Assembly: GCA_023447635.1 (NCBI GenBank)
Contig: JAEXNA010000221.1
Span: 4,063-68,062 of the forward strand
Source of the DNA: Vulcanimicrobiota bacterium
Lineage (GTDB): Bacteria > Vulcanimicrobiota > Xenobia > Xenobiales > JADMJV01
DNA: 64,000 bases
Direction: 5' to 3'
Shown here: in pieces, positions 1 through 64,000 of the stretch
Numbering within the stretch: position 1 is the first letter of the stretch
Layout of the letters: every line of letters starts with the position of its first letter
Notes under the pieces: model-generated
What the model was told of the DNA's origin: nothing
The model's input: only the letters and a program-made list of their open reading frames with translations
The model's database searches: none
Made by a program: the position numbers and the translations under genes

Positions 1-602
1 TGCCGATAGAGCGGGGTCATGAACTCCTGGCCCGGCCAAGCCTCTCCCACCAACAGGTAGCTCATGCACACCGCCAGGTAAGACCAAAAGAGCACCGACC
101 GTCGGAACGGAAGAAAATAAAGAAGAAAAACAAGATAGAACAGCATCTCGAAAACCAGCGTCCAGGCGTGCGGGACGACCGGCTTCTCGTAAGAAGGCCA
201 GAGAAGAAAAGAACTGACGATATCCCATGACCTGTCGCTTGCCGACACATTCGGCAGCAACGTGTACAGGAGCACCGTAAGCAAGGCGATGGGCCAATAG
301 GGCGTATAAATCCTTACAAACCGCTTCTTTATATAAGTCCAGGCGGCGGTGGTTGTTCTCGCGTCGTTCCGGTGAATGTAGTAGATGACGAACCCCGAGA
401 GAGGAAAGAAAAAATCAACCCTCAGATCGTTATTGAGAACGAAATCTAGCCAGCTTAGCTTTTGAGAGGGCTCGCCCACGAACGCCCGAGAGCTCACACT
501 AGAGTGATGCAAACAGACAAAAAGTGCCGCCAAGGCACGCCCGGCTTGCAGGGAATACAGCTTGCGCCTCTCCCCTTCTTGCACGTATGTCCCTGAACTC
601 AT
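1..602 (-). CDS. acyltransferase family 3 (integral-membrane O-acyltransferase), N-terminal ~200 aa; gene continues beyond window start
   Basis: Hand translation of the minus strand from ATG (revcomp of 600-602): MSSGTYVQEGERRKLYSLQAGRALAALFVCLHHS...YWPIALLTVLLYTLLP...HAWTLVFEMLFYLVFFFYFLPF.... Multi-TM protein. The 'RALAALFVxxHH' and 'WTLxxEMxFYLxF' stretches fit the acyltransferase_3 family pattern. Absent from the ORF track because its stop lies outside the window. Confidence 0.55.
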   Translation of the reverse strand, partial: MSSGTYVQEGERRKLYSLQAGRALAALFVCLHHSSVSSRAFVGEPSQKLSWLDFVLNNDLRVDFFFPLSGFVIYYIHRNDARTTTAAWTYIKKRFVRIYTPYWPIALLTVLLYTLLPNVSASDRSWDIVSSFLLWPSYEKPVVPHAWTLVFEMLFYLVFLLYFLPFRRSVLFWSYLAVCMSYLLVGEAWPGQEFMTPLYR

Positions 603-646
603 AGACCCAAAGCCTCCACCGCCCACAATAGGGCATCGAGAGAGCT

Positions 647-1798
647 TTAGCCTCTTTTCTGACTCGTCGGGGTCGGGGTTGTGGTTGGGGCTAGCAGATT
701 CTCCTCCAGGTAGGGCGAGTCGATTTTCGCCTTGCTCAGAATCCGGTGCATCACCTTGGCCCGCTCCGCCTCGACCAGGATGTTGTCGATGGCCGGCTGG
801 ACATCGTCGAACGACGCCTTCCGCTCCGCGATCTGATAAATCGCGAACCCGCCCGCGTTGGTCAGCGGCGGAGTGATCTGCCCCACCTCTAGTTGGGACA
901 GCGCCTCGGCCGTGGCCGGCCCGAACTGCTCGCGAATATCGCCCAGAGTCAGCGAACCCAGAGCCGACACCATCCCGCCGTCTTGGGAGAACTTCTTGCC
1001 CGCCTCAGCCGGGTTCACCCCGTTGCGCAGGGCGGCCACGAAGCCGTCGGCCTTGGCCCGGCTCTCGAAGCGCATGCCGCGCAGGGTGTAGATCGTCAGG
1101 TCCTTCTTGAAGGTCTCGAACACCTCGGTCTTGCGCGCCTTGTCCGTCTCCTTGCCGATGATCTGGCGCAGCAGAATCTCCGCCTCGGCCTCGGGCAGAT
1201 GAATGGCCCCTTGGGGATCGTTCTTGAACCGCTCTTTCAGCTCGATCCGCTCTTCCGGGCTCAGCGACAGCTTCAACCGCTCCGCCTCCTGACGGATCGC
1301 CTCCTGCTCGGTCAAACGCTGCAGCACGGCCGGACCGTGGGCCATCTCCAGCGACTGGATATAGAGCCCCATCGGGATCCGGCGCCCGTTGACCACCACC
1401 GCGGGCTCGTTGCCGCCCAGCGCCGGCCCACGCCCCCGTTTGGGACGGTAGGTCTCGCGGAACAGGAAGGCGGCAAACACCGCCATCAGCGCCAGGAAAA
1501 ACAGCGCGATGATCCAGCCCTGCTTCTTCTGCAGCCAGGCCAGCCATCCGTAGCGCTCGCGACGCCGGGCCCACTCGCGGGCGCTTTGCTCGGACCGCTT
1601 GTGGTTCCAGATCTGGAACCGCTGGTAGGCCAGTTTCAGCTTCGACTCGCCCGAAGCGGCCCGCTGGGCGCGCCGACGCTCGCCCGACAGCGTGCGCCGC
1701 TGCTCCCTGGCCAGCGCCCGACGAAGCCGGGCGTCCTGATACGATCTGGTAAACTGCAGGCGCTGCCGGCGCCACCACTGTGAAAACCCCATACCCAA
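647..1798 (-). CDS. membrane-anchored periplasmic chaperone / peptidyl-prolyl isomerase, SurA-N-like (EpsD-family-like of exosortase loci)
   Basis: 383 aa. Arg-rich N-terminus, one TM (WIIALFFLALMAVFAAFLF), then a SurA_N-like helical domain and a degenerate parvulin-like C-terminus. Same strand and operon as the exosortase. Confidence 0.45.
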   Translation of the reverse strand: MGMGFSQWWRRQRLQFTRSYQDARLRRALAREQRRTLSGERRRAQRAASGESKLKLAYQRFQIWNHKRSEQSAREWARRRERYGWLAWLQKKQGWIIALFFLALMAVFAAFLFRETYRPKRGRGPALGGNEPAVVVNGRRIPMGLYIQSLEMAHGPAVLQRLTEQEAIRQEAERLKLSLSPEERIELKERFKNDPQGAIHLPEAEAEILLRQIIGKETDKARKTEVFETFKKDLTIYTLRGMRFESRAKADGFVAALRNGVNPAEAGKKFSQDGGMVSALGSLTLGDIREQFGPATAEALSQLEVGQITPPLTNAGGFAIYQIAERKASFDDVQPAIDNILVEAERAKVMHRILSKAKIDSPYLEENLLAPTTTPTPTSQKRG

Positions 1799-1825
1799 TC
1801 CTAAATGCGATTTCGCCTGCTAGCC

Positions 1826-2356
1826 TTATCGGCCGTCAGGCAGCACTCGATAGTCTTGTTCTATTAAGCGGCACGACACTTGCCGCCAGCCTCGCTCGGT
1901 CCAGCGCCACCGGTCCTTGGAGCGAGTCGTCAGCTTCACCCTCTGAAGCTGCGTCTTTTGCACGTTGCTGAAAATCTCGGCCTCGATGGTGTCGACCACC
2001 TCGCACTCTGCCTCGTCCTCGGACAGCAGGCGAAAGTTACCGATCACGCCGCTCTCCCGAAGCGAGACCGCTTTGGCCAAAAAGTCGGCCAGCCATGTCT
2101 TTTCGTCGATCGGGTTCATCGGATAGCCGTCCAGGTCGTAGGCTTTGAAATCAGCCGACCGGTAGGCCATCATCCCCGCGCGATACTTCAGCGCAGCCGC
2201 CTTGTAGGTGCTGGCGTAAGCCGCCTCGATCTCGGCGCGCGGCACGGCCAGCGCTGGGGCCCAGAGGGCCAATAGTAAGAGAGTGGAGAGTGAGAGACGG
2301 AATATCGTCATAAGTGTCTCGATAAAGCAAAGATAGAAAGAGAAGGCCGCGGACAA
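1826..2356 (-). CDS. hypothetical secreted protein (signal peptide; start probably at internal Met ~2311)
   Basis: ORF with MTIFRLSLSTLLLLALWAPALA signal-like N-terminus; no recognisable catalytic motif. Confidence 0.35.
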   Translation of the reverse strand: MSAAFSFYLCFIETLMTIFRLSLSTLLLLALWAPALAVPRAEIEAAYASTYKAAALKYRAGMMAYRSADFKAYDLDGYPMNPIDEKTWLADFLAKAVSLRESGVIGNFRLLSEDEAECEVVDTIEAEIFSNVQKTQLQRVKLTTRSKDRWRWTERGWRQVSCRLIEQDYRVLPDGR

Positions 2357-2393
2357 GCCGGGCCTTCTCTCTCGTCAGTCCGAAGCAAAGGAG

Positions 2394-3227
2394 TTAGCCG
2401 ATAACGGCCGACTCCTTGCGTCCGCGACGGTCGGAAACCACGAAGAACAGCAGCATCGCGATAGCGATCGGCAGCCCCGCGGAAGCGGTGTCGATTTCGG
2501 GGACGAGTTGAACGTTGGTGACTGCGAATCCCCCATAGGTGCTATTCGTACCAACCACACCGTAGCCGAATCCAATGATCCAATTGCCAGCGGTGACGCC
2601 GGTCAATGTGTAGCTTGTTCCAGCAAGTCGGCCTGCAGCGGTGGCCGCACTACCCAACACCCGGTTCACACGGGAGTCCGGCCGCTGTGCAGTACCCAGA
2701 GCCAAACCCGAGTCTCCGTTCATCAGAGTAGGGCTTAGCTCGCTGTTCGCTTGACCACCACGAATAAGTGTACCCGTGTAATCGTCAGTATTGAACAGGA
2801 ACACGAAAGGGTCCCCAGTCTGTCCGTTTGAGTTCACGAACCCAACAGCATCGAAAACAATGCTACCGTTAGCTGAGGTCGTGAAGGCTTGATAGATCCC
2901 GGTGAGCTTCGCGTCGCTCATTGCGTTTCCAAAATTGGACGCAACTGCACCAATCGAAGTCGAGTTGAATACAACTTGGTTAAAGAAGCTCTGAGAGCTT
3001 GCACCCGCAGTCCCTCCGCGACCAACGACTAGCCCGTAGGTGTCGCCCCCAAGGATGTTCGAGTTGGTCTGTCCGAAAGCTACTGAAGCGCCTCCAGCAA
3101 CTCCCGCCGTCGACCAAGCCGACCCGTTCGAGAAATTTGAATTTTGGATAGCCGGAGCAGCAATTGCACCTTGGATCATGACCAAGGCTGCAAAAAGCGC
3201 GCCAACTATCCGACTTTTGACCTGCAA
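2394..3227 (-). CDS. VPEID-CTERM (PEP-CTERM variant) sorting-signal surface protein
   Basis: Signal peptide (IVGALFAALVMIQGAIA), Gly/Ser/Thr/Asn-rich body. C-terminus ...LVPEIDTASAGLPIAIAMLLFFVVSDRRGRK = VPEID motif + TM helix + Arg-rich tail, the tripartite exosortase sorting signal. Confidence 0.7.
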   Translation of the reverse strand: MQVKSRIVGALFAALVMIQGAIAAPAIQNSNFSNGSAWSTAGVAGGASVAFGQTNSNILGGDTYGLVVGRGGTAGASSQSFFNQVVFNSTSIGAVASNFGNAMSDAKLTGIYQAFTTSANGSIVFDAVGFVNSNGQTGDPFVFLFNTDDYTGTLIRGGQANSELSPTLMNGDSGLALGTAQRPDSRVNRVLGSAATAAGRLAGTSYTLTGVTAGNWIIGFGYGVVGTNSTYGGFAVTNVQLVPEIDTASAGLPIAIAMLLFFVVSDRRGRKESAVIG

Positions 3228-3351
3228 ATCGATTCCTCCCTAAATAATAGAGCACGCAAGATATCTCTCACGCACCGGCGCTGTTGACTACATAAGGGGA
3301 ACATCCTCTACAGAAAGGACCGATTGCGGAAATTCTGTCCAGGTGGCCGTT

Positions 3352-4914
3352 CTACACCCAAAGGTCCCAGCGCTGGAACACCACCACGTGCACCGCCACG
3401 CAAAGGTTGGCCACCGCATGCGCCACCACCGCGTCGCTCAGCCGGTTGCGGAACGTTCCTGCGTAGGCAAAGGCCACCCCCGCCACCAACCCCGCGAACC
3501 AGGCCTGATGCAGCAACCCGAAGGCCAGAGAGCTGACCGCCACGGCCTTGAGCGGCAGCGAGTCGAACCGCACCGCCGTAAAGTCCTCCGCCTGCAACCG
3601 GCGCAGCAGATAGCCGCGGAAGGCCAACTCCTCGACCACCGGCACCAGAAACACCGAACCGATCAGGCGGGCGAGTAGCCATATCGCCGCGATATTCTCC
3701 GGTAAGTGGTGCCTGGGATCGTCCGCCTCGCCCACCGGGACTAGCCCAATCCACAGAACGTAGACCAGCACCCCTAGCGGTAAGGTACGAAAGTCCGGCG
3801 CGCTCCACAGCCCAAGCCTGGCGTACCGCCTGGCAAACCCCAGCAGCAGCCCCGCCACCAGCAGGCTCCGCACCGGGTACAGCACGTCCACCTCGGACAC
3901 GAACGCCGCGAACAGCAGGGTCAAGAATAGCTGCAGCGCCAGCGGCGCCAGGAACGGCAGCGAGGGAAACTCGTGGGCCTGTCCGCGAGAGCGATGGAAC
4001 AGCTTGAACTTTTCGACCACCGCCAGAAAGCCGAAGCCCAGGAAGACGAAGGCGATCCAGCCGCCCCGCGAGTGAAACGCCTCCAGCGCGACCTCGGGAG
4101 AAACGTAGGCGCCAAGTAGCAGTAAGCAGGCCAGCCGCACCCCGTTCCCCACATAGCTCAGACCCGCTGCCAGCGGCAGCATCACCAGAGCTCCGGGAAA
4201 ACGTAGCTCCCGACGACGCACGACCATATAGATAGTCAAAAAGACCAGAATCAGCCCGATCCCCTCGAATCCGGAACAGTGGTAGCCCACCTGCACGACG
4301 AAGGACGATAGGCCCATGGTGCCTTTGGTCGCGTCCACCTGGGGATGAAAACCCAGGACCCCAAGAACTCCCGTGCAGATCTTGATCGACCCGTTGATCA
4401 GGGCGTCCGAGGTCAGCGGACTTCGACCTCGCTCGGCGGCAAGGATCAGCAGATACACCAGCATCCCGTACCCGCCGTAACGCCGGGCCAGCGGCCACCA
4501 GATGCCGGGCGGCAGCAAACAGCTCAGCCAGCTGAGCCCAAAGGCGCCCCCCAGCAGGGTCAGGGCGCCCAGCCCCAGCGCGACCGACTCGGTCAGGCAG
4601 AGGAGAAGTAATCCGCGAAAGCTCAGCGCTAGCACTCCTGCCGACAGAACGTGCAGCGCCAGCGCCCGCCCAAAGCCGGGCCGGGGCGGCAGCGTCGGCA
4701 GGCGGCGCCACACGGCGTAGGCCGCCACGCCCGTGGTGACCGCCAGCAGCGCCAGCTTTAGCAGCGGCAGCTTGATGGTACGGTAGACTAGCCAGCGCCC
4801 CTCGATAGAAAGCTCGCTGATCAGGCCCAACTCTAAAGCGAGCAGCAGAAAGCAGCCCGCCCAGCGCAGCCAGGCGCGGCGTTGGTCCGGATCAGGGGCA
4901 AAGAGGCGGGACAT
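3352..4914 (-). CDS. xrtE: exosortase fused to CPBP/CAAX-type intramembrane protease (exosortase E/XrtE-like)
   Basis: Start taken at ATG 4914 (MSRLFAPDP...). The 130-aa N-terminal extension in the ORF track overlaps the divergent phosphatase gene. Polytopic protein with exosortase-like Cys motif (VQVGYHCSGFEG) followed by CPBP motifs EELAFRGYL, FGLLHQ, HAVANL. Adjacent to a VPEID-CTERM gene. Confidence 0.7.
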   Translation of the reverse strand: MSRLFAPDPDQRRAWLRWAGCFLLLALELGLISELSIEGRWLVYRTIKLPLLKLALLAVTTGVAAYAVWRRLPTLPPRPGFGRALALHVLSAGVLALSFRGLLLLCLTESVALGLGALTLLGGAFGLSWLSCLLPPGIWWPLARRYGGYGMLVYLLILAAERGRSPLTSDALINGSIKICTGVLGVLGFHPQVDATKGTMGLSSFVVQVGYHCSGFEGIGLILVFLTIYMVVRRRELRFPGALVMLPLAAGLSYVGNGVRLACLLLLGAYVSPEVALEAFHSRGGWIAFVFLGFGFLAVVEKFKLFHRSRGQAHEFPSLPFLAPLALQLFLTLLFAAFVSEVDVLYPVRSLLVAGLLLGFARRYARLGLWSAPDFRTLPLGVLVYVLWIGLVPVGEADDPRHHLPENIAAIWLLARLIGSVFLVPVVEELAFRGYLLRRLQAEDFTAVRFDSLPLKAVAVSSLAFGLLHQAWFAGLVAGVAFAYAGTFRNRLSDAVVAHAVANLCVAVHVVVFQRWDLWV

Positions 4915-4971
4915 AGGCAACCCTTTTAGGCTCGGCCGATCCGCCGTCCTCCTGAAGCCCTTTCTCCACGG

Positions 4972-5469
4972 GTGCCGGTGGGCAAGTCCGTCCTGGCAGG
5001 TGTTCCCCGGGCCAACGCTAAGCCGCCCGCCATGCCTCGCTTTTTCCCAGCGCTGCAGGTCTCGCTCGAGCTGTTTCGCGGGCCCCAGCCCGATTTTGAA
5101 GACATGCTGCACCTGAAATCCCACGGGGTCCGGGCGCTGGTCAACCTTCGCCGCGAAGCCACCGAAAGCGAATTCTTCGCCCGCCAGGCCGGGCTGGAAT
5201 ATCTGCACCTGGCGGTGGAAGACTGGAATATTCCGCAGGAAGGCCAGATCCGCGAATTTTTGCAGTTCCTGAATATTCCGCAGAATCGACCCGCCCTGAT
5301 CCATTGCGCCATGGGCGTAGGCAGAACCGGAACCTTCGTCGCCTGTTACAGAGTGGCCAAAGGTATGACCGCCGACGACGCCATCCGCATGACCAACGAC
5401 GAATCGCCCCTGCGCGGCGTGACCATGAACCGACTCCAGCAGGACTTCGTCCGCAGCTTCCGGCCCTGA
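4972..5469 (+). CDS. protein tyrosine / dual-specificity phosphatase (CX5R)
   Basis: HCAMGVGRTG P-loop (CX5R) signature. GTG start at 4972 per the ORF track; ATG at 5032 (MPRFFPAL) is an alternative start. Confidence 0.7.
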   Translation: MPVGKSVLAGVPRANAKPPAMPRFFPALQVSLELFRGPQPDFEDMLHLKSHGVRALVNLRREATESEFFARQAGLEYLHLAVEDWNIPQEGQIREFLQFLNIPQNRPALIHCAMGVGRTGTFVACYRVAKGMTADDAIRMTNDESPLRGVTMNRLQQDFVRSFRP

Positions 5470-5516
5470 CGCACTCCCAGATAAAGACCGTTTCTGAACC
5501 TAACGCCCTTCCGCCC

Positions 5517-7925
5517 TTGTCTTCTCTCAATCGACCCCGCTTCTGGCTCCACCACATCGGCCTGCTGGCCCCGCTGCTCTGCCTGGCCGGGACGGTCGCC
5601 GTCTACTCCACCGCCCTGAACCCCGGCCTCCCGCTGCTCCTGGCCAACGCGCTGGCCGCCCTATTCTGCGCCTGGCGGCTGCTCTCGTCCCGCCGTCCGT
5701 TCTACCATCCCGGGCTCGATATTTTGCTGGCCCTGGCCCTCTGGGCCGCCCTCTCGGCCACCACCGCGCTCGACCCTTATCTGGCCCAGCGCAGCCTGGC
5801 TACCGGGGTCGGCGGCTGCGGGCTGACCCTGGGCCTGGTGGTCGCCATCCGCTCTTCCAGGGACTGGAAGCTCGCCGCCTACGGGCTGGTCGGCTTCACC
5901 GCCCTGGCCTCGATAGCCGCCTGGCCCGCCGCCTTCGCCGTGGCGCGCCAGACCGGCCACCTGCCCGCCCTGACCGGCACCTACAACAACCCCGACGCTT
6001 TCTCCATCCTGCCCCTGAGCGGCTTCTGCCTCGGTTTCGGCCTGCTGGCCCGGCGACGCGGCGCCGGGACCGGTCTGATGCTGGCCCTGCTCGGGGTGCT
6101 GGCCCTGTCGCTGGCCGCCACCGGATGCCGCTCTGCCCTGCTGGGCGCAACGCTGGGACTGGGCCTCTCCTTCGCGCTTATGGCGACCCACCGCAGCCGC
6201 CGTCTCGCCAAGGCCCGCCCTCTGATGATGGCGCTGCCGATCGTGGTCGTGATGGCGCTGCTGCCGCTCTCGAACTTTGGCCTCTCCGGCCTGGACAAAA
6301 TCTCCCGCACCTTCAACGACGCCGCCTTGCGCAACGAAGCGACCCGCCTGGAAGTGGCCTACTACGGATGGCGCGCGGTAGCCCAGCACGCCGTGCTGGG
6401 CGCCGGACCCGGCTGCTTCGGCCTGGCCTATCAAACCGTCCGTCCCGACCCTCACCCCGACGACTACATCAATCTGGCCCACAACGACCATATCGAAATG
6501 GCGGTCGAACTGGGCTTCCCCGGTCTGCTGCTATGGGCAGCCGCGCTGGCCGCCGCTGCCCACAAAGCTTACGACGGGCTCCTGCACGGACGCCGCCCCG
6601 CCGAAGCTGCCGGCCTGCTGGCCGCCCTGGCCGCGCTGATCGTCTTCGCCTTCTTCAACTTCATCGTGAGCGAGCGCCCCTCGTTCTGGGTCCAGTGCTA
6701 CCTTCTGGGGTTGGCCTACGCCTTCCCCAGCGAGCGCTCGGCCCGCCCCGAACCCAAGCTCGCCCGCCTGCTCTTGACCTTGCCGCTGCTCGCCCTGGCG
6801 CTCTGGGGGGTCACCTTCGCAGCCCGCCTCCTGCAGGCCGACAGCTACGCCGCCACGGCGCGCGGGCAGGCCGAAGGGCTGCTCTTCGAAAGCTCCGCCG
6901 GCGCCTGGGACCAGGCTATCGCCCTGCAGCCCGAGCGCGCCGCCTTCCGCCAGTCGCGCGCCGAAGTCGCCCGCAAACTGGCCACCCTGGGCGTTTATAG
7001 CGAGGCGCCGGTGGTCGAACGCCAACTCCGCTCCGCCCTGCTGGCCAGCCCCGCCAACACCGGGGTGATGGTGCAGCTGGCCCTCTGGTTAGCCCAGAGG
7101 GGGGAAACCAAAGAGGCCAAAGCGCTCCTCGACCAGGCCTCGCGCCTGGCGCCCGGCAGCCCCATGCTGAAACGCCGACGTCAGGAGCTAGCGGTCGGCC
7201 AGGGCCGCTGGGCCGAAGCCGCCGCCCAGGCCTGGGCGGCCTACAAGACCACGGGCCAGGGCCTCACCTCTCTGGCCGAACTGGTCATCGCCGCCGAACT
7301 TGCCAACCCCGGCGCGGGCTGTGCCTTGCTTCGAGAGTGGACCCGAACCCCCAACGAGCGGTCGAGCCTTCTCTGGCAAGAGCTGTTCCGGCAGACCGAG
7401 ACCCGAAAACTTGGCGCCCCCCGGCTGAGTTTTGCCCTGCTCAGGGTCGAACTGTCCCCTACCGATCTGTGCGCCAAGCTGGCTCTGGCCCAGGCAGCGG
7501 CCCAAGGCCCGGGCGGGGTCGAGCAGCAGTTTCAGATCCTGGGCAAAGCGCTGGCCGAAGCCTCCCTGACCACGGACCGCTCGCCCTGCCTGGAACCCGC
7601 GCTCCTGCTTTGGACCAGCCGGGCCGTCGATCGGGGGCAAGTGGCCGCCGCCCAAGAGCGGCTGGGCGGGATTCTGCAGGACCAGCCCCGGCTCCACCGG
7701 GTCCGTCTGCGCCTGGCCGACCTGCTGGCGGTCCAGGGTCAACGCGCCGAAGCCACCGCCCTGCTCAAAGACGGCCTGAGCTTCGACAACAGCTCCGTCG
7801 ATCTGCACCTGGGGCTCGCCCGCCTTTACCGCGCCGGCGGCTCGGCCGACCTGGCCCGAGCCTACGCCAGGGATGCCCTACGCCTGGACCCTACCAGTCA
7901 GGAAGCCAAATCGCTGCTTAAATAG
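5517..7925 (+). CDS. O-antigen ligase (Wzy_C)-like polytopic membrane protein with C-terminal TPR repeats
   Basis: YINLAHNDHIEMAVELGFPGLLLW O-antigen-ligase signature, >=10 TM helices, then ~350 aa TPR-like C-terminus. The 5304 start in the track overlaps the phosphatase gene; TTG at 5517 (in frame) proposed. Confidence 0.6.
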   Translation: MSSLNRPRFWLHHIGLLAPLLCLAGTVAVYSTALNPGLPLLLANALAALFCAWRLLSSRRPFYHPGLDILLALALWAALSATTALDPYLAQRSLATGVGGCGLTLGLVVAIRSSRDWKLAAYGLVGFTALASIAAWPAAFAVARQTGHLPALTGTYNNPDAFSILPLSGFCLGFGLLARRRGAGTGLMLALLGVLALSLAATGCRSALLGATLGLGLSFALMATHRSRRLAKARPLMMALPIVVVMALLPLSNFGLSGLDKISRTFNDAALRNEATRLEVAYYGWRAVAQHAVLGAGPGCFGLAYQTVRPDPHPDDYINLAHNDHIEMAVELGFPGLLLWAAALAAAAHKAYDGLLHGRRPAEAAGLLAALAALIVFAFFNFIVSERPSFWVQCYLLGLAYAFPSERSARPEPKLARLLLTLPLLALALWGVTFAARLLQADSYAATARGQAEGLLFESSAGAWDQAIALQPERAAFRQSRAEVARKLATLGVYSEAPVVERQLRSALLASPANTGVMVQLALWLAQRGETKEAKALLDQASRLAPGSPMLKRRRQELAVGQGRWAEAAAQAWAAYKTTGQGLTSLAELVIAAELANPGAGCALLREWTRTPNERSSLLWQELFRQTETRKLGAPRLSFALLRVELSPTDLCAKLALAQAAAQGPGGVEQQFQILGKALAEASLTTDRSPCLEPALLLWTSRAVDRGQVAAAQERLGGILQDQPRLHRVRLRLADLLAVQGQRAEATALLKDGLSFDNSSVDLHLGLARLYRAGGSADLARAYARDALRLDPTSQEAKSLLK

Positions 7926-8024
7926 TTCAACAAGACTTATTCAAGGATGTACAAGACGTACACACCCTGGCATAAGCCAACACTAGCCCAACTCGTCTAA
8001 AAAGCCGCATCTTCGCCGACCACA

Positions 8025-8648
8025 ATGCTCAGCATGAAGAAACTTCTCTTCTGGCTGGCCTTGTGTGGAGCCGCCGCTGCTCAACCTGTTGTCTCTTCCG
8101 CACAACTCGACCAACTGGTCCTCCCCGTCCCTGACGGATGGTACCGCGTGCAAGACCCCACTCACGGGGACAAACTGGTTCTGGCCAGCGACGGCCCGGC
8201 CGACCGCCAGGCCCTGCTCCTGATCACCCGGGCGCCTGCCCAGAACCGCACCCTCGACGGCGTCCTGAAAGCGGAAAAGACCTACGTGGTCACCCGCATG
8301 AACGGCGTCCTGGGCACTACCGGACGCACCACCGTCGGGGAACTGCCGGCCGTTCAACTCGACTACAGCGGCGCCTCGACCGTGGCCGGCAACGGCCCTC
8401 GCGACTTCCAGCGCACGGTGATCCAGAAGGGCGACGACTTCTACATCTTGCAAGCCGTCGCGCCGGCCGGGGTACTCTCCGACCACAGCGCGACGCTGCA
8501 GGGCGTCTACGACGACCTCTCCTGGTCCGAGGAGAGCCTGCAAGACGCCGGGTCCGAGGCCGCTTCGATGGAAGAATCCGCCGTCGACTCCCCCGCGCCG
8601 TTGCCGGAACAGCCCGCCGAACCTGGTGGGGAAAGCGTAGGTCCGTGA
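8025..8648 (+). CDS. hypothetical secreted protein
   Basis: MKKLLFWLALCGAAAAQP signal peptide, acidic C-terminus; stop overlaps the next start (GTGA). Confidence 0.4.
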   Translation: MLSMKKLLFWLALCGAAAAQPVVSSAQLDQLVLPVPDGWYRVQDPTHGDKLVLASDGPADRQALLLITRAPAQNRTLDGVLKAEKTYVVTRMNGVLGTTGRTTVGELPAVQLDYSGASTVAGNGPRDFQRTVIQKGDDFYILQAVAPAGVLSDHSATLQGVYDDLSWSEESLQDAGSEAASMEESAVDSPAPLPEQPAEPGGESVGP

Positions 8649-9592
8649 GGGCCCGGGGCATCGTGGGGGTCACATGTCTCGGCTTGCTTTGCTTCGCCTA
8701 TCCAACTTTTGCCAACTCCGGGCCGCCCGGGGCGGTTCGCCAGGAGGCGGCCAGCGGTCAGGTGCTGGCCAGCCGTGACGGCCAGGTCTGGGCCGCGCTG
8801 CAGGCCCCGACCCTGCAGCCGGGCGATCGGGTTCGCACCGGACCCGACGGCCAGACTGTCCTCCACTTCTCCAGCGGCGACCGGATTCGCCTGGCCCCTG
8901 GTTCGGAACTGGTCTGGCAGTCGACCCGCTCGGGCCGGACCGAACTCGAACTGCAGCGAGGCCAGCTGTACGGCCAGGCCGCCGGTAACCTGCGGGTCGA
9001 TACCGCCCGCTCGCGCACCACGGCCTCGCGAGGCGAATTCTTCCTGCAAACTCAGACCGCAGGGGCCCGCCTGCAGGTGCTCGGCGGCAACGCCAGGCTG
9101 GTGTCCAAGGACGGCGACGCACCGCGCTATCCGGACCTGGGCCGCCTGCCTCCCGGCGTCGACGGACAAAAACTGCTGGGGCGACAGAACGCCACCGATC
9201 AGATGGTGGGCGACTTCGATCCCTCCGAAGACACCAGGCTGGCCGGGGGTCCCAGCAAGGGCAAGGACGCCGGGCCGCGCAAAGCGACCTCTAGCGAGGC
9301 TGTAGGCAGCTTTCACGAACTGCGACCCGATGCCGACATCGTGGCGCCCACTCCCCCCGCTCCGCCCGTTGTCCAGGCCACGCCACCGGCCGTGGCCTCT
9401 CCTCCGCCCACCGTGGCGGTGGCACCCGCCGCGGCCGTGGGGGGAGGCACCTCTCCGTTCCTTTTTGGAGGGATCGGAGGGCTGGCGCTGGTGGGAGTGC
9501 TGACCGGAGTAACCCCCGGCGGGGACGACGACAACGAGGTCACGGTGCCGCCGGCCGAAAACCCGCCCGTGCCCTCGCCCTCGCGGTCTTAG
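8645..9592 (+). CDS. FecR-domain protein with Pro/Ala-rich linker and Gly-rich hydrophobic C-terminal segment
   Basis: GTG 8645 in frame with the 8138 ORF, whose N-terminal 169 aa look non-coding. Signal-like start (GIVGVTCLGLLCFAYPTFANS). FecR-like GDRVRTGPDGQTVLHFSSGDRIRLAPGSEL. C-terminal PTPPAPPVV...FLFGGIGGLALVGVLTGV. Confidence 0.5.
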   Translation: MRARGIVGVTCLGLLCFAYPTFANSGPPGAVRQEAASGQVLASRDGQVWAALQAPTLQPGDRVRTGPDGQTVLHFSSGDRIRLAPGSELVWQSTRSGRTELELQRGQLYGQAAGNLRVDTARSRTTASRGEFFLQTQTAGARLQVLGGNARLVSKDGDAPRYPDLGRLPPGVDGQKLLGRQNATDQMVGDFDPSEDTRLAGGPSKGKDAGPRKATSSEAVGSFHELRPDADIVAPTPPAPPVVQATPPAVASPPPTVAVAPAAAVGGGTSPFLFGGIGGLALVGVLTGVTPGGDDDNEVTVPPAENPPVPSPSRS

Positions 9593-9602
9593 AGGCGTCG
9601 CC

Positions 9603-10502
9603 ATGCAACGTCGACAGTTTCTCAGCGGCCTCCTCGGCCTGGCCGGATGGGCTCTGACCGCTCAGGGAAGGGCGTTCGCCGCCGCCCAGAGCCTTCCGGG
9701 GCTCTCCCGGGTCGTCGGTAGCGACCTCGACTATCAAGCCGTCGAAGGCGATAGCCTGCTTTCCATCGCCCAGAGCCACGGGTTGGCCATCGAACACCTG
9801 GCCTTTGCCAACGGCTTCGCAGTGTCGGCCGCCCAGGTCGTCCCCGGCACCACTCTGCGCCTACCCAGACGTCGCATTCTGCCGCTCGATCCGCCGGCGG
9901 ACGGACTGGTGCTCAACGTCCCCGAACGGGGCCTGTACCGCTTCTCTCAGGGTGGGTTCCAGGAGTTCCTCCCGGTTGCCGTGGGCGCCCCGCCCGACAC
10001 CCTGACCCCCCTGGGTCAGCACACCGTGGTGGAAAAGGTGGTCGATCCTACCTGGTACCCGCCGTCCTGGGCGGCCGACCGTCGGCCCGTGCCGCCCGGC
10101 CCCGACAACCCTCTGGGCGACCGCTGGCTGGGCCTGTCCGCTCCCCGGGTCGGCATTCACGGCACGAACAACCCGATCAACGTCGGCGGGTCGGTCACCC
10201 ACGGCTGCATCCGCTGCTACCCCGACGACATCCGCCGCCTGTTCACCAACACCGCCGTCGGGACGACCGTCCGCATCGAATACGAAACGGCCAAATGGGG
10301 ACGGGACAGCAGTGGGACCCTCTATCTGGCCAACTTCCCGGACCTTTACGGCCGCTCGGACTCGGTAGCTCGAGCGGGCAAACTGCTGAAGGGAGGCCCC
10401 GCCCAGGCCCTTCTGAGCGACCCGAACTTCCGGACCAAGCTGCAGATGACCCTGGGCTTAGCCCTCGATCTCGACGCGGAACTAGGGCGAGTTCAGGGGT
10501 AA
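9603..10502 (+). CDS. L,D-transpeptidase (YkuD) with LysM domain, Tat-type signal
   Basis: RRQFLSGLLGLAG twin-arginine signal; LysM-like EGDSLLSIAQSHGLAIEHLAFANG; YkuD catalytic HGTNNP...GSVTHGCIRC. Confidence 0.8.
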   Translation: MQRRQFLSGLLGLAGWALTAQGRAFAAAQSLPGLSRVVGSDLDYQAVEGDSLLSIAQSHGLAIEHLAFANGFAVSAAQVVPGTTLRLPRRRILPLDPPADGLVLNVPERGLYRFSQGGFQEFLPVAVGAPPDTLTPLGQHTVVEKVVDPTWYPPSWAADRRPVPPGPDNPLGDRWLGLSAPRVGIHGTNNPINVGGSVTHGCIRCYPDDIRRLFTNTAVGTTVRIEYETAKWGRDSSGTLYLANFPDLYGRSDSVARAGKLLKGGPAQALLSDPNFRTKLQMTLGLALDLDAELGRVQG

Positions 10503-10780
10503 AAAGGCTTGACCAAAAGATGACCCTTCAGGCTAAAACTACGAACTATACCCTGCCCTTCCCTGGACACCAACCTGGACAAAACCGGATTCCGACCTGG
10601 AAATCTCCCAAATGGAGAAGCCCGGTCGACCCAGCGCCAACATCTACCCTGGTAGTAGTTGGGATAGGATCCAGCCGAGGGGTACCTCCCCGAGGATGTT
10701 CCGACCGCCCCCCAGGGACGGTGGGATACCGGACCGACGTTCCGTTGAATAGGGTGGGGAAGGACGGGGGGACCGGCACG

Positions 10781-11230
10781 CTAGGTGTCCTGGCTCCAAG
10801 AATAACTGGAAAGAATCTGAAAGGTATGTTGCTCCGCTTCCCCCGTCACGAACATCTCGCCCACCCTCAGCCAGGCGTGGGCCTCCAACCCTTCCTCGCT
10901 AGGATGGCGACGGACGCCCAGCGACAAGGTATGCGGCACGCCCTCCCGCTTCAGCAACGAGGCGGCCGCCAGGGCGCGATTCAGGCAGTTGGCGTTCCAG
11001 GGCACCCGGTCCGCCAACCCGTTCACCACCCTGGCGACCCGCTGCACCGCGACCGGATCGCTCGCGTCCGGCGCCGCCGGACCGCCCAGAACTCCCAGCC
11101 GACCGGACCAAAACCGGAACGGTAAGCTCAGCACCACAGCCCGCCACACCGCCAGCAGCAGCAGCGCCCGCAGCGCCATCGCTCGCTCGGGTCGGGGCAA
11201 AGCCCAAAATCTCTTCAAGGAACTCCCCAT
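10781..11230 (-). CDS. lasso-peptide B2-like transglutaminase-fold cysteine protease (cassette 1)
   Basis: NCLNRALAAASLLKREGVPHTLSLGVRR...EAHAWLRVGEMFVTGE: Cys...His(AHAW) pattern of lasso B2 / transglutaminase-like proteins. Start at ATG 11230 (MGSSLKRF) rather than 11299. Confidence 0.55.
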   Translation of the reverse strand: MGSSLKRFWALPRPERAMALRALLLLAVWRAVVLSLPFRFWSGRLGVLGGPAAPDASDPVAVQRVARVVNGLADRVPWNANCLNRALAAASLLKREGVPHTLSLGVRRHPSEEGLEAHAWLRVGEMFVTGEAEQHTFQILSSYSWSQDT

Positions 11231-12384
11231 TGAACCACCTTCTTCCCCAGGCGACGCCGGCCGACACCGCCACCGAGAACCTTCTCGCCGTACTGTCACG
11301 CCACGCCCCTGACCGCTCGTTCTCGTCCGCCGATTGGCGGGGGATAGAGCAGGCGGCTCGGCGCTATCGGGTAGCCGGGCTCACCCTCGAGCGGCTTCGC
11401 CGGCACGGCCTATCGGCCCCGGCCGAAATCGACGCCGCCCTGCGCGACGAAGGCCGCGCCCTGGCTGCTCGGGCCGCGGGCAACTGGTGGCTATTCGACG
11501 GGATAGCTGCCGCGCTCACCGCGGCGGACATCCCCTTCATCCGCCTCAAGGGGTCCCACCTGGCTCGCTGCGTCTACGAAAGCCCCAGCCACCGCTTCCA
11601 GCGCGATTTCGATATTCTGGTGCACAAAAAACATCTGAACCAAGCTCAGAGCCAGATCGAGGCCTTAGGGTTCTATCGCAGTCAGGATTTCGAAGGCTAC
11701 AACCTGACCTTCAAACGAGACGGCGTGCCTTTCAGCCTAGAGCTCCATTGGGACGTCCAGCGTCGGCCCTGGCTGTTCGACATAAAGGTCTCCGACCTGT
11801 GGCAACGAGCCGAGCCGGCTCCGGATGGCCAGGGACTGCGCCTTTCCCTGGAGGATGAGATCGCCTACCTTTGCCTGCACCTGTCCAAACATCGCTTTTG
11901 GAACGAAGTCATTCCGATGCTAGATATTTTAGAGCGGCTCCACGTCCAGGGAGAAAGAGTCTGCTACTCCTCTCTCAAGCGTCGGTTCGAAGATTGGCAC
12001 GCACGGAAACCCGCCGCGCTGGTCCTCTCGGTGCTCACGAAGCTTTTCCCTCGAGATACTCCGACCGAGCTTTCCCGGCTGCTCCCGCATCCTCCGTCGG
12101 CTCTCACGAACTACGCCTGCTGGCGTGTCAGCGCCCCGGACGATAGAAACTTAGAAGACCGCAAGCGCATGGTCCGAATCGCGACCTATCGCAAGCATCA
12201 GCGCCTTTGGTCCTCACTCCTGGACAGCGAACCAGGGAAGCCTCGGCGCTCTCGAGGAGAGAAAGTGGCACTGTTATTCGGCAAACTTGGGCGCCTGGGC
12301 CGCTCATTGACCCTGGCAGTTACCGGCGGCCGCCTCGAACGGACGCGCCTGTCGCTGGAAAAGGAGCTCTGCGAATGGTGCTAG
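11230..12384 (+). CDS. uncharacterised nucleotidyltransferase family protein (NTP_transf_5-like) of HprK-related cassettes
   Basis: TTG start in track. FDILVHKKHL (DxD-like) and a paralogue at 26961..28127 with GDLDLWL. Stop overlaps the kinase gene start by 10 nt. Confidence 0.5.
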   Translation: MNHLLPQATPADTATENLLAVLSRHAPDRSFSSADWRGIEQAARRYRVAGLTLERLRRHGLSAPAEIDAALRDEGRALAARAAGNWWLFDGIAAALTAADIPFIRLKGSHLARCVYESPSHRFQRDFDILVHKKHLNQAQSQIEALGFYRSQDFEGYNLTFKRDGVPFSLELHWDVQRRPWLFDIKVSDLWQRAEPAPDGQGLRLSLEDEIAYLCLHLSKHRFWNEVIPMLDILERLHVQGERVCYSSLKRRFEDWHARKPAALVLSVLTKLFPRDTPTELSRLLPHPPSALTNYACWRVSAPDDRNLEDRKRMVRIATYRKHQRLWSSLLDSEPGKPRRSRGEKVALLFGKLGRLGRSLTLAVTGGRLERTRLSLEKELCEWC

Positions 12385-13316
12385 TCACGCGTTCCACCTA
12401 TCGCGCCTTCGGGCGGAATATCTCCAGCGACCTCGACCTCCCCGAACTTCAGCCCTCCGAGGCGTCCCGGGCCTCGACCGACCTCACCATCAGCCTGGCC
12501 TCGCTCGGCGCCCCCGGGCCCCAGGCGGGCGAACCGGGGCTGCTTTACCCCTGCGGCCCCGACGCCTATCGCCTGGACGTGGCCGATGTCGGCAGCTACC
12601 TGATTCGGCAGAGCGGCCGGGAGATTCTGGTCGATCCGCTGCCCGGGGCAGCACCCGAAGTCGTCCGTATCTTTTTGCTCGGCTCGGCGCTGGGCACAGC
12701 GCTGCATCTTTCCGAAGGTCTGGCGCTGCACGCCAGCGCGGTCGAAATCGACGGTCGGGCCGTCCTTTTTGTGGGCGACTGCGGCGCCGGCAAATCGACC
12801 ACCGCCGCCGCCTTCGTCCAGCGCGGCTACCGAATGGTGGCCGACGACGTGGCCTATCTCACCCTCGAGTCGGGCCGCCCTCTGGTCCACCAGGGTGTGA
12901 AACGGATCAAGCTCTGGCAGACCTCGGTCGACGCCCTGGACCTGGAAGGGGCCGACCTGACGGGCGTGCACCCCGACTACCCTCAGCGTCGCTCGCTGGC
13001 CGTGGCCGACCGCCAGACCAGCGCGGTCCTGCTCGGCGCCGTCGTCGTCCTGACGCCCGGCCCGGAGAGGTCGGTTCGCCTCGAAAGGCTGCACGGATTA
13101 GCCGCGCTGTCGGCCCTGGTGCAGAACACCTATCGCCCCTCCTTTGTCGCCACCCTGGGGCAAGGCGCCGCCCATATGGCCAAGGTGGCCACCATGGCCC
13201 AGGGCCTGGCCGTCTACCGACTTCACCGCCCGGACCAGACCATGTCCATCGACCCCGTCGTCCAGGCCACCATCACCCAATTCAGACACAGCCCAGAAAA
13301 GCGAGGAACCCGATGA
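12375..13316 (+). CDS. HPr kinase/phosphorylase-related P-loop kinase (HprK-like RiPP kinase), cassette 1
   Basis: ATG 12375 preceded by AAGGAG. P-loop HASAVEIDGRAVLFVGDCGAGKSTTAAAF, typical of HprK C-terminal-domain homologues. Confidence 0.65.
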   Translation: MVLVTRSTYRAFGRNISSDLDLPELQPSEASRASTDLTISLASLGAPGPQAGEPGLLYPCGPDAYRLDVADVGSYLIRQSGREILVDPLPGAAPEVVRIFLLGSALGTALHLSEGLALHASAVEIDGRAVLFVGDCGAGKSTTAAAFVQRGYRMVADDVAYLTLESGRPLVHQGVKRIKLWQTSVDALDLEGADLTGVHPDYPQRRSLAVADRQTSAVLLGAVVVLTPGPERSVRLERLHGLAALSALVQNTYRPSFVATLGQGAAHMAKVATMAQGLAVYRLHRPDQTMSIDPVVQATITQFRHSPEKRGTR

Positions 13317-13591
13317 ACGCCACTGCCAACACCTTGACCTTGACCCGAACCGAAGTCCCCCGCTGCGACCTGGACGGCGAAACCGTCCTGTTCAGCCCGC
13401 TCGACGGCTCCTACTTCGGCCTCAACGCCGTCAGTTCGCGCATCTGGGACCTGCTGGAAACCCCCACCACCCTGACCGCCATCTGCGCAGCCCTGGGCAA
13501 AGAGTTCGATGTCGACCCCACCGTCTGCGAAGAACAGACCGTTGCCTTCCTCAGCCGCCTCGAAGCCGCCGGTCTTCTGCGCCGCGCCTAG
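13313..13591 (+). CDS. PqqD-family peptide chaperone (RiPP recognition element / lasso B1-like), cassette 1
   Basis: 92 aa; ...GETVLFSPLDGSYFGLNAVSSRIWDLLETPTTLTAICAAL...AFLSRLEAAGLL matches the PqqD/RRE pattern; start overlaps kinase stop (ATGA). Confidence 0.6.
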   Translation: MNATANTLTLTRTEVPRCDLDGETVLFSPLDGSYFGLNAVSSRIWDLLETPTTLTAICAALGKEFDVDPTVCEEQTVAFLSRLEAAGLLRRA

Positions 13592-13674
13592 CGCCGCACT
13601 CACCGCCTCAAAATCTCGAAACTCTCCGTGGAAAAAAGAAAGGAAACGCGCCGGACCCGGCGCTGGAAATAACC

Positions 13675-13752
13675 ATGAAACGCACCTGGATCACCCCCGA
13701 AATCACCAAACTCGAAATCAAAGAGACCGCCACTCACCCGATCGGCTCCTAG
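13675..13752 (+). CDS. candidate small peptide (25 aa) with lasso-leader-like motif, ends in Ser
   Basis: MKRTWITPEITKLEIKETATHPIGS. W-x-x-P-x-I resembles the YxxPxL leader motif; C-terminal Ser; only 6 residues after the putative T(-2)A site. Weak RBS. Confidence 0.2.
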   Translation: MKRTWITPEITKLEIKETATHPIGS

Positions 13753-13766
13753 ATGACGAGAAAAAG

Positions 13767-13797
13767 AATAAGGACGGCTGACTCAGCCGTCCTTATT
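13767..13797 (-). terminator. rho-independent terminator (14-bp perfect stem, 3-nt loop); T-tract on minus strand, terminates the FecR-like gene; may act bidirectionally
   Basis: AATAAGGACGGCTG-act-CAGCCGTCCTTATT; minus strand continues CTTTTTCTCGTC; 21 nt after the stop of 13819..14655(-). Confidence 0.5.
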
Positions 13798-13818
13798 CTG
13801 CGAGCAAGGTTCGTAGGG

Positions 13819-14655
13819 CTAGTTGTGAGCCGAACAGCAAGCGTCGCGACGCAGGATGCTATTCGGCGAATAGATAGCGGCGTCGACGTCCTGGATCGTT
13901 GCGCCGGCCAGGGTCTCGCCGGTCACGGTGCCGCTGCTATCACCGCCGCCACCCGCCAGAAGGGCCAGCAGACCGGCTCCGAACGAACCGCCCAGCGCCG
14001 GGAACAAGGAAAAGCCGGAACCGCTCGAGGCCGCGCTCGACGAAGAAGCGGACTTCTTCTTGGGCGCTTTGCCCTTGGCACCAGAGGTGGCCTTGTCAGC
14101 GGCCGGCACATGCTGCTCGGTCGAGGCATAGGCCAGGGCCAGCGAAGCGCCGTCAACGCCGGCCGGCAGTTCGCCGGCCAGCGGGTACTCGGCGGACGAA
14201 CCGTCCAGTCCCACCATCTTCGGCTTCCCCTCGATCACGCTCAGCGAGGCGCCATCGCGGTCGGTCGAGACGATGAACTCTCCGCTCTCGGCAACCGTGC
14301 TAGAGCCCGTCGTATGAATCTCGACCGGGGCGGTGGCTCGCGCCATCACGCGACCGCGGTGCAACAAGACTTCGGCGCTTTGCGAACGACCGACGACCAA
14401 CTCGCTGTTCGGGGCCATGCGTACCATGTTGCCGTTGTCGAAGGCCAGGGTCAGTCCACCCTCTCCGGTGCGCAGGGTGCTGCCTTCGGCGATCGGGCCA
14501 GCCTGCAAGCGGCTCCACGAGCCTTCCCCGGTCTGCCGCAGCGCCTGTCCGCTAACCGACTGGGCCACACAGCCGTGAGCCTCGTCGGCCGCAAACGAGA
14601 TCTGGCCCGCACAGAAGGTGGCGATGGCGATTCCTGCGATAATTCTACGATTCAT
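13819..14655 (-). CDS. FecR-domain secreted protein with Lys/Ser-rich linker and Gly-rich hydrophobic C-terminal segment (paralogue of 8645..9592)
   Basis: Signal peptide MNRRIIAGIAIATFCAGQISFA; FecR-like GSTLRTGEGGLTLAFDNGNMVRMAPNSEL; C-terminus ...SGFSLFPALGGSFGAGLLALLAGGGGDSSG.... Confidence 0.5.
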   Translation of the reverse strand: MNRRIIAGIAIATFCAGQISFAADEAHGCVAQSVSGQALRQTGEGSWSRLQAGPIAEGSTLRTGEGGLTLAFDNGNMVRMAPNSELVVGRSQSAEVLLHRGRVMARATAPVEIHTTGSSTVAESGEFIVSTDRDGASLSVIEGKPKMVGLDGSSAEYPLAGELPAGVDGASLALAYASTEQHVPAADKATSGAKGKAPKKKSASSSSAASSGSGFSLFPALGGSFGAGLLALLAGGGGDSSGTVTGETLAGATIQDVDAAIYSPNSILRRDACCSAHN

Positions 14656-14742
14656 GGTGTTCTCCCCAGGTAGCGGTACAAAGTCGTTCCGGTCGCATTC
14701 TTGTGCTCGCGAGACGCTCCTGCAGAAATAAGAGCTTCAAGC

Positions 14743-17220
14743 TTATTTCGTCGCCTTCTTGCCGGCTTTCAGCAGTCGAAGCCGCGACGCCGCCGTTCGG
14801 TTCTGCGGCTCCAGACGCAGCGTCGTCCGGTAATAGTTCAGCGCCAGCTCGCGAGAACCCAGCGACTCGTACACCTCGGCCAGCGCTTGATTTAGCTCGA
14901 CCGCGTCCGGGTTGCTCGCCAGCCCCTCCCGCAGCACCGAGATGGCGTCGGCCCCACGCTCTTCCTTCAGGTAAAGCTTGGCAAGCTCGGCGCGAACCAG
15001 CGTGTCGCCGGGATGCTCCTCGACGTGCATGGCCAGGCGGTCTCGCACTCGCCCAGCCTTGCCAGCGCTTATCCCCAGCGCCGCCCAACGCACCAGCAGC
15101 CGGTCCTCGCAATAAGAATGGTCCGCCGTCGAAGTCTGCGCCTGCGAAACCAGCAAGTCCAGAGCGGAATATTCCGCGCTCTCCCCAGAAAGCTGGCCTT
15201 TGGCCGCCGCCAAGTCGACCTTGGCGCAAAGGTCCTCTGGCACCAGACGAACTTTCAGCCCTAGAAGCGACGCCGCAGGCTCCCAGAGCTTGCGTTCCTG
15301 GGCCAGCGCGACGCCTTCGTCCAGGACGACCGAGAAGTCTTCGGCTGACCGGCCCGAGAGCCCCAGAGCGTAGCGCGCTGTGCTTCCCGGCTCTTTGATT
15401 TCGGCCGCCACCAACAGCTGGGCCAGAGTCATCTTGCGGCGGCGGTCGTTCCCAGGCGACTCCAGAAGCGCAACCGCGCGGGCGAAATCCCCCTCTTGCA
15501 TCGCCACCGCCGCCTGACGTTGGGCAACCAGCGCGCTGCCGGGGGCGACCGCCTTGGCCCGCTCCAGCCATGGCGTCGCCTCCCCCGGGCGGCCGGCCCG
15601 GGCCAGAATATCGGCCAGCTGCAGATACACCGCCAGATTTTCCGGGCTATGCTCCAGCCCGGCCTCCAGCTGAAGTAGCGCCCGATCGATGTAGTCTTTG
15701 TCTTCCGTGAAAGCGGCCAGCTTCCGATAGTTCTCCGCCGCCTGCTGCCGGGTCAACGTTCGTTCCGGCATCCAGCGCACCGAAGACTCCATCATCGTCG
15801 CCGCTTGGTCCAGATCCAGCGCCTCGATCTGCACTAACGCCTGGGCTCGAAACCCCTCGCTGACCAGCGCCCTCACCCCGAAGACGGCCGTCCATCCTCC
15901 AAGGATCAGCGCGACCACGCCCATCCCAACCGCTTGATATCGTCGGACCGCTGCCGGCTCCCGCGGGGGAAGCGCCCAGATCAGGCTGAACAAGGCCACT
16001 TCCCACCACAAGGTCGGCAGCTTGCTCACGATAAAATTAAAGCAGCTAAAGACCGCGGTCGCCACCAGCGCCATAGCCATCCCGCAGGCCTCGAACGAGC
16101 GCGAGCGGTCGCGGTAGCACTGAGTCAGACGATGGCAGGCGCTCACCCAGAGGGCCAGCCACAGCAACGCTCCTACTATCCCGGTCTCGACCGCCGTTTC
16201 GATAAAATCGTTATGAGCCAGGTCGAAATGGTCGTTAAAACCGGGCTGGCGCACCTTCTGGTAGGCCATCCCAAACGCCGCCGGGCCGCAGCCGAACACG
16301 GGGTAGAGCAAGGCTCCTTTGGGGCCGTCGCGCAGCAACTGCAGGCGCTGGGTTTCCTGGCTGATAATGTCGGTGTTCAGGCTGCGCAAGATGCGCTCGA
16401 GCCCCATCAGTTCGAACTGGGTTAGTAAGACCAGACCAAAGAGCACCGACATTCCCGCCCCGGCTAGAAGAAGCTGGTCTCGGCGCGAGTTCTTTCTGGC
16501 CACCAGCAAGGCCGCAAAGACGACGGACCCGACGGCGACCCCTAAAAAAGCCGCTCGGCAGCCCGTGGCCACCAGGGTCGCAGCGAGAACGACACCTTCG
16601 ACCAGCAGCAGGCGCCACAAAGCCTTCGACCGCTCTTTCAGCAGAGCGCAGGCCACGGTCAAACCGAACATCGGAATCACCGAGAACAGGTCACGATTCT
16701 CGAAAACGCCGGAAACGTAGCGAAAGCGGCCGTAGTCCGCCGCCTCGCGAAACGCCTCCGGCCAGGCCGCCAAACTGATCATGGTCGCCAGGAGCACGAA
16801 CAGATGGGCGCAGCGCCGCCACTCCCGACCGCTGACGATGCAGCTTCGCGCGACCAGAACAAAAGCACCGGCCGCACACAGCGAAGCCACAGCGCGCTCA
16901 CTAAGGTAGGCGTCCAGACTCTGCAGCCCGCTGACCGCGCACCAGACCAGGTAGAGAAAGAACAACGGCTGACCGGGGTGAAAGGCCCGAGCGTTCCCTG
17001 CACCACGAAAGGTGGCGATCGCTGCCAGCATGGACAAGACTCCGCCCGCCATCAGCGGCAGGCCCGGAACCAGATGGGTACTGTGAATCGTGATCGGCAG
17101 CGCCAAGAGCGCCAGGCAGACCCACCAGGTCTTCGGCGCTCGAAGCCGGTCCCAGAAGCCTTCCCCTCCCTCGCCGCCGCGGGGGCTACGGCTTCGGCGC
17201 GAGCGGGTCACGGGGCCCAC
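14743..17220 (-). CDS. O-antigen ligase (Wzy_C)-like membrane protein with C-terminal TPR repeats (paralogue of 5517..7925)
   Basis: FDLAHNDFIETAVETGIVGALLWL signature, polytopic N-terminal half, TPR-like C-terminal half. Confidence 0.6.
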   Translation of the reverse strand: MGPVTRSRRSRSPRGGEGGEGFWDRLRAPKTWWVCLALLALPITIHSTHLVPGLPLMAGGVLSMLAAIATFRGAGNARAFHPGQPLFFLYLVWCAVSGLQSLDAYLSERAVASLCAAGAFVLVARSCIVSGREWRRCAHLFVLLATMISLAAWPEAFREAADYGRFRYVSGVFENRDLFSVIPMFGLTVACALLKERSKALWRLLLVEGVVLAATLVATGCRAAFLGVAVGSVVFAALLVARKNSRRDQLLLAGAGMSVLFGLVLLTQFELMGLERILRSLNTDIISQETQRLQLLRDGPKGALLYPVFGCGPAAFGMAYQKVRQPGFNDHFDLAHNDFIETAVETGIVGALLWLALWVSACHRLTQCYRDRSRSFEACGMAMALVATAVFSCFNFIVSKLPTLWWEVALFSLIWALPPREPAAVRRYQAVGMGVVALILGGWTAVFGVRALVSEGFRAQALVQIEALDLDQAATMMESSVRWMPERTLTRQQAAENYRKLAAFTEDKDYIDRALLQLEAGLEHSPENLAVYLQLADILARAGRPGEATPWLERAKAVAPGSALVAQRQAAVAMQEGDFARAVALLESPGNDRRRKMTLAQLLVAAEIKEPGSTARYALGLSGRSAEDFSVVLDEGVALAQERKLWEPAASLLGLKVRLVPEDLCAKVDLAAAKGQLSGESAEYSALDLLVSQAQTSTADHSYCEDRLLVRWAALGISAGKAGRVRDRLAMHVEEHPGDTLVRAELAKLYLKEERGADAISVLREGLASNPDAVELNQALAEVYESLGSRELALNYYRTTLRLEPQNRTAASRLRLLKAGKKATK

Positions 17221-18161
17221 CGGTAGTCAGCCACCAGGGCGCGATGGTCCGATCCGACATCCACCGTCCAGGCTCGCAAAGGGCGAAGCTCGGATGGCGA
17301 CATCAGATGGTCGATTTTCAGAATCGGGAACGCCGCGGGATAAGTGTAGCCGTACCCCACACCCGCCGTGTCGTACGCTTCTGCTCTTCCCGAAAGAAGA
17401 TATTGGGCCAGCGGGGTACCCAGCGGCGCGTTGAAATCGCCGCCGACCAGGGCGGGCACGGAATACGATTTTAGCAGCTTCAGGATCGTCTCGCCTTGCC
17501 TTTGCTGTTCGGACACGGTGGCTTCCAGGTCGACCGGGCGAAATCCGAACTGTTTCAGGCCGTGCAGGTTCGCGACCACAAGCCGACGCCCTTTCCCTTC
17601 CACGGTGACCATCTGCACGCAGCCTTCTCGAGAGTTTTGCTGGTCCACCACCGGCAGCTTCGTTGCCACGAAAAGGGACATGCTATAATGCTTGGCGTGT
17701 TCCGTCTCGGGCGGCTCGCCGGACACGAAAAGATAGCCATCCAAGGCGCCCTGGATCTGCTCCAGATGCCCCTTGGCCCACACTTCCTGAAGGAGGATGA
17801 CATCAGCGTTCAGGTCGGCCAGGCCGTGACCGACCTTATTCAGGTTGCTTTTCCACGACCCCACGTTGACCGTCACGACCCTTAATGACGCCATCTCGCC
17901 TTTCTCGCCCCCCCAACGAAAGCCCATCAGCGGCCCTACGGTCACGGCCAGCAGCAAAAGCGACAGCCATCCTATTTTGGGGCTCCGAAAGACCAGGGCG
18001 ACGACGGCCCCTGCAATGGGGCCAGACAAAAAGAGGAAGCCGGGCAGGTAGACCACCGCCAGGACGGGCCAGGGCCCCTCGATAGGCCAGGCCCGCACGG
18101 ACCAGGCAGCAAGGTAGAAAAGGAGCATCGAAAGGGCCCACCCGTTTCCCCGCCTTCTCAC
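17208..18161 (-). CDS. endonuclease/exonuclease/phosphatase (EEP) family protein, membrane-anchored
   Basis: N-terminal TM helices; VVTVNVGSW..., GGDFNA..., GSDHRAL EEP motifs. Confidence 0.55.
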   Translation of the reverse strand: MRRRGNGWALSMLLFYLAAWSVRAWPIEGPWPVLAVVYLPGFLFLSGPIAGAVVALVFRSPKIGWLSLLLLAVTVGPLMGFRWGGEKGEMASLRVVTVNVGSWKSNLNKVGHGLADLNADVILLQEVWAKGHLEQIQGALDGYLFVSGEPPETEHAKHYSMSLFVATKLPVVDQQNSREGCVQMVTVEGKGRRLVVANLHGLKQFGFRPVDLEATVSEQQRQGETILKLLKSYSVPALVGGDFNAPLGTPLAQYLLSGRAEAYDTAGVGYGYTYPAAFPILKIDHLMSPSELRPLRAWTVDVGSDHRALVADYRWAP

Positions 18162-18275
18162 CTTACGCGAAGCGCTCCATTCCTACACGGGGTCGGGATA
18201 GCTCTTACCATCTCCTTCCCAAAGGATATCGCGCGGCTCATCGGAACAAATGGACTACCGAGGGTTCGGGGATTT

Positions 18276-19283
18276 TTGGGATGGAGGAAATTGGGCGTGG
18301 CACTTCGCGTTCTGGTCACGGGGGCTGCTGGATTTATCGGCAGTCACACCTGTCAAAAACTTTTACGTCGGGGTCATCAGGTGGTCGGCATCGACAACCT
18401 CAACGACTATTACGATCCGGCGCGCAAACAGGCCAACCTGGTCGAGATCGGCGCGACGCCGGGGGCCGACCGCTTCCGCTTCGAGCGTGTCGACCTGCGC
18501 GACCGCAGCGGCCTGGCCGACCTGTTCCGCCGGGAAAAGTTCGATGCGGTCGTCAACCTGGCGGCGATGGCCGGGGTCCGCGTCTCCATCGAGGATCCCC
18601 ATCTTTACGTCGATGTGAACCTCACCGGGACGCTGAACCTGCTCTTGCTCTGTAAAGAGCACGCGGTGGGCAACTTCGTGCTGGCCTCGACCTCGTCCGC
18701 CTACGGCGCCACCGAAGTGTTTCCGTTTGTCGAAACCGACGTCTGCGATCGCCCGCTGGCCCCCTACGCCACCTCGAAGCGCGCGGCCGAGATGATGGCC
18801 TTCACCTACTACCACCTGTTCGGGGTCAACTCGACCGTGCTTCGTTTCTTCACCGTGTACGGCCCTCGAGGGCGGCCCGACATGATGGCCTACAAAGTGC
18901 TGGACAATATCTTCTTCGACGAACCGCTGCAACTGTTCAACGGCGGCGAGATGTGGCGCGACTGGACCTACGTCGACGACATCACCGAAGGGGTCTGCAA
19001 CGCCGCCGAACGCCCCCTGGGCTATGAGATCATCAACCTGGGCCGGGGCGAAATGGTCAAACTGGCCGACTTTGTCGGTATCATCGAAGAGCTCAGCGGG
19101 CGCCCCTGCAAGGCGACCTACGCCCCCAAGATGGACGCCGACATCGACCGCAGCTTTGCCGACATCAGCAAAGCGCGTCGCCTGCTCGACTACGATCCTA
19201 AGGTCAGCGTCCGTGAGGGGATCGAGAACTTCTGGAACTGGTACCGGGGGGCCGTGCTGCAGCCCAGCCAAGCTCCAGCCTAA
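18276..19283 (+). CDS. NAD-dependent nucleotide-sugar epimerase (UDP-glucuronate 4-epimerase-like)
   Basis: VLVTGAAGFIGSH Rossmann motif, YxxxK-family SDR; strong overall match to UDP-GlcA/GalA 4-epimerases. Confidence 0.75.
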   Translation: MGWRKLGVALRVLVTGAAGFIGSHTCQKLLRRGHQVVGIDNLNDYYDPARKQANLVEIGATPGADRFRFERVDLRDRSGLADLFRREKFDAVVNLAAMAGVRVSIEDPHLYVDVNLTGTLNLLLLCKEHAVGNFVLASTSSAYGATEVFPFVETDVCDRPLAPYATSKRAAEMMAFTYYHLFGVNSTVLRFFTVYGPRGRPDMMAYKVLDNIFFDEPLQLFNGGEMWRDWTYVDDITEGVCNAAERPLGYEIINLGRGEMVKLADFVGIIEELSGRPCKATYAPKMDADIDRSFADISKARRLLDYDPKVSVREGIENFWNWYRGAVLQPSQAPA

Positions 19284-19336
19284 AAGCGCCGCGAGGCCTT
19301 AAAAGGAATTCAAGCCAGCGAGAGGAACCGGGCGAC

Positions 19337-20326
19337 ATGAACGTCGGCTTGGTTGGCTGTGGCTATTGGGGGAAAAACCTCCTCAGGAACTTCTACGAAC
19401 TGGGAAGGCTCTCGCTGATCTGCGAGCCTTCCCCCGATCACCAGACGGTGGCCCGCGCCATGGCGCCCGACATCCCGATCGTTTCCGATTTCCAGCAGGC
19501 GCTGGACTCGGATGTCGCCGCGCTGGTCATCGCGACCCCGGCGGTCACCCACTTCGACCTCGTGCGTCGCGCCCTCGAAGCGGGCAAAGACGTCATGGTC
19601 GAAAAGCCGCTCGCGGTCAACCTGGCCGACGGCCAGGCCCTGGTCCAGTTGGCCCAGCAGCACGGTCGTATCCTGATGGTGGGGCACATCATGGAATATC
19701 ACCCCGCCTGCGTCAAACTCGTGCAGATGGTGCGGGAAGGCGAACTCGGCCGCCTGTGCTACGTCTATTCCAACCGGCTCAGCCTGGGCAAGGTCCGTCG
19801 CGAAGAGAATATTCTCTGGAGCTTCGCCCCCCACGACGTCGCCCTGATGAACCGCATCGTGGGCGAAATGCCGCAGTCCGTGGCCGCCTTTGGCGGCAAC
19901 TACGTGCAGTCCGAAGTGGCTGACGTCACCGTCACCAACCTGAACTACCCCAGCGGCATCCGGGGGCACATTCACGTCTCCTGGCTTCACCCATTCAAGG
20001 AGCAGCGCCTGGTCGTCGTAGGCACCGAAGGGATGGCCACCTTCAACGGGGTCAAGGACGAACTCAAGGTCTACGACCAGCGCGTCGAATGGCAAAAGGG
20101 CGAACCGGTCCCCGTCAAGGGCGAAGGCCGCCTGGTCGACTTCGTCCCCGGCGAACCGCTTCGCCTGGAATGTCAGGCCTTTCTGCAGGCGATGGAAACC
20201 CGGCAGCAACCGCTGACCGACGGACAGAACGGCCTGCAGGTGCTGTCCGTACTCGAAGCCGCTCAGACGTCGCTGGAAAGCCGGGGCGCCGTCATCCCGG
20301 TGCCGACCCTCCAGCCGGTCAGATAA
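19337..20326 (+). CDS. Gfo/Idh/MocA-family NAD(P) oxidoreductase (UDP-sugar oxidase, WbpB-like)
   Basis: MNVGLVGCGYWGKNLLRNF N-terminal Rossmann; family-typical length. Confidence 0.7.
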   Translation: MNVGLVGCGYWGKNLLRNFYELGRLSLICEPSPDHQTVARAMAPDIPIVSDFQQALDSDVAALVIATPAVTHFDLVRRALEAGKDVMVEKPLAVNLADGQALVQLAQQHGRILMVGHIMEYHPACVKLVQMVREGELGRLCYVYSNRLSLGKVRREENILWSFAPHDVALMNRIVGEMPQSVAAFGGNYVQSEVADVTVTNLNYPSGIRGHIHVSWLHPFKEQRLVVVGTEGMATFNGVKDELKVYDQRVEWQKGEPVPVKGEGRLVDFVPGEPLRLECQAFLQAMETRQQPLTDGQNGLQVLSVLEAAQTSLESRGAVIPVPTLQPVR

Positions 20327-22034
20327 GCGGAAAAAAACCGGGGCGCTCGGTCGAGACCGCCCACAGCGCGACCTGCGCCTCGCGCAGGGCCATCAGAACC
20401 TCGGACTCCTGGGGCGTCCAGGGTTCGGGGAAGCGGCTCAAGCACAGCACGGCATCGATATTCGGCAGCACCAGGTGCAGCGGAGAATCGAAGCTAGCGT
20501 CGATCAGCACAATCTCTCTGGCGCGAACCTCGGTCAGGCGGGCCATCACCGGATGACCGACTCCCTGCTCGGGAACCGCCCCCTGGCCCGCCGGGGCAAA
20601 CTGCAAGTCCGGTCCGTCGACCGAGCACAAGAACTCCTCTACCGGGCCGCCGTGCCGCATCAAGTCGGCCAGCCCCGGCAGGGTCGGGTCGGCCAACTGT
20701 CGGCTCAGATACTTTTTCCGCAGGTCCAGGTCCAGCAGGCGCACCCTGTGGCCGGAAGCGCGCAGCCCCCTGGCCAGGTGCAGCGACAACGACGCCCTCA
20801 ACTCGGTCTCGTCGCTCCCCAGCACCAACAATCGGGACGGCAGAAGGCCCATAGCGCCAACCAGCCCCTGCTGGATCTGCTCGGAAAGACGGTAGGAAGC
20901 GACACTCAGAGCCGCCTGCTTCAGCGGGCTTGGCAGCGGCAAAGCCTGGACCTCGGCCCCCTCGGACGGTGGACGGCGTCGCCGCTGACCCGGGGCGTCT
21001 CTCAGAGCCCAGAAAAGCGCCAGCAAGGCCGCTAACCATAGCGCCAGTCGTCCATACTCTGACGAAGAAGGGGGGGGCAGCACCTCGACAGCGCCGACCC
21101 GCACCAATTTGGCGTCGTGGCTCAAGCTGTCTTGCTGACGCTCGAGTTTGGCCAACTCGTCGGGAAGCCAGCGGCCGTCTAACGTTTCGGGTCCCGGATC
21201 CGTCCTCTTCCTGGCCAACTGCCGATCGAAATCGCCCCTATTCTGGGCGACGACCTCCCGAGCGCTCTCTTCCAGACCGCGCTGCTCCTTCTTTAGCGCG
21301 GCCAGATAAGATTCGGCTTCATAGCGCTCCAAAGCGCGCAACTCGGCCGCCACATTCCGGACTAGCGCTTTCTGCTCGCGCAGAATATCGCGCTGCGAGC
21401 GGTAGACCTGGGTTAGCTTCTCTAACTGGCGCTGCTCGGCTGCCAGCTTCCCTTCCAAACTCCGCAAGGCCGGCCCGCGAAAAAGCGCCTTGAGTCCCGG
21501 CGGTAACTTGCCGCCCTGCAGGTATCGCTGCAGGTCAGCGATCTGGCGCTGAACTCGGACGGCCTGATGAGCCTGGTCCTCAGGGATCGCCGCCGTCGAC
21601 AGCCCGGCCGCCCCCGGGCCCGCCTCGTCTGGCGCCTGAATCGCCTCCAGGGAACGGCGCAGGTAGCCGATGCGGGTCTCTAACTGCTCTCTGGCCTCGG
21701 CGGCCATCTCTCGCTGCAGCAGGTCCACGGATTTGGCCAGAGCCCCTCGAGCCTCGGCTTCGCTGGGTCCGGGAGCCTGGATCCGCACGCCCCGGGCCAG
21801 CCCGGCGGGTCGGTCGACGACGACGTCCCGCCCCACCGTCTGGGCAAAATCTTCGCGGACGGCGATCGCCTGCAGACGCAGCGGCGAAAAGGACTGCTCG
21901 GCCAACGCGCCCTGGTAAACCGCGCTGACCCGGTAACGCCCCCCGTCGGCGGGACCGTAGACATAGGGAAGGGCTAGGGCGGCCGCCGCGAAGGCGCCCG
22001 AAGCCCAGAGCCCGATCGCGCGAGACGACGGCAC
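20319..22034 (-). CDS. polysaccharide co-polymerase (Wzc/GumC-like) with degenerate cytoplasmic BY-kinase-like domain (Walker A lost)
   Basis: TM - long periplasmic coiled coil - TM - cytoplasmic domain with LVLGSDETELRASLSLHLARGL in place of a Walker A; architecture of PCP-2a proteins. Confidence 0.45.
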   Translation of the reverse strand: MPSSRAIGLWASGAFAAAALALPYVYGPADGGRYRVSAVYQGALAEQSFSPLRLQAIAVREDFAQTVGRDVVVDRPAGLARGVRIQAPGPSEAEARGALAKSVDLLQREMAAEAREQLETRIGYLRRSLEAIQAPDEAGPGAAGLSTAAIPEDQAHQAVRVQRQIADLQRYLQGGKLPPGLKALFRGPALRSLEGKLAAEQRQLEKLTQVYRSQRDILREQKALVRNVAAELRALERYEAESYLAALKKEQRGLEESAREVVAQNRGDFDRQLARKRTDPGPETLDGRWLPDELAKLERQQDSLSHDAKLVRVGAVEVLPPPSSSEYGRLALWLAALLALFWALRDAPGQRRRRPPSEGAEVQALPLPSPLKQAALSVASYRLSEQIQQGLVGAMGLLPSRLLVLGSDETELRASLSLHLARGLRASGHRVRLLDLDLRKKYLSRQLADPTLPGLADLMRHGGPVEEFLCSVDGPDLQFAPAGQGAVPEQGVGHPVMARLTEVRAREIVLIDASFDSPLHLVLPNIDAVLCLSRFPEPWTPQESEVLMALREAQVALWAVSTERPGFFPLI

Positions 22035-22039
22035 CGGAA

Positions 22040-23191
22040 TTAAGCGGTGATCCCCAGGGTAGAATACACCCTCATCGTGTCTTGAACGACCTTCTCGACG
22101 CTGAACTCTGCCGCCACTTTGGTGCGTCCGTTCATCCCCATAGCCATAGCTCGCTCCCGGTTTTCCACCAGGTCGGTGATCGCCTGCGCCAGGGCCCGAG
22201 CATCCCGTAGCGGCACCAGGTGGCCGTTAAAACCGTCCTCGACCACCTCGCGGCAGCCGGGGACATCGGTCGCGATCAGCGGTTTCCCCATCGCCGCCGC
22301 CTCTAACAGGCTACGCGGGGTCCCTTCGCGATACGACGGCAAAACCATGATGTCCGACAGAGCAATCACGTCATCGATCCGGTCCACGTGGCCCAGGAGG
22401 TCCACCGCGCCTTCCCTCCGCCAGCCTTCCAACGTCGCAAGGTCGACCGAAGACGGATTGCCCGGGTCGGGATCGCCCGCCACCTGAAAACAGACGTCGT
22501 GCTGGGCCTTCACCATACGGGCCGCTTCGACGAAATCATGGATCCCTTTCTCCGCGATAAGCCGCCCCACGAACAAGACCGTGGGCACTCGCCCCGCCGG
22601 GTCGTCCGGACCGCCCGGACGGGGAGAAAAGCGCTGCAGGCAAACTCCCGAACTGCGGATCAGCACCGTCTTCTCCGGACTGACCAGCCCCGCCTGGATA
22701 AAGGCATCCAGGTCGTCGGGGTTCTGGAACACCACGTGACCTCGCCGAGCCTTCAGAATATTGCGATACAGCCAGCGCACCGGCGGCCGCAGCATCCGCG
22801 TCACCAGACGCTGTCCCAGAAAGATGTGGCCCAGTCCGGTGACCGCGTTCACCACCGACTTCACCCCGGCAAGCTTAGCCGCGATGGTCCCGTACAGAAC
22901 GCACTTGATAGTGAAATGATGAACCGCCCTCGGCCCCATCGCCCAGTACAGACGAACCAATTCCCAAAGGGCAAAAAGTTCAAAAACGGGGTTAACACTC
23001 CGGCGTTCCAGCCGAAGAAGAGCGTGATGCTCGAACCCTTCCGCCCGCAGGCGGTCGACGTAGGTGTCGTAAGGCGAAACCAGGGTGACGTCGAACCCTT
23101 CATCCCGCAGCCGCCGGGCTAGCGGCAGACGAAAATTGTACAGATACCAGCCAGTATTGGCTACTAACAGAATCTTAGCAGATCCCACCAT
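22040..23191 (-). CDS. glycosyltransferase family 4 (GT-B)
   Basis: PSYREGTPRSLLEAAAMGKPLIATDVPG E-x7-E-type motif. Confidence 0.8.
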   Translation of the reverse strand: MVGSAKILLVANTGWYLYNFRLPLARRLRDEGFDVTLVSPYDTYVDRLRAEGFEHHALLRLERRSVNPVFELFALWELVRLYWAMGPRAVHHFTIKCVLYGTIAAKLAGVKSVVNAVTGLGHIFLGQRLVTRMLRPPVRWLYRNILKARRGHVVFQNPDDLDAFIQAGLVSPEKTVLIRSSGVCLQRFSPRPGGPDDPAGRVPTVLFVGRLIAEKGIHDFVEAARMVKAQHDVCFQVAGDPDPGNPSSVDLATLEGWRREGAVDLLGHVDRIDDVIALSDIMVLPSYREGTPRSLLEAAAMGKPLIATDVPGCREVVEDGFNGHLVPLRDARALAQAITDLVENRERAMAMGMNGRTKVAAEFSVEKVVQDTMRVYSTLGITA

Positions 23192-23378
23192 GGCGCCCCC
23201 TCTTTGCGCGTAGATTCCCGAACACAGGGGCTCGCCTTCCTTTCACTGTAGGAATAGCCTTCGCTACGGTCCATATTCCGTGGACTCGCTGATTCTGGAG
23301 CGGAATAGTCTTTCTCAGGGACATACTTTGGGATTGAAAGGCAGGAGTCGGGTATACCATCCGAAACATCGTTGCCTG

Positions 23379-26048
23379 ATGCGAAACTACCAGAACCAAG
23401 CACGCAGATTACTCTGCCTCTTGGCTCTCCTTTTCCTTATTGGGGGATGCGGGGACAGCCAGAACTATGTTTTCACCGGGACGGTCATCGAGCCGCCCCC
23501 TACTCCGGGCACCATCCGTGTTAGCCTGGACGTAGCCGACGTCAACGCGCAGATCGTCCCCGAAGCGAATAGCTTCGACGTGACCCTGTACGCGGCCGAC
23601 CTGACCGAAGTTGCCGGGGTCGACGACAGCACCCAGCGCACTTACGACTTCACCAACCTGGCTGCGGGCAGCTACCTGATCCGGGTCGAAGCGTTCGACG
23701 CGGCGGATAGCCGGGTCGGCTACTTCGACCGGGTCGTGTTCTTCGACGGCACCAGCCAGACGCTGGTCTTCGACACCCTGCGCTACAGCACGGCGACACC
23801 TCCCGCCCCGGCCTTCCCTACCGCGACCACGCCGGACTTTCTGGCCTTCGCGTCCATCCCGGCCGAACTGGGCAGCGGACAGAACTTCAGCCTGACCGTA
23901 CTCGCCTTCAACGCGGACGGCAGTCGCGATACCGCCGCCACCGGAACGGTGACCCTGAGCGCTCTGGCCGGCACCTTCCAGTCGGCGCCGGCCTCCGTGG
24001 CCCTGAGCAACGGCAGCGCCACCTTCAGCAATCTGGCGCTGGCCATCACGCCCGGCCAGACCTTCGTGCAGTTCCGCGCCAGCGCCACGGGCTTTGACGC
24101 GGCAGACACTCCAGCCATCGATTTCACCAACATTCCCGTGCCCAGTGTGGCCGTGGTCTCGACCCCTAACGCCCCCGTGGTCGGTCAACCGTTCACCATC
24201 CAGGTAGAACTGCTCGACGCCGATGGCGACCGGGTCGTCACTGCCACCGACAACGTGACCATCGCCGTAGCCAGCGCTCCGGCGGGCGGCACTCTCAGCG
24301 GCACCGCTACCGTGGCGGCCGTGAACGGCCTGGCCACCTTCAGCAATCTCAGCGTGAACACCGCCGGCGCCTACACCTTCACCGTCAGCGCCCCCGGCTA
24401 CGCGGCCATCACCACGGCTCCCGTCAACGTGGTGGTCAACCCTAACGTGCTGGGCTTCATCGCCCCTCCGAACAACGTGGTGGTAGCCACCCCGTTCTCC
24501 ATCCAGGTCGAAGCTTTGAACGGCGCCGACCGCTCGACCGCCGTCGTGCCGGTCACCGTCGCCATCGCCTCCGGCCCCGCCGGTGCCACCCTGGGCGGCA
24601 CCACCACGGTCAACACCGTGGACGGCCTGGCTACCTTCAGCAACCTGACGGTAAGCGCGGCGGGCACCTATACCTTGGCGGCCTCGTCCCCGACCTTCGA
24701 TGGCGCCACCTCGCCCTCGTTCGTGGTCACCGCAACTCCGATTCCGCGCCTCGAGTTTGGCACGGCTCCGACCAACCTGTACAACGAAGACAACTTCACC
24801 CTCACCGTGAACGTTCTCGAGGGCAACGGAACTCCGGAAACCGACCCGGTCAGCGTCACTCTCGCTCTCTACAGCGGCCCGCAGGGCGGAACCCTATCCG
24901 GCACGACCACCGTAGTCAGCACGGGTGGCGTCGCCACCTTCAGCAACCTGCAGGTGAGTGAGCCGGGCAACTACGTTTTCAGCGCCGCCGCGACGTCGTA
25001 CCAGACCGTCACCTCGACCTCTCTGACCTTCCAGGAAAACTTCAACATCGTGGTCGGACATCTCAGCGCCGACCCGCTGTTCTCGAACCCTGCCCTGGGA
25101 ATCTTCCGTCTCAGCCAACTGGCCATGGGCGCCAACGACGTCGTTCCTGCAGCCCAGTTCGGCCCAGTCGGCAATACGGCCGGCGCTTACGACCTGGAAA
25201 TCAACGCTGACGGCAGCCTGATCTGGGTCACCGCCAACGAAAGCGACACCATCGAACTGTACGCCAACGTCGCTTCGGGCGGTATCACCGCCGCGATCAA
25301 AACCCTGACCACTGGCGCCGACCGCCTCTTCTATACCACCGCCTACAACGCCACCGACGACCTGCTGGTCGCTGACGTTTACGATGTCAATATGGCAACC
25401 ACCGACATCGTCATCTATGACGACGCCACGGCCACCGCCACCGTCAACCCCACCGGGACTCTTCTTGGGCTCGGCGACTTTGACGACAATGATGGCGACG
25501 AATACGACGCCTACGTCTATGGAATCGACTTTGACGAAACCCGTGGCTACCTGTACGTAGCCCAGGCGCACCTCAATATCGACTTCGATCCGGAAGCGAT
25601 CCGCCTTCTCCGCTTCAACGTGGCCGATCTTCCTACCGGCGGCGCTTCGGTGGCCTATCAGACGCTGAACCCTGTGCAGATCGACCTGACGACTTCGACG
25701 CCGTTCGTTCGCAACATCGACTATGTGCCCAGCCAGGACCGCCTCTACCTGACTGGGGAAGGTGGACTGCAGTTCCTCGATAGCGTCTCGACGCTGACCA
25801 CCACGGGAACCACGACGACGCTCAATTCTACCACCGTCCCTATGGTCAACACCTGGGACGTCGCCTACGATGTCCTTCATGACCGCCTGTACGTGACCGA
25901 CTTTGGTCAAAACCGCGTGCTGCTCTTCGAAGGGTCGTCCACCTGGACGGCAGCGACCACCACGGCAGAACCGGTGAGAACCCTCGGCAACCCCACCTCG
26001 ACTCTGACGGAGATGATCCAGCCCTCGGGCATCGTGATCTTCCCGTAG
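23379..26048 (+). CDS. large surface lipoprotein with tandem Ig-like (Big/invasin-like) domains and C-terminal beta-propeller-like region
   Basis: Start at internal ATG 23379: MRNYQNQARRLLCLLALLFLIGGCG lipobox; repeated ~90-aa units (...ATFSNL.V...G.YTFTVSAPGYAAITTAPVNVVV); Thr-rich C-terminus. Confidence 0.5.
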   Translation: MRNYQNQARRLLCLLALLFLIGGCGDSQNYVFTGTVIEPPPTPGTIRVSLDVADVNAQIVPEANSFDVTLYAADLTEVAGVDDSTQRTYDFTNLAAGSYLIRVEAFDAADSRVGYFDRVVFFDGTSQTLVFDTLRYSTATPPAPAFPTATTPDFLAFASIPAELGSGQNFSLTVLAFNADGSRDTAATGTVTLSALAGTFQSAPASVALSNGSATFSNLALAITPGQTFVQFRASATGFDAADTPAIDFTNIPVPSVAVVSTPNAPVVGQPFTIQVELLDADGDRVVTATDNVTIAVASAPAGGTLSGTATVAAVNGLATFSNLSVNTAGAYTFTVSAPGYAAITTAPVNVVVNPNVLGFIAPPNNVVVATPFSIQVEALNGADRSTAVVPVTVAIASGPAGATLGGTTTVNTVDGLATFSNLTVSAAGTYTLAASSPTFDGATSPSFVVTATPIPRLEFGTAPTNLYNEDNFTLTVNVLEGNGTPETDPVSVTLALYSGPQGGTLSGTTTVVSTGGVATFSNLQVSEPGNYVFSAAATSYQTVTSTSLTFQENFNIVVGHLSADPLFSNPALGIFRLSQLAMGANDVVPAAQFGPVGNTAGAYDLEINADGSLIWVTANESDTIELYANVASGGITAAIKTLTTGADRLFYTTAYNATDDLLVADVYDVNMATTDIVIYDDATATATVNPTGTLLGLGDFDDNDGDEYDAYVYGIDFDETRGYLYVAQAHLNIDFDPEAIRLLRFNVADLPTGGASVAYQTLNPVQIDLTTSTPFVRNIDYVPSQDRLYLTGEGGLQFLDSVSTLTTTGTTTTLNSTTVPMVNTWDVAYDVLHDRLYVTDFGQNRVLLFEGSSTWTAATTTAEPVRTLGNPTSTLTEMIQPSGIVIFP

Positions 26049-26064
26049 TCGTTTCAACCTGACC

Positions 26065-26098
26065 GAAGCAGCCTGATCCGCCAGGGTCAGGCTGCTTC
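26065..26098 (+). terminator. stem-loop (12-bp stem) after lipoprotein gene; weak T-tract
   Basis: GAAGCAGCCTGA-tccgccaggg-TCAGGCTGCTTC then ATTTCC. Confidence 0.3.
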
Positions 26099-26109
26099 AT
26101 TTCCGGAAT

Positions 26110-26961
26110 ATGAGTCTCGTCTCCGTCCTCATACCTTGCTACGGCCACCAGTCCACCCTGCCGCGGGCGCTGTTCTCGTTGGTCTTGCAAGACTTTGCCC
26201 AGTGGGAAGCCATTGTGGTCGACGACGGGTCCGAGCCCCCTATCGATCGGGAACGGCTCCCCTCCGACCCCCGAATCCGCCTGCTACGTCTGCCCACCAA
26301 TCAAGGGCGGGGCAAAGCCAGTCAGGTCGCTCTGCAAGCCTCGGTGGGGCGCTACGTAGCCTTTCTCGACGCCGACGACTGGTATCTGCCGGACAAACTT
26401 TCTCGGCAGGTGGCCTTTCTGGATTCCAACCCCGACGTCGACTGCGTTGCCGGAACCCTCGGCTGTGTCTCCCGAGACGGCGGGGACCTTCGCGAAATGC
26501 TCGGCCCCCGCCCCGGGATCCATCACCACACTCCGACCGGGTCCATCAGGCTTCCCTTCGCCGCCTGCCTGGTCCGCGGAAAAAGAGCTCGACAGGTGGG
26601 ATTCGACCCCGCCTTCCGGCGGGGCCAGGACCGCGACTTCCTTCACCGCCTGCTGGTCGGTCGCTCTTACGCCGTCGTACCCGGGATAGAATATGTCTAT
26701 CACACCGGGGTCAGCTTTGCCCTCAGTTCCGTCCAGGAAGGGCTGCGTTATCGACTGCAGTTTTATCGGCGCCACCTGCGGAACAACCCGGGCTGGGCCT
26801 TGCTCCAGATCGGGGCCACCGTGGCTCGGCTGGTCCTCTATCCTATCTTCCATCGGCTCGGACGGTGGCAAGGTCACGTCGAAAGAAACCTTCGCCCCGC
26901 GCCTACCGAGGTCCAACAGCAATACCGGGCAGCCCTGGCGGCCCTAGAGCGGCACTTGTGA
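26110..26961 (+). CDS. glycosyltransferase family 2
   Basis: VSVLIPCYG...VDDGS...FLDADD DxD-type GT-A motifs. Confidence 0.75.
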   Translation: MSLVSVLIPCYGHQSTLPRALFSLVLQDFAQWEAIVVDDGSEPPIDRERLPSDPRIRLLRLPTNQGRGKASQVALQASVGRYVAFLDADDWYLPDKLSRQVAFLDSNPDVDCVAGTLGCVSRDGGDLREMLGPRPGIHHHTPTGSIRLPFAACLVRGKRARQVGFDPAFRRGQDRDFLHRLLVGRSYAVVPGIEYVYHTGVSFALSSVQEGLRYRLQFYRRHLRNNPGWALLQIGATVARLVLYPIFHRLGRWQGHVERNLRPAPTEVQQQYRAALAALERHL

Positions 26962-28127
26962 TGCAGCCCGACCTGCCCTCCCTCGAGCGCCCCATCCTGG
27001 AACTCACCGGCCTGGAAGAAGACTCTCTTCACCTTCCCGAAGCCGTTTCCCAGCAAGGGTTGCTGCTACTCTGGTTACAAGGCACAGGCTTCCCGAGCTG
27101 GCCACTGCCGGCAGGGGCCCGCCAAGCAGCCCTGCTCCAACTGGCCACCTCAATGAAGCTTCAGCGGACCCTCGAGGACGTGGCCAATGTCTTGAACAGC
27201 TCCGCTATTCCGTTCTTGTGCTATAAGGGCCCGGCGCTTTCCCAGGCTGCCTACGGGTCGGCCCACCTGCGCCCCTCGGGCGACCTCGACCTGTGGCTTG
27301 ATCGTCGCGATATAGCGAGGGCTATCGGGGCGCTCGAAAGGCTGGACTTTTGGCCTCGTCGTCCTCATCCGCCCCTCGAGGTCCATCTGCGCTTCGCTTA
27401 TGAGTACGCTTTGGAACAGGCGGAAACCGGCGTCGTGCTCGAGCTTCACTGGCAAGTTCTGCCTCATCGCTACGGCGGCTCTGCGTCCTACTCCGCGGCT
27501 CTGGCCCGCGCCCACACCGTGCAACTCGAAGGCCAGCTCCTTCCCACCCTGTCGCTCGAGGACTCCCTCGTCATTCTGGCTGCTCACGGGGCGAAACATC
27601 TTTGGTACCGCCTGCTCTGGCTCTACGACCTGGCCGGTCTCCTCCAGGGGGCAAAGCCGGACTGGTCCCTGGTAGCCCAAATCGCCCGGAGAAGTGGGAA
27701 CCACACCCGGGTCAGCGTGGCACTTCTTCTGCTGCAGCGTATCTTCGAAAAGCCCCTTCCCCTAGAATGGCGAGTGAGCTGGAAGGCTCGGCGGCTAGCG
27801 GCTCTTCTTCTGCGGCTCAGATTTCTGCCCCAGAGTCAGCTCCTCGCTTATCTCATCTTGCTCGGGCTCGAAGACGGAATAGGGGGAAGCCTGCGCTCGC
27901 TCCTTAGCCTGGCGCTGCATCCCAGTATCGCTGACATCAGCTATCCTCAGCGACCTCTGCGGCCCCACGCTCTCTACTATGCCACTCGCCCCTGGCGATA
28001 TCTGATGTCGCGGCTAAAACGCCGTCCCGAAGGGTCAGAACCTGGTCGACCCGCTCCAGCCAGCCCGCCTGATGGCTCACCACCAGAACGATCATCTGAC
28101 CGCGGTACGCCTCCAACGCCTGCATGA
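26961..28127 (+). CDS. uncharacterised nucleotidyltransferase family protein (paralogue of 11230..12384), cassette 2
   Basis: ATG 26961 overlaps GT2 stop (TGATG). GDLDLWLDRRD motif. The C-terminal ~60 aa are low-complexity and overlap the convergent ABC gene. Confidence 0.5.
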   Translation: MQPDLPSLERPILELTGLEEDSLHLPEAVSQQGLLLLWLQGTGFPSWPLPAGARQAALLQLATSMKLQRTLEDVANVLNSSAIPFLCYKGPALSQAAYGSAHLRPSGDLDLWLDRRDIARAIGALERLDFWPRRPHPPLEVHLRFAYEYALEQAETGVVLELHWQVLPHRYGGSASYSAALARAHTVQLEGQLLPTLSLEDSLVILAAHGAKHLWYRLLWLYDLAGLLQGAKPDWSLVAQIARRSGNHTRVSVALLLLQRIFEKPLPLEWRVSWKARRLAALLLRLRFLPQSQLLAYLILLGLEDGIGGSLRSLLSLALHPSIADISYPQRPLRPHALYYATRPWRYLMSRLKRRPEGSEPGRPAPASPPDGSPPERSSDRGTPPTPA

Positions 28128-29679
28128 CCAGGCGCTCCGAAGCCAGGTCCAGGTTCGCGGTAGGCTCATCGAGCACCAGAAGGCGCGGCTTCCTCAGGAG
28201 CGCTCGAACCAGTCCCAGTCGCTGACGCTCGCCGATGGAAAAATCCTGACCGGCGTCCAACAGAACCGTATCCAGGCCTTCAGGCATCGCTCGGCATCGC
28301 TCTTCGAGCCCCAGCAGCCTCAGCTGGCGCCAGGCCTCCTCATCATCCCGATCTCCCTGATAGCCCAGCCACAGATTATTCCGTAGCGAGGTGCCGAATA
28401 AGAAAGCTTGCTGGGGCACGTAGGCTAGCGATCGACGCCACTCCTTACCTTTCGGAAAGACCTGCTCTCCCATCACGACCCGTCCGGAATCCGGCGAGAG
28501 TAGGCCCAGTAAGATATCTGTCAGCGTCGACTTCCCCGATCCCGACGGTCCGCTCAGGCAGCTCCAGCTGCCGCTAGGTAGCTGGAAGGCGACTCGGGAC
28601 AAGCCGCGTCCGCTGGGATAGCGAAAGTCGACGTCCTGGACTAGCACTCCATCCCCGTCCCCCCAGGAGATATGAAGCGGGGGCCCTTCCTGAACTTGAT
28701 GGCCCTCGAGCTCCCGGAGAAGCCGCTCGACTTTCAGCACAGCGGGCGCCAGGAAGAAAAGTTGGGTCAGCAGCGACGCCAACGACTGCGCTGCCGGGGT
28801 CAACCTGGCCATGGCATAAAGCAGCACCAGAAGCTCGGCGGCCGGCATATGGCGCACCGTTACCGCCCACCAGACGAATCCGGCCAGGACCAGCAGCGAA
28901 GCCACCCGGGTCCAGGCGCTCTGGCCGGCCTCGTCCCTGGCAACCTCGATAGCAACCTGCCGGCGCCGGTCGGTCAGGCGGCACAACTCGGCCAGGTAAA
29001 CCTCTTCAGCGCCGCAGCTCCGAAACGATTTGTAGCCGACCAGAAAGTTCGCCAGCTGGTGCGCCTGCTCCTGATAGACGGTGTCGAACTCCTCTCCCTG
29101 GTGGGTCGCTCGGGCCAGCCTTCTCATCGTGAGCCGAAGGAGAACGGCTCCGAGGGGCACCAGAACCAGAAAGACCGGTCCCACCAGAACCGAGGCTGTC
29201 ACCAGGTACACCGCAGCAAGAGTGGCTTGGCCCAGGCACGCCAGCAGAACTTGTGCCCCGCCAGACACGCGCTCGATATCGACCTGCATCGCCTGAACCA
29301 GGTCGCTGGAGCGATGCCGCAGCAGCCATTCCCATTGCACGCCCCTTAGCGCTACCGTCAATCGTAGGACCAGCCGGTGAACCGTAGTTTCCCGAAAATC
29401 CACCGCAACCAGGCTCTGATAGCGAACCCACCAGGACTGCAGCAGCCCCAGGAGCAGAAATAAGCCCAGCGCCTGGCCCAAGCCAAGCCCTGCTGCGACC
29501 GGGGGATTCGAAGAAACGCCCGCAGCTTCCAGCAGCGGTAAAAGCAGCGCCACGAACCCCAGGGTCGTGACGAAGCCGCTCAGGGTCAACGCCAGGATGT
29601 GCCACAGGCGGGCTCCATGCAGGGCGAAAAAGAACCGCCAGACCGCGCGTATCGTAGTTCGACCGCTCAAAAGTTCCAA
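27937..29679 (-). CDS. ABC transporter, fused permease/ATP-binding (lasso D / McjD-like exporter)
   Basis: 6-TM N-terminal half; Walker A LSGPSGSGKST, signature LSIGERQRLGLVRAL, Walker B LLVLDEPT. Start set to TTG ~29679/29670, overlapping the B2 stop; the track's 30090 start overlaps B2. Confidence 0.7.
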   Translation of the reverse strand: MELLSGRTTIRAVWRFFFALHGARLWHILALTLSGFVTTLGFVALLLPLLEAAGVSSNPPVAAGLGLGQALGLFLLLGLLQSWWVRYQSLVAVDFRETTVHRLVLRLTVALRGVQWEWLLRHRSSDLVQAMQVDIERVSGGAQVLLACLGQATLAAVYLVTASVLVGPVFLVLVPLGAVLLRLTMRRLARATHQGEEFDTVYQEQAHQLANFLVGYKSFRSCGAEEVYLAELCRLTDRRRQVAIEVARDEAGQSAWTRVASLLVLAGFVWWAVTVRHMPAAELLVLLYAMARLTPAAQSLASLLTQLFFLAPAVLKVERLLRELEGHQVQEGPPLHISWGDGDGVLVQDVDFRYPSGRGLSRVAFQLPSGSWSCLSGPSGSGKSTLTDILLGLLSPDSGRVVMGEQVFPKGKEWRRSLAYVPQQAFLFGTSLRNNLWLGYQGDRDDEEAWRQLRLLGLEERCRAMPEGLDTVLLDAGQDFSIGERQRLGLVRALLRKPRLLVLDEPTANLDLASERLVMQALEAYRGQMIVLVVSHQAGWLERVDQVLTLRDGVLAATSDIARGEWHSRERGAAEVAEDS

Positions 29680-30075
29680 AACGTCAGCTCCTGAAAGGCG
29701 GCCTGCTCCGCCCGACCCACCACCGCCCGACCATGAACCTCCAACCAGGCGTGGGCTCCAAACGCCTCCCCCGCTTTGACACCCAGGACCAAACGACAGG
29801 GGATGGCACGAACGCGCAAGAGCAGCGCGGCGGTCAGGGCCCGTTCCAGACATCGGGGCGACCAGGGGGCCCATCGTCCCGCCCGCTCTGTTGCCCGTCC
29901 AACCCGATCGGCCAGTTGCAGCAAGGCGGGGCTTAGACCCGTGGCGGCTCTCTCGGGGACCGTCAGGCGACGGACCTGCGACTGCCAGGGCGTGGCTCGG
30001 AACCACAGGCACACACCAAGTCCGACGAGGAACGCCTCGAAGGTCAAAAGTAGGTCCGAAAGAGAGGGCAGCCGA
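29667..30075 (-). CDS. lasso-peptide B2-like transglutaminase-fold protease, cassette 2
   Basis: RCLERALTAALLLRVRAIPCRLVLGVKAGEAFGAHAWLEVHGRAVVG; probable GTG start ~30075 (VSRLPSLSDLLLTFEAF...). Divergent from the cyclase gene. Confidence 0.55.
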
Positions 30076-30161
30076 GACACTTCTCTCCATTTGTCCTTGC
30101 CCGAGACTTCACCCTTCCCTCCGGGCAGGCGTCGGCATAGGGACAGCCCGAATCGGCGCTT

Positions 30162-31871
30162 ATGTCCGCGATCTTCGCTGTCCTCTGCCAGGGGGCGCCT
30201 CTTGGCGACGGTGACCTGCAAAGAGTTCTCGCCGCTGTTCGGCCCGGGCTATCGCCCTGGACCAGCGAGGGCCAGGTCTATCATCGTCGGCTGCCTGGTG
30301 GCTTCCTGGTCTCGACCAGGCCGATCGAAGGGCGGGACTTTGTCTACAGCGGGGCGCTTTCTGAAGCGGCTCTGGCCACCCTTGCCGACCTGGATCCGCG
30401 GCAAACAGAGAAGGAACTGGAACGGATCGATGGCGAGTTCGCCTGGGTCAAAGTCTGCCCGACATCGGGCCGGGCCGCTATCGCTCGCGACCGGTTCGGT
30501 GTCTGCCCGCTCTATTGGGCTCGGCTTGACCAGAACGTGGTCGTGTCGTCGAGCCTGACGGCCCTCAGCAGTGTATCCGGGGTGTCGCGCCAGCTCGACG
30601 ACTCGTCGGTTCTCGATTTCCTGATCTCCGGTATGCAGCGGCGCACGGAAGCCACGATATTCCGGGACATCTGGCGATTTCCGCCCGCATTCTACGCTAC
30701 CGTCGACAGCGACCAGGTTCGGCTTGCTCGCTACTGGCAGCTCCCGATCGAAGAGCCGCTCTGGTCTCTAACGGCACAGCAGTGCCGGGAGCAGCTCCTC
30801 GAAAGGCTGGACCGCGCGGTGACACGCCAGGCTTGCCCCCAGCACACCGGCCTCATGCTCAGCGGCGGTCTCGACTCGGCGCTGATCGCCGCCTCCCTGA
30901 CCGGCCATCTGGGTCCGCGCCAGCTCAGCCGGAAGACGACCGCCTTTACTCTGGGTTATCACGGCGACCGGGAAGTCCAACTAGCCGCCCTCAGCGCTAG
31001 CACGCTGGGGCTGGCCCACCTCGTGACCCTTGACGATTTCCAAGCCAGACCAGGGGGGGAAGCGCGGCGCTCTACCCCGCAGCCCGACCCGGAACCTTAC
31101 AGAGCCGCCCAGCAAAAGATCAACCGAGCCGTCCAGGAGCAGAATATTTCGGTAGTCCTGATGGGCGAAGACGGCGACGCCTTGTTCCGCCCCCCCACCG
31201 TCCTCGAACTGCTGCTCTCGGCCGGACCTATCAGGACAGCGGTCGAGGCAATCCGCAACGCGCGTCACCCCTGGCGGCAACGCCCCGATCTTGGTTTGCG
31301 ACGCCAGCTCCGAAGGTCGGCCCTAACGCCCGCGCCGACCCCGCCTTTCCCCCGATGGATACGGCCCGAGGCGCCCACTTTGGACTCGGCCCTGGCCCGC
31401 TGGGAATCCGCCTGGCAAGACCCAGTCGTGCACCCCTGGCGACCGCGCAGCTACGCCGACCTGACGGACTCGGCCGCGCTCGGCAACTTCTTCGAAAGCC
31501 TCTCGCCAGAATGGACCGGGACCCCGACAACCTACAAGCTCCCTCTGTTCGATCTCGACCTGGTCCAGTGGGCCCTGCGCCTACCGCCCTGGCCGTGGTG
31601 CCTGGACAAACGGCTCCTTCGCGAAATTCTCCGGCCCATTCTGCCATCAGCGATCGTCGACCGAGGCAAAACGGGATTCACCGTCGCCTCGAGCCAATGG
31701 TCTCCGGCGCCCGAAATCCTCGAGGCCCTTCATCCCGGCCTAAACCGCTGGGTCGACCTAGCAGGGATAAGAAAGGAGAAAAACAATCTCATGCATGACG
31801 ACAGCCTCGAGGTTCGCTATCGAATCCTGGGATTATCGCGATGGATGAAAGATATCGAGGGAGCACGATGA
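30162..31871 (+). CDS. asparagine-synthetase-like lasso cyclase (lasso C)
   Basis: N-terminal MSAIFAVL (Ntn-amidotransferase-like start without the catalytic Cys, as in lasso cyclases); PP-loop LMLSGGLDSALIAASL. Confidence 0.7.
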   Translation: MSAIFAVLCQGAPLGDGDLQRVLAAVRPGLSPWTSEGQVYHRRLPGGFLVSTRPIEGRDFVYSGALSEAALATLADLDPRQTEKELERIDGEFAWVKVCPTSGRAAIARDRFGVCPLYWARLDQNVVVSSSLTALSSVSGVSRQLDDSSVLDFLISGMQRRTEATIFRDIWRFPPAFYATVDSDQVRLARYWQLPIEEPLWSLTAQQCREQLLERLDRAVTRQACPQHTGLMLSGGLDSALIAASLTGHLGPRQLSRKTTAFTLGYHGDREVQLAALSASTLGLAHLVTLDDFQARPGGEARRSTPQPDPEPYRAAQQKINRAVQEQNISVVLMGEDGDALFRPPTVLELLLSAGPIRTAVEAIRNARHPWRQRPDLGLRRQLRRSALTPAPTPPFPRWIRPEAPTLDSALARWESAWQDPVVHPWRPRSYADLTDSAALGNFFESLSPEWTGTPTTYKLPLFDLDLVQWALRLPPWPWCLDKRLLREILRPILPSAIVDRGKTGFTVASSQWSPAPEILEALHPGLNRWVDLAGIRKEKNNLMHDDSLEVRYRILGLSRWMKDIEGAR

Positions 31872-31999
31872 CCGACCCTAACTACAAAAAACCCGTCCTC
31901 AAAGCCTACGGGAGCCTCAAAGAGCAGACTCTGGCCGTACGAAACGGTGTCGGCATCCGCGACAGCTCGAAGGGCAACCCGAACAACAAAACCGGGTAA
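31868..31999 (+). CDS. candidate lasso-peptide precursor (43 aa)
   Basis: MTDPNYKKPVLKAYGSLKEQTLAVRNGVGIRDSSKGNPNNKTG. Leader matches Y-x2-P-x-L-x3-G-x5-T-x exactly (Y6,P9,L11,G15,T21). Strong RBS GAGGGAG 4 nt upstream; start overlaps cyclase stop (ATGA). Confidence 0.45.
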   Translation: MTDPNYKKPVLKAYGSLKEQTLAVRNGVGIRDSSKGNPNNKTG

Positions 32000-32008
32000 A
32001 CCCGCGAC

Positions 32009-32983
32009 TTGCATCACTATTCCGTCCGCGACTACCTCGCGATGCTGGCCGACCAGCCGCGCTGGGACGCGCATCTTAAGGCCCTTTCCCAGGCTCTCCA
32101 ACCGGGCATGCAGGTAGTCGAACTCGGGTCGGGCCTCAGCACCCTGGCCGTCGCAGCGCTACGCCAGGGCGCTGCTTTGGTGCACTGCATCGAACCCAAC
32201 AACGTGATCCATACGGCCAGGCAACTCGTTGCCGGACTGGGCCTGTCGGATCGCGTCGTCTTTCACCAGAAGCTGTCCCAGGACGTCTCGCTCCCAGAGC
32301 GGGCCGATCTGATTATCGGCGACACTCGTGGTATTACGCCGCTCTACGAAAGCCATCTCAGAATCATGATCGATGTCCGAGAGCGGCTGCTCAAACCGGG
32401 GGGCGCCCTGATCCCGGGACGGGACCGCCTCTGGGCCGCCCCCATCGCCAGCCCTCCCCTCTGGGCGGACGCCACCGGAATCCTCAGCAGGCTGCCGAGG
32501 CAGTTTGGCCTGGAGGGACTTGCCCGGCATACCTGTTCCAAGCCGGTTCGCATCGGTCCAGAGTACCCAGTTCAGATGCTGGCCTCTCCTTGTCCGTGGT
32601 CGGACATCGACTACCGCACCGTCACCACCGCCGACGTCAGCGGCCGTTGCCTGTTCCGGGCCAACCAGGCGGGGGAATGTCACGGGTTCGCCGTCTGGTT
32701 CTCCGCCGAACTGCTTCCCGGCATCGGATACGACAACTCACCCGACCGTCACGACAGCATCTACGGGCAACTCTACTTTCCGCTGGGCGAAGCCGTGTCG
32801 CTTCAGGCCGATGACGAAGTCGCGCTCGAAATCAAAGCCAACCCGCTGGGCCAGGGCTATTTCTGGCGCTGGGCAACCACAGTCTGCCGAAACGGAAATA
32901 CGGTGCTACGGCTGAACCAGCAAAGCATGATTGAAAACCTTCCGCCGCTTCGAGAGCTAAATCTCGAGCATCGAGAACAATAA
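32009..32983 (+). CDS. SAM-dependent methyltransferase (class I, PRMT-like)
   Basis: VVELGSGLSTLAVAA glycine-rich SAM motif, followed by acidic motif-II region. Confidence 0.55.
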   Translation: MHHYSVRDYLAMLADQPRWDAHLKALSQALQPGMQVVELGSGLSTLAVAALRQGAALVHCIEPNNVIHTARQLVAGLGLSDRVVFHQKLSQDVSLPERADLIIGDTRGITPLYESHLRIMIDVRERLLKPGGALIPGRDRLWAAPIASPPLWADATGILSRLPRQFGLEGLARHTCSKPVRIGPEYPVQMLASPCPWSDIDYRTVTTADVSGRCLFRANQAGECHGFAVWFSAELLPGIGYDNSPDRHDSIYGQLYFPLGEAVSLQADDEVALEIKANPLGQGYFWRWATTVCRNGNTVLRLNQQSMIENLPPLRELNLEHREQ

Positions 32984-32996
32984 GGAACAGCACTGC

Positions 32997-33257
32997 ATGA
33001 CACTCAAGCCGCATCCTGACGTCGTGGTTCAGGAGGTCCAGGACGAACTGGTCCTCCTGCACCTGGGAACGGAGCAGTATTTCGGACTGGAAAAGGTCGG
33101 CATGCTCATCTGGGGCCTTCTGGGCCAGGGACTGCAGCGCGATGCCATTCTGGATCATCTGGCCCAGGAATATTCCGTCCCCAGACCCCAACTTGCCGAC
33201 GACCTGGACGACCTGTTGCAAAGCCTGCAGCAGCGCGGGTTGCTTCAGCAGGTCTGA
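32997..33257 (+). CDS. PqqD-family peptide chaperone (RRE / lasso B1), cassette 2
   Basis: 86 aa; VVQEVQDELVLLHLGTEQYFGLEKVGMLIWGLL...LQQRGLL. Confidence 0.6.
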   Translation: MTLKPHPDVVVQEVQDELVLLHLGTEQYFGLEKVGMLIWGLLGQGLQRDAILDHLAQEYSVPRPQLADDLDDLLQSLQQRGLLQQV

Positions 33258-33263
33258 ACGCCG

Positions 33264-34175
33264 GTGCCGCGCTACGATCTGCTCGGGCTTTCCGTGGAAA
33301 GCTCGCGGGCCTTCCCCGACTTCCCGCAGGCAGAATCCGCAGCGCCCCCGGACCTCCGATTACACTGGGCTCCCTCTCTCGCCTCGCTGGACCAGTTTTA
33401 CCGCGAGCGCCGGCCCGACCCATCGGCCCCCGCGACCCTGACCCTAACGAAAAGCGACCACGCGTACCATTTCGCTTACGAAGACGGAACGCGATTTCTC
33501 TTATCGGGGGATGGGGCGCAAGTCAGCGCCGTCATCGCTCCCCATCAGTCTATCGAAGACACCCTGACCTATTTTACCGGCCCCATTATGGGATTTATCC
33601 TGGCCCTTCGCGGAATATTCTGCCTGCACGCCAGCGCCGTTCTGCTCGACGGCGCGGCGGTCGCCTTTGTCGGGCCCGCCGGCGCGGGCAAATCTACCAC
33701 GGCAGCCCTGCTAAACCAGGCAGGTCTGCCCGTCATCTCTGATGACGCGCTCCCATGCCTGCCCTGCGACGGCCAGCTCCAGGTTCATTCCAGCTACCCC
33801 AGAGTGCGTCTTTGGGAAGACTCCGTTTTCAAACTCAAAGGCACACCCGACGCTTTGCCCCTGCTCACGCCAAACTGGTCGAAGCGCTATCTGCCGTTAG
33901 ACGAAGCGGGCTTCGCCTGCGGCCTTTTCCCGCTTCAGCTGATCGTCTTTCTGGGGGCCGACCCCCCCTCATTACCCACGGTGCTGCGGTTGGCTCACTC
34001 GACCTACATCGGCGACCTGCTCCCCCCAGAACGCGCCGCCCAGCATTTTGCCCACATGGCCGAACTCGCCCGGTCGGTTCCCGTAGTAAATTTCGACCGC
34101 CCGCAGAATAGCCAGGAATACCTTGCCCTACTGCGCAACACCCTTAACGCAACGCGTAGAGTGACGATGGGTTAG
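33264..34175 (+). CDS. HPr kinase/phosphorylase-related P-loop kinase, cassette 2
   Basis: CLHASAVLLDGAAVAFVGPAGAGKSTTAALL P-loop; paralogue of 12375..13316. Confidence 0.65.
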   Translation: MPRYDLLGLSVESSRAFPDFPQAESAAPPDLRLHWAPSLASLDQFYRERRPDPSAPATLTLTKSDHAYHFAYEDGTRFLLSGDGAQVSAVIAPHQSIEDTLTYFTGPIMGFILALRGIFCLHASAVLLDGAAVAFVGPAGAGKSTTAALLNQAGLPVISDDALPCLPCDGQLQVHSSYPRVRLWEDSVFKLKGTPDALPLLTPNWSKRYLPLDEAGFACGLFPLQLIVFLGADPPSLPTVLRLAHSTYIGDLLPPERAAQHFAHMAELARSVPVVNFDRPQNSQEYLALLRNTLNATRRVTMG

Positions 34176-34200
34176 CCATCCTTATCTCGAGAGATGACCC

Positions 34201-35004
34201 ATGGGCCTTGAAGACCGCTTGATACTCCTAAAAGAGCCGAACTCGCCGGTGGCAGAAAGCTACCGCTCGCTTCGTGCCGCCCTGTCGCGCAACCTGACCG
34301 AAGGCAAACGCACCTTCACCGTCGTCAGCTCCTGGGGCGGCGAAGGCAAGTCGATGGTCTCAGCCAACCTGGCCGTGGCGTTTTCCCAGCTTCTGATGGA
34401 CGTCGTGCTGGTCGACGGCGACCTTCGTCGCCCGACCATCAGCCGTGTCTTCGAGTGCGAAGACAAGCCGGGGCTGCTCAACCTTCTGCAAAAGGGTGGT
34501 CTCGCTGGCGAACACGTCCTTCCCACCGGCATCCCCCGCCTCAGCATCCTGCCGGCCGGCTCCTCTATGGAGAACCCCGGCGACTTGCTGGGCAAAGGCG
34601 GCTTCAAACAGCTCCTGGCCGATCTCCGCGGCTCGGCTGACCGCTGTGTGGTGATCGACACCTCTCCGCTGTCCGCCTGCAGCGACGCCTTGCTGATGGC
34701 GCCGCATTCCGATGGGGCCATTATGGTGGTCAACCCGGAAAAGTGGCAGGGCGAAGCCGAAGCGCACTTTGCTCAGGACCTGGAAGACCATGGAGTCGCC
34801 ATATTTGGGGCAGTCCTGAACAACGCCGACGCCAAGGAGCAGACTTCCACCTACGGAAGCGGCTACGGCTACGGCTACGGATACGGATATGGGTACGGAT
34901 ACGGGTCCCCTTCGCGTCCCGGATCGCCCACCGCGGCCGAAGCGACGGTCGAAGCCAAGGGGTCGTCCTGGAGAGACTTCTTCAAACGGGATAAGCAGAA
35001 ATAG
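34201..35004 (+). CDS. BY-kinase (CpsD/CapB-type tyrosine autokinase ATPase) with C-terminal (Y-G)n tyrosine cluster
   Basis: Walker A-like SSWGGEGKSMVSANLA, A' VLVDGDLRRP, Walker B CVVIDTSP; tail YGSGYGYGYGYGYGYGYG. Confidence 0.75.
   Translation: MGLEDRLILLKEPNSPVAESYRSLRAALSRNLTEGKRTFTVVSSWGGEGKSMVSANLAVAFSQLLMDVVLVDGDLRRPTISRVFECEDKPGLLNLLQKGGLAGEHVLPTGIPRLSILPAGSSMENPGDLLGKGGFKQLLADLRGSADRCVVIDTSPLSACSDALLMAPHSDGAIMVVNPEKWQGEAEAHFAQDLEDHGVAIFGAVLNNADAKEQTSTYGSGYGYGYGYGYGYGYGSPSRPGSPTAAEATVEAKGSSWRDFFKRDKQK
34852..34906 (+). repeat. in-frame hexanucleotide (GGCTAC/GGATAC)n microsatellite encoding the (GY)n tail of the BY-kinase
   Basis: tacggaagcggctacggctacggctacggatacggatatgggtacggatacggg. 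Confidence 0.6.
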
Positions 35005-35046
35005 GGGTAGGCGGGTACAACAACTCGCACGACAGGGGAACCGGAT

Positions 35047-36522
35047 ATGGATTTTTGGAAGAGCATCAAAGTACTCAAGCGCCGCCGCTGGACGGTGATC
35101 CTCGTCTCGTTGGCCGCCCTGGGCGCCCTGCTGGCCGCCCCCCAAACCAGGGAGACCCCGCCGCCGGTCTACCTCTCCCAAGCCAAAATTCTACTGACTC
35201 CTCCGACCGGAACCGTGAACGCCTACGGCGGCAGCGAGGCCCAGGGCGGCGTCAGCCTTTCCGATAGCTGGTTCGCCGACCAGGTGGTCCTGAACGAACT
35301 CATCTCCAGCGAAGAGCTACTTAGTCGCGTTCTGACCAAGATGCAGTCGCCCATGCCGTGGTGGGAACTGACCGAACACATCAAGGTCCGGCACATGAGC
35401 GCCGACAAAAAGGTAACCAGGCTCTTCGAACTGGCGGTCGACTCGACCGACCCCAAAGAGTCGCAAAAACTCGCCCGTCTGATCACGGACGAATTTGTCG
35501 CCTACGTGCAAGAGATCTCGGCCCGCGAGTTCGCCAACACCCGCCGCTTCATCGAAGAGCTGGTCGTCGAAGCCGAACAACGCCGAACCGAGGCCGATGT
35601 ATCGCTCCAAGATGTGCGCGAGAAGTATGCCGACTCGCTGCCGGACGACGCTATCCAGACCGAGCAGGCTTCCCTGGAACAGGTTCGCCAGCAGGCTCAG
35701 CGCGAAGCCACCGAAATCCAGGGCCAGCTCTCGTCCATCAAGTCCTACCTGGACGGGCAAACCGCCAACCCCCCCTGGTCGATCTTGGAAAACCGCGACG
35801 GCTCCCTGGGCGCCCTCGAGGCCAACGTCGCGAACCTGCGACTCGAAATCGAAAAGCTTCGCACCACCTACACGGACGAAAACGAAAAGGTCGTCACCGC
35901 CAAACAGCAACTGGCCAAAGCCGAAGAGTTGTATAAGAACAACGTCGACGCCTACGTCACCTCGCTATTCAACGACAAAAGCAGCCAACTGCAGCAGAAG
36001 CTCAATCAGAACCGAGTCGCCACCACGCAGCTCAACGACATCATGCGCAGCCGGATGACGCCGCAAGACCGCCGCGCCGTCGCCAAGCTCGAGCGAGAGA
36101 TCACGCTCTGGGAAGAAAACCACCTGAACCTGCTGCAGCAGCTGTACCAGGCCCGCGTCGTCGAGCAAAGCAGCCGCCGGCAGGGCGCGGTAACAGTACT
36201 CGAAAAGCCCCGACCGGGTGAAATTGACGAGAAAAGTATTCGCTGGAGCGCAGCAGCCAAACTCGTGATAGCCCTGCCTTTCTGTCTGGCCCTGGGCGTC
36301 GGCGCCGCCCTCCTGCGCGAGCAACTGTCCAGCTCCATGAAGCTCCGCCCCCGCATCGAAGAGATGCTCGAAGTGCCGGTCATCGCCGTCATCCCCTCTT
36401 GCCGAGACTCGTTGGTCCTGGAGTGGGAAACCTTCAAACGCGCCCCCCTTACGCCGTTGCTCAAGGAGCCTCTCCGTACCAACGGGCCCTCGAGCGCCGA
36501 ATCGTACTCTCGCAAAGAGTAG
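35047..36522 (+). CDS. polysaccharide chain-length determinant (Wzz/GumC-type, PCP N-terminal domain)
   Basis: MDFWKSIKVLKRRRWTVILVSLAALGALLAA N-terminal TM, long coiled-coil periplasmic region, C-terminal TM (LVIALPFCLALGVGAALL). Confidence 0.7.
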   Translation: MDFWKSIKVLKRRRWTVILVSLAALGALLAAPQTRETPPPVYLSQAKILLTPPTGTVNAYGGSEAQGGVSLSDSWFADQVVLNELISSEELLSRVLTKMQSPMPWWELTEHIKVRHMSADKKVTRLFELAVDSTDPKESQKLARLITDEFVAYVQEISAREFANTRRFIEELVVEAEQRRTEADVSLQDVREKYADSLPDDAIQTEQASLEQVRQQAQREATEIQGQLSSIKSYLDGQTANPPWSILENRDGSLGALEANVANLRLEIEKLRTTYTDENEKVVTAKQQLAKAEELYKNNVDAYVTSLFNDKSSQLQQKLNQNRVATTQLNDIMRSRMTPQDRRAVAKLEREITLWEENHLNLLQQLYQARVVEQSSRRQGAVTVLEKPRPGEIDEKSIRWSAAAKLVIALPFCLALGVGAALLREQLSSSMKLRPRIEEMLEVPVIAVIPSCRDSLVLEWETFKRAPLTPLLKEPLRTNGPSSAESYSRKE

Positions 36523-36586
36523 ACTGGCCGGCGCATCTCCCGAACCGGACGGGCCATTGCTTGTCCACCACCAGTAGAAAGACACT

Positions 36587-37357
36587 ATGAAAACTGTCAT
36601 CTTAGCCGGCGGGCTTGGCACGCGTATCAGCGAAGAGACTGTCTCACGGCCCAAGCCTATGGTCGAAGTCGGCGGACGACCTCTGCTCTGGCATATCATG
36701 AAGCTATACGCTCATCACGGCCTCACCGACTTCGTGGTTTGCCTGGGCTACAAAGGCTATGTCATCAAAGAGTACTTTGCGAACTACTTCCTTCACAACT
36801 CTGACGTAACGTTCCACTTGGCCGAAGACCGCATCGAGGTCCACAACACCGTCTCGGAGCCGTGGTCAGTGACGCTCGTTGACACCGGGCAGAACACCAT
36901 GACCGGCGGCAGACTAAAAAGGGTCAGGTCGTATCTCGATGGGGATCAACCCTTCTGTATGACCTACGGCGACGGGCTATCTGACGTCAACATCAGCGAC
37001 CTGGTGCGCTTCGCCAAAGACCAAGCCACCCTGGCGACGGTCACTGCGGTTCAACCGGCAGGACGCTTTGGTGCGCTCGAAACAAACGGTTCCCTGGTGA
37101 CGGCCTTCCGCGAAAAGCCGGCCGGTGCGTCCCGGATGAGCGGGGGGTTCTTCGTACTCCAACCTGCCGTCCTCGACCTGATCGAGGGCGATGAAACCCA
37201 CTGGGAACATCGACCGATGGAGACCCTGGCCGCCCAGGGCCAACTCTCTTTTTATCAGCACGACGGCTTCTGGCAGCCGATCGACACCCTGCGCGATAAG
37301 CAGCACATGGAGCAACTCTGGAGCAGCGGGAACCCTCCGTGGAACGTGTGGACCTGA
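36587..37357 (+). CDS. rfbF: glucose-1-phosphate cytidylyltransferase
   Basis: MKTVILAGGLGTRISEETVSRPKPMVEVGGRPLLWHIMKLYAHHGLTDFVVCLGYKGYVIKEYFANYFL: near-canonical RfbF N-terminus. Confidence 0.85.
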   Translation: MKTVILAGGLGTRISEETVSRPKPMVEVGGRPLLWHIMKLYAHHGLTDFVVCLGYKGYVIKEYFANYFLHNSDVTFHLAEDRIEVHNTVSEPWSVTLVDTGQNTMTGGRLKRVRSYLDGDQPFCMTYGDGLSDVNISDLVRFAKDQATLATVTAVQPAGRFGALETNGSLVTAFREKPAGASRMSGGFFVLQPAVLDLIEGDETHWEHRPMETLAAQGQLSFYQHDGFWQPIDTLRDKQHMEQLWSSGNPPWNVWT

Positions 37358-38430
37358 CCCTCCCCCTGGCGAGCACGCTTGTCGGGCCCATCGGATACTG
37401 TCCTTATCAGGCCTCGGTTCAATCCCCGGGCGACCGACGGCGCTTCCCGACGGTGGCCCGAAAGCTGGGACTGGAATGGCAGGTCTTCCAAGAGGGAACT
37501 CAATATCGCACCATCTACGTCACCAGCAACGCCGACCTCACTCGATTTAGCCGATGGCCGCAAGACGGAACGAAGATCGTCTTCGAGATGGTGGATTCCT
37601 ACCTCGAGGCCCCAACCTGGCACCCGAAGACGATGATCAGGGGGGTCGGCAAGTGGGCACTTGGACACCACCGGCACCTTGAGCTGTCCTACTCCAAAAC
37701 TATTGAGGCGATGTGCCGTCGGGCCGACCTGGTCGTCTGCAGCACCCCCGAACAGCGAGACCGTATGTCGGGATGGAATGGGAATATCCACTGCATCCTC
37801 GACCTCCACGAAGAACTCGGCGCGGCAAGGACCAACGGACGTCCAGACACCGGAACCATCAACATCTTCTGGGAAGGCCTGGGTCAGACTACCGCCCACT
37901 TTGCGGAAATCGCTCGACCCCTTCAAGCCCTGGCCTCAGAACGGCCCATCCGGCTTCACCTGGTGACCGACCTTAGCTACAAAGCTCTGAACGTCCCGGG
38001 GCTGGCCTGGGACACCAAAAAGCGAATGCGCAAACTCCTCGCCGGGGTCAACTTCTTCCTGGCGGAGTGGAATCCAACTGCGATAGAGGCGCTGGCCGCA
38101 ACTTGCGACTTTGCTGTGCTTCCTATCAACCGCTCGGACCGCATGGCTCGTAGCAAGCCCGAAAACCGGCTCCTCATCGCCTGGCACCTCGGCCTACCAG
38201 CCATCGTCTCCGACACCCCAGCCCATACCCGCCTGATGACCGACTACGGCGGCCCGCGCTGGCTCTGCCGCGGTGAAGGGGACTGGTTATCGTCGCTGCG
38301 TGACGCTTGCGACAGCGCTACCGCCAGAGAAAGAGCGAGCCAGGCCGGCCTAGCCTACGCGACCCGCGAGCACTCCACCGAGGTGCTGCTGGGCAAATGG
38401 CAGTCCGCCCTCGCTACCATCAGCAGCTAA
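37339..38430 (+). CDS. hypothetical protein, possibly glycosyltransferase-like (GT-B C-terminal-like)
   Basis: ORF overlapping rfbF end by 19 nt; no clear motif. Confidence 0.3.
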   Translation: MERVDLTLPLASTLVGPIGYCPYQASVQSPGDRRRFPTVARKLGLEWQVFQEGTQYRTIYVTSNADLTRFSRWPQDGTKIVFEMVDSYLEAPTWHPKTMIRGVGKWALGHHRHLELSYSKTIEAMCRRADLVVCSTPEQRDRMSGWNGNIHCILDLHEELGAARTNGRPDTGTINIFWEGLGQTTAHFAEIARPLQALASERPIRLHLVTDLSYKALNVPGLAWDTKKRMRKLLAGVNFFLAEWNPTAIEALAATCDFAVLPINRSDRMARSKPENRLLIAWHLGLPAIVSDTPAHTRLMTDYGGPRWLCRGEGDWLSSLRDACDSATARERASQAGLAYATREHSTEVLLGKWQSALATISS

Positions 38431-39692
38431 CCCCGACCCGACCGCCTCTCCCTCAAGGCACGACGGCGCTCTCTGACCGACATGCGCTGATGCGCCACGG
38501 GGATCGCTCCCCTCTCCCCCTCCTGCCCCAGATTTCCGAGGATAACGAGCAACCCCCAGGCTACGACTCGATGCCGGAAGGCAGTACCCCAATTTGCCGT
38601 TCCCGCCGCCCACACAAGCTCCATCGACAGAAACATTCCAAATAGAAAAAGTGCGTCACCCACGTGACCCCGACGCTTCACGAGAGTCCTGATGAAACAC
38701 CCAAACAGAAAGAGGCGCAAAAAGGACTCTAGCAGGCCATATACATCGAATACTCCTCTTACGTTCCAAGGGAACGGAGCGAACAGGTAATTTACCGCAA
38801 CTATGGGCCCAGTTTTTAGGAAGCCGCGTGTCGACGACGTATCAAGCGCCGTCGAGAAGGCAGAACGACCTTCGCTAACTTTGCCCTGGTATGAGCCGAT
38901 ATATTCTAGTCCCCGGCCATCGAGGGCTTTGTCCACGACCTCCGAGTGCTGCGCGAAAAAATCAAGGACTTTGGGACCGGTGAAAATTATCGAAACGGAG
39001 CCAATGAGCACGGCCAGACCCATGACCCAGGGACGACTCCTCATCGCCCATAACAGGCTTACGGGCAGTACCAGAGCCAAATAGCCGCCGAATCCGTTGT
39101 GCAGATAGGTCAGGCTCAATCCGGACAACAAACAGAGTATTAAACCCTGAAGCAGCTGACCGGTCCTTATCCACAATAGACTACAAACCAGACACAGGAA
39201 GAAACCAACCTGTAACCCCTCACGTAAGACTACAGAGGTGTTCAATAAGACTGATGGGGGCAGGCCGAAGAGAAGAACCAGCCGAGCCGCGGATGCGTTA
39301 ACTTCGAGCAGATAGTGAATTTCTACAAACGCAACTATACCGATCGAGAAACCTAGCTGTGAGATTTCACAGCCCAGTAAGTGGGAACCGCCAAGAGCAT
39401 CATAGATTCCTCGCAGGAACGACGCATACGAGTTTCGCAGAAATAACTCGTACCCTGTACCCATTGCAGCGTGGTTGAAGGCAATGGGATCTCCATTCAC
39501 TGTTGGCAGCGGCCCTACCACAACCTGCAGTAGACTTACCGTCTGCCTCAAGACTAAAAGAACCCAGACGACCTTAGCTAATGCTACGTCATTCCTAATC
39601 CTGTTCGACAGAAAAGGCAGTGCGATGGCGACGAAGCCGAGCCCTATAGCTGAAAGCGAAAACAGCGGCCTACCCTTTGTCCGCCTCAACAA
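38427..39692 (-). CDS. polytopic membrane protein, putative polysaccharide polymerase (Wzy/EpsG-like)
   Basis: ~10 predicted TM segments; located in the glycosylation cassette; no catalytic motif recognised. Confidence 0.35.
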   Translation of the reverse strand: MLRRTKGRPLFSLSAIGLGFVAIALPFLSNRIRNDVALAKVVWVLLVLRQTVSLLQVVVGPLPTVNGDPIAFNHAAMGTGYELFLRNSYASFLRGIYDALGGSHLLGCEISQLGFSIGIVAFVEIHYLLEVNASAARLVLLFGLPPSVLLNTSVVLREGLQVGFFLCLVCSLLWIRTGQLLQGLILCLLSGLSLTYLHNGFGGYLALVLPVSLLWAMRSRPWVMGLAVLIGSVSIIFTGPKVLDFFAQHSEVVDKALDGRGLEYIGSYQGKVSEGRSAFSTALDTSSTRGFLKTGPIVAVNYLFAPFPWNVRGVFDVYGLLESFLRLFLFGCFIRTLVKRRGHVGDALFLFGMFLSMELVWAAGTANWGTAFRHRVVAWGLLVILGNLGQEGERGAIPVAHQRMSVRERRRALRERRSGRG

Positions 39693-41478
39693 GCGCCTTA
39701 AAAAAGGGGCTACTCAGCACCAGATCGTCAAAAGTCCCCTGGTTTTCGATAGCCCCGTTCGCCATAACCACTATGCTGTCGCAATCTCTTAGCAGAGAGA
39801 TTCGGTGAGCAATGACGAGGACAGTCAAATCCTTATCCTCCATCAGGCCACTAACGACCCTACGCTCCGTCTCAGCGTCCAACGCGTTGCTGGCCTCGTC
39901 GAGGACCAGCAGCTCTGGGTTAAGATAGAGCGCCCTTGCGATACCAATTCTCTGCCTCTGACCTCCAGACAGTTTCACTCCCTGCTCACCTAAGTCCGAA
40001 TCATAGGATTTAGCCATAGCTATTACGTGGTCGTGAATCCTAGCTCTCATTGCGGCCGCCACTATCTTTTCAGTATTCCGAAGCTCCGGCTTCACTCCGA
40101 GCGCAATATTCGCTGCAACCGTATCATCGGAGAAGTGCAAAGTCTGAGGGACATACGCCAAACCCTCTGAGGCGTGGACCGCCCGCCTGGTCACAGTTCC
40201 ACTCGTGGGAGTTAGCAGACCTAGTACGATGTCAATTAGCGTCGTCTTCCCGGCTCCTGTGGTTCCCACGACTCCGACCTTCTCTCCCCGAAAAACCTGA
40301 AGGCTCACACCTTTTAGCGATTCGGTGTCTGAATTTGGATACCGATATCTGACCGCCCTCAGTTCTAAAATCGGCTCGGACACCTGACTGTTTGCGATGA
40401 CAGCAGGCCGTGAGTTGAGACTCTCCTTGGGCTCCATGGCGCTTACGATGTTCTCCAGAGCAGCCTTGGAGCCGGCCAGAACCGCCGCGGACGCGAAAAT
40501 CTGCTGCGCTGCAGGCAGCATTCTCACGGCGGCAGCCCCAAATAAAGCAAGGACAGATACGCTTTGCTCGCTATCCCAGCCACCTGTGCTAGCCACCACC
40601 ATAAAAATGACGAGGCCGCTGAAAAGGAAACCTTCGACGAGATATTTTGGCATCAAACTGATATATTGGATACGAGACTGGGCATCACCAAGCAGTCCGG
40701 CTGCGCGCCCAAACCTATCCAGAAAGAATTCGCCATTCCTCGCGACTTTAATCGCCTTAATTCCGGTTAGCGCCTCGTAAACCGCCTTCTGGCGTTCGGT
40801 ATTCTGTAACACAACGACGCTGCCATGATGCACCATTGATTCGTGCTTCAGAAAAAATAGCAACCCATACGCCAAGGAGAATGAGATAGAGGACGCCGCA
40901 GCGATCAAAGGGTGAGATACCAGGAGGAGAAGCAGTATGCATATTATCTCCGACCCCCGGACGCATATCAGAACAAGCTGCTGCAGCACATTCATTACAA
41001 CGGCATTTGCTTCTAAAATGACGGTCTTCGCCAGATTCGCAGTGCTTTGGCCAAGGTGCCATTCATAAGAATTCTCGAGAAACTGGTTAAGCAACCGTGA
41101 GGCGATATGATGATACTGCTTCCACGACAGTCTGATTCCAAAATATGTCGCTAACGCAGACGACGCTGTACCACTTAGACTGCATACCAGGACCAAGATA
41201 CCAAGCGTTCCAGGAGTCGTTACCGGCAGCTTCGCTGCAATACTCTCCGGCAGCTGGCCCCCCAGCACCACGGTAAAAAACAATGAAATCGATGCTACAC
41301 CTAGCGTCTGTAGCAGGCTCGAGCAAACAGAGAGAACGGCGAGTGCGCAGTACTGTCTCTTGCTCTTCGGGTCAAGCAATGAACTTACAGCCCGTAGAAG
41401 CTGGCCATAGCCACCCCCCTCACCACTCTTCACCTCTTCAGTCTCCAACGTCGGGCAATACCAGGACCTGGAGACCAT
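39670..41478 (-). CDS. ABC transporter, fused permease/ATPase (MsbA/exporter type)
   Basis: Walker A GTTGAGKTTLIDIVLGLL, signature LSGGQRQRIGIARAL, Walker B LLVLDEASNALD. Confidence 0.8.
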   Translation of the reverse strand: MVSRSWYCPTLETEEVKSGEGGGYGQLLRAVSSLLDPKSKRQYCALAVLSVCSSLLQTLGVASISLFFTVVLGGQLPESIAAKLPVTTPGTLGILVLVCSLSGTASSALATYFGIRLSWKQYHHIASRLLNQFLENSYEWHLGQSTANLAKTVILEANAVVMNVLQQLVLICVRGSEIICILLLLLVSHPLIAAASSISFSLAYGLLFFLKHESMVHHGSVVVLQNTERQKAVYEALTGIKAIKVARNGEFFLDRFGRAAGLLGDAQSRIQYISLMPKYLVEGFLFSGLVIFMVVASTGGWDSEQSVSVLALFGAAAVRMLPAAQQIFASAAVLAGSKAALENIVSAMEPKESLNSRPAVIANSQVSEPILELRAVRYRYPNSDTESLKGVSLQVFRGEKVGVVGTTGAGKTTLIDIVLGLLTPTSGTVTRRAVHASEGLAYVPQTLHFSDDTVAANIALGVKPELRNTEKIVAAAMRARIHDHVIAMAKSYDSDLGEQGVKLSGGQRQRIGIARALYLNPELLVLDEASNALDAETERRVVSGLMEDKDLTVLVIAHRISLLRDCDSIVVMANGAIENQGTFDDLVLSSPFFKALVEADKG

Positions 41479-41495
41479 AGCCGCTGACGCATGTG

Positions 41496-42611
41496 CTAGT
41501 TCTCCAGCAAACTTTCGTACAATGAGTTTAAGCTGCTCGAGAACTCTTGCCTATTGAACAACTGTTCAACTCTATTTCGCCCCTTGGTACCCAGTTCGAT
41601 TCTTCTCGACGGCGATTTGCACAGGTCTACAATAGCTTTAGCGGCCTCGACTTGATCTCCAGGAGCGACTAGCACTCCGCCGACGCCGTGTTCAAAGAGT
41701 TCACGAATGCCTCCTGAGTCGTATACCACGACCGGCAGGCCAGCTTGCAATGCTTCAAGTGTCGTTCTCGAAAACGACTCTGACTTAGAAAAGTTCAGAA
41801 AGATGTCAGAGGAAACTAGGGATTTCCAAACATCCTCACTTGGACCCTCAAAGCTGATGCGGCTCAAAATTCCGTAACCTTGAGCAAGTCCCAAAAGCTC
41901 CTCACAGAATCTAGGGTCTATCTTTTCACCAATGAACCGCATTGATGCTTCACACCCGGACCCTATGACCTGATGGAATATAGCAAGAGCCTCTTCGTGG
42001 CCCTTTCCGCGTGAGTAATTAGCGAGGTAAAGCAACTCGGGTGAAGCTGATGACGGCGCCATCCTTGGAGTGGATGTCCGAGACCCTTCCAACGTGACGC
42101 AGTCATAAATAACTCGTCCGGAGGCCACAGGCCCAAAATCTCTACTTGCTGCCCTGGAGACAAAGATTACGGCGTCTGCGCTACGCTTCACTATGGCACT
42201 AAACAGTCCATATGCAGGACGGATGTAAGAGTTCCGCATAAGCCGCACGTGATAAATGAGTGTTATGCTCGGACGGACAAGCTTCACCAACGCACCCGTC
42301 ATGTTATACATGTCGTTGCAATGCAACACGCTCACGTTCTTTTTGCTAAGTATAGAGAGAAGATACCAAGTGCTTCGCAGCAGTAAAGGTAGATAAAGTA
42401 AAATCGACCTCCAGCTCCTCTTAAGCTCTCGAAAAGGAACCTCCTCGACCTCGTATCCGGCTTTCATGACAAAATCTATCGCTCCTGAGCGATTTGGCAG
42501 ACAGAACACAATTCGGTAGTTCACCGCTAATACGTCGGCAGTCGCCACCGCTGACCTCAATGCGCCCGTCAATACCAAGGAGTTATCGATCACGGCTACG
42601 CCAGGCTTCAT
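41496..42611 (-). CDS. glycosyltransferase family 4
   Basis: FSKSESFSRTTLEALQAGLPVVVYDSGG (E-x7-E). Confidence 0.75.
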   Translation of the reverse strand: MKPGVAVIDNSLVLTGALRSAVATADVLAVNYRIVFCLPNRSGAIDFVMKAGYEVEEVPFRELKRSWRSILLYLPLLLRSTWYLLSILSKKNVSVLHCNDMYNMTGALVKLVRPSITLIYHVRLMRNSYIRPAYGLFSAIVKRSADAVIFVSRAASRDFGPVASGRVIYDCVTLEGSRTSTPRMAPSSASPELLYLANYSRGKGHEEALAIFHQVIGSGCEASMRFIGEKIDPRFCEELLGLAQGYGILSRISFEGPSEDVWKSLVSSDIFLNFSKSESFSRTTLEALQAGLPVVVYDSGGIRELFEHGVGGVLVAPGDQVEAAKAIVDLCKSPSRRIELGTKGRNRVEQLFNRQEFSSSLNSLYESLLEN

Positions 42612-43528
42612 CGTCGCTTCAACTCAGACCAGAGTTCATCTAGTCTTGTCCTGAAAGAGCACGTCAACACGGCCAAAAAGCGCCGACTTAGGATAGATGT
42701 AGCCCTCAAACTAACAGCGTGGCGCAAAGCAGTCATAACCTGCGTTGCTGGTGCCTTCTGTTCCGCAAGTTTCAACGCTGCCTGCAAATAACGATTGCAG
42801 AGAATACGTTTTGCCGTGGGTCCATACGAAGTCGTAAAGACTTTATCAGCCCTAAGGACACTGACGAACTCCTGAGCACTCTTGAAGAAGTTTGCGGCGT
42901 CTTGACGATTCACGCTCCTGGACGAATGAGAGACGACAGCTGACGAGATATGGGGGGAAAAGACAAATCGGTAACGCGAGCTCAGGATTAGCCATAAACA
43001 ATAGTCTTCGCCATGGACCAAAGTCGCCGAGGGAATAAACATGTGCTTCTCAATAACATCGCGCCGCACGAAGATTGCATTCATCGAAAGACAGTTCTTT
43101 TCGGCGAGGAGACTTTTCACGCAAGTCCTTTGGGGAAATACAAATCGCTCCAATGCGTATCCGGTTGTGTCTACGATTTCGTAACCAAGGTGGACTATCG
43201 GGGGACTACTTGCGGATGAAATCAGCTCCTCCGCAATCTGTAGATGATTGGAATAATAGTAATCGTCCGAGTCCAAGAAACAAATGTAGTCCCCCCTGGA
43301 GCGTTCGATACCGAAGTTTCTTGCAAGATTCCGCTCGCCGTGAGGCTTCCAGAAGTAGGCGAACCTGGGTTCGTCAAATGACTCCAAAACAGCTCGTGAA
43401 TCATCATCGCCCCCATCATCGACGACGATAAGCTCGAAATCCCGGCAGGTCTGACCACGTACTGACTCTAGCGCTCTTGATAGCAAGTGCGCCCTGTTGC
43501 GAGTTGCTATGATTATGGAGAAAAACAC
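42608..43528 (-). CDS. glycosyltransferase family 2
   Basis: MFFSIIIATRNRAHLL...VVDDGGDD...FLDSDD. Confidence 0.8.
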   Translation of the reverse strand: MFFSIIIATRNRAHLLSRALESVRGQTCRDFELIVVDDGGDDDSRAVLESFDEPRFAYFWKPHGERNLARNFGIERSRGDYICFLDSDDYYYSNHLQIAEELISSASSPPIVHLGYEIVDTTGYALERFVFPQRTCVKSLLAEKNCLSMNAIFVRRDVIEKHMFIPSATLVHGEDYCLWLILSSRYRFVFSPHISSAVVSHSSRSVNRQDAANFFKSAQEFVSVLRADKVFTTSYGPTAKRILCNRYLQAALKLAEQKAPATQVMTALRHAVSLRATSILSRRFLAVLTCSFRTRLDELWSELKRR

Positions 43529-43555
43529 AGGTCGAGAAGAAACCTCACCTTCTGA

Positions 43556-44839
43556 TCAGACTGTCGAGTTCTCGACGATCGATAGCCAGCGTTCCATGAC
43601 CCCATTCCCGTGCTTATCTGCAAACGAGTCTGACGTGGCTTGAGACAACGGACCACTATCTAGGGTCTTCAAAATAGCTGTGGCCCATAGTCCCACAAGA
43701 TCCGGAGTAGGCTCGTCACCCAGGAGTGGAAGCAAAGTCCCAAACTTACCATCCAAGGGCAGTAACGGGTGAGATAGTTCAGGGTGAAGAATCTCGCGCG
43801 GACCTGTAGGACAATCAGCGCTGACACATCTAACGCCTAGGATGATGGCTTCTGCAAGAACGTTTGGGAACCCCTCGTACTGCGACGGGAGAACGAATAT
43901 GTCGCTCCGAGCTACAAACCGAAAGGGATTATTCTGTCTGCCTAAGAGAATTACGTCGACAGAATCAGGCCGATTCTCCGCATCCCCAGCTTCAAAGACC
44001 GTGAGGGATAGTGCTCTACATTCCTCGATCAACCTACTTCTCAGCTCCCCGTCACCAAGAATACAAGCGCGCACTGGCCGAGTTCGCTTTAGTTCCTGAA
44101 TCACCCGAAGAAATGGGATGAAACCCTTCTGTGGGTGAAGTCGACCGGATAGGGTCAGGGTCGGCCTTTCGCGAAAATTCTCGTACCAGTCAGGAACTGA
44201 GGCCCTAGCCAAATTCCGTATCTTGGCGCCCTCATAAAAATTAGGAATCGTGACCACACGGCTCCTTGGAAGCCCGAGCTCTTCTATTAGCTCCGTCGCC
44301 AAATCTGTCGACACAGAGACAATCAGGTTCGCGAACCGGTAGAACAAGGGCATTAGCACGTTTAGTCGGATCCAACCTTTGATTCCGGAGATCTCCGTGT
44401 CGTGGAGTTTACTTCCCCTAACACTTGCGATGCGACGCTCACCGTGCAAGAACGTAAGTATATTGGCGTAGTCAGGTCCTTCTAGGAAGCTGATTGAAAC
44501 TGTAGGGCGAAAGCTTAACTTAAGTTTCTGCAGCTTATAGATGCGCTCTAACCAAGCAAGCAGCTTTCCGAACATCCCCGCCCGTCGCTTTGGGGCTAGG
44601 GCGCGTACATCTTGACAGGTAGGATAGGGACTATCAGCTCCCTCAGGTCCGGACAAAACGCATAGACACGTAGGGTAACGCTCCTCAAGAAAGCGGCTTA
44701 GCAATGCCACGGAGCGCTCCGCGCCGCCACCGCCCAGCTCCGACGTTATGAGAAGTACTCGCACCAAAATCTCATCTTGAGGAAGAACTCGACTTGGGCA
44801 GCTCGTCGTCCTGCGCAAAAGACCGAAGAGAAAGCTCAA
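43556..44839 (-). CDS. glycosyltransferase family 4 (true start probably GTG ~44764)
   Basis: VLLITSELGGGGAERS N-terminal motif; VLPSQYEGFPNVLAEAIILGVRCVSADCPTGPREIL. Confidence 0.7.
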   Translation of the reverse strand: MSFLFGLLRRTTSCPSRVLPQDEILVRVLLITSELGGGGAERSVALLSRFLEERYPTCLCVLSGPEGADSPYPTCQDVRALAPKRRAGMFGKLLAWLERIYKLQKLKLSFRPTVSISFLEGPDYANILTFLHGERRIASVRGSKLHDTEISGIKGWIRLNVLMPLFYRFANLIVSVSTDLATELIEELGLPRSRVVTIPNFYEGAKIRNLARASVPDWYENFRERPTLTLSGRLHPQKGFIPFLRVIQELKRTRPVRACILGDGELRSRLIEECRALSLTVFEAGDAENRPDSVDVILLGRQNNPFRFVARSDIFVLPSQYEGFPNVLAEAIILGVRCVSADCPTGPREILHPELSHPLLPLDGKFGTLLPLLGDEPTPDLVGLWATAILKTLDSGPLSQATSDSFADKHGNGVMERWLSIVENSTV

Positions 44840-45980
44840 CGTCCCTTTTCATCTCTTCGGCACTAGACATCTGCAAACCGACCTCAGCAATCAAGTCGGG
44901 CCTTCGTGAGGCAGCCCTGCGTAATTCCTGTTCCACGAACGCGTACATCTCGGCGACGGACAACGTCGGCTCCATCAAACTGCATCCCTTCGGCATCATC
45001 TCCGCGATCTCACGTAACTTTCTATTCCAGGCAACACAGATCGATGAAATGCCGAGGACCCCCCCCACGATAGCGCCGTGAGCGCGAGTGGTTAGTAGCA
45101 AAGAATGTTCTCTAAACTGGTCCGTAAAGCGTCTCAGATCATCCGTAATCGGGCTCCAGACCCGAAGCCGGTTCCCCCATCGGCGTGAAACCTCTTGGTC
45201 ATAGTGCTCCTCGAAGCTATAGACGGCAACATCGTAGCCCCCGTGCTCCAACAGGACACACAGCTCGAGTAGACGATCTAGCAAGTCACCCTGAGAAATT
45301 GGCAGGTCCATCAGCACGACGCCAATGCTTGTCTCTTTCCCCGGGAATCTATGCTCTGTAGGTCCTGCCCAGAGGTCGGTAAGGAATGCTAGGTCTGTAC
45401 CCAGCCGTTGTTCGCCTCGAAATCGAATTCTGCGGAGAAACGATTCGCTCCGGATGTCGCGGGGATATATCGCATCGTAGCTGCCTAATTCGGAAACAGC
45501 ACGTAGATACTTGCTTGAACTTTGGGTATATGGACCCAGCCCAATTCCTACGCCCAGACGTCGATGAAATCTCAGATTGAGCTCCTTACGACTTCTCCTC
45601 CGAATCCAGCTTTCGAGACAGTACGCCTGATCCGGAGTTAGCATTCGAGACAGTAAGTTCAGAGCGAACGAAACCGGGGAGCCTTGATCTGAATCCTTGT
45701 ACAGTCCCCCACCCCCATTAAATACGAGATCATAGTAGTGCCTGTGAGTCCAGTCGACTATTCGAACCTCACTCCCCAACAGGCGACTAATGTAACGGTG
45801 ATAGTCTGCCGGTGCTCTGCAATCTGCGTTGCTAGATGTGTTCCCCGAGTAAACGTCAACGACTGCACCTGGAAGACAAGATGATATTAAACGAAAAGCA
45901 ACCAGGCAGAGGATGTCATCACCAAGGTTCCCAAATCCATAATAACCCTTCAGTAGGACACTTCGAGGCGCGATATTCAT
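44772..45980 (-). CDS. polysaccharide pyruvyl transferase (CsaB/WcaK family)
   Basis: N-terminal LLKGYYGFGNLGDDILCLVAF matches the GYYGxxNxGDD signature. Confidence 0.65.
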   Translation of the reverse strand: MNIAPRSVLLKGYYGFGNLGDDILCLVAFRLISSCLPGAVVDVYSGNTSSNADCRAPADYHRYISRLLGSEVRIVDWTHRHYYDLVFNGGGGLYKDSDQGSPVSFALNLLSRMLTPDQAYCLESWIRRRSRKELNLRFHRRLGVGIGLGPYTQSSSKYLRAVSELGSYDAIYPRDIRSESFLRRIRFRGEQRLGTDLAFLTDLWAGPTEHRFPGKETSIGVVLMDLPISQGDLLDRLLELCVLLEHGGYDVAVYSFEEHYDQEVSRRWGNRLRVWSPITDDLRRFTDQFREHSLLLTTRAHGAIVGGVLGISSICVAWNRKLREIAEMMPKGCSLMEPTLSVAEMYAFVEQELRRAASRRPDLIAEVGLQMSSAEEMKRDVELSLRSFAQDDELPKSSSSSR

Positions 45981-46073
45981 CTCTTGCTCTCCAAATGGGC
46001 TTGGCTTTCACGAAAGACTTGAAGCCCTGTACGACAAAGTGCGCTCGGCCAGACGTGCTAAGCACGCTTAGCC

Positions 46074-47426
46074 CTAGACGCTAACGTGGCCGGAGCCTCG
46101 GCCAAGGACTAAAATCTCGGCGTCGAAATCCCGGCCTCGGGTAACTCCACGCGTGTCGACTACTCGCGTTGCGAGATGGCACAAGACGGTCAAGTCCATG
46201 ACATCGTGGACGGTCAATAACACTACTACGTCGTAGTGCTCGTGCCCAAGTGCACTCGAGGTCACGCTCTGGACCTTTCTGCCATCACGGAGCTTTATTT
46301 CAGGAGCCAGGGGATCGAAGTAGGAGACCACTGCTCCTCGGGCGTCTAGATAGTCAAAAACCCTTAAGCTTGGTGATTCGCGATAGTCCCCAATATTCGG
46401 TTTGTAAGCTGCCCCTACGAGCAAGACTTGCGCGCCGCGCAGTCCCTTTTCTCCCAGAATCTCTCCCACTAGGTCTACTACGTGGCGTGGCATCCGGTCA
46501 TTCAACTCGCCGGCCAACTCGATAAACCGGGTGCGGAAATCAAACTCTCTAGCCTTCCAGGTTAGATAAAACGGATCCAACGGAATGCAGTGCCCACCGA
46601 TTCCCGGACCTGGATAAAAGGGCATAAAACCGTACGGCTTTGTGCTTGCCAACTCGATGATCTCCCAGACATCCAAGTCCATCGCCCGACACAGCAAAGA
46701 GAGTTCATTCACCAAGGCAATATTTACTGATCGAAAGATATTCTCGAAGAGTTTCTCCATCTCTGCCGCCCGTGTCGAAGACGCGACCTTCACCAGATTG
46801 GCATCTCCCAAAAGGTTCTCGTAGACTAGGCGGGTCACCGCCGCGCTGCGCCCGTCCGCACCACCAAGGACTTTAGTTGTATTCGACGTGTTGTAGTGCG
46901 GGTTCCCCGGATCAACTCGCTCGGGAGAGAATGCTAGAAAATAGTCTCCGCCCACTTCGGAGACGCGACCGCCCGCTTCGAGAGCGGGTAGCACGATTTC
47001 ATTCGTCGTCCCGGGGTAGGTCGTACTCTCAAGAATCACTAGGCTTCCCGGGCGGATGTGCTGACCAATAATATAGCTTACTTTTTCCACATATGAGACG
47101 TCGGGCTCTAAATTGCGTGACAAGGGCGTCGGGACGCAAATCACAATTACGTCGCTCGACCCGATAACGGCAAAATCGGTGGTCGGACTCAGCTTGTTAA
47201 GCAATCCTGCAAGGTCCTGAAGGGCTGGTTCGACGTAGTCCCTACCTGCAAGTAGTGCGTCGACCTTGTCCTGCTGCTCTTCGATGCCGTATACAGCATA
47301 ACCACGGCTAGCAAACCCCTTGGCTAACGGAAGTCCGACGTAGCCAAGTCCAATGACGGCGATCACGGCCGTCTTCGTGGTGATCTTCTCCTGGAGCGCG
47401 TTAAAATATCCGTCAGTCTCAAGCAT
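46074..47426 (-). CDS. nucleotide-sugar dehydrogenase (UDP-GlcNAc/ManNAc 6-dehydrogenase, WecC/TviB-like)
   Basis: VIGLGYVGLPLAKGFA Rossmann motif; ...VICVPTP...; central and C-terminal UDPG_MGDP_dh-like regions. Confidence 0.75.
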   Translation of the reverse strand: MLETDGYFNALQEKITTKTAVIAVIGLGYVGLPLAKGFASRGYAVYGIEEQQDKVDALLAGRDYVEPALQDLAGLLNKLSPTTDFAVIGSSDVIVICVPTPLSRNLEPDVSYVEKVSYIIGQHIRPGSLVILESTTYPGTTNEIVLPALEAGGRVSEVGGDYFLAFSPERVDPGNPHYNTSNTTKVLGGADGRSAAVTRLVYENLLGDANLVKVASSTRAAEMEKLFENIFRSVNIALVNELSLLCRAMDLDVWEIIELASTKPYGFMPFYPGPGIGGHCIPLDPFYLTWKAREFDFRTRFIELAGELNDRMPRHVVDLVGEILGEKGLRGAQVLLVGAAYKPNIGDYRESPSLRVFDYLDARGAVVSYFDPLAPEIKLRDGRKVQSVTSSALGHEHYDVVVLLTVHDVMDLTVLCHLATRVVDTRGVTRGRDFDAEILVLGRGSGHVSV

Positions 47427-47527
47427 ACCGGGCAGTTCTCGGCACCGACGAAGCGCCCTCCAAGGGTTTAAGAAACCATAATGTTCTCCCGACAGGCGTC
47501 ATTACCACGAATTGATTGCAGAATGAC

Positions 47528-48847
47528 TTAGGTGGGAACCTGACTCACAGCACGACCTACACTGTGGTATTGAAAGCCCCGCTCAGCCATGACTTTCGGC
47601 TCAAACAAGTTCCTTCCATCGATAATCAATGGTGCCCTCAACTCCGTACGAACCCTCTCAAAGCTAGGACGCCTAAATTCATTCCATTCTGTCATAATCA
47701 GCAGGGCGTCCGAACCCTTACACGCTTCATAGCTATCCGAGCAAAGGGTGACGCTGCTCCCATACAGTCGGCGAAAGTTGTCCATTGCCTTGGGATCAAA
47801 TGCCCGCACCTCTCCCCCCCTCTCGAGAAGACCATCTATCAAGCGAAGGGCGGGGGCTTCTCTTAAGTCATCCGTTCGCGGCTTAAAGGCGAGTCCCCAC
47901 ACCGAAAAGATCCGCCCAGTGAGGTCCTCTCCGAAGCATGAGACGATCTTGTTCCAGTAGAATTCGAACTGTTTCCTGTTCCCGTCCCAAGCACTTTCCA
48001 CCACCGGCATGTCGCAGCGTGCTTGTTTGGCCGTCCGAAGGAGAGCCCTTACATCCTTCGGCAAGCAGGACCCACCAAACCCCACACCAGGAAAAAGGAA
48101 ACTGCCCCCAATTCTTGGGTCTCGTGAAATCCCAGTCCTCACCTGGTCCACATCAGCACCAACAGCTTCACACAATCTCCCGATCTCGTTTATGAAGCTG
48201 ATCTTCACTGCTAGGAATGCATTCGCGGCGTACTTTGTCATTTCAGCCGAGGGGACATCCATCTCAATCACACGATTGCCCGTTCTCATAAACGGGGCGT
48301 AGAGATCCCTCATTTCATCACGAGCCCTTGAATCTGAAGTTCCGATGACCACGCGATCCGGCTTCAAGAAATCATTGACGGCGTCTCCCTGTTTTAGAAA
48401 CTCCGGATTCGAAACGACCGAAAAGGCGTGGGAAGTCGCACCCGCAATGACTTCAGTCAATTTCGCTCCTGTCCCGACCGGAACCGTACTTTTAGTCGCT
48501 ATTATCCGATACCCGTCCATGGACTCCGCGATCTCTTTCGCCACCGCAAATACACCGGAGAGGTCTGCGGCACCGTCTGCGTCTGCCGGGGTACCGACAG
48601 CGATGAAGCAGATCTTTGAATTCTTTACAGCAGCCTTGAGGTCCCCTGTAAAAGAGAGCCTGCCTTCTCGCACGTTGCTCTCGACGATCTCCTCTAAGCC
48701 AGGCTCATAGAAAGGCATCACCCCGTCCTTCAAGGCAGCTATCCGCCCTGTATCCCTATCGCAACATCTTACAACATTACCCATTTCTGCCAGGCACGCC
48801 CCCGTAACTAAACCAACATACCCTGTGCCGACGATACAAATGTCCAT
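47528..48847 (-). CDS. ugd: UDP-glucose 6-dehydrogenase
   Basis: Start at internal ATG (MDICIVGTGYVGLVTGACLAEMG); catalytic-region GGSCLPKD motif. Confidence 0.8.
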   Translation of the reverse strand: MDICIVGTGYVGLVTGACLAEMGNVVRCCDRDTGRIAALKDGVMPFYEPGLEEIVESNVREGRLSFTGDLKAAVKNSKICFIAVGTPADADGAADLSGVFAVAKEIAESMDGYRIIATKSTVPVGTGAKLTEVIAGATSHAFSVVSNPEFLKQGDAVNDFLKPDRVVIGTSDSRARDEMRDLYAPFMRTGNRVIEMDVPSAEMTKYAANAFLAVKISFINEIGRLCEAVGADVDQVRTGISRDPRIGGSFLFPGVGFGGSCLPKDVRALLRTAKQARCDMPVVESAWDGNRKQFEFYWNKIVSCFGEDLTGRIFSVWGLAFKPRTDDLREAPALRLIDGLLERGGEVRAFDPKAMDNFRRLYGSSVTLCSDSYEACKGSDALLIMTEWNEFRRPSFERVRTELRAPLIIDGRNLFEPKVMAERGFQYHSVGRAVSQVPT

Positions 48848-49055
48848 TCCGGGGGTTGTGAAATAGGCCCAGGAATTACCTTCCTTGAAGAGATGATTAC
48901 CATCCTTGCTAGGAGCGACCCGAACAATGCGTCTGAGCTCGGTTGCTAGCTTGGCGGGTCTGCAGGAAATGTCGAGAACTGCGCCCACATCTACACGAAG
49001 AAATGAGCTTCAAACTTGGCTTTAGCTAAGCCCATCACTCCACGTAGGTTTTCGA

Positions 49056-50924
49056 ATGACGTATCGCCCTGACATCGACGGCTTAAGAGCTATCGCTGTT
49101 CTTTCTGTCCTGTTCTACCACGCCCACCTGTCGTTTCCAGGTGGGTACGTTGGTGTAGACATCTTCTTTGCGATATCGGGGTACCTCATCACCTCACGAA
49201 CTATACCTAGACTTCGCGATGGCGGGTTCTCGGTGATGGATTTTTGGGCACAAAGAATTCGCCGTCTCCTCCCTGCGCTCTCCTTTGTTACTCTTGCCAC
49301 GATAGTTCCAGCTCTTTTTTTTCACCTGCCACAGCACCTGGTGGACCTAGGTGGTGCTCTGATAACGCTGCCTTTGATGTTAGTCAACTGCTATTATTGG
49401 CGAGTGGTAAAGGCAGGGTACTTCGGTGACCCTCCCGAGATAAGACCGCTTTTACATACTTGGTCACTGGGAGTGGAGGAGCAGTTTTACATCCTTTTTC
49501 CACTGTTCCTAGTCTTGGCCTGGAGACGAGGTGGTGAAAGGACCGTATTCAAGGCGGCAGGATTCATTACCGTTATTTCGCTCCTCCTATCGGTCCCGCT
49601 GACCTATTATAAACCTGTCGCCACGTTTTTTACATTGCCGACCCGTGCTTGGGAGTTCACCCTTGGTGGACTTGTTGCACTGCTCCCCAGCCCCCAAGGA
49701 CCCAGGCTCTTGCGAGAGCTTTCCGTTTTAGGCGGCCTCGGTCTTTTGATATACTGTATGTTTTACTTTGATCACTTCACACCGTTTCCCGGAGCTTGGG
49801 CCCTCGTGCCCGTGATAGGGTCTCTCTTGATTATGAAAGGATGCGAAGGCGGAGCCACCAGTGTCGGGACCATCCTCTCCAGCAAACTGCCCGTACATAT
49901 TGGACTAATCTCGTATTCACTATACCTGTGGCACTGGCCCATTCTCGCCTATGCAGACTACTTGTTCTTCTTTCAGAATCCAGGAGGTCGGCTATTGCTG
50001 GTCACTGCGAGTATAATCGCCGGACATCTCTCTTGGCTCTACTTGGAGACCCCGCTGAGGTCTGGACGTCTCTTGCGTTCAAATGCACGGGCTCTCTCTT
50101 TCATGCTGGTCAACGCCGTTACGTTGATCGCAATCGGGTTGGTATTTACAAGCCAGGAGGGCTTTCCGGGTCGCTGGGACCCTGAGACCCTGAAGCAAAG
50201 CAACTTCAAAAATGACACCAGGACTGCACGGTCCGAACCAATCGGGGCCCTCGACGTCAATGAGTATTCGTTTATGCTTTGGGGTGATAGCCACGCCGCG
50301 CATTTCGTTCGGGCACTCGACGACGCGGCAAAACTTCAGGGCATAAAAGGTTATGTCATGACGAATGCGAGTACAGCCCCGCTTCGGCGCTGGAATAGGG
50401 TTGAAGGAACAGTACCTGACAAAGAGTGGCAAGCAACGTGGTTTGAGCAGGGAATAGCAGAAGCTAAGTCCCGGGGTATTAAGCTCATTATTCTATCCGC
50501 CTTTTGGAATAACTACGGATACTCTGACCTTGGGACGAACCTTCGTTCCGCCGTCAAGGAACTCAATGAACACGGGATGACGGTCTACGTTGTGACCGAC
50601 ATCCCTCATTTCGAGCGGCACGTTCACCGCGCTTTACTCCTCGCGAAGTTGAAGGGCGAAGACCACCTCGCGGGAGATGATGTTCTTATGACTCCTATGG
50701 AAACAACCATCGATATCAGAAAAATCGATTTCCAGGGGCTCAACGCTGAACTCATCGACACCCGTAGCATACTCGAACACGGGCCGGGCTCAGCCGTCGT
50801 GAAGGCCAGGGGCGAGATTCTCTACCGAGATGCTGACCATCTGACAGTCGAAGGCGCCCAGCACTGCCTCCCTGCCTTCCAAGGTCTATTTGACGCTCTA
50901 CTTAGGGAAAAAAAATCGAAGTGA
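49056..50924 (+). CDS. acyltransferase family 3 with C-terminal SGNH domain (OafA/OatA-like O-acetyltransferase)
   Basis: MTYRPDIDGLRAIAVLSVLFYHAHLSFPGGYVGVDIFFAISGYLITS; 10-TM N-terminal half plus ~250 aa extracytoplasmic C-terminal domain. Confidence 0.8.
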   Translation: MTYRPDIDGLRAIAVLSVLFYHAHLSFPGGYVGVDIFFAISGYLITSRTIPRLRDGGFSVMDFWAQRIRRLLPALSFVTLATIVPALFFHLPQHLVDLGGALITLPLMLVNCYYWRVVKAGYFGDPPEIRPLLHTWSLGVEEQFYILFPLFLVLAWRRGGERTVFKAAGFITVISLLLSVPLTYYKPVATFFTLPTRAWEFTLGGLVALLPSPQGPRLLRELSVLGGLGLLIYCMFYFDHFTPFPGAWALVPVIGSLLIMKGCEGGATSVGTILSSKLPVHIGLISYSLYLWHWPILAYADYLFFFQNPGGRLLLVTASIIAGHLSWLYLETPLRSGRLLRSNARALSFMLVNAVTLIAIGLVFTSQEGFPGRWDPETLKQSNFKNDTRTARSEPIGALDVNEYSFMLWGDSHAAHFVRALDDAAKLQGIKGYVMTNASTAPLRRWNRVEGTVPDKEWQATWFEQGIAEAKSRGIKLIILSAFWNNYGYSDLGTNLRSAVKELNEHGMTVYVVTDIPHFERHVHRALLLAKLKGEDHLAGDDVLMTPMETTIDIRKIDFQGLNAELIDTRSILEHGPGSAVVKARGEILYRDADHLTVEGAQHCLPAFQGLFDALLREKKSK

Positions 50925-51130
50925 TTGTAGCAAAACTAGAGCCTTCTAGGCATCGACCCTGTCGCGTACTTGGTCGACGTGCTTCAGCGCGTTTCGACGC
51001 CCCCCGCCAGCGAGACCGAGCTCGTGGCTTGGCGTCTACGGAAACTAACCTTTGCTCACCGATCCAACGGGGTCGGCTCTCTCGAAGCCCTAGATGCCAG
51101 CGGCCTGGGCTCTAGCAGCACAGCGTTAGA

Positions 51131-52318
51131 CTAAAAGAACCAGCGGGCCAAGCTCAGGAGATTAAATATGCCCATGCCACCCAAGAATCCGTTTTGTTGC
51201 TCTTTGGTCGGAACATACACCAGATCGCCATCGTAAACAGGAACGGCCGCATCAGCTTTACCCTTCTCGAAGTACTCTTTCAGATTGTACTCCTCTACCT
51301 TGTCACGGTTTGCGGTAACATCAGCAGCGCGAACAACGATGACCTTCTCGATCTTCGACCCGGCAGCAATCCTTGGGGGCAAGATATCAATAAGAGTCTC
51401 GTTTCCTCTAAGCGGCACCGGGCCCGGCTGACTTACAGCACCAAGAACGACGGCCTGCCGAGCAGGTACGACCAAGATATCTCCTTCTTTCAGGTTCTGA
51501 GCCTCCTCCGGCAGCGGCTTTGACGGGGTAGCACTGAGGTCCAGAATCAACGGCTCTGGTAGGGTTGCTCGGATCAGCCGGACCCGGGTCAACGAGGCCT
51601 CCTCCTTCGCACCACCGGCCGCCAGCAGCGCCTGGCGTGGGTCGCCATGAACTCTGCTCACAGCATAAACTCCAGGCTTGGTAACTTCGCCAGTGACACT
51701 GACAGGGGAGCCTGGAAGGACGTACAGCACATCGCCAGACTTCACTTCAGTCAGACCGCCACCAGCTGAAGCCTGAAGGGACACTTCCGTGCGCTCACTG
51801 CCACGCAGCAGCATCGCGGTATCCTTATCGGCTTTCTCGGTAAGTCCACCTGCACGAGCAATTACATCTAGCACCGTCGCTCCCAGTCCCACCTCGAAGG
51901 TGCCTTGCTGGTTAGCCTCTCCGAGAACTGCGACCTGGTGTCTCGCGACCTGGCGCAGACCTAACTTGAACTCTGGCTTCTTCAGTTCTTTGGCTAACCG
52001 CTTCTTAAGATCGGCTCGCAAGTCGCCCAGGGTCCGGTTCGAGGCCTTGACCTCGCCGACCAACGGATGGAAGAAAAAGCCATCTACACGCACCGTGTAA
52101 AGACTCTCCATCTCTGGCAAGGACGAAATATGAAATACTATCTCGTCACCAGCTCTGAGAATATGCTCTTCGCTAAGCAGCGGAACCAGAGCGCCACCAC
52201 TACCGGGAGACGCTGGCGGCGCCACCGGGGGCGAGGCTGGGGCCTGATTCTGAGCCATGGCTTGCGCCCCAAGAAGCAGAATCAAGAACGCGTGAAAGAG
52301 AAGCCGTGCGGTAGACAT
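51131..52318 (-). CDS. polysaccharide export protein (Wza/GumB family)
   Basis: Signal peptide, PES-like region (LRAGDEIVFHISSLPEMESLYTVRVDGFFFHPLVGEVKASNRTLGDLRADL) followed by SLBB-like repeats. Confidence 0.7.
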   Translation of the reverse strand: MSTARLLFHAFLILLLGAQAMAQNQAPASPPVAPPASPGSGGALVPLLSEEHILRAGDEIVFHISSLPEMESLYTVRVDGFFFHPLVGEVKASNRTLGDLRADLKKRLAKELKKPEFKLGLRQVARHQVAVLGEANQQGTFEVGLGATVLDVIARAGGLTEKADKDTAMLLRGSERTEVSLQASAGGGLTEVKSGDVLYVLPGSPVSVTGEVTKPGVYAVSRVHGDPRQALLAAGGAKEEASLTRVRLIRATLPEPLILDLSATPSKPLPEEAQNLKEGDILVVPARQAVVLGAVSQPGPVPLRGNETLIDILPPRIAAGSKIEKVIVVRAADVTANRDKVEEYNLKEYFEKGKADAAVPVYDGDLVYVPTKEQQNGFLGGMGIFNLLSLARWFF

Positions 52319-52461
52319 ATCCAGCTAAAATCCCCCGCGATAATGCCAATGTCCTGCAAATCGCGGTGCGGTCCAGGGGCTGCGAAAATAACCATCCTCA
52401 GCCCACCGTCAGATGCGACCAACCAGGAGAGCGCCACGAAGACGCTAACCACCTCGCGACC

Positions 52462-53142
52462 ATGAATCGGAACAAGGTAAGCCCTCTTCTCTCCATCTCT
52501 ACAGCCCTCGCTCTGACCCTGTCGCTGGAGGGCTGCGGCGATTCCTTCCCGGATCAGGTCTCCGGCCAGCCCGCCGGTGCCGTTCAGGCCATCTCCGACC
52601 CCATCGTCGACATCCTTCGCGACGGGGTCGATGAGTCGCTCGAAGGTGCTGCTCCCGCGGTCGCGGCAGAATATCTCCTAACCTTCAGCGAAACGAGCAA
52701 CGCGGCCACGACTCGCTTCACCCGTAAGCCCTCCAGCGAAATTATCGCCATTCTGCAGCCGAACGCTGCCACCCGCACGTCGTTTCGCCTGAACATCCTC
52801 AACAAGAGTCGGGCCGGCGCCGCCGACTTCCCGTTCCTGGACCTGCAGTTCGGACAAGGCAACTCCCAGCCCCTCGCCGTGGGAACGCGGCTGTCGGCGA
52901 ACTCTAACAGCAGCGGACCGCGAGCCCAGCTGGTCTACGGCGAAACGTTCCAGCCGCCCAGACTCAAGCTGTTCGTCTCCCAGTCAGGCCAGATCACAGT
53001 CACAGGACTCACACCCGGCGCGGGCCAGTCCGGGTCGATCCGGCTGCGCTTCGACAACGTGGTGATGACTCCCCGGGCCAGCGGACCCAACACCGCAAGC
53101 GGCAGCTTTACCGTGAACGGCGAGGCCAGCTTCACCTTCTAG
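52462..53142 (+). CDS. hypothetical lipoprotein
   Basis: MNRNKVSPLLSISTALALTLSLEGCG lipobox. Confidence 0.4.
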   Translation: MNRNKVSPLLSISTALALTLSLEGCGDSFPDQVSGQPAGAVQAISDPIVDILRDGVDESLEGAAPAVAAEYLLTFSETSNAATTRFTRKPSSEIIAILQPNAATRTSFRLNILNKSRAGAADFPFLDLQFGQGNSQPLAVGTRLSANSNSSGPRAQLVYGETFQPPRLKLFVSQSGQITVTGLTPGAGQSGSIRLRFDNVVMTPRASGPNTASGSFTVNGEASFTF

Positions 53143-53170
53143 CCATCCGACCCCGTTCTTGCAGAGAAAA

Positions 53171-53207
53171 GTTTCAGCGCGATCACCTGTAACGCTGCCA
53201 GCTTTTC
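53171..53207 (-). CRISPR. isolated degenerate copy of the 37-bp CRISPR-like repeat
   Basis: GTTTCAGCGCGATCACCTGTAACGCTGCCAGCTTTTC vs consensus GTTTCAACGCGATCACCTGCAACATTGCACCCACTCC: first 24 nt nearly identical, then diverges. Confidence 0.3.
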
Positions 53208-53358
53208 AGGCACAACCGCATCCGCAATGTCATTTGACTCCACGACAACCGCCTCAGGCTCCCAGACGGAGCGACACGAAATACTCTACAGAGACAACTA
53301 AATACTCCACAGCCAGCAGGATGGGTACCTCTTTTAGCGACACTCCCAGTAATCTTTT

Positions 53359-54129
53359 GTGGGGGTATGCATGGCATTACGATCTTTTCTTTTGACTTTT
53401 CTCCTGGGTGTGTCCGCGCTGGCGGCGCCTCTTTCCAACGGGAATTTTGAGCAAGGCAACCTGTCTGGCTGGCAATCAGTGGGAAGGACTGTTGTCGCAT
53501 TTTCAACGGCGGTCTCTAATCCGGGTCTATACTCGGCCGTGCTCTCGACGGACGAAACGATGGGTAACGTACAGGGCGTAGACTTCGACGACATCGAGAC
53601 GGCCCTGGGCCTGACGCCAGGAACCGTCCTAAGCCTGGGCGGCTACAATGCGACGTTCGGGTCAGCGATCTACCGGTCGGTGACCGTCTTGGCCGGCGAG
53701 GCCATCACGTTCGATTCTAGATTTGTGTCGGACGAGCCGGATGGCCCTACAACGCCATATAATGACTTCTCCTTCTTCAGCGTTTCCGGAGGCGGGGCCC
53801 CTGCTCATGTGCAGTTCCTCGGTGACGCCCAGGCGGCATCTTCGATCAACGGGCCAGCATTCCACGGATTTGATCGCAGTACCAACTCTGCCAACGCCTC
53901 CTACACCTTCGCCAACAGCGGGACGTACACGATCGGGTTTGGAGTCTCGAACGTAGAGGACAACTCCGTCGGCTCGGCCCTCGTGGTGGACAACATCGCG
54001 CTCAACGTCCAAAACCCGCAATCCGTGCCCGAGATCGACGCGAGCAGCGCGACGCTGCCTCTCGCGCTCATCTGCTTGATGATGCTTGTCGTTTCCGACC
54101 GCAAGCACAGGGCGACTCGTCTGGCCTAG
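53359..54129 (+). CDS. VPEID-CTERM sorting-signal surface protein (paralogue of 2394..3227)
   Basis: Signal peptide (MALRSFLLTFLLGVSALA); N-terminal NGNFEQGNLSGWQ motif shared with 2394..3227; C-terminus SVPEIDASSATLPLALICLMMLVVSDRKHR. Confidence 0.7.
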   Translation: MGVCMALRSFLLTFLLGVSALAAPLSNGNFEQGNLSGWQSVGRTVVAFSTAVSNPGLYSAVLSTDETMGNVQGVDFDDIETALGLTPGTVLSLGGYNATFGSAIYRSVTVLAGEAITFDSRFVSDEPDGPTTPYNDFSFFSVSGGGAPAHVQFLGDAQAASSINGPAFHGFDRSTNSANASYTFANSGTYTIGFGVSNVEDNSVGSALVVDNIALNVQNPQSVPEIDASSATLPLALICLMMLVVSDRKHRATRLA

Positions 54130-54166
54130 AGCCCCGAACCGCTACCAATTTTTTGAGACAGAACGC

Positions 54167-54201
54167 AAATCGACGTGCCCCAAGGCACGTCGATTTCTTT
54201 T
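54167..54201 (+). terminator. rho-independent terminator (13-bp perfect stem, 4-nt loop, T-tract)
   Basis: AAATCGACGTGCC-ccaa-GGCACGTCGATTT-CTTTT, 38 nt after the VPEID-protein stop. Confidence 0.6.
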
Positions 54202-54282
54202 AGGAACCTATCAAGCGCTTCCACCCGAGACCTTCTCGAGCACCAGAGAGTCGGCCCTGGCCTCGGCTCCGAGGTGCACAGC

Positions 54283-54774
54283 CTACCAGCTTCCGTAGCC
54301 TTCCTGATAGCCGTCGAGCTCGAAGTTGCTATTCTGATAGCCGCCGAAGCCGTCTCCGCCAAAGAACACCTGGCTCGCTCCCCAGTTGGCGTTCCGCCCC
54401 TGCGACACATTCACGAAGGGGTCGAAGCTCGGCGCGAACGTGGCCGGCCCCATCGAGCGTCCCAGCTGGGAAAGCCTTGAGATGTCCGAATCCATCGGAA
54501 ACGCCGGCCCGAAGGCGTCGGCTCCAGCCTGCATCAGTCGCATCTGCGCCGTCAGCTGCTCGAACTGCTGCTGCTGCACCGCCAACATGGTGCACATCTG
54601 ACCCGTGCGCATCTGCTCTTGCTGCGCCGTCAGCCGCTCCATGGTCTGGCGCTGAATGGCCATCTGCAGACGGAAATCCTGAACGGTGGGGGCGGTGGTG
54701 GTCTTCATATCTGTGAACTCTCCTCGTGCGATTTCCCCCATTCTACTCGCCTCCGCGACCACAATCAGTGACAC
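54283..54774 (-). CDS. hypothetical Gln-rich protein (start possibly at MKTTT, ~54708)
   Basis: ORF only; Gln/Met-rich helical region, Gly/aromatic-rich C-terminus; no known motif. Confidence 0.3.
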   Translation of the reverse strand: MSLIVVAEASRMGEIARGEFTDMKTTTAPTVQDFRLQMAIQRQTMERLTAQQEQMRTGQMCTMLAVQQQQFEQLTAQMRLMQAGADAFGPAFPMDSDISRLSQLGRSMGPATFAPSFDPFVNVSQGRNANWGASQVFFGGDGFGGYQNSNFELDGYQEGYGSW

Positions 54775-54819
54775 CTGGCACCGAATCAGGAGACCCTCGT
54801 CACCCGCGCCAACACCAAA

Positions 54820-54980
54820 GTTTCAACGCGATCACCTGCAACATTACACCCATTCCCGCCGCAACGCCTCGCCGGGCCAATGTTTCAACGCGATCACCTG
54901 CAACATTGCACCCACTCCCGCCGCAACGCCTCGCCGAGCCAATGTTTCAACGCGATCACCTGCAACATTGCACCCACTCC
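54820..54980 (-). CRISPR. CRISPR-like mini-array A: 3 x 37-bp repeats with two 25-nt near-identical pseudo-spacers
   Basis: Repeats at 54820-54856, 54882-54918, 54944-54980. Spacers cgccgcaacgcctcgccgGgccaat / ...cgAgccaat differ by 1 nt. On the minus strand the repeat reads GGAGTGGGTGCAATGTTGCAGGTGATCGCGTTGAAAC (ends GTTGAAAC like type I-C/I-G repeats). Confidence 0.55.
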
Positions 54981-55048
54981 AACCGCAGCCCCGCCGGCCG
55001 TCCCTCAACCGGCAACTAGGCCGGGCTCGCCTCGCCCTCCGATAACAG

Positions 55049-55965
55049 ATGGTCTATAATGACGGCATGTCCTCGCACGGTCTTCTCAACGACGTTCTAT
55101 TCAAGATCGTCTTCGGTGGTCGCCAGAGCGAGCCCGTGCTCACGGCGCTCCTCAACGCTCTGCTCGGCTACACGGGCGACGAAAGCATCGTCTCGCTGAC
55201 TATCGCCAACCCCAATCTCGAACGCGAGCACCTAACGGATAAAGGAGCCGTGCTTGACCTTAAGGCGGTCGACGCCGCGGGACGGTGTTCAACATCGAGG
55301 TCCAGCTCGAGCCCGGCGGTCCCCTCGACTATCACCCCAAGCGAACGATCTTCTACACCGCTAAACTGCTCTCCGCACAGATGGAACAAGGTGTCAGCTA
55401 TGCGAATCTGGCCAAGACTGTGCACATCTCGCTGCTCGACTTTCTCCTGTTCAAAGATTCCGAAAAGCTACACAGCGTCTTCGCACTTCGCGAGGCCGAA
55501 CTCGGGTTTCTTCTTTCGGACGTGCTCGAGCTGCACTACATCGAGCTGCCAAAATTCTCTCTGACGAAGCCCCAGGAGCTTCACACCCCATTCGAGCGGT
55601 GGCTTCACATCCTCCGATTCTCCGTTCTCTATCTCGCCCCCGACTCCGACCCCCTGCCCGCTACACTCCAACAGGAAGAAGGTATCTCCATGGCCATAGA
55701 ATCTCTACGGAAAGCTTACGCCCGCGACGATGTCCGCGAGCTGATCGAAGCCCGCGAAAAAGCTCGAATGGATTACGGCAGTGCCATCGCTGAAGCGACC
55801 AGACAGGGCCGCCAAGAGGGCCGTCAAGAGGGACGTCAAGAGGGACGCCAAGAAGGCCACGTCGATGTGGCCCGCAAGATGCTGGCGCTGGGCCTTGACC
55901 GCGCAACCATCCTCCAAACCACCGGGCTAACCGAAGCCCAGCTGGCCGAACTCGCCAAAGGGTAA
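55049..55965 (+). pseudogene. Rpn/YhgA-like PD-(D/E)XK nuclease ('transposase_31' family), disrupted by a -1 frameshift near 55280
   Basis: Frame 1 HGLLNDVLFKIVFG...LDLKAVDAAGR | frame 2 VFNIEVQLEPGGPLDYHPKRTIFYTAKLL...HYIELPKF...QGRQEGRQEGRQEGRQEG...ILQTTGLTEAQLAELAKG. The two halves together form a complete family member; the junction falls in the conserved D..G..NIE(M/V)Q motif. Confidence 0.7.
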
Positions 55966-56149
55966 CTCCCGACGACCGCCCTCTAAAAGGGAAGCCTCGA
56001 GCGGCACAAAGCTTGCTCGAGGCTTCCAGGAGTGGTAGCCAGAGGCGCACCTCTTCAACGGGGCCACATGCTCGCAGAGCACGGGAACGTGGGCGACGAA
56101 CACCCGGGTGGACACCAGGCCACAACCCGATTTTCTCTCCTATCCCTCT

Positions 56150-57934
56150 TCACGCCTGCGCCCCCGTCGCCGCCCTCGGCAGCGGAAACAGCATCGCCGC
56201 CGCCAGCCGACGCGGCTCTAACCCGTCCAGCCCGTCGGCCTCGAGCTTGTCTCCGCGCCCAGCCAAATCGGCCTCGACCAGCTTCAAAGCGAGCTCCCCC
56301 TCGCCGCGACAGAGCGCCTCGACCACCGGCAACGGGGCCGGTCGCCGGTCTCGGCGCCTGTTTCCAAAGGCCGCCTTCAGCTTACGATAGCTCGCCGGCA
56401 AGAAGGCAAACTGGGGCGGAGGCGGCGCTGGCGACGCCGCCTGGTCGACAACCAGACACAGGGCGTGCAGCAGATCCTCCATCCGCCCTTCGTCCACCTC
56501 GCCCCGCAGAAAGGCCAGCAGATGCTCGGGCTTAGCTGTGTGACAGCCCCAGAACGGGTCGTTGAAAAGCACGATCCCCGCCCGGTTCGGTCGGCGGGGC
56601 ACCTTCCCGCTGCTCCACATCCGATAGCGCAACAGCCGCACCATCTTTTCGCACAGGTCGCGCCCCTGAAAACTCTCCATCTGCGGCCTCAGCCACAGCG
56701 CTCTGTGCAGCCGCGTTCCTAGCGAGGCCAGCGAGAGCGCCAGGTCGAATTCGGCGTTCCCGTCCCGCGGCTCGACCCCCCAGCGAGAACTCAACCCCGG
56801 AGCCTCCGTCGCATGAAGCCTGAGCTTCCCGATCTCTTCCAGCACTCGGCTGCCCGAAGGCCCAGACCCCCAGGACTCTGCTGTCCGTAGCCAGCGAAAA
56901 AACTCCACCCGCTCATCCTCTAGCCAGCCTCCCAGCCGCCCCAGGTCGAACTGCGACTCGGCGGTCACCGAAGCGAGCGCCAGCGTCAGGTCGCCGTGCC
57001 TCACGGCCAGGGCAAAACGTTGATGACCCGCCCCCTGTCCAGCTTCCGCGAACGTCTTGGGCTCACTCCACAGCGGAACCACCACGTCGTACTTCGCCTC
57101 TCCGGGCAGCAGAGCGTTCCGATGCCCTTCCAGGCTAGAACGAACCCGAGGCAGGCCCGACACCAAACCCTCCATGGCCAGCACTAGACCCCAGGGGTTA
57201 GAACGCGCCATCACCTTCCCGTCGTCAGCCCCGGCATAAGAGCTCGCCGCTCGAGGATCGAAAAAGCCTTGCACAGCGTCTCTCATCTGGTCCGTCTCTT
57301 CCTCGAAAAGGGCGGCTCTCAGCAGCTCGGCGGCCCGTCTTTCTGGACGTCGCTCGGCCAGCAGCAGCCATCGCAGCGACTCCATGAAGATGGAGGAAAA
57401 CTCCATTTTCCCGTCCATCCCGCCGGCCAGCGCCAGAGGAGAGAACAGGACCTCGCCATCCATCTCGTCGGCCACGGTGGCCAGCCACGGGTCGTGGGGC
57501 CATTGCTCCAGCAGGCGCCGGACCAGGTCTCTCTTCTCCCACCCCTCCGGCTTCTCGTCCACCACCGCCTGGGCCAGGGCGAACCGCTGCCGGTAGGGCT
57601 CGAAACGCAGCTCTTCACTCGCCTCGATAGCGTAACGAGGATGCTCCACCAGCCGCCGCTGAAACCCGCTGGTCTTGTTCCACGGACTGACGATCGGCGT
57701 CGGCACATACTCCTCGACCAGAAAGCGCACCAACGCCTGTTGGTCCAGCGTCGAGCTCAACCAGAAATGCCTGTTCCGCCACCAGCCCCGCGCCTCCGGG
57801 TCTCGCTGCTCCGCCACCAGCCGCAACAGCCCCAGCCCGCCCAGAGCACAGGCATAAGGCTCGACCCGCAGCCCGACCAGCGCTATTTTAGCCGGCTCAG
57901 AGAGCACCAATCCCCCCTCGCCAGCCGCGCCCAC
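56150..57934 (-). CDS. csx17: type I-G (I-U) CRISPR-associated large subunit Csx17/Cas8u-like
   Basis: N-terminal ...LGGLGLLRLVAEQRDPEARGWW...VEEYVPTPIVSPWNKTSGF recalled as Csx17 N-terminal signature; ~590 aa; flanked by repeats. Confidence 0.55.
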   Translation of the reverse strand: MGAAGEGGLVLSEPAKIALVGLRVEPYACALGGLGLLRLVAEQRDPEARGWWRNRHFWLSSTLDQQALVRFLVEEYVPTPIVSPWNKTSGFQRRLVEHPRYAIEASEELRFEPYRQRFALAQAVVDEKPEGWEKRDLVRRLLEQWPHDPWLATVADEMDGEVLFSPLALAGGMDGKMEFSSIFMESLRWLLLAERRPERRAAELLRAALFEEETDQMRDAVQGFFDPRAASSYAGADDGKVMARSNPWGLVLAMEGLVSGLPRVRSSLEGHRNALLPGEAKYDVVVPLWSEPKTFAEAGQGAGHQRFALAVRHGDLTLALASVTAESQFDLGRLGGWLEDERVEFFRWLRTAESWGSGPSGSRVLEEIGKLRLHATEAPGLSSRWGVEPRDGNAEFDLALSLASLGTRLHRALWLRPQMESFQGRDLCEKMVRLLRYRMWSSGKVPRRPNRAGIVLFNDPFWGCHTAKPEHLLAFLRGEVDEGRMEDLLHALCLVVDQAASPAPPPPQFAFLPASYRKLKAAFGNRRRDRRPAPLPVVEALCRGEGELALKLVEADLAGRGDKLEADGLDGLEPRRLAAAMLFPLPRAATGAQA

Positions 57935-57940
57935 ACCAAA

Positions 57941-58039
57941 GTTTCAACGCGATCACCTGCAACGTTGCACCCACTCCAGCTGCAACACCCACCCAACCCA
58001 AAGTTTCAACGGGATCACCTGCAACGTTACACCCATTCC
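57941..58039 (-). CRISPR. CRISPR-like mini-array B: 2 x 37-bp repeats with one 25-nt pseudo-spacer
   Basis: Repeats 57941-57977 and 58003-58039 (variants ...CAACGTTGCACCCACTCC / ...CAACGGGATC...); spacer agctgcaacacccacccaacccaaa resembles the repeat core (CTGCAAC...ACCCAC). Confidence 0.5.
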
Positions 58040-58099
58040 GGCTGCAACACCCACTTCCGGTAGCTCCCGCAGCGAGCGCAAGACCTTCCCGGCCGGACA

Positions 58100-58966
58100 T
58101 TATACGGTGCCTAGCCGTGGCAATAGAGAGGTGAAAAAACCTGGCGACCACATCGCCGTCGCATCCAGGTCTTTTAAGAACGGCACCACGTCCTCCCGAG
58201 CCGCGTCGACATTGAGACTTTCGAACCGCTCTGCCAGAGCTGCCTTCAGGTCGTTCTCGGACATCGTCTCTTTACTGGTCCACCAACCCGATTGCCTTAA
58301 TCGCATCTCGAGGTGAGACAGATGACACGGGACACCTCGACCCACGTACCAGACGAAATCGAAGTAATCTCTCCCTTTCACTCGTGTCTTCCAGCCTCGA
58401 TGAAGAATGGCGTGCAGTTTCCCGGCAAAAAGGTCGGGCAGTCGATAGGTCAGCACGCCGAAGGGAAGTGGCTGCAGCAGAGTTTTGACCTCTGTCTCAA
58501 AGCCTGGCGGTGGGTCCGAGTCGACCTCGACCTTGACGGTCATTACGCGGGTCCGTGGAACTCGCCTGGCGATCTCGGGAGGAATGGCGATTTTGACGAG
58601 ATGTGTCAAAGTGCCCGCTTTGATAAAGGCGGACTCGATCGGTGTCGCAACCTTCTTGGACTTCATCTCGACAGAAACCTCGAAGCCGAAGGAGCTAAGC
58701 TCCTCGGCAATAGCCTTGAGATAGGCCGCTAATTTGAAATCCTGATCGGCTTGAAGCAATGAGAAGTCGAGATCCTCAGAGAAGCGCTGAAGACCGTAAA
58801 GGATGCGAAGAGCGCTTCCGCCGTAGAAAGCGGCGTGCTCGAAGAACTTCGCTCGCCAGAGAGCCAGCAAGGCCATCTCCTGGATAATCTCCTTAAGCGC
58901 ATTTTCGTGGTCCTGAGCCGTGCGGCAGTTATAGGTCGACAGCATCTGCAGTATCGCGGGGTTCAT
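58100..58966 (-). CDS. abiEii: AbiEii/AbiGii-family nucleotidyltransferase toxin (type IV TA)
   Basis: ALKEIIQEMALLALWRAKFFEHAAFYGGSALRILYGLQRFSEDLDFSL: canonical DUF1814/AbiEii N-terminus. Confidence 0.8.
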   Translation of the reverse strand: MNPAILQMLSTYNCRTAQDHENALKEIIQEMALLALWRAKFFEHAAFYGGSALRILYGLQRFSEDLDFSLLQADQDFKLAAYLKAIAEELSSFGFEVSVEMKSKKVATPIESAFIKAGTLTHLVKIAIPPEIARRVPRTRVMTVKVEVDSDPPPGFETEVKTLLQPLPFGVLTYRLPDLFAGKLHAILHRGWKTRVKGRDYFDFVWYVGRGVPCHLSHLEMRLRQSGWWTSKETMSENDLKAALAERFESLNVDAAREDVVPFLKDLDATAMWSPGFFTSLLPRLGTV

Positions 58967-59595
58967 AGCGCCAACCTCAAGACATCCAATCGAGCGTCCT
59001 TATAAGCCGCCACAAGCTTTGATAACATCTTCTTGCTGAGACCTTTCCATTGCTCTGGCTCCATCCTCAGGTCGTCAGATAGGAACTGGTGCACCGAGCG
59101 TCGGTCCGTCAGCGTGATCGCGGGACGAAGGACAATGTAGTCGCACAAAGCTTTCTCGGGCGTGGCCATTAGCACAGGATGACGTGGGTCGAGCATCACC
59201 CTGTCGACTCCGTGGGGATATCGGGTGGGGGACAGGTAACGGTAGCGAAAACGGCCCACCGGGGTCGAAAAAAGCTTGTTCCTCTTCGGCGTAACGCTCG
59301 TCAACTCTACCACGCGCTCCGGAATGAGGCCGTAATAGCTCAAGGCGTATTCCAGAGACAAGCAGGATGGACCATAGATCAGGTTGGCTAGCACCTCCAG
59401 GCAAACCGGCTCTCGGTTTAGCATAGGCGGGAAGACGTACAGGCCTTTCTTGACCCGGGTGATCGTACCAGCCTTGATAAGCTCGTGAATCTTCTGTCGA
59501 GGCGCCTTGTGCCTCGATAAAGCGTGCCGCAGAGTCAAGTAGTCGAACTCCTCGCTCGGTATAGCTTGGCGTAAAGTCAATGCATCCGTTATCAC
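58963..59595 (-). CDS. abiEi: AbiEi-family antitoxin / transcriptional regulator
   Basis: 210 aa, N-terminal wHTH-like (LIKAGTITRVKKGLYVF); 4-nt overlap with abiEii, the typical operon arrangement. Confidence 0.7.
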   Translation of the reverse strand: MITDALTLRQAIPSEEFDYLTLRHALSRHKAPRQKIHELIKAGTITRVKKGLYVFPPMLNREPVCLEVLANLIYGPSCLSLEYALSYYGLIPERVVELTSVTPKRNKLFSTPVGRFRYRYLSPTRYPHGVDRVMLDPRHPVLMATPEKALCDYIVLRPAITLTDRRSVHQFLSDDLRMEPEQWKGLSKKMLSKLVAAYKDARLDVLRLAL

Positions 59596-59627
59596 ACTCT
59601 TATTCTAAGGGAAAACGAAAACCTGGA

Positions 59628-59658
59628 CCAGTATGTAAGATTTTTTCTAACATACTGG
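59628..59658 (-). promoter_or_regulatory. inverted repeat in abiEi upstream region (candidate AbiEi autoregulatory operator)
   Basis: CCAGTATGT-aagattttttcta-ACATACTGG, 33-63 nt upstream of the abiEi start. Confidence 0.3.
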
Positions 59659-59700
59659 TCACTCCCACCCCGACTGCACCACGAACCGACTCAGCCCAAA

Positions 59701-59737
59701 GTTTCAACGCGATCATCTGCAACATTGCACCCACTCC
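59701..59737 (-). CRISPR. single 37-bp CRISPR-like repeat C between abiE module and csb2
   Basis: GTTTCAACGCGATCATCTGCAACATTGCACCCACTCC (1 mismatch to consensus). Confidence 0.5.
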
Positions 59738-59745
59738 CCCCACAA

Positions 59746-61002
59746 CTAGCCCGGCTCCGGCACGAACCGGCCCATCCCAAAGTGACAGCTCGCCCCCAAA
59801 CACAGCGGACCCGAAATCTCATAAGGGAAACTCAGCCGAAGCCAGCTCGCCAGCCCTGGCGGCGCCTCCCCCTGCCCTCTCCGCACCTGGAACTTCCGCC
59901 CCTCGACCAACTCCACCTCAGGCTCCGGCAGCCCCCGCAGCAAGCACTCCCGGCGCACCTGGTCCTCCACCCCGTCCTTCCCCCGCCGGGGATGGCGCGA
60001 GCACAGAAACGGCGTCAGCGAGCGCCACACCCTTCCCCGCCCCAGCCCGCCGGGCGAGCTATCCGCGGGCTTCAGCTCCGTCCCGCCCACCCAACGCAAG
60101 GTCGACAGCAGCGCCAGGTCCGAAGGGCAGAACCCCTCCTCCGCCCACAGCAACAGCCGCGAAGGCCTGGACCGAGAGGCACAGCCGTCGGGCAGCACGT
60201 GCAGATGTCGATGCCCGTCCGCCCGCGCCTCCCCCTCCACCTTCCCCAGCAGTGTCGCCGAGACATCGCCCAACCCCAGCACCGCCCGCCGCACCTCGTG
60301 CGCCAGCGTCAAAGCCTCTTCCCAGCGCGGAACCTTCCCGCCCAGCCGATAGACCAAAAGCCTCGTACGCACGGGCTTCACCATCGTCACCGGCTCCGCC
60401 AACCAGCGATAGATCACCCAGCGCGAACCCGGAGGGCGATTGCGGCGCTCCTTGCGCATCTGCCCCGTCCCCAGCATCAACTGCTCGACCGTCACCGAAG
60501 GCAGCGGGCAGAACACGGCCGCGACCTCATCGCACTCCTCCCCTGCCGCCAGCGGACGCGCCTGCACTGAAAACTCTCCCGGCACCCGCCGCACCCGGGC
60601 CAGCGACTCTGACCGGCCAAAGTACGCCAGCCCCTCTAGCAGGCCGTCCAGCAAGCGCACCTCCTCCGAGCCCAGCTCGAGCTCCGGCCACAGGAACACT
60701 AGCGGCTCGTCCACCGCCACGAAGCTGTCCAGCCCCAGCTTCAGCTCATCCTCCACGGGCAGATAGCGACGCAGATGCCCCACCGTCGAAGGCGGCAGAT
60801 GAAAACAGGGCAGACTCTCGGCCAAGCGCAGGACCAGCTCCTCGAACCCGGCCGGCTCCCCTTGCAGCATCCAACTCGCGCACAGCGCCCGCAGCAGACG
60901 CCAGGGCGAAGGCGGCCACTCGACCTGACCCTCGTTGACGTGCCGACCCCAGGGCGTCGCGTGGTAGCGCCCCAGGGGGAGCCTAACCTCGATGGCCAGC
61001 AT
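59746..61002 (-). CDS. csb2: type I-G (I-U) Cas5/Cas6 fusion protein Csb2-like
   Basis: N-terminus MLAIEVRLPLGRYHATPWGRHVNEGQVEWPPSPWRLLRAL matches the recalled Csb2 signature (GRYHATPWG...EWPPSPWRL). Confidence 0.6.
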   Translation of the reverse strand: MLAIEVRLPLGRYHATPWGRHVNEGQVEWPPSPWRLLRALCASWMLQGEPAGFEELVLRLAESLPCFHLPPSTVGHLRRYLPVEDELKLGLDSFVAVDEPLVFLWPELELGSEEVRLLDGLLEGLAYFGRSESLARVRRVPGEFSVQARPLAAGEECDEVAAVFCPLPSVTVEQLMLGTGQMRKERRNRPPGSRWVIYRWLAEPVTMVKPVRTRLLVYRLGGKVPRWEEALTLAHEVRRAVLGLGDVSATLLGKVEGEARADGHRHLHVLPDGCASRSRPSRLLLWAEEGFCPSDLALLSTLRWVGGTELKPADSSPGGLGRGRVWRSLTPFLCSRHPRRGKDGVEDQVRRECLLRGLPEPEVELVEGRKFQVRRGQGEAPPGLASWLRLSFPYEISGPLCLGASCHFGMGRFVPEPG

Positions 61003-61004
61003 AG

Positions 61005-61883
61005 CTACATCTTCAGCACGGTGCGCTCGCCCAGTTCGCCCGTCTCTCGAAGGTGGCGAATGCTCCCACGCAGGCGCTCTTCGAGGGCCGGAAGGTCAGG
61101 CAAAGGTTCACTGGTCCCCACCACCTTCAGGTCGCAACCCGCGCGCAGGTGCAGCCCATCGCGTAGAAACCGCAGGACCTTCAGCACGGCCAGGTCGGTC
61201 AGCATCTGCTGGGCGGGGTTGGAGAAACCGTAGCGGCGCAGCCGATACAGGTCCAGATGAAAGTAGGCTGTGATCTGGTTGGAGACATACTCGCGCCGCC
61301 CATACAGGATCGCCCCTTTCCCCTCCTCGGCAGAGCCGCTCTCGTCGAGCGGGTCGAAACGAACGCCCTTGCTATCCACCGCGCTCACGTCGCGAGCGTC
61401 GATCGACGCCGTCAGCAGTCGGGGCAGCCCCGGAGCCGCCCGAAACGACGGCATAAACACCCCGTGCAGCACGCTGTTCGGATCAAGCCTCAACAGCGCG
61501 CCGGCCAGAGCGTTCCGCGCCTTCTGCCCCTTGAGCTTCCCGACCGCCTTCTCGAACGTCTTCACCAGCAGAGGGTACAGATAGGGACTCCCCGCCCGGG
61601 CCGGCTGGGTCACCGAGTCGACCAGCCCGTGCTCGGGATGCTCCAGAGCCAGGAACGGCAACTCCTCCAGCGGAGGCAGATAGCGATCGGCCGCCTCGTC
61701 CCACACCACCGCCTCCAACCGATTGGCCATCGAAGGCACGCTGTCGACGATCAGATTCGTCCGCCCCTCGGGGGAGAAATACTCCGCCGGCCCAACGTCA
61801 GCAAACCTCGCCGGCGCGAAGCGATCGCCCAACAAAGGCTGCAGAGCCACCTCCAACATCCAACGCGCAGGTCCAGCATCCAT
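61005..61883 (-). CDS. csb1: type I-G (I-U) Cas7-like Csb1
   Basis: N-terminus ...LQPLLGDRFAPARFADVGPAEY matches the recalled Csb1 pattern (L.PL.GDRFQPTGF.DLGPA.Y); directly upstream of csb2 with 4-nt overlap. Confidence 0.55.
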   Translation of the reverse strand: MDAGPARWMLEVALQPLLGDRFAPARFADVGPAEYFSPEGRTNLIVDSVPSMANRLEAVVWDEAADRYLPPLEELPFLALEHPEHGLVDSVTQPARAGSPYLYPLLVKTFEKAVGKLKGQKARNALAGALLRLDPNSVLHGVFMPSFRAAPGLPRLLTASIDARDVSAVDSKGVRFDPLDESGSAEEGKGAILYGRREYVSNQITAYFHLDLYRLRRYGFSNPAQQMLTDLAVLKVLRFLRDGLHLRAGCDLKVVGTSEPLPDLPALEERLRGSIRHLRETGELGERTVLKM

Positions 61884-61928
61884 CCCCGACCGTTCGCCCC
61901 CGACTCCTCGCGACCCCGCCGGGGAAGT

Positions 61929-63986
61929 CTAAGGAATCACCGCGTAAGCGGAAGCAGCCTCCTGCGTAGCGAGTTCCTCGACGAAGGTCAGCCTTCCTGA
62001 AGTCTCGCGCCGGTAGATTTTGATGCCCCTTCCTGCCCCATCCTGTCTCGTCGCGTAGTAGAACCGACCCGACGACTCGAGAACCCCCTCTTCGCCCGTA
62101 GTGCCCGTGAGTTCGTTATCGATCTGGGTCCCGCTGGTGCCGTCCGAGCTCAACTCGACGGCGAAGACACGAGCGAGACCGACGGTGTAGAGATATCGGA
62201 AGTCCGGACTGAAGTCTAACCTCTGCTGGTAGAATGAGGATATCGCCGCGCTGCCGTAGGGCGTCAGTTGCCCACCCGGGCCGATCGCCCACCATCGAAT
62301 CATCCTGTCGTCCGAAGCAATGGCGAAAAGCTGATCCAGTTTGGGATGAGCGCGTGGCGCCATAGCGCCGTTCAGGGTTATGCCACTCTCGTCACTGACT
62401 CGGCTCAATCGCCCCTCAGAATCGATAGCTAGAGTATGAAGCTTACTGTTCGTTCGGTCGGTGACAAACAAGAACCGGCCATCTCTAGAAACATCCAGGT
62501 CTCTCGGCCGTCCTCCCACATTGATAGGCCCCCTGCTTGGGTTGTTCGCGGTCAGACGACCGTTGGCTCCGATAATAAACGATCCTATTGTCGCGGTCTG
62601 GCTGTTGGCGACGAACAGATAGCGGCCCGTCGGGTCGATCGTCAGATGGTCGGGTAAGGTGTCAGATCTTATGCCTTGTTGCAGGTTGAGTGTTCCTCCC
62701 GGTTCGATCCGAAAAGTCACGATCCGATGAAGTATGGGGTCAGGAACGTAGATGTAACGCCCTGAGGGATGAACCGCGAGATCGTGGGGCGAATCTGCCG
62801 ACGCGTGCGACGTCAACAGAGTGAGTCGCCCGGTCCCATCATAGCTGTAAACCGTCAGGTCGCCACTTTGTCCTGACTGTGCCGGAGTCCGCGTGTCGCC
62901 AGCGAACAAGTAGGCGCCAGCGTAGAGAGTGGTCGAAGTGTTCATGGCGCCCAGCGCTGCCGAGACGGTAATCCTGCTGTTGTAGCCCGTTGGAGTATCC
63001 GTCGCCAGCCTCGCTACGCCGGGATCCTCTGCAAACCCGACCTTGGCGCTCGACGAACTCCAGCTCACCCTGTCAGTAAGGTCTACCTCCGAACCGTCGG
63101 TCTGGATCCCCATCGCCGTGTACTGTCGGAACGAGCCAGGCGCGGACATCGCATCCTGGGGCAGAATCTTCAGGCTCACCAGCCTCGCCGGCTCGACCAC
63201 TACAGCGACTTCTTGCGAGAACCCGCCGTAGGAAACCGTCACCGTGGCGTTCCCCTCGGCCACTCCCGTCAACACGCCACGAACACTTCCCGTAGTCGAA
63301 ACCGTAAGCACGCTGGTGTCTGACGAAAGGTAAGACGCCTCGTTGGTCACCTCCAGAATCGTGTCCGGCCCGTGCAGAGCGTAGACGGTAAGCTGCCCCG
63401 AGACACCCTTGGGAAACGACAACGTCACATCCGACGAAGGGGACAGCTCCAGCCCGGTCTGCGGCTCGATTCCCACCTCGACAGGCAGCACAACCATCCG
63501 TCCCTGGAACGTCCCCTGCACCGAAGTCGACCCCTCGGCCACACCCGTCACCTTGCCCAAAGCGTCGATCTCGGCGATCTCCGAATCCAGCGAAGTCCAG
63601 GTCACGTCGGATGTCACGTTATAGAAACTTCCATCGCTGTAAGCCGCCGTGGCAACCAGAGTCTGGCTGGTCCCCTTTGGCAGTTCCAGCTGCACCATAC
63701 CCACGGTCAGCCCGGTCACCGTCGCGTCCCCCACCCCAACCTCCACCGTGGTCTCCTGCCCTCCGAAGCTCACGGTGATCGTGGTGTTACCCGCCGCGAG
63801 GGCCCGAATCTGCCCACGCTCTCCCAGGGTGGTGACAGTGGCGACCGAGGGGGCGCTGGACTCGTAGAGCGCCTGGTCGGTCACCTCAAGCTCGGAATCA
63901 TCGCTATAGGTGGCCGTCACGACCAGGGAACGCCTCAGCCCTGGCAGCAGCCGCAGCTCGGTGACATCCACCGAGAGCTCCGTCAC
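61929..63986 (-). CDS. large secreted protein: N-terminal Big_2-like Ig domains plus C-terminal lactonase-type 7-bladed beta-propeller; may extend beyond window end
   Basis: Repeated ...SSDTSVLTVSTTGSVRGVLTGVAEGNATVTVSYGG... Ig-like units; C-terminal ...HDLAVHPSGRYIYVPD...IDPTGRYLFVANSQTATIGSF... (3-carboxymuconate cyclase / 6-phosphogluconolactonase-like). Confidence 0.45.
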   Translation of the reverse strand: MTELSVDVTELRLLPGLRRSLVVTATYSDDSELEVTDQALYESSAPSVATVTTLGERGQIRALAAGNTTITVSFGGQETTVEVGVGDATVTGLTVGMVQLELPKGTSQTLVATAAYSDGSFYNVTSDVTWTSLDSEIAEIDALGKVTGVAEGSTSVQGTFQGRMVVLPVEVGIEPQTGLELSPSSDVTLSFPKGVSGQLTVYALHGPDTILEVTNEASYLSSDTSVLTVSTTGSVRGVLTGVAEGNATVTVSYGGFSQEVAVVVEPARLVSLKILPQDAMSAPGSFRQYTAMGIQTDGSEVDLTDRVSWSSSSAKVGFAEDPGVARLATDTPTGYNSRITVSAALGAMNTSTTLYAGAYLFAGDTRTPAQSGQSGDLTVYSYDGTGRLTLLTSHASADSPHDLAVHPSGRYIYVPDPILHRIVTFRIEPGGTLNLQQGIRSDTLPDHLTIDPTGRYLFVANSQTATIGSFIIGANGRLTANNPSRGPINVGGRPRDLDVSRDGRFLFVTDRTNSKLHTLAIDSEGRLSRVSDESGITLNGAMAPRAHPKLDQLFAIASDDRMIRWWAIGPGGQLTPYGSAAISSFYQQRLDFSPDFRYLYTVGLARVFAVELSSDGTSGTQIDNELTGTTGEEGVLESSGRFYYATRQDGAGRGIKIYRRETSGRLTFVEELATQEAASAYAVIP

Positions 63987-64000
63987 AACCGCGTCGACGA

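Follow-up and report, generated by a model that had tools for sequence, protein, structure and literature searches.

A predicted exosortase E/protease and VPEID-tailed proteins in an exopolysaccharide gene region of a Vulcanimicrobiota bacterium

The 64 kb stretch of DNA analyzed here (the window) carries a genuine yet ordinary example of an already catalogued bacterial surface-protein sorting system, the XrtE-VPEID system, whose biochemical function is predicted from sequence. Taken as a whole, the locus is quite probably best explained as a bona fide XrtE protein-sorting system located inside an exopolysaccharide (EPS) biosynthesis region and working by the mechanism proposed below. The EPS genes around it encode two Wzy_C proteins, GT4 and GT2 proteins, epimerases, a Poly_export protein and an acyltransferase. 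Exosortase systems are thought to connect secreted proteins with exopolysaccharide and with floc or biofilm formation. To our knowledge, studies of bacterial exosortases have not gone beyond the subclasses XrtA/XrtB, and we know of no biochemical data for exosortase E or for the TIGR03008-type CPBP proteins; a full-text literature search for VPEID-CTERM found no paper. The locus comes from an uncultured bacterium; its nearest named relatives are found among MAGs of Candidatus Xenobia and Vulcanimicrobiota, with an identity of only 34-39%.

Family assignment and architecture of XrtE

The xrtE gene (3352..4914, minus strand) encodes a 520-aa polytopic membrane protein in which, according to TIGR04162, TIGR03008 and Pfam matches, an exosortase is fused to a CPBP/CAAX-type glutamic intramembrane protease. 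An initial annotation had recognized this fusion by its motifs, all of which are present: the exosortase Cys motif VGYHCSGFEGIGL, containing Cys213, and EELAFRGYL (428-436), FGLLHQ (465-470) and HAVANL (499-504) of the CAAX/CPBP domain. It had also regarded the enzyme as XrtE-type rather than classic PEP-CTERM, and a search with the exosortase subfamily HMMs agrees, assigning the protein to XrtE and not to XrtA. XrtE scored 212.3 bits against TIGR04162 (exosortase E/protease, VPEID-CTERM system; cutoff 150), aligning with positions 30-515 of the 516 in the model. This score is typical of the family, because ten other XrtE proteins of several phyla, taken as controls, scored 179-230 bits. All other exosortase models scored far lower and under their cutoffs: XrtV 21 bits (cutoff 313), XrtX 17.9 (170), XrtD 16.2 (400) and XrtA 21.5 (208), the last placing the protein outside the XrtA class. 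Neither a classic PEP-CTERM tail nor a second exosortase was found within the 64 kb window. The C-terminal half (residues 340-519) scored 132.8 bits against TIGR03008, the model of the CAAX protease associated with PEP-CTERM, and so exceeded its equivalog cutoff of 81. Pfam matched Exosortase_EpsH and Rce1-like (53 bits for the latter). A public protein, P0001, is identical to XrtE and has the same start at 4914. A longer ORF of 650 aa, starting at 5304, was rejected as xrtE, since 4914 is the start both in the homologs and in the public gene call and the additional stretch runs into a divergent phosphatase gene.

The exosortase domain comprises residues 1-303 (4006..4914, minus strand). It contains the C-S-G catalytic region, and the proposed catalytic residues Cys213 (codon 4276-4278), Arg260 and His281, together with Asn257, proved invariant when 24 homologs were aligned. 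The protein also carries the TIGR04178 exo_archaeo signature (49 bits, cutoff 23), the enzyme family to which the ArtA/PGF-CTERM system of Haloferax volcanii is homologous. ArtA is an archaeal enzyme that lacks a CPBP domain and acts on another motif, and its action leaves a lipid anchor. The ArtA branch alone has experimental support for the Cys/Arg/His-dependent removal of a C-terminal helix (Haft preprint, 10.1101/2023.06.07.544157).

The CPBP (Rce1-like) domain covers residues 319-520 (3352..3960, minus strand), with EELAFR at 428-433 (nt 3616-3633), FGLLH at 465-469 and HAVAN at 499-503. In the same alignment Glu428, Glu429, Arg433, Phe465, His469, His499 and Asn503 were all invariant. 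Many bacterial CPBP/Abi proteins have been assigned non-protease roles, and the domain could be a non-proteolytic module (an immunity or scaffold module, for example) that serves only for stability or substrate docking. We consider this quite improbable, since homologs that otherwise share only 30-40% identity have, without exception, the four catalytic motif residues as well as the Arg and the second Glu of EExxxR, the pattern expected of an active enzyme. The EExxxR, FxxxH and HxxxN motifs are catalytic in MmRce1 and MrtX (PMC11980579).

The AlphaFold2 (AF2) model of XrtE (mean pLDDT 85) is all-helical except for one beta-hairpin before Cys213. When the positive-inside rule was applied to the helices of this model, Cys213 was predicted at the periplasmic end of the transmembrane segment 216-232 and His281 in a periplasmic loop, while the CPBP motifs would lie within the cytoplasmic half of the membrane. 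By this reading of the topology the two active sites would face opposite leaflets.

The arrangement of the two sites bears on which of them cuts the sorting tail. The CPBP domain could be the endopeptidase that removes it, as MrtX does for MYXO-CTERM, with the exosortase domain being a transferase/ligase or a substrate-binding scaffold only. That CPBP proteases can sort proteins with tripartite C-terminal signals is proven (PMC11980579; Haft preprint, 10.1101/2023.06.07.544157), and the myxosortases MrtX and MrtJ, which act on such signals, share with XrtE the CPBP fold and the EExxxR, H and HxxxN motifs (PMC11980579). In XrtE none of the CPBP catalytic residues varies, and weak matches to MrtJ (33.2 bits), Mrt_core (26.3) and MrtP (23.6) were obtained. 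However, these matches are far under the respective cutoffs of 75, 100 and 250 bits, the myxosortases are stand-alone proteins rather than exosortase fusions, and their signals need an invariant signature Cys, presumably lipidated first, whereas the VPEID signature contains no Cys. Moreover, the exosortase Cys/Arg/His set is equally invariant, and the CPBP site would be at the cytoplasmic leaflet, away from VPEID. Removal of the tail by the CPBP domain is thus unlikely, and we favor cleavage by the exosortase domain.

Sorting tails and cargo of the predicted substrates A and C

When the 64 kb were translated in all six frames, exactly two copies of the pentapeptide VPEID were found. Each copy lies about 30 aa before the stop codon of an ORF with a signal peptide and leads into a hydrophobic helix and then a D-R-basic cluster. 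These two tails are not a product of chance. Besides the proteins that carry them, substrates A and C, no ORF of the 64 kb combines exact VPEID, a transmembrane helix and an Arg-rich tail, and relaxed scans found no other PEP- or VPEID-like tails in the window. Both tails have the same tripartite anatomy, with exact VPEID, a hydrophobic stretch of 19 residues and then D-R-R/K.

Substrate A (2394..3227, minus strand) has 277 aa and, judged by its ORF, AF2 model and Foldseek matches, is a secreted protein with a CBM-like beta-sandwich and a C-terminal sorting tail of the VPEID type. It is the next gene downstream of xrtE on the same strand, its start lying 124 nt away, in line with the initial description of a VPEID-tailed protein adjoining the exosortase gene. 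By inspection, its signal peptide (nt 3159-3227, minus strand) reads MQVKSRIVGALFAALVMIQGAIA followed by AP, and its tail, V242-G277 (nt 2397-2504, minus strand), ends in ...NVQLVPEIDTASAGLPIAIAMLLFFVVSDRRGRKESAVIG. The AF2 model (pLDDT 81) shows an N-terminal helix at residues 2-18, the beta-sandwich and a C-terminal helix at 247-265. In the intergenic region (3228..3351, minus strand) a strong Shine-Dalgarno sequence, GGGAGGA (3234-3240), precedes the TTG start of substrate A at 3227. A sigma-70-like site runs from 3271 to 3244 (minus strand), with its -35 end extending beyond the intergenic region; it is weak evidence, matching the consensus at only 9 of 12 positions. In the public call for this gene (P0121) an internal Met is taken as the start, which leaves 175 aa and cuts off the signal peptide.

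Substrate C (plus strand) is a secreted protein of 252 aa in the public call (53371..54129, ATG start) or of 256 aa from a GTG start (53359..54129). Its signal peptide, by inspection, reads MALRSFLLTFLLGVSALA followed by AP, and its tail (nt 54025-54126) ends in ...SVPEIDASSATLPLALICLMMLVVSDRKHRATRLA. As the gene lies 48 kb from xrtE, it was assigned to this enzyme by its tail alone. The initial annotation took C for a paralogue of A. In a BLASTP comparison the alignment of the two proteins was confined to their final 76 aa (42% identity, E 6e-13), but a cargo profile built from the orthologs of A, with signal peptides and tails removed, matched C with 16.4 bits (E 3e-7, single comparison) in the NGNF..GW and GFG..DNI regions. 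Since the profile matches both ends of the cargo of C, the two are distant members of one cargo family and not close paralogues. The further idea that A and C bracket the whole region holds in part: EPS and lasso-type genes do lie between them, but polysaccharide genes (Acyl_transf_3, DUF218) continue on the far side of A, past the peptidyl-prolyl isomerase gene described below, outside the window.

The cargo of this family is a CBM-like beta-sandwich of about 200 aa. A Foldseek search with the model of substrate A matched CBM61 (2xon), CBM4, CBM16, CBM27 and CBM11 with probability 1.0, E-values down to 6e-6 and TM-scores, normalized to the target, up to 0.68 (2xon, CBM61); receptor-binding domains of phage tailspikes were also matched. 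Pfam CBM_4_9 gave 18.4 bits (cutoff 25.9) on substrate C only. The model thus supports a CBM-like fold, a likeness common to beta-sandwiches in general; membership in a CBM sequence family is not supported, and any sugar binding is putative. Among 1.84 billion representative proteins, a search with the cargo profile retrieved only 103 relatives. According to a regular-expression search of their last 40 residues, 37 of these have VPEID-like tails and 48 classic PEP-like tails; the occurrence of both tail types on one cargo indicates that the same cargo is used by both exosortase systems.

A search with the VPEID-CTERM model, which the initial annotation had proposed as a check, gave a mixed answer. 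Against TIGR04161 (cutoff 33 bits), tail A scored 14.5 bits and C scored 19.8 as a whole protein and 23.3 as an isolated tail. However, when eight tails directly beside XrtE in other phyla were searched as controls, only two passed (55.8 and 40.5 bits), the others scoring at most 21 bits or having no match. The failure of six of the eight controls indicates that the model is narrow and that tails A and C are not foreign to the family; at this cutoff most XrtE-adjacent tails outside the seed lineages are missed. Pfam PF27847 (VPEID-CTERM) has a precomputed match, marked as weak, on substrate C.

Tails A and C represent a proline-containing flavor, VPEID-xx-SA-x-LP-x-A, without GG and followed by DRR. 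Pro is found at position 12 in 94% of the tails of the cargo family, and at positions 11-13 in two of 79 canonical (XrtE-adjacent) tails. Both kinds nevertheless share one register, with PE at positions 2-3, D at 5 and an acidic-Arg pair at 25-26. An acidic residue stands just before the basic cluster in 32 of 37 window-type and 35 of 78 canonical tails, and in none of 40 PEP-CTERM tails of homologous cargo.

Pairing of xrtE with tailed proteins and neighboring genes

Among 80 XrtE loci from GTDB genomes, 60 contained an ORF with a [VA]PE[IL]D tail, and in 59 it lay within 2.5 kb of xrtE, which makes the pairing a general rule. The tagged ORF of most of these loci is tiny, with a median of 96 aa stop-to-stop, and stands upstream of xrtE, whereas in the window it is large and downstream. 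Four independent related loci were found with XrtE identities of 75% (L082), 55% (L083/L084), 54% (L087) and 38% (L088). In all of them VPEID-tailed homologs of substrate A (three of them in L083) adjoin xrtE or lie at most 2.5 kb away, despite rearrangement of the gene order. The pairing of this predicted enzyme with its substrate is therefore supported by conserved synteny.

The locus agrees with the known XrtE/VPEID-CTERM system (TIGR04162, TIGR04161/PF27847) in its full-length two-domain enzyme, in the catalytic residues and in a neighbor with VPEID, a transmembrane helix and a basic cluster. It differs in the Pro-containing tails, which fall below the TIGR04161 cutoff, in the CBM-like cargo of 250-290 aa downstream of xrtE instead of a tiny ORF upstream, and in accessory genes of its own clade. 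With the PEP-CTERM/XrtA (EpsH) system it shares the exosortase Cys/Arg/His residues, the EPS locus, a tripartite C-terminal signal abutting a transmembrane helix, a TIGR03008-family CPBP protein and homologous cargo. However, the CPBP protein is separately encoded there and fused here, the motif is VPEP there and VPEID here, and the tails of the window have their first basic residue about four positions further from the motif, besides the acidic residue before the basic cluster.

These likenesses could mean that A and C are ordinary PEP-CTERM-family proteins served by an XrtA/XrtB-like exosortase encoded at some other place in the genome, that they adjoin xrtE by coincidence and that the true substrate of XrtE is a small VPEID mini-protein. 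The many classic PEP-CTERM proteins with the same cargo domain, the tiny upstream ORF of most XrtE loci and the TIGR04161 scores of A and C would fit such a situation. Yet in their exact VPEID, longer spacer and acidic-Arg end the two tails are of the kind found beside XrtE, they lack every PEP-CTERM feature, and TIGR02595 (PEP_CTERM) did not match them even at E up to 10. Furthermore, synteny with xrtE is kept in the four other loci through their rearrangements, no small VPEID ORF was found near xrtE or elsewhere in the window, and XrtE is the sole exosortase in the 64 kb. We judge a coincidental adjacency very improbable and retain A and C as predicted substrates of XrtE.

The accessory genes follow the cargo in the close relatives. 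Next to substrate A is a gene for a conserved secreted protein of no known family (1826..2356, minus strand), 176 aa as called and probably 161 aa from an ATG near 2311. It had no Pfam match and no significant PDB sequence match; orthologs with 27-86% identity occur in L082, L083, L087 and L088, where the protein always accompanies the cargo, and in 80 loci of other lineages no homolog was found at distances up to 10 kb from xrtE. The last gene of the same-strand run (647..1798, minus strand) encodes a PpiC-type peptidyl-prolyl isomerase (PPIase) with a SurA-like N-terminal region, membrane-anchored or periplasmic (Pfam Rotamase_2 27.3, Rotamase 24.0 and SurA_N_3 25.6 bits), and it also adjoins the cargo and 176-aa genes in the same four loci. 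The cargo, the secreted protein of 160-176 aa and the PPIase thus form a clade-specific trio within the EPS locus. On the other side of xrtE, in the plus strand, are the divergent gene for a dual-specificity/tyrosine phosphatase (4972..5469; Pfam PTP-NADK, Tc-R-P and DSPc), with homologs near xrtE in L082, L083 and L087, and a gene for a Wzy_C (O-antigen ligase/polymerase-like) membrane protein with C-terminal TPRs (5517..7925; precomputed Pfam match), with homologs in L082 and L083.

Proposed sorting mechanism and its meaning

The anatomy of the sequences suggests that A and C would be exported by Sec through their N-terminal signal peptides and then held in the inner membrane by the C-terminal helix, with VPEID on the periplasmic face and D-R-R/K in the cytoplasm. 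By analogy with ArtA and the exosortase family, the exosortase domain (Cys213/Arg260/His281, periplasmic leaflet) would cleave at VPEID via a thioacyl intermediate, so that the CBM-like cargo would be freed from its anchor and probably transferred to an acceptor in the envelope or the EPS. More speculatively, the CPBP domain (Glu428/His469/His499/Asn503, toward the cytoplasmic leaflet) may act on the same tail. It might dock or cleave the cytoplasmic end, with its conserved acidic residue just ahead of the basic cluster, or it might degrade the leftover helix and thereby allow enzyme turnover. The idea that the CPBP domain reads the acidic residue is weakened by the PEP-CTERM systems, which also have a TIGR03008 CPBP protein (from a separate gene) and tails lacking that residue. 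Finally, synteny hints that the lectin-like cargo could bind or organize the polysaccharide made by the surrounding genes, and that the PPIase and the 160-176-aa secreted protein may be periplasmic folding or escort factors.

A more specific proposal, which we put forward tentatively and with some doubt, is that the clade of the window represents a distinct XrtE subtype. Its xrtE, Pro-tailed CBM-like cargo, 160-176-aa secreted protein and PpiC-type PPIase would form a module that installs lectin-like proteins into the exopolysaccharide matrix. The tail, with VPEID outside and acidic-Arg inside at a fixed spacing, would be read at its two ends by the periplasmic exosortase Cys site and the cytoplasmic CPBP Glu site.

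The locus leaves the general picture of exosortase systems unchanged. It does offer a comparatively tractable example, as both activities reside in one enzyme and a folded cargo adjoins it, as opposed to the mini-proteins of most XrtE loci. Likely helper genes are in the same operon-like run, and the two conserved ends of the tail suggest specific mutants. If the two-ended reading of the tail is true, it would give a concrete job to the long-unexplained CPBP partner of exosortases.

The xrtE gene, its product and its conserved neighbours

Four genes lie on one strand (minus) between positions 647 and 4914: xrtE (3352..4914), encoding a membrane protein of 520 aa; substrate A (2394..3227), of 277 aa; a gene for a conserved secreted protein of 176 aa (1826..2356); and a gene for a PpiC-type isomerase (PPIase) of 383 aa (647..1798). 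The initial annotation had read here an exosortase fused to a CPBP protease and served by two VPEID-tailed proteins, and all the motifs it listed were found: VGYHCSGFEGIGL, EELAFRGYL, FGLLHQ and HAVANL in XrtE; LVPEID, a hydrophobic helix and DRRGRK at the end of substrate A; and SVPEID, a helix and DRKHR at the end of the second tailed protein, substrate C (53359/53371..54129, plus strand). A 650-aa version of the xrtE ORF, from an ATG at 5304, was discarded because it overlaps a divergent phosphatase gene and the homologs align from the Met at 4914; since the public entry P0001 is moreover an identical 520-aa protein, the start was placed at 4914. Substrate A probably starts at the TTG at 3227, judging from the GGGAGGA Shine-Dalgarno sequence in front of it and the typical signal peptide that results. 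The public call (P0121, 175 aa, 2394..2921) begins at an internal Met, which removes the signal peptide together with the N-terminal third of the domain, and substrate C appears among cluster representatives as a 189-aa fragment (P0124).

Some local features of this run were also recorded. A GC-rich hairpin (about 2339-2369) lies directly 3' of the substrate A stop codon and extends over the TTG at which the 176-aa gene is annotated to start; translation from an ATG near 2311 would give a 161-aa version with a clean signal peptide (MTIFRLSLSTLLLLALWAPALA), and the orthologs are 158-162 aa long. Third-position GC is 0.58 in substrate A and 0.59 in the Poly_export gene (51131-52318) versus 0.82-0.86 in xrtE, PPIase and Wzy_C, a difference that could reflect expression level or a separate origin. 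No RNA family was detected by an Rfam scan of the window.

The assignment to exosortase E/protease held at every point at which XrtE membership could be tested. The NCBIfam model TIGR04162 (exosortase E/protease, VPEID-CTERM system) matched over nearly its whole length with 212.3 bits (cutoff 150), TIGR03008 (CAAX prenyl protease-related protein of PEP-CTERM systems) matched residues 340-519 with 132.8 bits (cutoff 81) and TIGR04178 (exosortase/archaeosortase signature) gave 49 bits (cutoff 23), while the XrtA, XrtD, XrtV and XrtX models, which have cutoffs of 170-400, gave 16-22 bits. Pfam recognized Exosortase_EpsH and Rce1-like domains. We considered whether the enzyme might be a divergent outlier; however, TIGR04162 gives 179-230 bits to ten XrtE homologs drawn from groups that include Planctomycetota, Myxococcota and Xenobia, so the enzyme is a typical member of its family. 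In an alignment of 24 homologs, mostly 30-40% identical, C213, N257, R260 and H281, the Cys-Arg-His set of exosortases and archaeosortases, are invariant, as are E428, E429, R433, F465, H469, H499 and N503, which make the EExxxR, FxxxH and HxxxN motifs that are catalytic in MmRce1 and in the myxosortase MrtX (PMC11980579). The window system is of neither the XrtA/PEP-CTERM nor the myxosortase type.

The XrtE family is common: a scan of one genome per GTDB species returned at least 561 relatives in many phyla. Many metagenome proteins in public data already carry the name, the nearest named relatives (34-39% identity) belonging to Candidatus Xenobia and Vulcanimicrobiota MAGs. There is no exosortase structure to compare with; a profile search of PDB sequences with XrtE gave no match, and Foldseek with the whole XrtE model found nothing at E below 1 in the PDB and did not pick up the Rce1 structure. 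A full-text literature search for 'VPEID-CTERM' returned no papers, and searches for 'XrtE' and 'exosortase E' only unrelated or passing mentions.

Four further loci, L082, L083/L084, L087 and L088, encode XrtE proteins that share 75, 55, 54 and 38% identity, respectively, with that of the window. All four have VPEID-tailed homologs of substrate A, three of them in L083, with tails that include VPEIDTASAGLPIAI..., IPEIDTASAGLPLAL..., VPEIDTAAAGLPVAI... and VPEIDSGAAALPLAI... All four also keep an ortholog of the 176-aa protein, with 27-86% identity by alignment, and a PPIase of the PpiC type whose N-terminal region is SurA-like. In L082 and L083 the gene order is that of the window; in L087 and L088 the genes have been rearranged and lie on the other strand. 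That the association has outlasted rearrangement is the strongest evidence here that the genes are functionally linked. Within about 10 kb around xrtE in 80 GTDB loci there were no homologs of the 176-aa protein, the PPIase or the phosphatase, except for a 31-residue phosphatase match in L059, which makes the cassette clade-specific. The Wzy_C-TPR protein had a weak partial match in L014 alone among these loci (28% over 259 aa). The 176-aa protein belongs to no Pfam family, and its PDB profile search gave non-significant matches only, including DUF4440/AtzH at E of about 1.

Sorting tails and their cargo

The motif VPEID occurs only twice when the 64 kb are translated in all six frames, both times at the C-terminal tail position, and relaxed scans of the window revealed no further PEP- or VPEID-like C-terminal tail. 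By their anatomy the two tails are VPEID-CTERM signals, as had been proposed, yet they fall short of the 33-bit cutoff of TIGR04161, the VPEID-CTERM tail model (14.5 bits for substrate A; 19.8 for the whole substrate C and 23.3 for its isolated tail). Such scores might denote a different signal class. Against this speaks a control on eight tails from other phyla whose genes directly adjoin xrtE, among them those of loci L004, L017, L020, L019, L052 and L007: only two passed (55.8 and 40.5 bits), both of methanotroph/alphaproteobacterial type, and six failed, the tails from Planctomycetota, Myxococcota, Acidobacteriota and Pseudooceanicola reaching at most 21 bits or going unmatched. The low window scores therefore reflect a narrow model and not another signal, and TIGR04161 under-annotates the VPEID-CTERM signal.

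Position tallies, made on tails chosen by the pattern PE followed by [ILMV][DGSNP], separated two flavours in one register. The canonical XrtE-adjacent tails (n=79) have the consensus [VA]PE[IL]D-[PA]-x-S-[AG]-x-S-A-[LI]-x-L-L-x-G-G-L-L-L-L-x-[ED]-R-R-R, and those of the window cargo family (n=37) read V-P-E-I-D-x-x-S-A-x-L-P-[LVI]-A, then a hydrophobic stretch with no GG, then D-R-R. Pro occurs at positions 11-13 in two of the 79 canonical tails and at position 12 in 94% of the 37 window-family tails. In both flavours positions 2-3 are PE, position 5 is D or N, and positions 25-26 are an acidic residue then Arg. An acidic residue directly precedes the basic cluster in 32 of 37 window-family tails, 35 of 78 canonical tails and none of 40 PEP-CTERM tails on homologous cargo; compared with these last, the first basic residue of VPEID-type tails lies about four positions further from the motif.

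With substrate A as query, a word-indexed protein search recovered a truncated copy of A and one ortholog, and no more. Profiles of substrate A, its ortholog and substrate C were then run exhaustively against 1.84 billion representative proteins and yielded no more than 103 relatives with E up to 1e-3. Classified by regular expression over the last 40 residues, the tails were VPEID-like in 37 cases (mostly of the LP flavour), PEP-like in 48 and of other kinds in 19, so the same cargo domain is reused with either sorting signal. The domain is laid out as a signal peptide followed, in this order, by x-N-G-x-F-E-x-G-x-x-x-G-W, G-F-G and D-N-V. AF2 models substrate A (pLDDT 81, pTM 0.79) as a beta-sandwich in which the final strand leads directly into VPEID and then the tail helix; in Foldseek the model matched CBM61, CBM4, CBM16, CBM27 and CBM11 as well as receptor-binding domains of phage tailspikes. 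Substrates A and C had been described as paralogues. Their kinship stands, as a tail-less, signal-less profile of the orthologs of A matches both ends of the C cargo, but close paralogy does not, the BLAST match being significant over the last 76 aa only; on these comparisons they are distant members of one cargo family.

Pairing in other lineages and genomic surroundings

Sixty of the 80 GTDB XrtE loci kept hold an ORF ending in [VA]PE[IL]D, a helix and a basic cluster, in 59 of them no more than 2.5 kb from xrtE. Among the tail ORFs this close to xrtE, 58 are upstream on the same strand and 11 downstream, and those in the GTDB loci are small (median 96 aa stop-to-stop). The window differs from most XrtE loci in that its tagged gene is downstream and encodes a full-size protein. 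No tagged ORF was found near xrtE in the Xenobia locus L002 and the Vulcanimicrobiota locus L022, so adjacency is common and not universal. A tiny adjacent VPE[IL]D gene is the usual state in XrtE loci of other phyla (most of L003-L081); in L009 (9322-9495), L071 (11030-11194) and L080 (5774-5950) the signal peptide is followed directly by the tail, with almost no mature cargo. The Pro-type VPEID cargo P0127 is on a 3.4-kb contig; no xrtE is visible on that short contig.

Exosortases are generally associated with EPS loci, and the surroundings of this one are consistent with that. Between and around substrates A and C are genes for two Wzy_C-TPR proteins, GT4 and GT2 glycosyltransferases, sugar epimerases/dehydratases, a GFO/IDH/MocA oxidoreductase, Poly_export/SLBB and an SGNH acyltransferase. 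There are also two lasso-peptide-like gene sets, with Asn_synthase, Transglut_core3, PqqD, ABC exporter, NTP_transf_5 and HPr-kinase-like ScmC members. The first (about 10781-13591) includes ScmC/HPr-kinase-like (12375-13316), PqqD (13313-13591) and Transglut_core3 (near 10781-10915) genes; the second (about 26961-33200) comprises Asn_synthase (30162-31871), a 43-aa ORF (31868-31999), Transglut_core3 (29667-30047), an ABC exporter (27937-29679), PqqD and NTP_transf_5. Substrates A and C thus enclose EPS and lasso-like genes, as the initial annotation stated, but not the whole region, since polysaccharide-related genes run on beyond the PPIase.

Directly preceding substrate C in the same orientation is a 258-aa ORF (52366-53142, plus; 226 aa in the public call) that has a lipoprotein-like signal (…LSLEGCGDS) and is assigned to no family. 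Downstream of substrate C there is a non-coding 62-bp tandem repeat (54815-54987; 2.8 copies, 94% matches), and a 12-bp repeat of 4.5 copies (55805-55858) forms a (QEGR)n run within a 226-aa ORF (55285-55965). Shortly beyond the EPS region comes an AbiEi/AbiEii toxin-antitoxin-like pair (58100-59595, minus), and the related locus L087 is likewise flanked by toxin-antitoxin genes (PIN/RHH, PemK).

A proposed two-site arrangement

Read from sequence, the cargo carries a Sec signal as well as a stop-transfer helix at its C-terminus, and XrtE has two complete sets of catalytic residues. By analogy with the exosortase family, the exosortase site would cut at VPEID and pass the cargo to an acceptor. 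A positive-inside reading of the AF2 helices suggests that the Arg/Lys-rich XrtE stretches 68-80, 233-240, 303-318, 361-366, 433-439 and 486-491 are cytoplasmic. On this reading Cys213, His281 and the outer portion of the Arg260 helix would lie at the periplasmic leaflet and Glu428, His499 and Asn503 in the cytoplasmic half; His469 would cap a short hairpin of helices that comes in from the cytoplasmic side, as in Rce1. From active sites predicted in two leaflets and two conserved tail ends we propose, purely as a hypothesis, a division of labour in which the exosortase domain would act at the outer end of the tail and the CPBP domain at the inner one, where it may engage or cut the cytoplasmic end of the anchor or clear the leftover helix. 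Counter to this proposal, PEP-CTERM systems also have a TIGR03008 protein, yet their tails are without the acidic residue.

Since the XrtE family and the VPEID signal are already catalogued in NCBIfam and Pfam, with homologs so named in public data, the finding amounts to the correct recognition of a known, uncharacterised system. Added here are the LP-type tail flavour, a CBM-like cargo also found in PEP-CTERM proteins, the clade-specific cassette of cargo, 176-aa protein and PPIase, and a two-ended tail facing a two-site enzyme, whose two-site role is proposed. Nothing in these points is surprising at the level of kind; they are of moderate specialist value and offer a tractable experimental system.

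Follow-up and report, generated by a model that had tools for sequence, protein, structure and literature searches.

Cassette A, which comprises four enzyme genes and a 25-codon precursor ORF (pepA), is most likely a self-contained, cyclase-less offshoot of the phosphorylated (paeninodin-type) lasso peptide pathway that yields a short linear peptide (probability about 0.55). It lies in a 64-kb stretch of DNA, called the window below, that also carries a full lasso-type cluster, cluster B. The B2, NTP-transferase, kinase and PqqD genes and the small ORF that had been proposed from the sequence are all present at the proposed positions (Table 1), and the description of a partial lasso-type cassette lacking a cyclase and an exporter was borne out.

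Table 1. Features of cassette A and cluster B in the window
Feature	Position	Strand	Description	Basis or remark
B2_a	10781-11230	minus	149 aa, lasso-type leader peptidase (transglutaminase-like Cys protease)	profile matches
NTP_a	11230-12384	plus	NTP_transf_5 nucleotidyltransferase-like enzyme, gene 1 of the putative operon	Pfam PF14907 2.7e-39
Kin_a	12375-13316	plus	HprK-like peptide kinase	Hpr_kinase_C 2e-10
PqqD_a	13313-13591	plus	discrete RiPP recognition element (RRE), lasso B1 type	PqqD 2.8e-19
A-rich block and GC hairpin	13636-13663		conserved; AAGAAAGGAAAC GCGCCGGACCCGGCGC	12 nt upstream of pepA
pepA	13675-13752	plus	25-codon precursor ORF	translation MKRTWITPEITKLEIKETATHPIGS
pepA leader	13675-13731	plus	MKRTWITPEITKLEIKETA	WxxPxI motif, Thr at -2
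pepA core	13732-13752	plus	THPIGS and stop codon	C-terminal Ser
16-bp hairpin	13765-13799		between convergent pepA and FecR genes	
Cluster B	26110-34175		full lasso-type: GT2, NTP_transf_5, ABC (minus), B2 (minus), AsnB-like cyclase, precursor, PRMT-like methyltransferase, PqqD, kinase	
Cluster B cyclase	30162-31871		AsnB-like	
Cluster B precursor	31868-31999			

Genes of cassette A and their conservation

On the plus strand, NTP_a overlaps Kin_a by 10 nt and Kin_a overlaps PqqD_a by 4 nt, and because of these overlaps the three genes look like one operon. B2_a is divergent from this operon, its start codon having one base in common with that of NTP_a; two observations support the start of B2_a at 11230, namely a Shine-Dalgarno-like site (AAGGTGG) and an N-terminus homologous to that of the L086 orthologue. 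The translationally coupled overlaps are also present in the syntenic relative L002, and neither frameshifts nor internal stops were found in the cassette A genes.

B2_a matched Pfam Transglut_core3 (2.2e-22) and NCBIfam lasso_biosyn_B2 (1.7e-22, 80 bits relative to a cut-off of 33), and its Cys (in WNANCLNRA) and His (in EAHAWL), which are conserved across the family, are intact. NTP_a keeps the conserved residues K107-G108, D126-x-D128, H173, H217 and D232; a sequence search for a solved relative of this protein found none. The conserved P-loop on which the kinase assignment hinged is present in Kin_a as GDCGAGKST, and residues H119, G134, G137, G139, K140, S141, D157 and D158 reproduce the motif of the lasso-precursor kinase BsfK with the same spacing (motif: PMC10368454). 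The best solved relatives of PqqD_a were the lasso RREs PbaB1 (9X90, 1.4e-10) and TbiB1 (1.9e-8), with LppB (9X8Z) at 4.8e-4; the entries 9X90 and 5V1U were the solved lasso B1 proteins matched. When cassette A was compared to the HPr-rel-A system, which pairs a TIGR04352 kinase with a TIGR04353 PqqD protein, PqqD_a scored above the TIGR04353 cut-off (39.5 bits vs 35), whereas Kin_a fell below that of TIGR04352 (49 bits vs 200).

The window and L002 have diverged by about 1 synonymous substitution per site, and over this distance dN/dS was 0.24 for B2_a, 0.24 for NTP_a, 0.25 for Kin_a and 0.37 for PqqD_a, with neighbouring genes at 0.14-0.35. By this measure the four cassette enzymes are under purifying selection, and they look functional because dN/dS is 0.24-0.37 and the family-conserved residues are intact. 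Conservation extends to non-coding DNA: the first 17 nt of the block at 13636-13663 are identical in L002 and its hairpin stem is kept with a different loop, the remaining spacer around it having diverged. Candidate roles for this element are a transcript stabiliser, a ribosome-binding context or a minus-strand terminator. The stem of the hairpin at 13765-13799 is also kept in L002, and this hairpin is likely a bidirectional terminator.

The nearest outgroup kinases of Kin_a (39-41% identity) are found in full lasso clusters with a cyclase and Ser-ending precursors, and for this reason cassette A appears to be derived from complete lasso clusters. The clade itself is rare: 5.8 billion clustered proteins contain three kinases of >50% identity. 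In the L002 genome, cassette A and cluster B (L084) occur together on one contig. A third relative has kept the B2_a orthologue, with NTP_a, Kin_a, PqqD_a, pepA and the B2 gene of cluster B (B2_b) all missing; the B2 gene is therefore separable from the three-gene operon. The B2_a orthologue probably serves cluster B in that relative, and because it is paired there with a cluster B that has no B2_b, pepA may not be the sole substrate of B2_a.

The precursor peptide and the absence of a cyclase

The pepA orthologue of L002 is MKRTWIAPELTKISIKETATDPIGS, with the core TDPIGS in place of THPIGS, so that the C-terminal PIGS is invariant between the two sequences. It was found that the 3′ half of pepA differs by five synonymous changes, located at the third positions of the core T, P, G and S codons and of the preceding Ala codon, and that the stop codon changed from TAG to TAA; dN/dS was 0.30, and the flanking spacer diverged meanwhile. 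A leader HMM was built from 27 precursors at other loci, adjoining related kinases. When this HMM was run against the six-frame translation of the window, its sole match was pepA (14.8 bits, E=0.002; next best 6.9 bits), and it also matched pepA of L002 (E=7e-5). The leader-like character ascribed to the 25-aa ORF on the basis of its WxxPxI motif (W5-x-x-P8-x-I10, with T18 at -2 and S25 as the last residue) is thus upheld, and its likeness to precursor leaders exceeds what chance would give. Because pepA is conserved in L002 with synonymous changes and is the sole match of the leader HMM, we regard it, as far as sequence comparison goes, as a real precursor gene that is homologous to genuine precursors. 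Upstream of pepA there is a weak Shine-Dalgarno site (GGAA, -11 to -8). The gene is known in two sequences only, those of the window and L002; a third clade member lies on a contig of 2.4 kb, which breaks off in PqqD.

When the core is counted from W+15, an Asp or Glu stands at core position 7-9 in 26 of the 27 related precursors, the cores of which are 13-47 aa long and end in Ser in 25 of 27 cases. This placement supports a predicted cleavage register after Ala19, and with it the six-residue, Ser-ending core of the original prediction. Ring formation is impossible for such a core because it has six residues and no Asp or Glu at position 7-9, which rules out a lasso or branched-cyclic product.

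A search of the 64-kb window, which contains zero N characters, with family HMMs and with tblastn using three related cyclases found only one cyclase-like sequence, at about 30.4-30.9 kb, which is that of cluster B. The same methods found no cyclase remnant or pseudogene in the 8-18 kb region, and a cyclase is likewise absent from the L002 cassette. The cassette has no MsbA-like exporter, the closest ABC genes being located at 27937-30090, in cluster B, and at 39670-41478. Across the cassette and roughly 10 kb of flanking DNA in each direction, no gene has a recorded signal-peptidase domain. About 10 related loci have no nearby cyclase, yet their precursors retain the ring acceptor, and so a missing local cyclase is by itself weak evidence. 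The locus L020 goes further: it has lost the cyclase that lies next to the kinase in L038, the relative nearest to it at 64% kinase identity, and the L020 precursor has an 11-aa, Ser-ending core without a ring acceptor. L020 therefore shows a second lineage in which cyclase loss is coupled to loss of the ring acceptor.

The paralogous full cluster was also present as predicted, but about 12 kb downstream of cassette A instead of at a distance of 15 kb. The two gene sets are only 27-41% identical and are therefore old paralogues. The precursor of cluster B has a YxxPxL leader, in contrast to the WxxPxI of pepA, and its last residues are NKTG, so that a terminal Ser is lacking. Other products of the locus include exosortase E, Wzy-like proteins, glycosyltransferases, a tyrosine autokinase and Poly_export. 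This exosortase/EPS setting beside a full lasso-type cluster suggests that the product of cassette A may be linked to surface polysaccharide or biofilm biology.

Proposed pathway and alternative explanations

We infer each chemical step of the pathway from homologues. pepA would be translated as a 25-residue precursor, the WxxPxI leader of which would be bound by PqqD_a. Using the PqqD_a-pepA complex, Kin_a would add one or possibly several phosphates to the Ser25 side chain; HprK-like kinases act on the precursor before leader removal and are stimulated by B1 (PMC10368454). NTP_a may then extend the Ser25 phosphate, for example by a hexose or a nucleotide; PsmN adds a hexose to phospho-Ser (PMC9266682), although its chemistry is unsettled, and for LppN an NTP-transferase activity could not be demonstrated (PMC13381572). 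Finally, B2_a, aided by PqqD_a, would cut after Ala19, with Thr at -2, and free T-H-P-I-G-pSer. In vitro, B1 and B2 need no cyclase to cleave a precursor (PMC10368454); the core that B2_a would have to accept here has six residues. In Paenibacillus, cyclase-less kinase/RRE/NTP-transferase clusters beside lasso clusters in capsule loci make linear phosphopeptides (PMC13381572). Points that weigh against the linear-peptide reading include a cassette without an exporter, the weak Shine-Dalgarno site, the existence of only two pepA sequences and a B2_a that may act beyond pepA.

Among the explanations originally offered, we favour a kinase/RRE module whose substrate is a linear peptide, the precursor being conserved, homologous to genuine ones and without a ring acceptor; a role on the product of cluster B or as a decoy is less likely. 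In the latter case, which we consider unlikely, cassette A would be an accessory module of cluster B in which B2_a, Kin_a and NTP_a modify the cluster B precursor or lasso product, and pepA would act as a decoy or a regulatory leader, titrating an RRE or modulating the enzymes. The two gene sets do share one EPS locus and are retained together in the L002 genome, the ABC transporter is in cluster B with no exporter in cassette A, the B2_a-type gene is the only B2 on the contig of the third relative, beside a cluster B without a B2 of its own, and RREs outside Bacillota can be promiscuous (PMC13381572). However, cluster B comes with a B2, a PqqD, a kinase and an NTP transferase of its own in both the window and L084, and in the third relative it runs without Kin_a, NTP_a and PqqD_a. 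Its precursor ends in NKTG, whereas relatives of Kin_a pair with Ser-ending precursors. As for a decoy, the core of pepA as well as the leader is conserved at the protein level through synonymous changes, and a pure leader decoy needs no such core.

A further explanation, which we rate as quite improbable, is that pepA is a scaffold (carrier) peptide, on which the C-terminal Ser is phosphorylated and then undergoes nucleotidyl or glycosyl transfer, with a small serine-derived molecule or a phospho-sugar then passed on or released, so that the hexapeptide is not the end product. The very short core with its invariant PIGS, the pairing of a kinase with a nucleotidyltransferase that is typical of activation chemistry and a locus rich in sugar-handling enzymes would fit this explanation, as would the precedent of fosfazinomycin, a small molecule built on the C-terminus of a 22-aa precursor with a nucleotidyltransferase used for ligation (PMC13622209). 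It is opposed by the cassette enzymes, none of which is predicted to free a C-terminal residue, by the cleavage site of B2 enzymes, which is the leader-core junction, and by the characterised homologues of the Kin_a family, in all of which the phospho-Ser stays on the peptide. It is very unlikely that cassette A is what is left of a second lasso cluster, no longer active and in the process of being lost. The cyclase, the exporter and most of the core are indeed missing, the clade is rare, and the third relative has lost the entire operon, but dN/dS is 0.24-0.37 for the four genes and pepA over about 1 synonymous substitution per site, all conserved catalytic and binding residues are retained, the coupled gene overlaps persist in L002, and there are no frameshifts, internal stops or cyclase pseudogene. 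On the grounds of purifying selection, intact residues and only 27-41% identity to the paralogues, the earlier suggestion of a degenerating duplicate was rejected.

Within the linear-peptide reading, the C-terminal phospho-Ser of the hexapeptide might serve as an anchor for sugar chemistry by NTP_transf_5 and the surrounding EPS enzymes. The resulting peptide-phosphate-glycan conjugate would act in exosortase-dependent exopolysaccharide production as a primer, a cap or a signal. We offer this as a speculative and rather unlikely extension; if true, kinase-type lasso and linear RiPPs would be a general, so far unrecognised part of Gram-positive and Gram-negative polysaccharide loci.

Relation to known systems

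With the phosphorylated lasso peptide clusters of paeninodin (PadeK), ThcoK, SyanK and pseudomycoidin (PsmK/PsmN), cassette A shares the split B1/B2, an HprK-like kinase with H...GxxGxGKS...DD and an NTP_transf_5 enzyme, and pepA shares the WxxP leader, Thr at -2 followed by a small residue at -1, and the C-terminal Ser that is known to be phosphorylated in those systems. The nearest outgroup kinases of Kin_a are from such clusters. Cassette A differs in having no cyclase and no ABC exporter, and the pepA core has six residues compared to at least 13 and no Asp or Glu acceptor. In the Bsf system of Bradymonas sediminis (BsfK/BsfB1/BsfB2), B1 stimulates the kinase, which needs the leader, and B1 and B2 release the linear (phospho)core in vitro when the cyclase is absent (PMC10368454). 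Bsf is a full lasso cluster, whereas cassette A is not, and the target of BsfK is the ring Ser3, so that in this respect Bsf is closer to cluster B than to cassette A.

The closest known system to cassette A is that of the Linear Polyphosphorylated Peptides (LPP) of Bacillota, encoded by lppA-K-B-S-D-N in Paenibacillus alginolyticus (Popov et al., Nat Commun 2026, PMC13381572). Both have an RRE, an HprK-like kinase and an NTP transferase without a cyclase, in agreement with the original proposal that this trio forms a unit of its own. The precursors in both have a [Y/W]xxPx[LIV] leader, both gene sets adjoin a kinase-bearing lasso cluster within a polysaccharide locus, and in both the co-resident precursors differ by the aromatic leader residue (W vs Y). 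The W/Y usage is reversed, the linear peptide of cassette A having W and the lasso precursor Y. The leader peptidase of cassette A is a lasso B2 cysteine protease, whereas that of LPP is the SpI/SipW-type LppS (archaeal-type signal peptidase I), and the LPP core set includes an MsbA-like exporter that cassette A lacks. LPP precursors are 35-200 aa long and phosphorylated at Ser3, in contrast to the 25 aa, six-residue core and C-terminal Ser of pepA; relative to the LPP motif YxxPxVLxHQxIxFETxxS, pepA has W for Y, E-T two residues closer to the aromatic residue and no core Ser3. PqqD_a matches lasso B1 proteins better than it does LppB (1.4e-10 vs 4.8e-4), and the host of cassette A has an exosortase-type EPS locus, whereas LPP are described as restricted to Bacillota (PMC13381572). 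These differences point to independent (convergent) cyclase loss in LPP and cassette A.

Linear analogues of phosphorylated lasso peptides were first described in 2026, from Bacillota only and with a signal-peptidase-type leader peptidase (PMC13381572), and cassette A would be a Gram-negative counterpart of that peptide family. This indicates that the same outcome, in which the cyclase is gone, the kinase, RRE and NTP transferase are retained and a full lasso cluster adjoins in a polysaccharide locus, arose independently outside Bacillota. New relative to LPP are the retention of an ordinary lasso B2 peptidase and the shrinkage of the core to six residues. Because the predicted product is so small that its identification would be far less demanding than that of the 45-residue LPP core, it could settle what NTP_transf_5 enzymes such as PsmN and LppN add to phospho-serine, and it could also settle the role of these peptides in capsule and EPS loci. 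Its [M+H]+ is predicted at 611.315 for unmodified THPIGS, at 691.281 when singly phosphorylated and at 853.3 when a hexose is attached in addition to the phosphate.

Integrity and layout of cassette A

The positions of the B2, NTP_transf_5, kinase, PqqD and small-ORF genes were found to be exactly those given in the original prediction (Table). The NTP_transf_5 gene NTP_a, the kinase gene Kin_a and the recognition-element gene PqqD_a overlap by 10 and 4 nt. B2_a is divergent from this plus-strand trio, with one base common to the starts of B2_a and NTP_a; a ribosome-binding site (AAGGTGG) and N-terminal homology to an orthologue both back the B2_a start. An 83-nt spacer lies between PqqD_a and the small ORF pepA, and a 16-bp hairpin, common to the convergent FecR gene, begins 12 nt after the pepA stop. 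A 17-nt A-rich block (AAGAAAGGAAACGCGCC) in the spacer is identical in L002, a contig of a syntenic relative that carries orthologues of cassette A, and the remainder of the spacer has diverged. The block runs into a GC hairpin whose stem is kept in L002, and viewed on the minus strand the hairpin comes first, with a T-run after it. The window gave no matches in Rfam and tRNA scans.

Synonymous divergence between the window and L002 was about 0.5-1.3 per site, and dN/dS was 0.24 for B2_a, 0.24 for NTP_a, 0.25 for Kin_a and 0.37 for PqqD_a (flanking genes, 0.14-0.35). Kin_a retains H119, G134, G137, G139, K140, S141, D157 and D158 with the motif spacing reported for lasso-precursor kinases (PMC10368454); the P-loop, to which the original prediction had drawn attention, is present as GDCGAGKST. 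B2_a retains its conserved Cys and His, NTP_a its KG and DxD motifs and three other conserved residues, and PqqD_a its conserved core. A sequence search with NTP_a against the PDB gave no match, and an AlphaFold model of this protein, based on an alignment of two sequences, had a mean pLDDT of 48.7, too low for use.

A tblastn search of 8-18 kb of the window with three related cyclases found no cyclase remnant. The sole cyclase-like sequence in the window belongs to cluster B, the full lasso-type cluster about 12 kb downstream, and thus the cyclase is missing from cassette A as had been proposed. A cyclase hidden by an assembly gap is ruled out, because the window contains no N and synteny in L002 is the same. 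The earlier suggestion of a degenerating duplicate is also ruled out, by the dN/dS values, by the conserved residues that are kept and because no remnant of a cyclase was found.

Positions of the features discussed
Feature	Contig	Positions	Strand	Description
Exosortase	window	3352-4914	minus	fused to CAAX-type protease
Upstream module	window	5304-9592	plus	Wzy_C-TPR protein, FecR-domain protein
B2_a	window	10781-11230	minus	lasso-type B2 peptidase
NTP_a	window	11230-12384	plus	NTP_transf_5 protein
Kin_a	window	12375-13316	plus	HprK-like kinase
PqqD_a	window	13313-13591	plus	PqqD-type RiPP recognition element
A-rich block and hairpin	window	13636-13663
pepA	window	13675-13752	plus	25-codon ORF, MKRTWITPEITKLEIKETATHPIGS
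Downstream module	window	13819-17220	minus	Wzy_C-TPR protein, FecR-domain protein
Cluster B	window	about 26.1-34.2 kb		GT2, NTP_transf_5, ABC, B2, AsnB-like cyclase, precursor, PRMT-like methyltransferase, PqqD, kinase
pepB	window	31868-31999		cluster-B precursor
PRMT-like methyltransferase	window	32009-32983		cluster B
Low-GC block	window	38000-52000		ABC, GT4, GT2, pyruvyl transferase, two UDP-sugar dehydrogenases, AT3-SGNH acyltransferase, Wza-like exporter
pepB	L084	11707-11838		cluster-B precursor, L002 genome
pepB	L085	11698-11832		cluster-B precursor, third relative
Cluster B	L085	8168-11701		third relative
Lone-B2 region	L086	16339-17110		third relative
Precursor	L020	9669-9842	minus	Pseudomonadota MAG
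Kinase	L020	9863-10921
PqqD	L020	10934-11227
Tandem-precursor locus	L031	8762-12574		Anaerolineae MAG
Kinase-type lasso cluster	L047	6606-18073		amid polysaccharide genes
Kinase-type lasso cluster	L089	7619-11346		amid polysaccharide genes

The small ORF downstream of PqqD_a

L002, the kinase of which is 73% identical to Kin_a, has MKRTWIAPELTKISIKETATDPIGS at the position of pepA. The 3′ halves of the two ORFs differ by five synonymous third-position changes, the stop is TAG in the window and TAA in L002, and the amino-acid replacements are for the most part conservative, giving a dN/dS of 0.30; the surrounding spacer has largely diverged. In most of a comparison set of 80 loci with relatives of Kin_a (all at ≤39% identity), precursors with a W-x-x-P-E-[LIV]-x-x-[LI] leader adjoin the kinase. 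A profile of 27 leaders from such kinase loci, from which the window and L002 had been left out, was run on six-frame translations. It was found that pepA was the sole match in the whole window (14.8 bits, E=0.002; runner-up, 6.9 bits), and in L002 the orthologous ORF was matched (E=7e-5). In an exact look-up, pepA was absent from a 15-billion-protein collection, the ORF having been passed over by gene callers. Judged from these sequence comparisons, pepA is a genuine precursor gene.

With the core taken to start at the 15th residue after Trp, an Asp or Glu (the ring acceptor) stood at core position 7-9 in 26 of the 27 related precursors, and 25 had a C-terminal Ser. In this register pepA has Thr at -2 and a core of only 6 residues (THPIGS in the window, TDPIGS in L002), whereas the cores of the 27 relatives have 13-47. 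The 6-residue core that had been considered too short for a lasso is therefore confirmed, and because it offers no possible acceptor it cannot form a ring.

Origin, relation to known pathways and proposed chemistry

This kinase clade is rare: only three kinases more than 50% identical to Kin_a were found among 5.8 billion clustered proteins, those of the window, of L002 and of a 2.4-kb contig ending inside PqqD. All three came from Logan assemblies, in a protein search that also covered JGI data. The nearest outgroup kinases are 39-41% identical and belong to complete lasso clusters, which have cyclase, B2 and PqqD genes and precursors that end in Ser (for example, the 3′ part of the precursor at locus L088 encodes WIAPVVAKVQAGDAE followed by AGANTSEGGIAGS). 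Therefore, cassette A appears to be derived from a phosphorylated-lasso cluster, having lost its cyclase and exporter and the ring-forming portion of the core.

The proteins of cassette A and cluster B are only 27-41% identical, and in the L002 genome, too, cluster B is on the same contig as cassette A. In a third relative (L085/L086), cluster B has no B2 beside it, and neither pepA nor a second copy of the NTP transferase, kinase and PqqD genes is present. A lone B2, orthologous to B2_a, shares 48% identity with B2_a and 35% with B2_b of cluster B, and adjoins a partial copy of the YkuD gene found beside B2_a in the window; the locus has undergone rearrangement, and in this relative the B2_a-type enzyme may act for cluster B. 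Cluster B thus does not require the NTP_a-Kin_a-PqqD_a-pepA operon, from which the B2_a lineage is separable.

The leader of the 43-aa cluster-B precursor pepB is of the classical YxxPxL...T(-2) type. In the pepB core the conserved Asp falls at position 10, outside 7-9, and the C-terminus is a conserved NKTG instead of Ser despite the kinase in cluster B. A conserved SKG Ser and the PRMT-like methyltransferase suggest unusual tailoring or ring size. The RiPP recognition element (RRE) of cluster B is closest to TbiB1 (1e-16) and PqqD_a to the W-binding PbaB1; at the position of PbaB1 Q79, PqqD_a has Gln and PqqD_b of cluster B has Asp (the Tyr-binding type). The combination of a W leader with a PbaB1-like PqqD_a, as against a Y leader with a TbiB1-like RRE, would fit insulation of the two pathways. 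This is only suggestive, because the discriminating residues do not follow W/Y in 40 other RREs, where W leaders pair with Asp and Glu; their use as a firm argument was dropped.

In phosphorylated lasso pathways, the HprK-like kinase is stimulated by B1 and targets the leader-bearing precursor ahead of cleavage, in all earlier cases at the C-terminal Ser, and B1 plus B2 released the linear (phospho)core in vitro without a cyclase (PMC10368454). The NTP_transf_5 protein PsmN adds a hexose to phospho-Ser by a chemistry that is not settled (PMC9266682). Linear Polyphosphorylated Peptides (LPP) have been described in Bacillota (Popov et al. 2026, PMC13381572); their clusters often adjoin paeninodin-like lasso clusters within capsule loci, a W versus Y leader residue separates the two pathways, and the authors regard them as linear analogues of phosphorylated lasso peptides, confined to Bacillota (PMC13381572). 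Cassette A has all the defining features of a phosphorylated lasso cluster except the cyclase and the ring acceptor. With LPP it has in common the genomic setting and the underlying logic of an RRE, a kinase and an NTP transferase in the absence of a cyclase, but it is without the defining LPP peptidase, exporter and precursor motif, and its RRE is lasso-type, not LppB-type. Therefore, cassette A seems LPP-like in working and outside the LPP family, and from its sequence would be best described as a convergently evolved, B2-dependent variant with a minimal core, outside Bacillota. Literature searches on HprK-related kinase/HPr-rel-A, PF14907 or lasso with exosortase found nothing relevant.

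By analogy with homologues at each chemical step, PqqD_a would bind the WxxPxI leader of pepA, Kin_a would phosphorylate Ser25, NTP_a may extend the phosphate, and B2_a would cleave after Ala19 to release T-H-P-I-G-pSer. The predicted [M+H]+ values are 611.315 for THPIGS, 691.281 for its monophosphorylated form, 853.334 for the form that carries a hexose as well as the phosphate, and 2288.268 for the leader fragment MKRTWITPEITKLEIKETA.

The lone B2_a-type gene of the third relative, and the lack of an exporter in cassette A, could also mean that cassette A is an accessory or decoy for cluster B. We consider this unlikely, given that cluster B has a full enzyme set of its own and a precursor that does not end in Ser, and that the pepA core is conserved at the protein level. 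Slightly less probable again is that pepA is a scaffold peptide from which a serine-derived or phospho-sugar product is passed on; this would be compatible with the sugar-rich locus and has a recent precedent in small molecules built on short precursors (PMC13622209), although a releasing enzyme is not evident. That cassette A is an inactive remnant is contradicted by the selection data and seems very improbable.

Polysaccharide setting and other kinase loci

An exopolysaccharide locus spans the entire window, with genes for an exosortase E/CAAX-protease fusion, Wzy_C-TPR proteins, FecR-domain proteins, glycosyltransferases, a tyrosine autokinase, a chain-length determinant, UDP-sugar dehydrogenases and a Wza-like exporter. 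The exosortase scored 212 bits against a cut-off of 150 for exosortase E of the VPEID-CTERM system. Inverted paralogous modules flank cassette A and the YkuD gene, an arrangement kept in L002. One block of exopolysaccharide genes has a GC content of 50-55%, down from about 63%, and may have been acquired horizontally or vary with serotype. Kinase-type lasso clusters amid polysaccharide genes (GT4, flippase, sulfotransferase, Bac_transf, UDP-glucose dehydrogenase, tyrosine kinase) were found at 10 of the 80 kinase loci, for example L047 and L089, in Acidobacteriota, Sphingomonadales and others. This is similar to the capsule-locus association reported for Bacilli.

At L020, the precursor directly adjoins kinase and PqqD genes; its 3′ part encodes WVRPEVRRMKAGDAE followed by TLSPLGFFFAS, a Ser-ending core of 11 residues with no Asp or Glu. 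The closest relative, L038 (64% kinase identity), has a cyclase there. No cyclase remnant was detectable in L020, the contig of which stops 1 kb past PqqD, with the rest of the cluster unseen. On this gene order, L020 appears to have lost both cyclase and acceptor independently, which would make it a second case. About 10 other kinase loci have no nearby cyclase, yet their precursors retain the acceptor; therefore, the telling feature is the short acceptor-less core and not cyclase absence alone. Motif and HMM searches found no precursors at three cyclase-less B2-kinase-PqqD loci (L011, L014 and L025).

Clusters of this kinase-type lasso family are often fragmented. Several Allosphingosinicella loci (L079, L081) have just a precursor and a kinase. 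L031 has three tandem W-leader precursors with kinase, sulfotransferase, PqqD and B2 genes, and a cyclase is absent within 8-9 kb although the cores retain Glu8.

Follow-up and report, generated by a model that had tools for sequence, protein, structure and literature searches.

An intact lasso-peptide gene cluster with HprK-related kinase and PRMT-fold methyltransferase genes, and a precursor predicted to form a ten-residue ring

We analyzed a 64,000-nucleotide stretch of DNA from a Vulcanimicrobiota bacterium (the window) and confirmed from its sequence an intact lasso-peptide gene cluster at 26.9–34.2 kb, all eight genes of which are uninterrupted according to ORF and domain searches (Table 1). 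With moderate confidence, we read it as a functional member of a subfamily in which a kinase is paired with a PRMT-fold methyltransferase, with a product that would carry a modified Thr20 and a ten-residue macrolactam joining Ala1 to Asp10. Throughout the family of related clusters an acceptor recurs at core position 10 with the N-terminal register of the core unchanged, and, as such acceptors are found in related peptides of several phyla, ten-residue lasso rings probably occur in nature. Lasso peptides are prized as scaffolds for the mechanical hold of a small ring on the tail, and textbook and review definitions, like the usual mining heuristics, fix that ring at 7–9 residues. If the prediction is true, a conserved position-10 family spread over several phyla would move the upper bound on natural ring size upward and would explain why standard precursor rules could score such clusters poorly; it also raises the question of how a Gly-rich, non-aromatic tail is retained, if at all, in a larger ring. 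No description of a lasso subfamily with both a kinase and a PRMT-fold methyltransferase was found in the literature searched.

Table 1 Features of the lasso-peptide gene cluster and the gene directly upstream, in window coordinates
Feature	Position	Strand	Evidence
Family-2 glycosyltransferase (GT2)	26110..26961	+	PF00535, 91 bits
N, NTP_transf_5 "uncharacterised nucleotidyltransferase"	26961..28127	+	PF14907, 143 bits, E=1.5e-41
D, ABC exporter, fused transmembrane and ATP-binding domains	27937..29679	-	PF00005, PF00664
B2, transglutaminase-like leader peptidase, 137 aa	29667..30080	-	NF033537 lasso_biosyn_B2
C, asparagine-synthetase-like lasso cyclase	30162..31871	+	PF00733, 83.6 bits; GATase_7
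A, precursor, 43 aa	31868..31999	+	Leader motif, orthologues in L001/L002
M, PRMT-fold SAM-dependent methyltransferase	32009..32983	+	PRMT6, E=4.2e-20
B1, PqqD-type RiPP recognition element	32997..33257	+	PF05402, 62.2 bits (cut-off 23.4)
K, HprK-related kinase	33264..34175	+	TIGR04352, E=3.9e-5

The original prediction, made from the letters alone, had proposed a lasso cluster with kinase, nucleotidyltransferase and methyltransferase tailoring genes; domain searches and synteny support both the reading and the gene set, and every gene listed there was recovered as an intact ORF with the claimed domain. The GT2 gene, which holds the same position in two relatives (L001 and L002, of 63% and 45% identity, respectively), ends in a TGA that overlaps the ATG of N by 1 nt (TGATG), while the 3′ ends of N and D overlap by 191 nt. 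The exporter is 580 aa long, identical in the gene-caller output, and matches CydC, MsbA and HepA-like NCBIfam models. B1 is also matched by the lasso PqqD models of NCBIfam, with scores below their cut-offs.

The leader peptidase B2 scored 74.7 bits against NF033537 (cut-off 33), and its Cys (CL) and AHAW.E motifs are kept across 28 family members. It had previously been placed at 29667–30075; the identification as a peptidase stands, but a start at 30075 is out of frame and the GTG at 30080, with a GGAGAG ribosome-binding site upstream, is the better one, giving a length equal to that in L001. No B2 gene was present on the contig of L002. As for the cyclase, retention of an N-terminal Cys, with grouping among true asparagine synthetases, had been named as evidence against the lasso reading, and no such Cys is there: the protein begins MSAIF, with Ser rather than the Cys2 nucleophile at residue 2. 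A glutamine-dependent AsnB was rejected for lack of this Cys2 and for a TIGR01536 score of 121.5 bits (cut-off 267). The PP-loop SGGLDS is found at residue 234. The match to the lasso-cyclase model NF033535 is weak, at 92 bits with an NCBIfam cut-off of 525, and we therefore take the protein to be a divergent member of the lasso cyclases; only two close homologues were found among 5.8 billion proteins.

Precursor A consists of the leader MTDPNYKKPVLKAYGSLKEQTL and the core AVRNGVGIRDSSKGNPNNKTG. The start codon, an ATG at 31868, overlaps the TGA of the cyclase (ATGA) with GAGGGAG 5 nt upstream, and the leader fits the consensus YxxPxLx3Gx5Tx perfectly (Y6 P9 L11 G15 T21 L22), with Thr at −2; the ORF, its ribosome-binding site and its leader are exactly as first described. 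The sole acidic residue of the core is D10, so that no acceptor Asp/Glu stands at core position 7, 8 or 9, and the isopeptide is predicted to link Ala23 (core 1) to Asp32 (core 10). The core has arginines at R3 and R9 and a conserved Lys-Thr motif at positions 19–20. As had been pointed out, it does not end in Ser; it ends in ...NKTG, and the conserved feature is a Lys-Thr-x C-terminus. Its tail, SSKGNPNNKTG, contains neither an aromatic residue nor Cys. Orthologues of the precursor, both with Asp10 retained, are present in the syntenic relatives L001 and L002, the ORF differs from that of L001 by 13 synonymous and 5 non-synonymous codons, and by sequence comparison with these two relatives it is under purifying selection. 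The leader motif is common to about 65 family precursors, and when it was run as a strict regular expression over 1.10 Mb in six frames, all but about 4 of the 67 matches adjoined a cyclase, kinase or methyltransferase gene.

To place the cluster in its family, we used the methyltransferase as query and obtained 93 loci, 63 from genomes and 30 from metagenomes, with hosts in Gemmatimonadota, Acidobacteriota, Methylomirabilota, Chloroflexota, Proteobacteria and others. Where enough flanking DNA was available, most loci were lasso clusters with K adjoining M. Among unique cores, the acceptor is at position 8 in 12, at position 9 in 19 and at position 10 in 36 (29 from genomes and 7 from metagenomes), and 28 of the 29 genome-derived class-10 cores have no other Asp/Glu at positions 7–9. 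Even in distant clusters, where cyclase identity falls to about 30%, the gene set is unchanged and the core has D10 as its sole acidic residue (AIGNMSAKTDGG..., SVGMKGTTSDGG... and AISNTSHNADGG...). The D10 spacing, whose conservation had been proposed as a check, is retained in L001, L002 and these distant clusters; the homologues encode precursors of the same non-canonical type, and the point generalises, with D10 kept in about 36 unique cores in all. The original prediction had left a choice between a ten-residue ring and a shifted cleavage, and the comparative data favour the former. The D9 and D10 classes are alike in having Thr at −2 and Ala/Ser/Thr at +1, followed by an aliphatic residue (+2) and Gly (+3), and in both Gly-Gly directly follows the acceptor. 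The shared register of positions 1–3 puts the extra residue inside the ring, between position 6 and the Asp, which argues against a shifted cleavage site. Classes 9 and 10 intermix on a tree of the cyclases, yet are consistent within clades, which suggests that switches in ring size have been repeated and heritable.

The methyltransferase M, which had been described as SAM-dependent, is one indeed and specifically of the PRMT fold. The phmmer match to PRMT6 covers residues 8–276, and with the AlphaFold2 model (pLDDT 93.2) as query the top 50 Foldseek matches were all PRMT6, PRMT2 or PRMT1 (TM 0.74–0.79, E ~1e-26). The predicted structure has both the Rossmann SAM-binding domain and the beta-barrel; M is a short form that is missing the C-terminal extra domain of most homologues. 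At E<=1e-30 it has 661 representative relatives (50% identity). Like the eukaryotic type I PRMTs (PRMT6, PRMT2 and PRMT1), M shares the whole-protein fold and keeps SAM-binding motif I and the post-I acidic residue; unlike them, it has divergent double-E and THW loops, is dedicated to a RiPP cluster and occurs with many peptides without Arg. In PRMTs the guanidinium group is held by two invariant Glu residues of the double-E loop; here, at the first of these positions, 50 of 53 sequences have Asp and 3 have Glu, the Asp sitting in a near-invariant D-x-R-G motif, while the second position, Glu in the window protein, is variable in the family (G18, Q10, E8, D6). The THW loop is absent, with S-I-Y-G-Q in its place in the window protein and x-[IVL]-Y-G-x as the family consensus. 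Many family cores, including those of L004 and L005, lack Arg altogether, and among cationic residues only the Lys/Arg that precedes the C-terminal Thr is conserved. The sequences point to a bacterial PRMT-fold methyltransferase, with about 660 representatives, that would be dedicated to a RiPP and has a diverged active site.

The assignment of K as an HprK-related kinase is weak for the single protein, which matches HprK_rel_A (TIGR04352) at the E-value given in Table 1, but solid for the family: TIGR04352 matches 44/45 members, Pfam Hpr_kinase_C (PF07475) 30/45 and hpr-ser 25/45, and the best PDB match of the family profile is HprK (E=0.007). In the alignment of 45 sequences, H, K and D161 are invariant, as is a G column; in the window protein the motif is His122, Lys143 and Asp160-Asp161. 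The phosphorylation site of HPr, Ser46, comes right after Lys45. In the family cores, [KR]-Thr lies within 5 residues of the C-terminus in 28/29 of class 10 and 13/15 of class 9, and only 2/29 class-10 cores have a C-terminal Ser. The HprK-like kinase beside the methyltransferase would be one that cannot use a C-terminal Ser of the paeninodin type. The NTP_transf_5 gene is present in 19/27 class-10 and 9/14 class-9 loci and in 0/9 class-8 loci, and it co-occurs with the C-terminal [KR]-Thr; class-8 loci have neither the motif nor the gene. The His-Lys-Asp-Asp motif has been described for lasso kinases (PMC9266682).

On these grounds the following biosynthesis may be proposed. B1, as is usual for its family, would bind the precursor through the YxxPxL leader, and the kinase, by analogy with paeninodin-type kinases, whose substrates are linear precursors, would phosphorylate Thr20 of the core (Lys-Thr-x) at the linear stage. 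The NTP_transf_5 protein could add a sugar or a nucleotide to that Thr20 phosphate, as PsmN of pseudomycoidin suggests, and perhaps the PRMT-fold enzyme places a methyl group on a side chain, a nitrogen of the conserved Lys/Arg beside the Thr being the likeliest candidate. Removal of the leader by B2 after Thr21-Leu22 would be followed by adenylation of Asp10 by the cyclase and its coupling to the alpha-amine of Ala1, and the ten-residue macrolactam, larger by one residue than the natural lasso rings characterised so far, would be exported by the ABC transporter. The fusilassin cyclase accepts an engineered 10-residue ring (cited in PMC8498205 and PMC13352647), so the chemistry is feasible.

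All natural lasso rings characterised so far have 7–9 residues (PMC8498205, PMC13352647, PMC12427821, PMC9266682), the only sizes given in reviews up to 2026, and a canonical nine-residue ring between Val2 and Asp10 would result here if the leaders of the D10 class were cut one residue later, after Thr-x-x. The computed mass of this form (core minus Ala minus H2O) is 2051.06 Da, and that of the 21-residue core minus H2O is 2122.10 Da before modifications. A lasso peptide with Leu at position 1 is known (table entry for stlassin, PMC12427821), so the N-terminal residue can be aliphatic, and position 2 of class 10 is mostly Val, Ile or Leu. On the other hand, the feature recognised by B2, Thr at −2 plus one residue, is conserved in every member, and the equal +1 to +3 register of the two classes mentioned above speaks against the later cut, under which D9 relatives from the same clades would get 8-residue rings, equally a switch in ring size. 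We regard this shifted cleavage as unlikely. The Ala1-Asp10 isopeptide could also form in a product that is branched-cyclic, without threading, or that easily unthreads, to which we assign a low but appreciable probability. A 2025 review counts against a threaded product, calling rings of more than 9 residues too loose and flexible for holding the tail (PMC12427821); Phe/Trp/Tyr are absent from 26/29 class-10 tails, which are about 26% Gly, and without such an aromatic plug residue a stable threaded fold is doubtful unless the peptide is modified. However, the conservation of the B1, B2 and C machinery across phyla suggests selection for an enzymatic product, and the conserved tailoring near the C-terminus could add bulk. 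It is even conceivable, again with a low but appreciable probability, that the clusters form a widespread family with ten-residue rings in which enzymatic bulk on the C-terminal Lys-Thr (phosphate, sugar or nucleotide, and methyls), in place of an aromatic side chain, is the lock and the PRMT-fold enzyme has been retargeted off Arg; if so, tailoring would let an oversized ring hold its tail.

A product without any cyclisation, linear, phosphorylated and otherwise modified like the linear polyphosphorylated peptides (LPPs) found alongside paeninodin-type clusters in polysaccharide loci, would require the cyclase homologue to be inactive or repurposed, which seems very unlikely. LPP clusters also have an HprK kinase, an NTP transferase, an RRE and an MsbA-like exporter and occur in capsule loci (PMC13381572); the window lies in an EPS locus that holds a further gene set without a cyclase, and one family locus, L031, lacks a cyclase although K, M, B1 and B2 are there, and neither of its two precursors contains an acceptor residue. 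Yet the cyclase in the window is intact, translationally coupled to the precursor and keeps its PP-loop, and across the family the cyclase goes together with an Asp that, in about 55 cores, is invariant and keeps a constant spacing from the cleavage site; this Asp is absent in the cyclase-less L031. That the small ORF arose by chance, or that the cluster is a decaying remnant, is strongly disfavoured and has hardly any probability in our view: spurious ORFs are plentiful in high-GC DNA and the promoter and terminator search at the cluster gave no signal above chance, but the codon differences show a synonymous excess, position and motif are the same in dozens of loci and the eight genes are intact.

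Among characterised systems, the preferred reading, a kinase- and methyltransferase-bearing lasso cluster with a ten-residue ring, comes closest to the paeninodin and pseudomycoidin clusters of Bacillota (PadeK, ThcoK, PsmK, PsmN). Common to both are split B1/B2 proteins, an Asn-synthetase-like cyclase, an ABC exporter, an HprK-related kinase with His-Lys-Asp-Asp, a YxxPxL...T-x leader and an NTP_transf_5 gene, N belonging to the family of PsmN. Unlike the paeninodin type, whose kinases need a C-terminal Ser and whose acceptors are at 7–9, the precursor here has a Lys-Thr-x end and its acceptor at 10, the kinase is paired with a PRMT-fold methyltransferase, and the hosts belong to Gram-negative and uncultured phyla. 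Engineered fusilassin/fuscanodin variants (cited in PMC8498205 and PMC13352647) had a 10-residue macrolactam made by a lasso cyclase, as predicted here; that ring came from a substrate engineered in vitro, for a cyclase whose natural ring has 9, whereas the spacing in the present family is natural and conserved in about 36 precursors. SAM-dependent tailoring of lasso peptides, as proposed for M, is also carried out by StspM (lassomycin-type, at the C-terminal carboxyl), which acts on the linear precursor (PMC8498205), and by LihM, an aspartimide-forming PIMT homologue. M matches PRMT_C and PrmA in Pfam, with PCMT only marginal (E=0.0097) and in 1/9 homologues, and, judged from these Pfam matches, it looks like a lineage distinct from StspM and LihM.

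An HprK-like kinase, an NTP transferase, a PqqD/RRE protein, an ABC exporter and a setting in polysaccharide loci are likewise shared with LPP clusters and the "HPr-rel-A system" of NCBIfam (PMC13381572), which have no cyclase, whereas the present cluster has both a cyclase and an acceptor Asp. The surroundings of the cluster are an EPS locus, in which another set of these genes, without a cyclase, was identified at 10.8–13.8 kb; this set is closer to the LPP or "HPr-rel-A system" type than the lasso cluster is (TIGR04352, TIGR04353).

All ORFs that the original prediction had listed for the cluster were present and intact when the genes in the window were assigned with Pfam and NCBIfam. The start at 30075 given for the leader peptidase B2 was out of frame; read from the GTG at 30080, which has a GGAGAG ribosome-binding site, the protein has 137 aa, the length of its orthologue in L001, the locus of a syntenic relative. 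The protein called an AsnB-like cyclase starts with MSAIF and has no Cys2 nucleophile of true asparagine synthetases, while the SGGLDS PP-loop is kept (residue 234). By its genes, the cluster is of the same working type as the paeninodin/pseudomycoidin lasso pathway, but it lacks two features that define this type, the C-terminal Ser and the acceptor at position 7–9, and it carries a PRMT-fold enzyme in addition to that set.

Features of the window (positions in the whole stretch)
Feature	Position	Strand	Remarks
Exosortase-CAAX protease fusion	3352-5304		
Wzy-like ligase with TPR repeats	5304-7925		
B2-like peptidase (second set)	10781-11299	-	NF033537, 80 bits
NTP_transf_5 (second set)	11230-12384	+	
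HprK-related kinase (second set)	12207-13316	+	
PqqD/RRE (second set)	13313-13591	+	
25-aa ORF 3′ of second set	13675-13752	+	MKRTWITPEITKLEIKETATHPIGS; WxxPxI RRE-binding-type motif, C-terminal Ser
922-aa ORF	23280-26048		
GT2 glycosyltransferase	26110-26961	+	TGA overlaps ATG of N
N, NTP_transf_5	26961-28127	+	PF14907, 143 bits
D, ABC exporter	27937-29679	-	ABC_tran and ABC_membrane
B2, leader peptidase	29667-30080	-	NF033537, 74.7 bits (cut-off 33)
C, cyclase	30162-31871	+	PF00733, 83.6 bits
A, precursor (small ORF)	31868-31999		MTDPNYKKPVLKAYGSLKEQTLAVRNGVGIRDSSKGNPNNKTG
M, methyltransferase	32009-32983	+	PRMT-fold
B1, PqqD	32997-33257	+	62 bits
K, kinase	33264-34175	+	P-loop protein
Tyrosine autokinase	34201-35004		
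Ugd	47528-48988		
AT3-SGNH acyltransferase	49056-50924		

The genes N and D are convergent and their 3′ ends overlap by 191 nt (27937-28127). The overlap seems real rather than an artefact of ORF calling, as it was also found in L001 (191 nt) and in the second syntenic locus, L002 (119 nt). Scans for promoters and terminators between 25.8 and 35.2 kb stayed at chance level, and no RNA family was detected in the window with Rfam.

The ATG of the precursor overlaps the TGA of the cyclase gene, with GAGGGAG just 5′ of it, and the leader matches the consensus YxxPxLx3Gx5Tx exactly, as originally claimed. Only two close homologues of the cyclase were identified among 5.8 billion proteins (63% and 45% identity), the rest being at about 30% or below, and both lie in the syntenic loci L001 and L002, where GT2, N, D, (B2), C, the small ORF, M, B1 and K succeed one another and the EPS tyrosine-kinase genes that come next are also the same. 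The leader of the small ORF ends in EQTL before AVRNGVGVRDGSKGPITNKTG in L001 and in HQTR before VIENGVGVRDNPSKGPVTNKTG in L002; both precursors retain Asp10, the Ser-Lys-Gly motif and the C-terminal Asn-Lys-Thr-Gly of the window core. Glu3 of the L002 core was rejected as the acceptor, being too near the N-terminus and not conserved. Used as a query, the window precursor matched only itself and that of L001, from which it differs by 13 synonymous and 5 non-synonymous codons, which marks the small ORF as a real gene under purifying selection. In L002, which belongs to the 45%-identity relative, the B2 gene is absent between D and C (7910-8001), with all other cluster genes present, and it was not found by tblastn anywhere in the 13.7-kb contig (E>0.8).

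The clusters of two cyclases of about 30% identity (P0007 and P0008) are ordered B1-B2-C-A-M-K-N and carry the same three tailoring families. The sole acidic core residue is again Asp10 in both, so the spacing noted in the window is conserved across homologous clusters. Searching one genome per species (GTDB) with the methyltransferase alignment gave 63 loci, from Gemmatimonadota, Acidobacteriota, Methylomirabilota, Chloroflexota, Verrucomicrobiota, Deinococcota, Chromatiaceae and other Proteobacteria, and a Synechococcus; in none was M more than 45% identical to that of the window. A metagenome scan seeded by the M alignment A1 added 30 loci (the larger alignment A4 was too diverse as a seed). 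The homology search found no close named relatives of the cluster proteins. K and M lie side by side with a cyclase in most loci long enough to keep flanking DNA, and roughly 60% of the loci with a precursor (28/50) also have N. A strict leader regex detected one or two precursors beside these genes in most loci, with only about 4 of 67 hits in 1.1 Mb being off-target.

The cores were classed by the position of the Asp/Glu acceptor after the leader Thr-x, which the RODEO precursor rule reportedly expects at 7–9. Class 8 (12 unique cores, gammaproteobacterial and cyanobacterial) has mostly Glu, starts with GG or SG and ends in Lys-Arg-Pro; classes 9 and 10 (19 and 36 unique cores) have Asp directly followed by Gly-Gly and a C-terminal [KR]-Thr. 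No other Asp/Glu occurs at positions 7–9 in 28 of 29 genome-derived class-10 cores. In a neighbour-joining tree built from the cyclases, class 8 forms a separate clade, and classes 9 and 10 are intermixed yet consistent within clades, which indicates that ring size was switched several times. The evidence is comparative and is consistent over about 90 loci.

Asp10 could be reached in two ways, by a ten-residue Ala1-Asp10 ring or by leader cleavage one residue later, which would give a nine-residue Val2-Asp10 ring. The latter would stay within the natural rings of reviews from 2021 to June 2026, which are only of 7, 8 and 9 residues (PMC8498205, PMC13352647, PMC12427821, PMC9266682); in our literature searches the only ten-residue lasso ring was an engineered one of fusilassin, and natural rings were stated to reach 9 residues at most. 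Shifted cleavage would, however, give class-10 cores an extra N-terminal residue and place Gly at position 4. Instead, Gly is at position 3 in 15/28 class-10 cores, as in 7/15 class-9 cores, and when NVGSKGAVDGGG (L016, class 9) is aligned with SVGSSGSVADGGH (L026, class 10) the extra residue falls just before Asp. Position 1 is Ala/Ser/Thr in class 10 and Ala/Ser/Gly/Asn/Thr in class 9, and position 2 is mostly Val/Ile/Leu and Thr/Val/Leu, respectively. The chemistry of a ten-residue ring is plausible, since the fusilassin cyclase accepts rings of 7–10 residues in vitro (PMC8498205, PMC13352647). Thus, of the two alternatives originally offered, the register at positions 1–3 speaks against later cleavage, which is less favoured, and together with the fusilassin precedent it favours a predicted Ala1-Asp10 macrolactam.

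Larger rings were argued in one review to be unable to hold the tail (PMC12427821), and the tails of the family are rich in Gly (about 26%) and almost free of aromatic residues (none in 26/29 class-10 tails). Because of this, it is possible that the product of the predicted ten-residue ring is not stably threaded, that Lys, Asn or similar side chains suffice to hold the tail, or that the bulk is supplied by the predicted modifications near the C-terminus.

M matched PRMT6 over both PRMT domains (E=4.2e-20), and with its AlphaFold2 model (pLDDT 93.2, pTM 0.89) the best 50 Foldseek hits in the PDB were all PRMT6, PRMT2 or PRMT1 (TM 0.74-0.79). Its family (661 representatives at 50% identity, E<=1e-30) differs from PRMTs in a near-invariant D-x-R-G in place of the first Glu of the double-E loop, in the second Glu not being conserved (G18, Q10, E8, D6 of 53 sequences) and in a THW loop that reads x-[IVL]-Y-G. 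Many family cores have no Arg at all, and the sole conserved cationic residue is the Lys/Arg before the C-terminal Thr. Given this active site and these cores, M is best described, from sequence and model, as PRMT-fold but not a PRMT. No link of a PRMT-fold enzyme to lasso peptides was found in the published literature; a search on PRMT-type methyltransferases in lasso clusters gave nothing relevant, and one for lasso peptides with methyl-Lys, methyl-Arg or phospho-Thr gave only unrelated papers among the matches listed. Most M homologues (e.g. L016 8124-9290 and L009 9977-11134) have about 380 aa, of which about 55 form an additional C-terminal domain (P.L..EG....IL...DG..SL.EIA..L...FP..F......AL..V..LS.KYS) that is missing from the window M (324 aa). 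The domain had no Pfam match, and a fused PqqD/RRE was rejected (hhalign against family B1 proteins, probability 2.6%).

K alone matched HprK-related models weakly; across its family, TIGR04352 was detected in 44/45 and Pfam Hpr_kinase_C in 30/45 members, and the best PDB hit of the family profile was HprK. Known lasso kinases act on the C-terminal Ser of the linear precursor, whereas the conserved hydroxyl here is that of a penultimate Thr after Lys. HPr itself is phosphorylated on Ser46, directly after Lys45. K has the His-Lys-Asp-Asp motif that lasso kinases are reported to carry (PMC9266682). N is of the same family as PsmN, the protein that attaches a hexose to phospho-Ser in pseudomycoidin (PMC8498205). 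N and the [KR]-Thr C-terminus occur together in 19/27 class-10 and 9/14 class-9 loci, and class-8 loci lack both N (0/9) and the motif.

Three K-like genes with M, B1 and B2 and no cyclase were identified in L031 (5017-10975), from a MAG labelled Bifidobacterium. Its two precursors have lasso-type leaders, but their cores (QLAPPGLPSNAQ and QDKGKGKSGT) lack an acidic acceptor, and it may be a system for linear peptides modified by kinase and methyltransferase. In L036 (8268-8420, -) and L048 (7837-7989, -), the K-M cluster is adjoined by another lasso-type precursor (GGSSANYDFANLNNSTCNTSSPLCWAPIPNPRS), which is unrelated to the first and has two Cys and a D8 acceptor.

The lasso cluster is embedded in a large exosortase/EPS locus, which spans the whole window (1-64000) and also holds several glycosyltransferases. 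Kinase/NTP-transferase RiPP clusters inside polysaccharide loci have a precedent in Bacillota (PMC13381572). The GC content, about 0.63, falls to about 0.52 between 38 and 52 kb, suggesting a mosaic origin. The best named hits of the housekeeping-like UDP-glucose dehydrogenase (60-63% identity) were MAGs of Armatimonadetes and Vampirovibrionales. The second set of related genes in the window (10781-13752) has no cyclase and resembles the 'HPr-rel-A system' or clusters of linear polyphosphorylated peptides. Directly upstream of the GT2 gene, the 922-aa ORF encodes what looks like a secreted protein in which Ig-like segments are repeated and the C-terminal part is rich in Thr; L001 and L002 have this neighbour as well.
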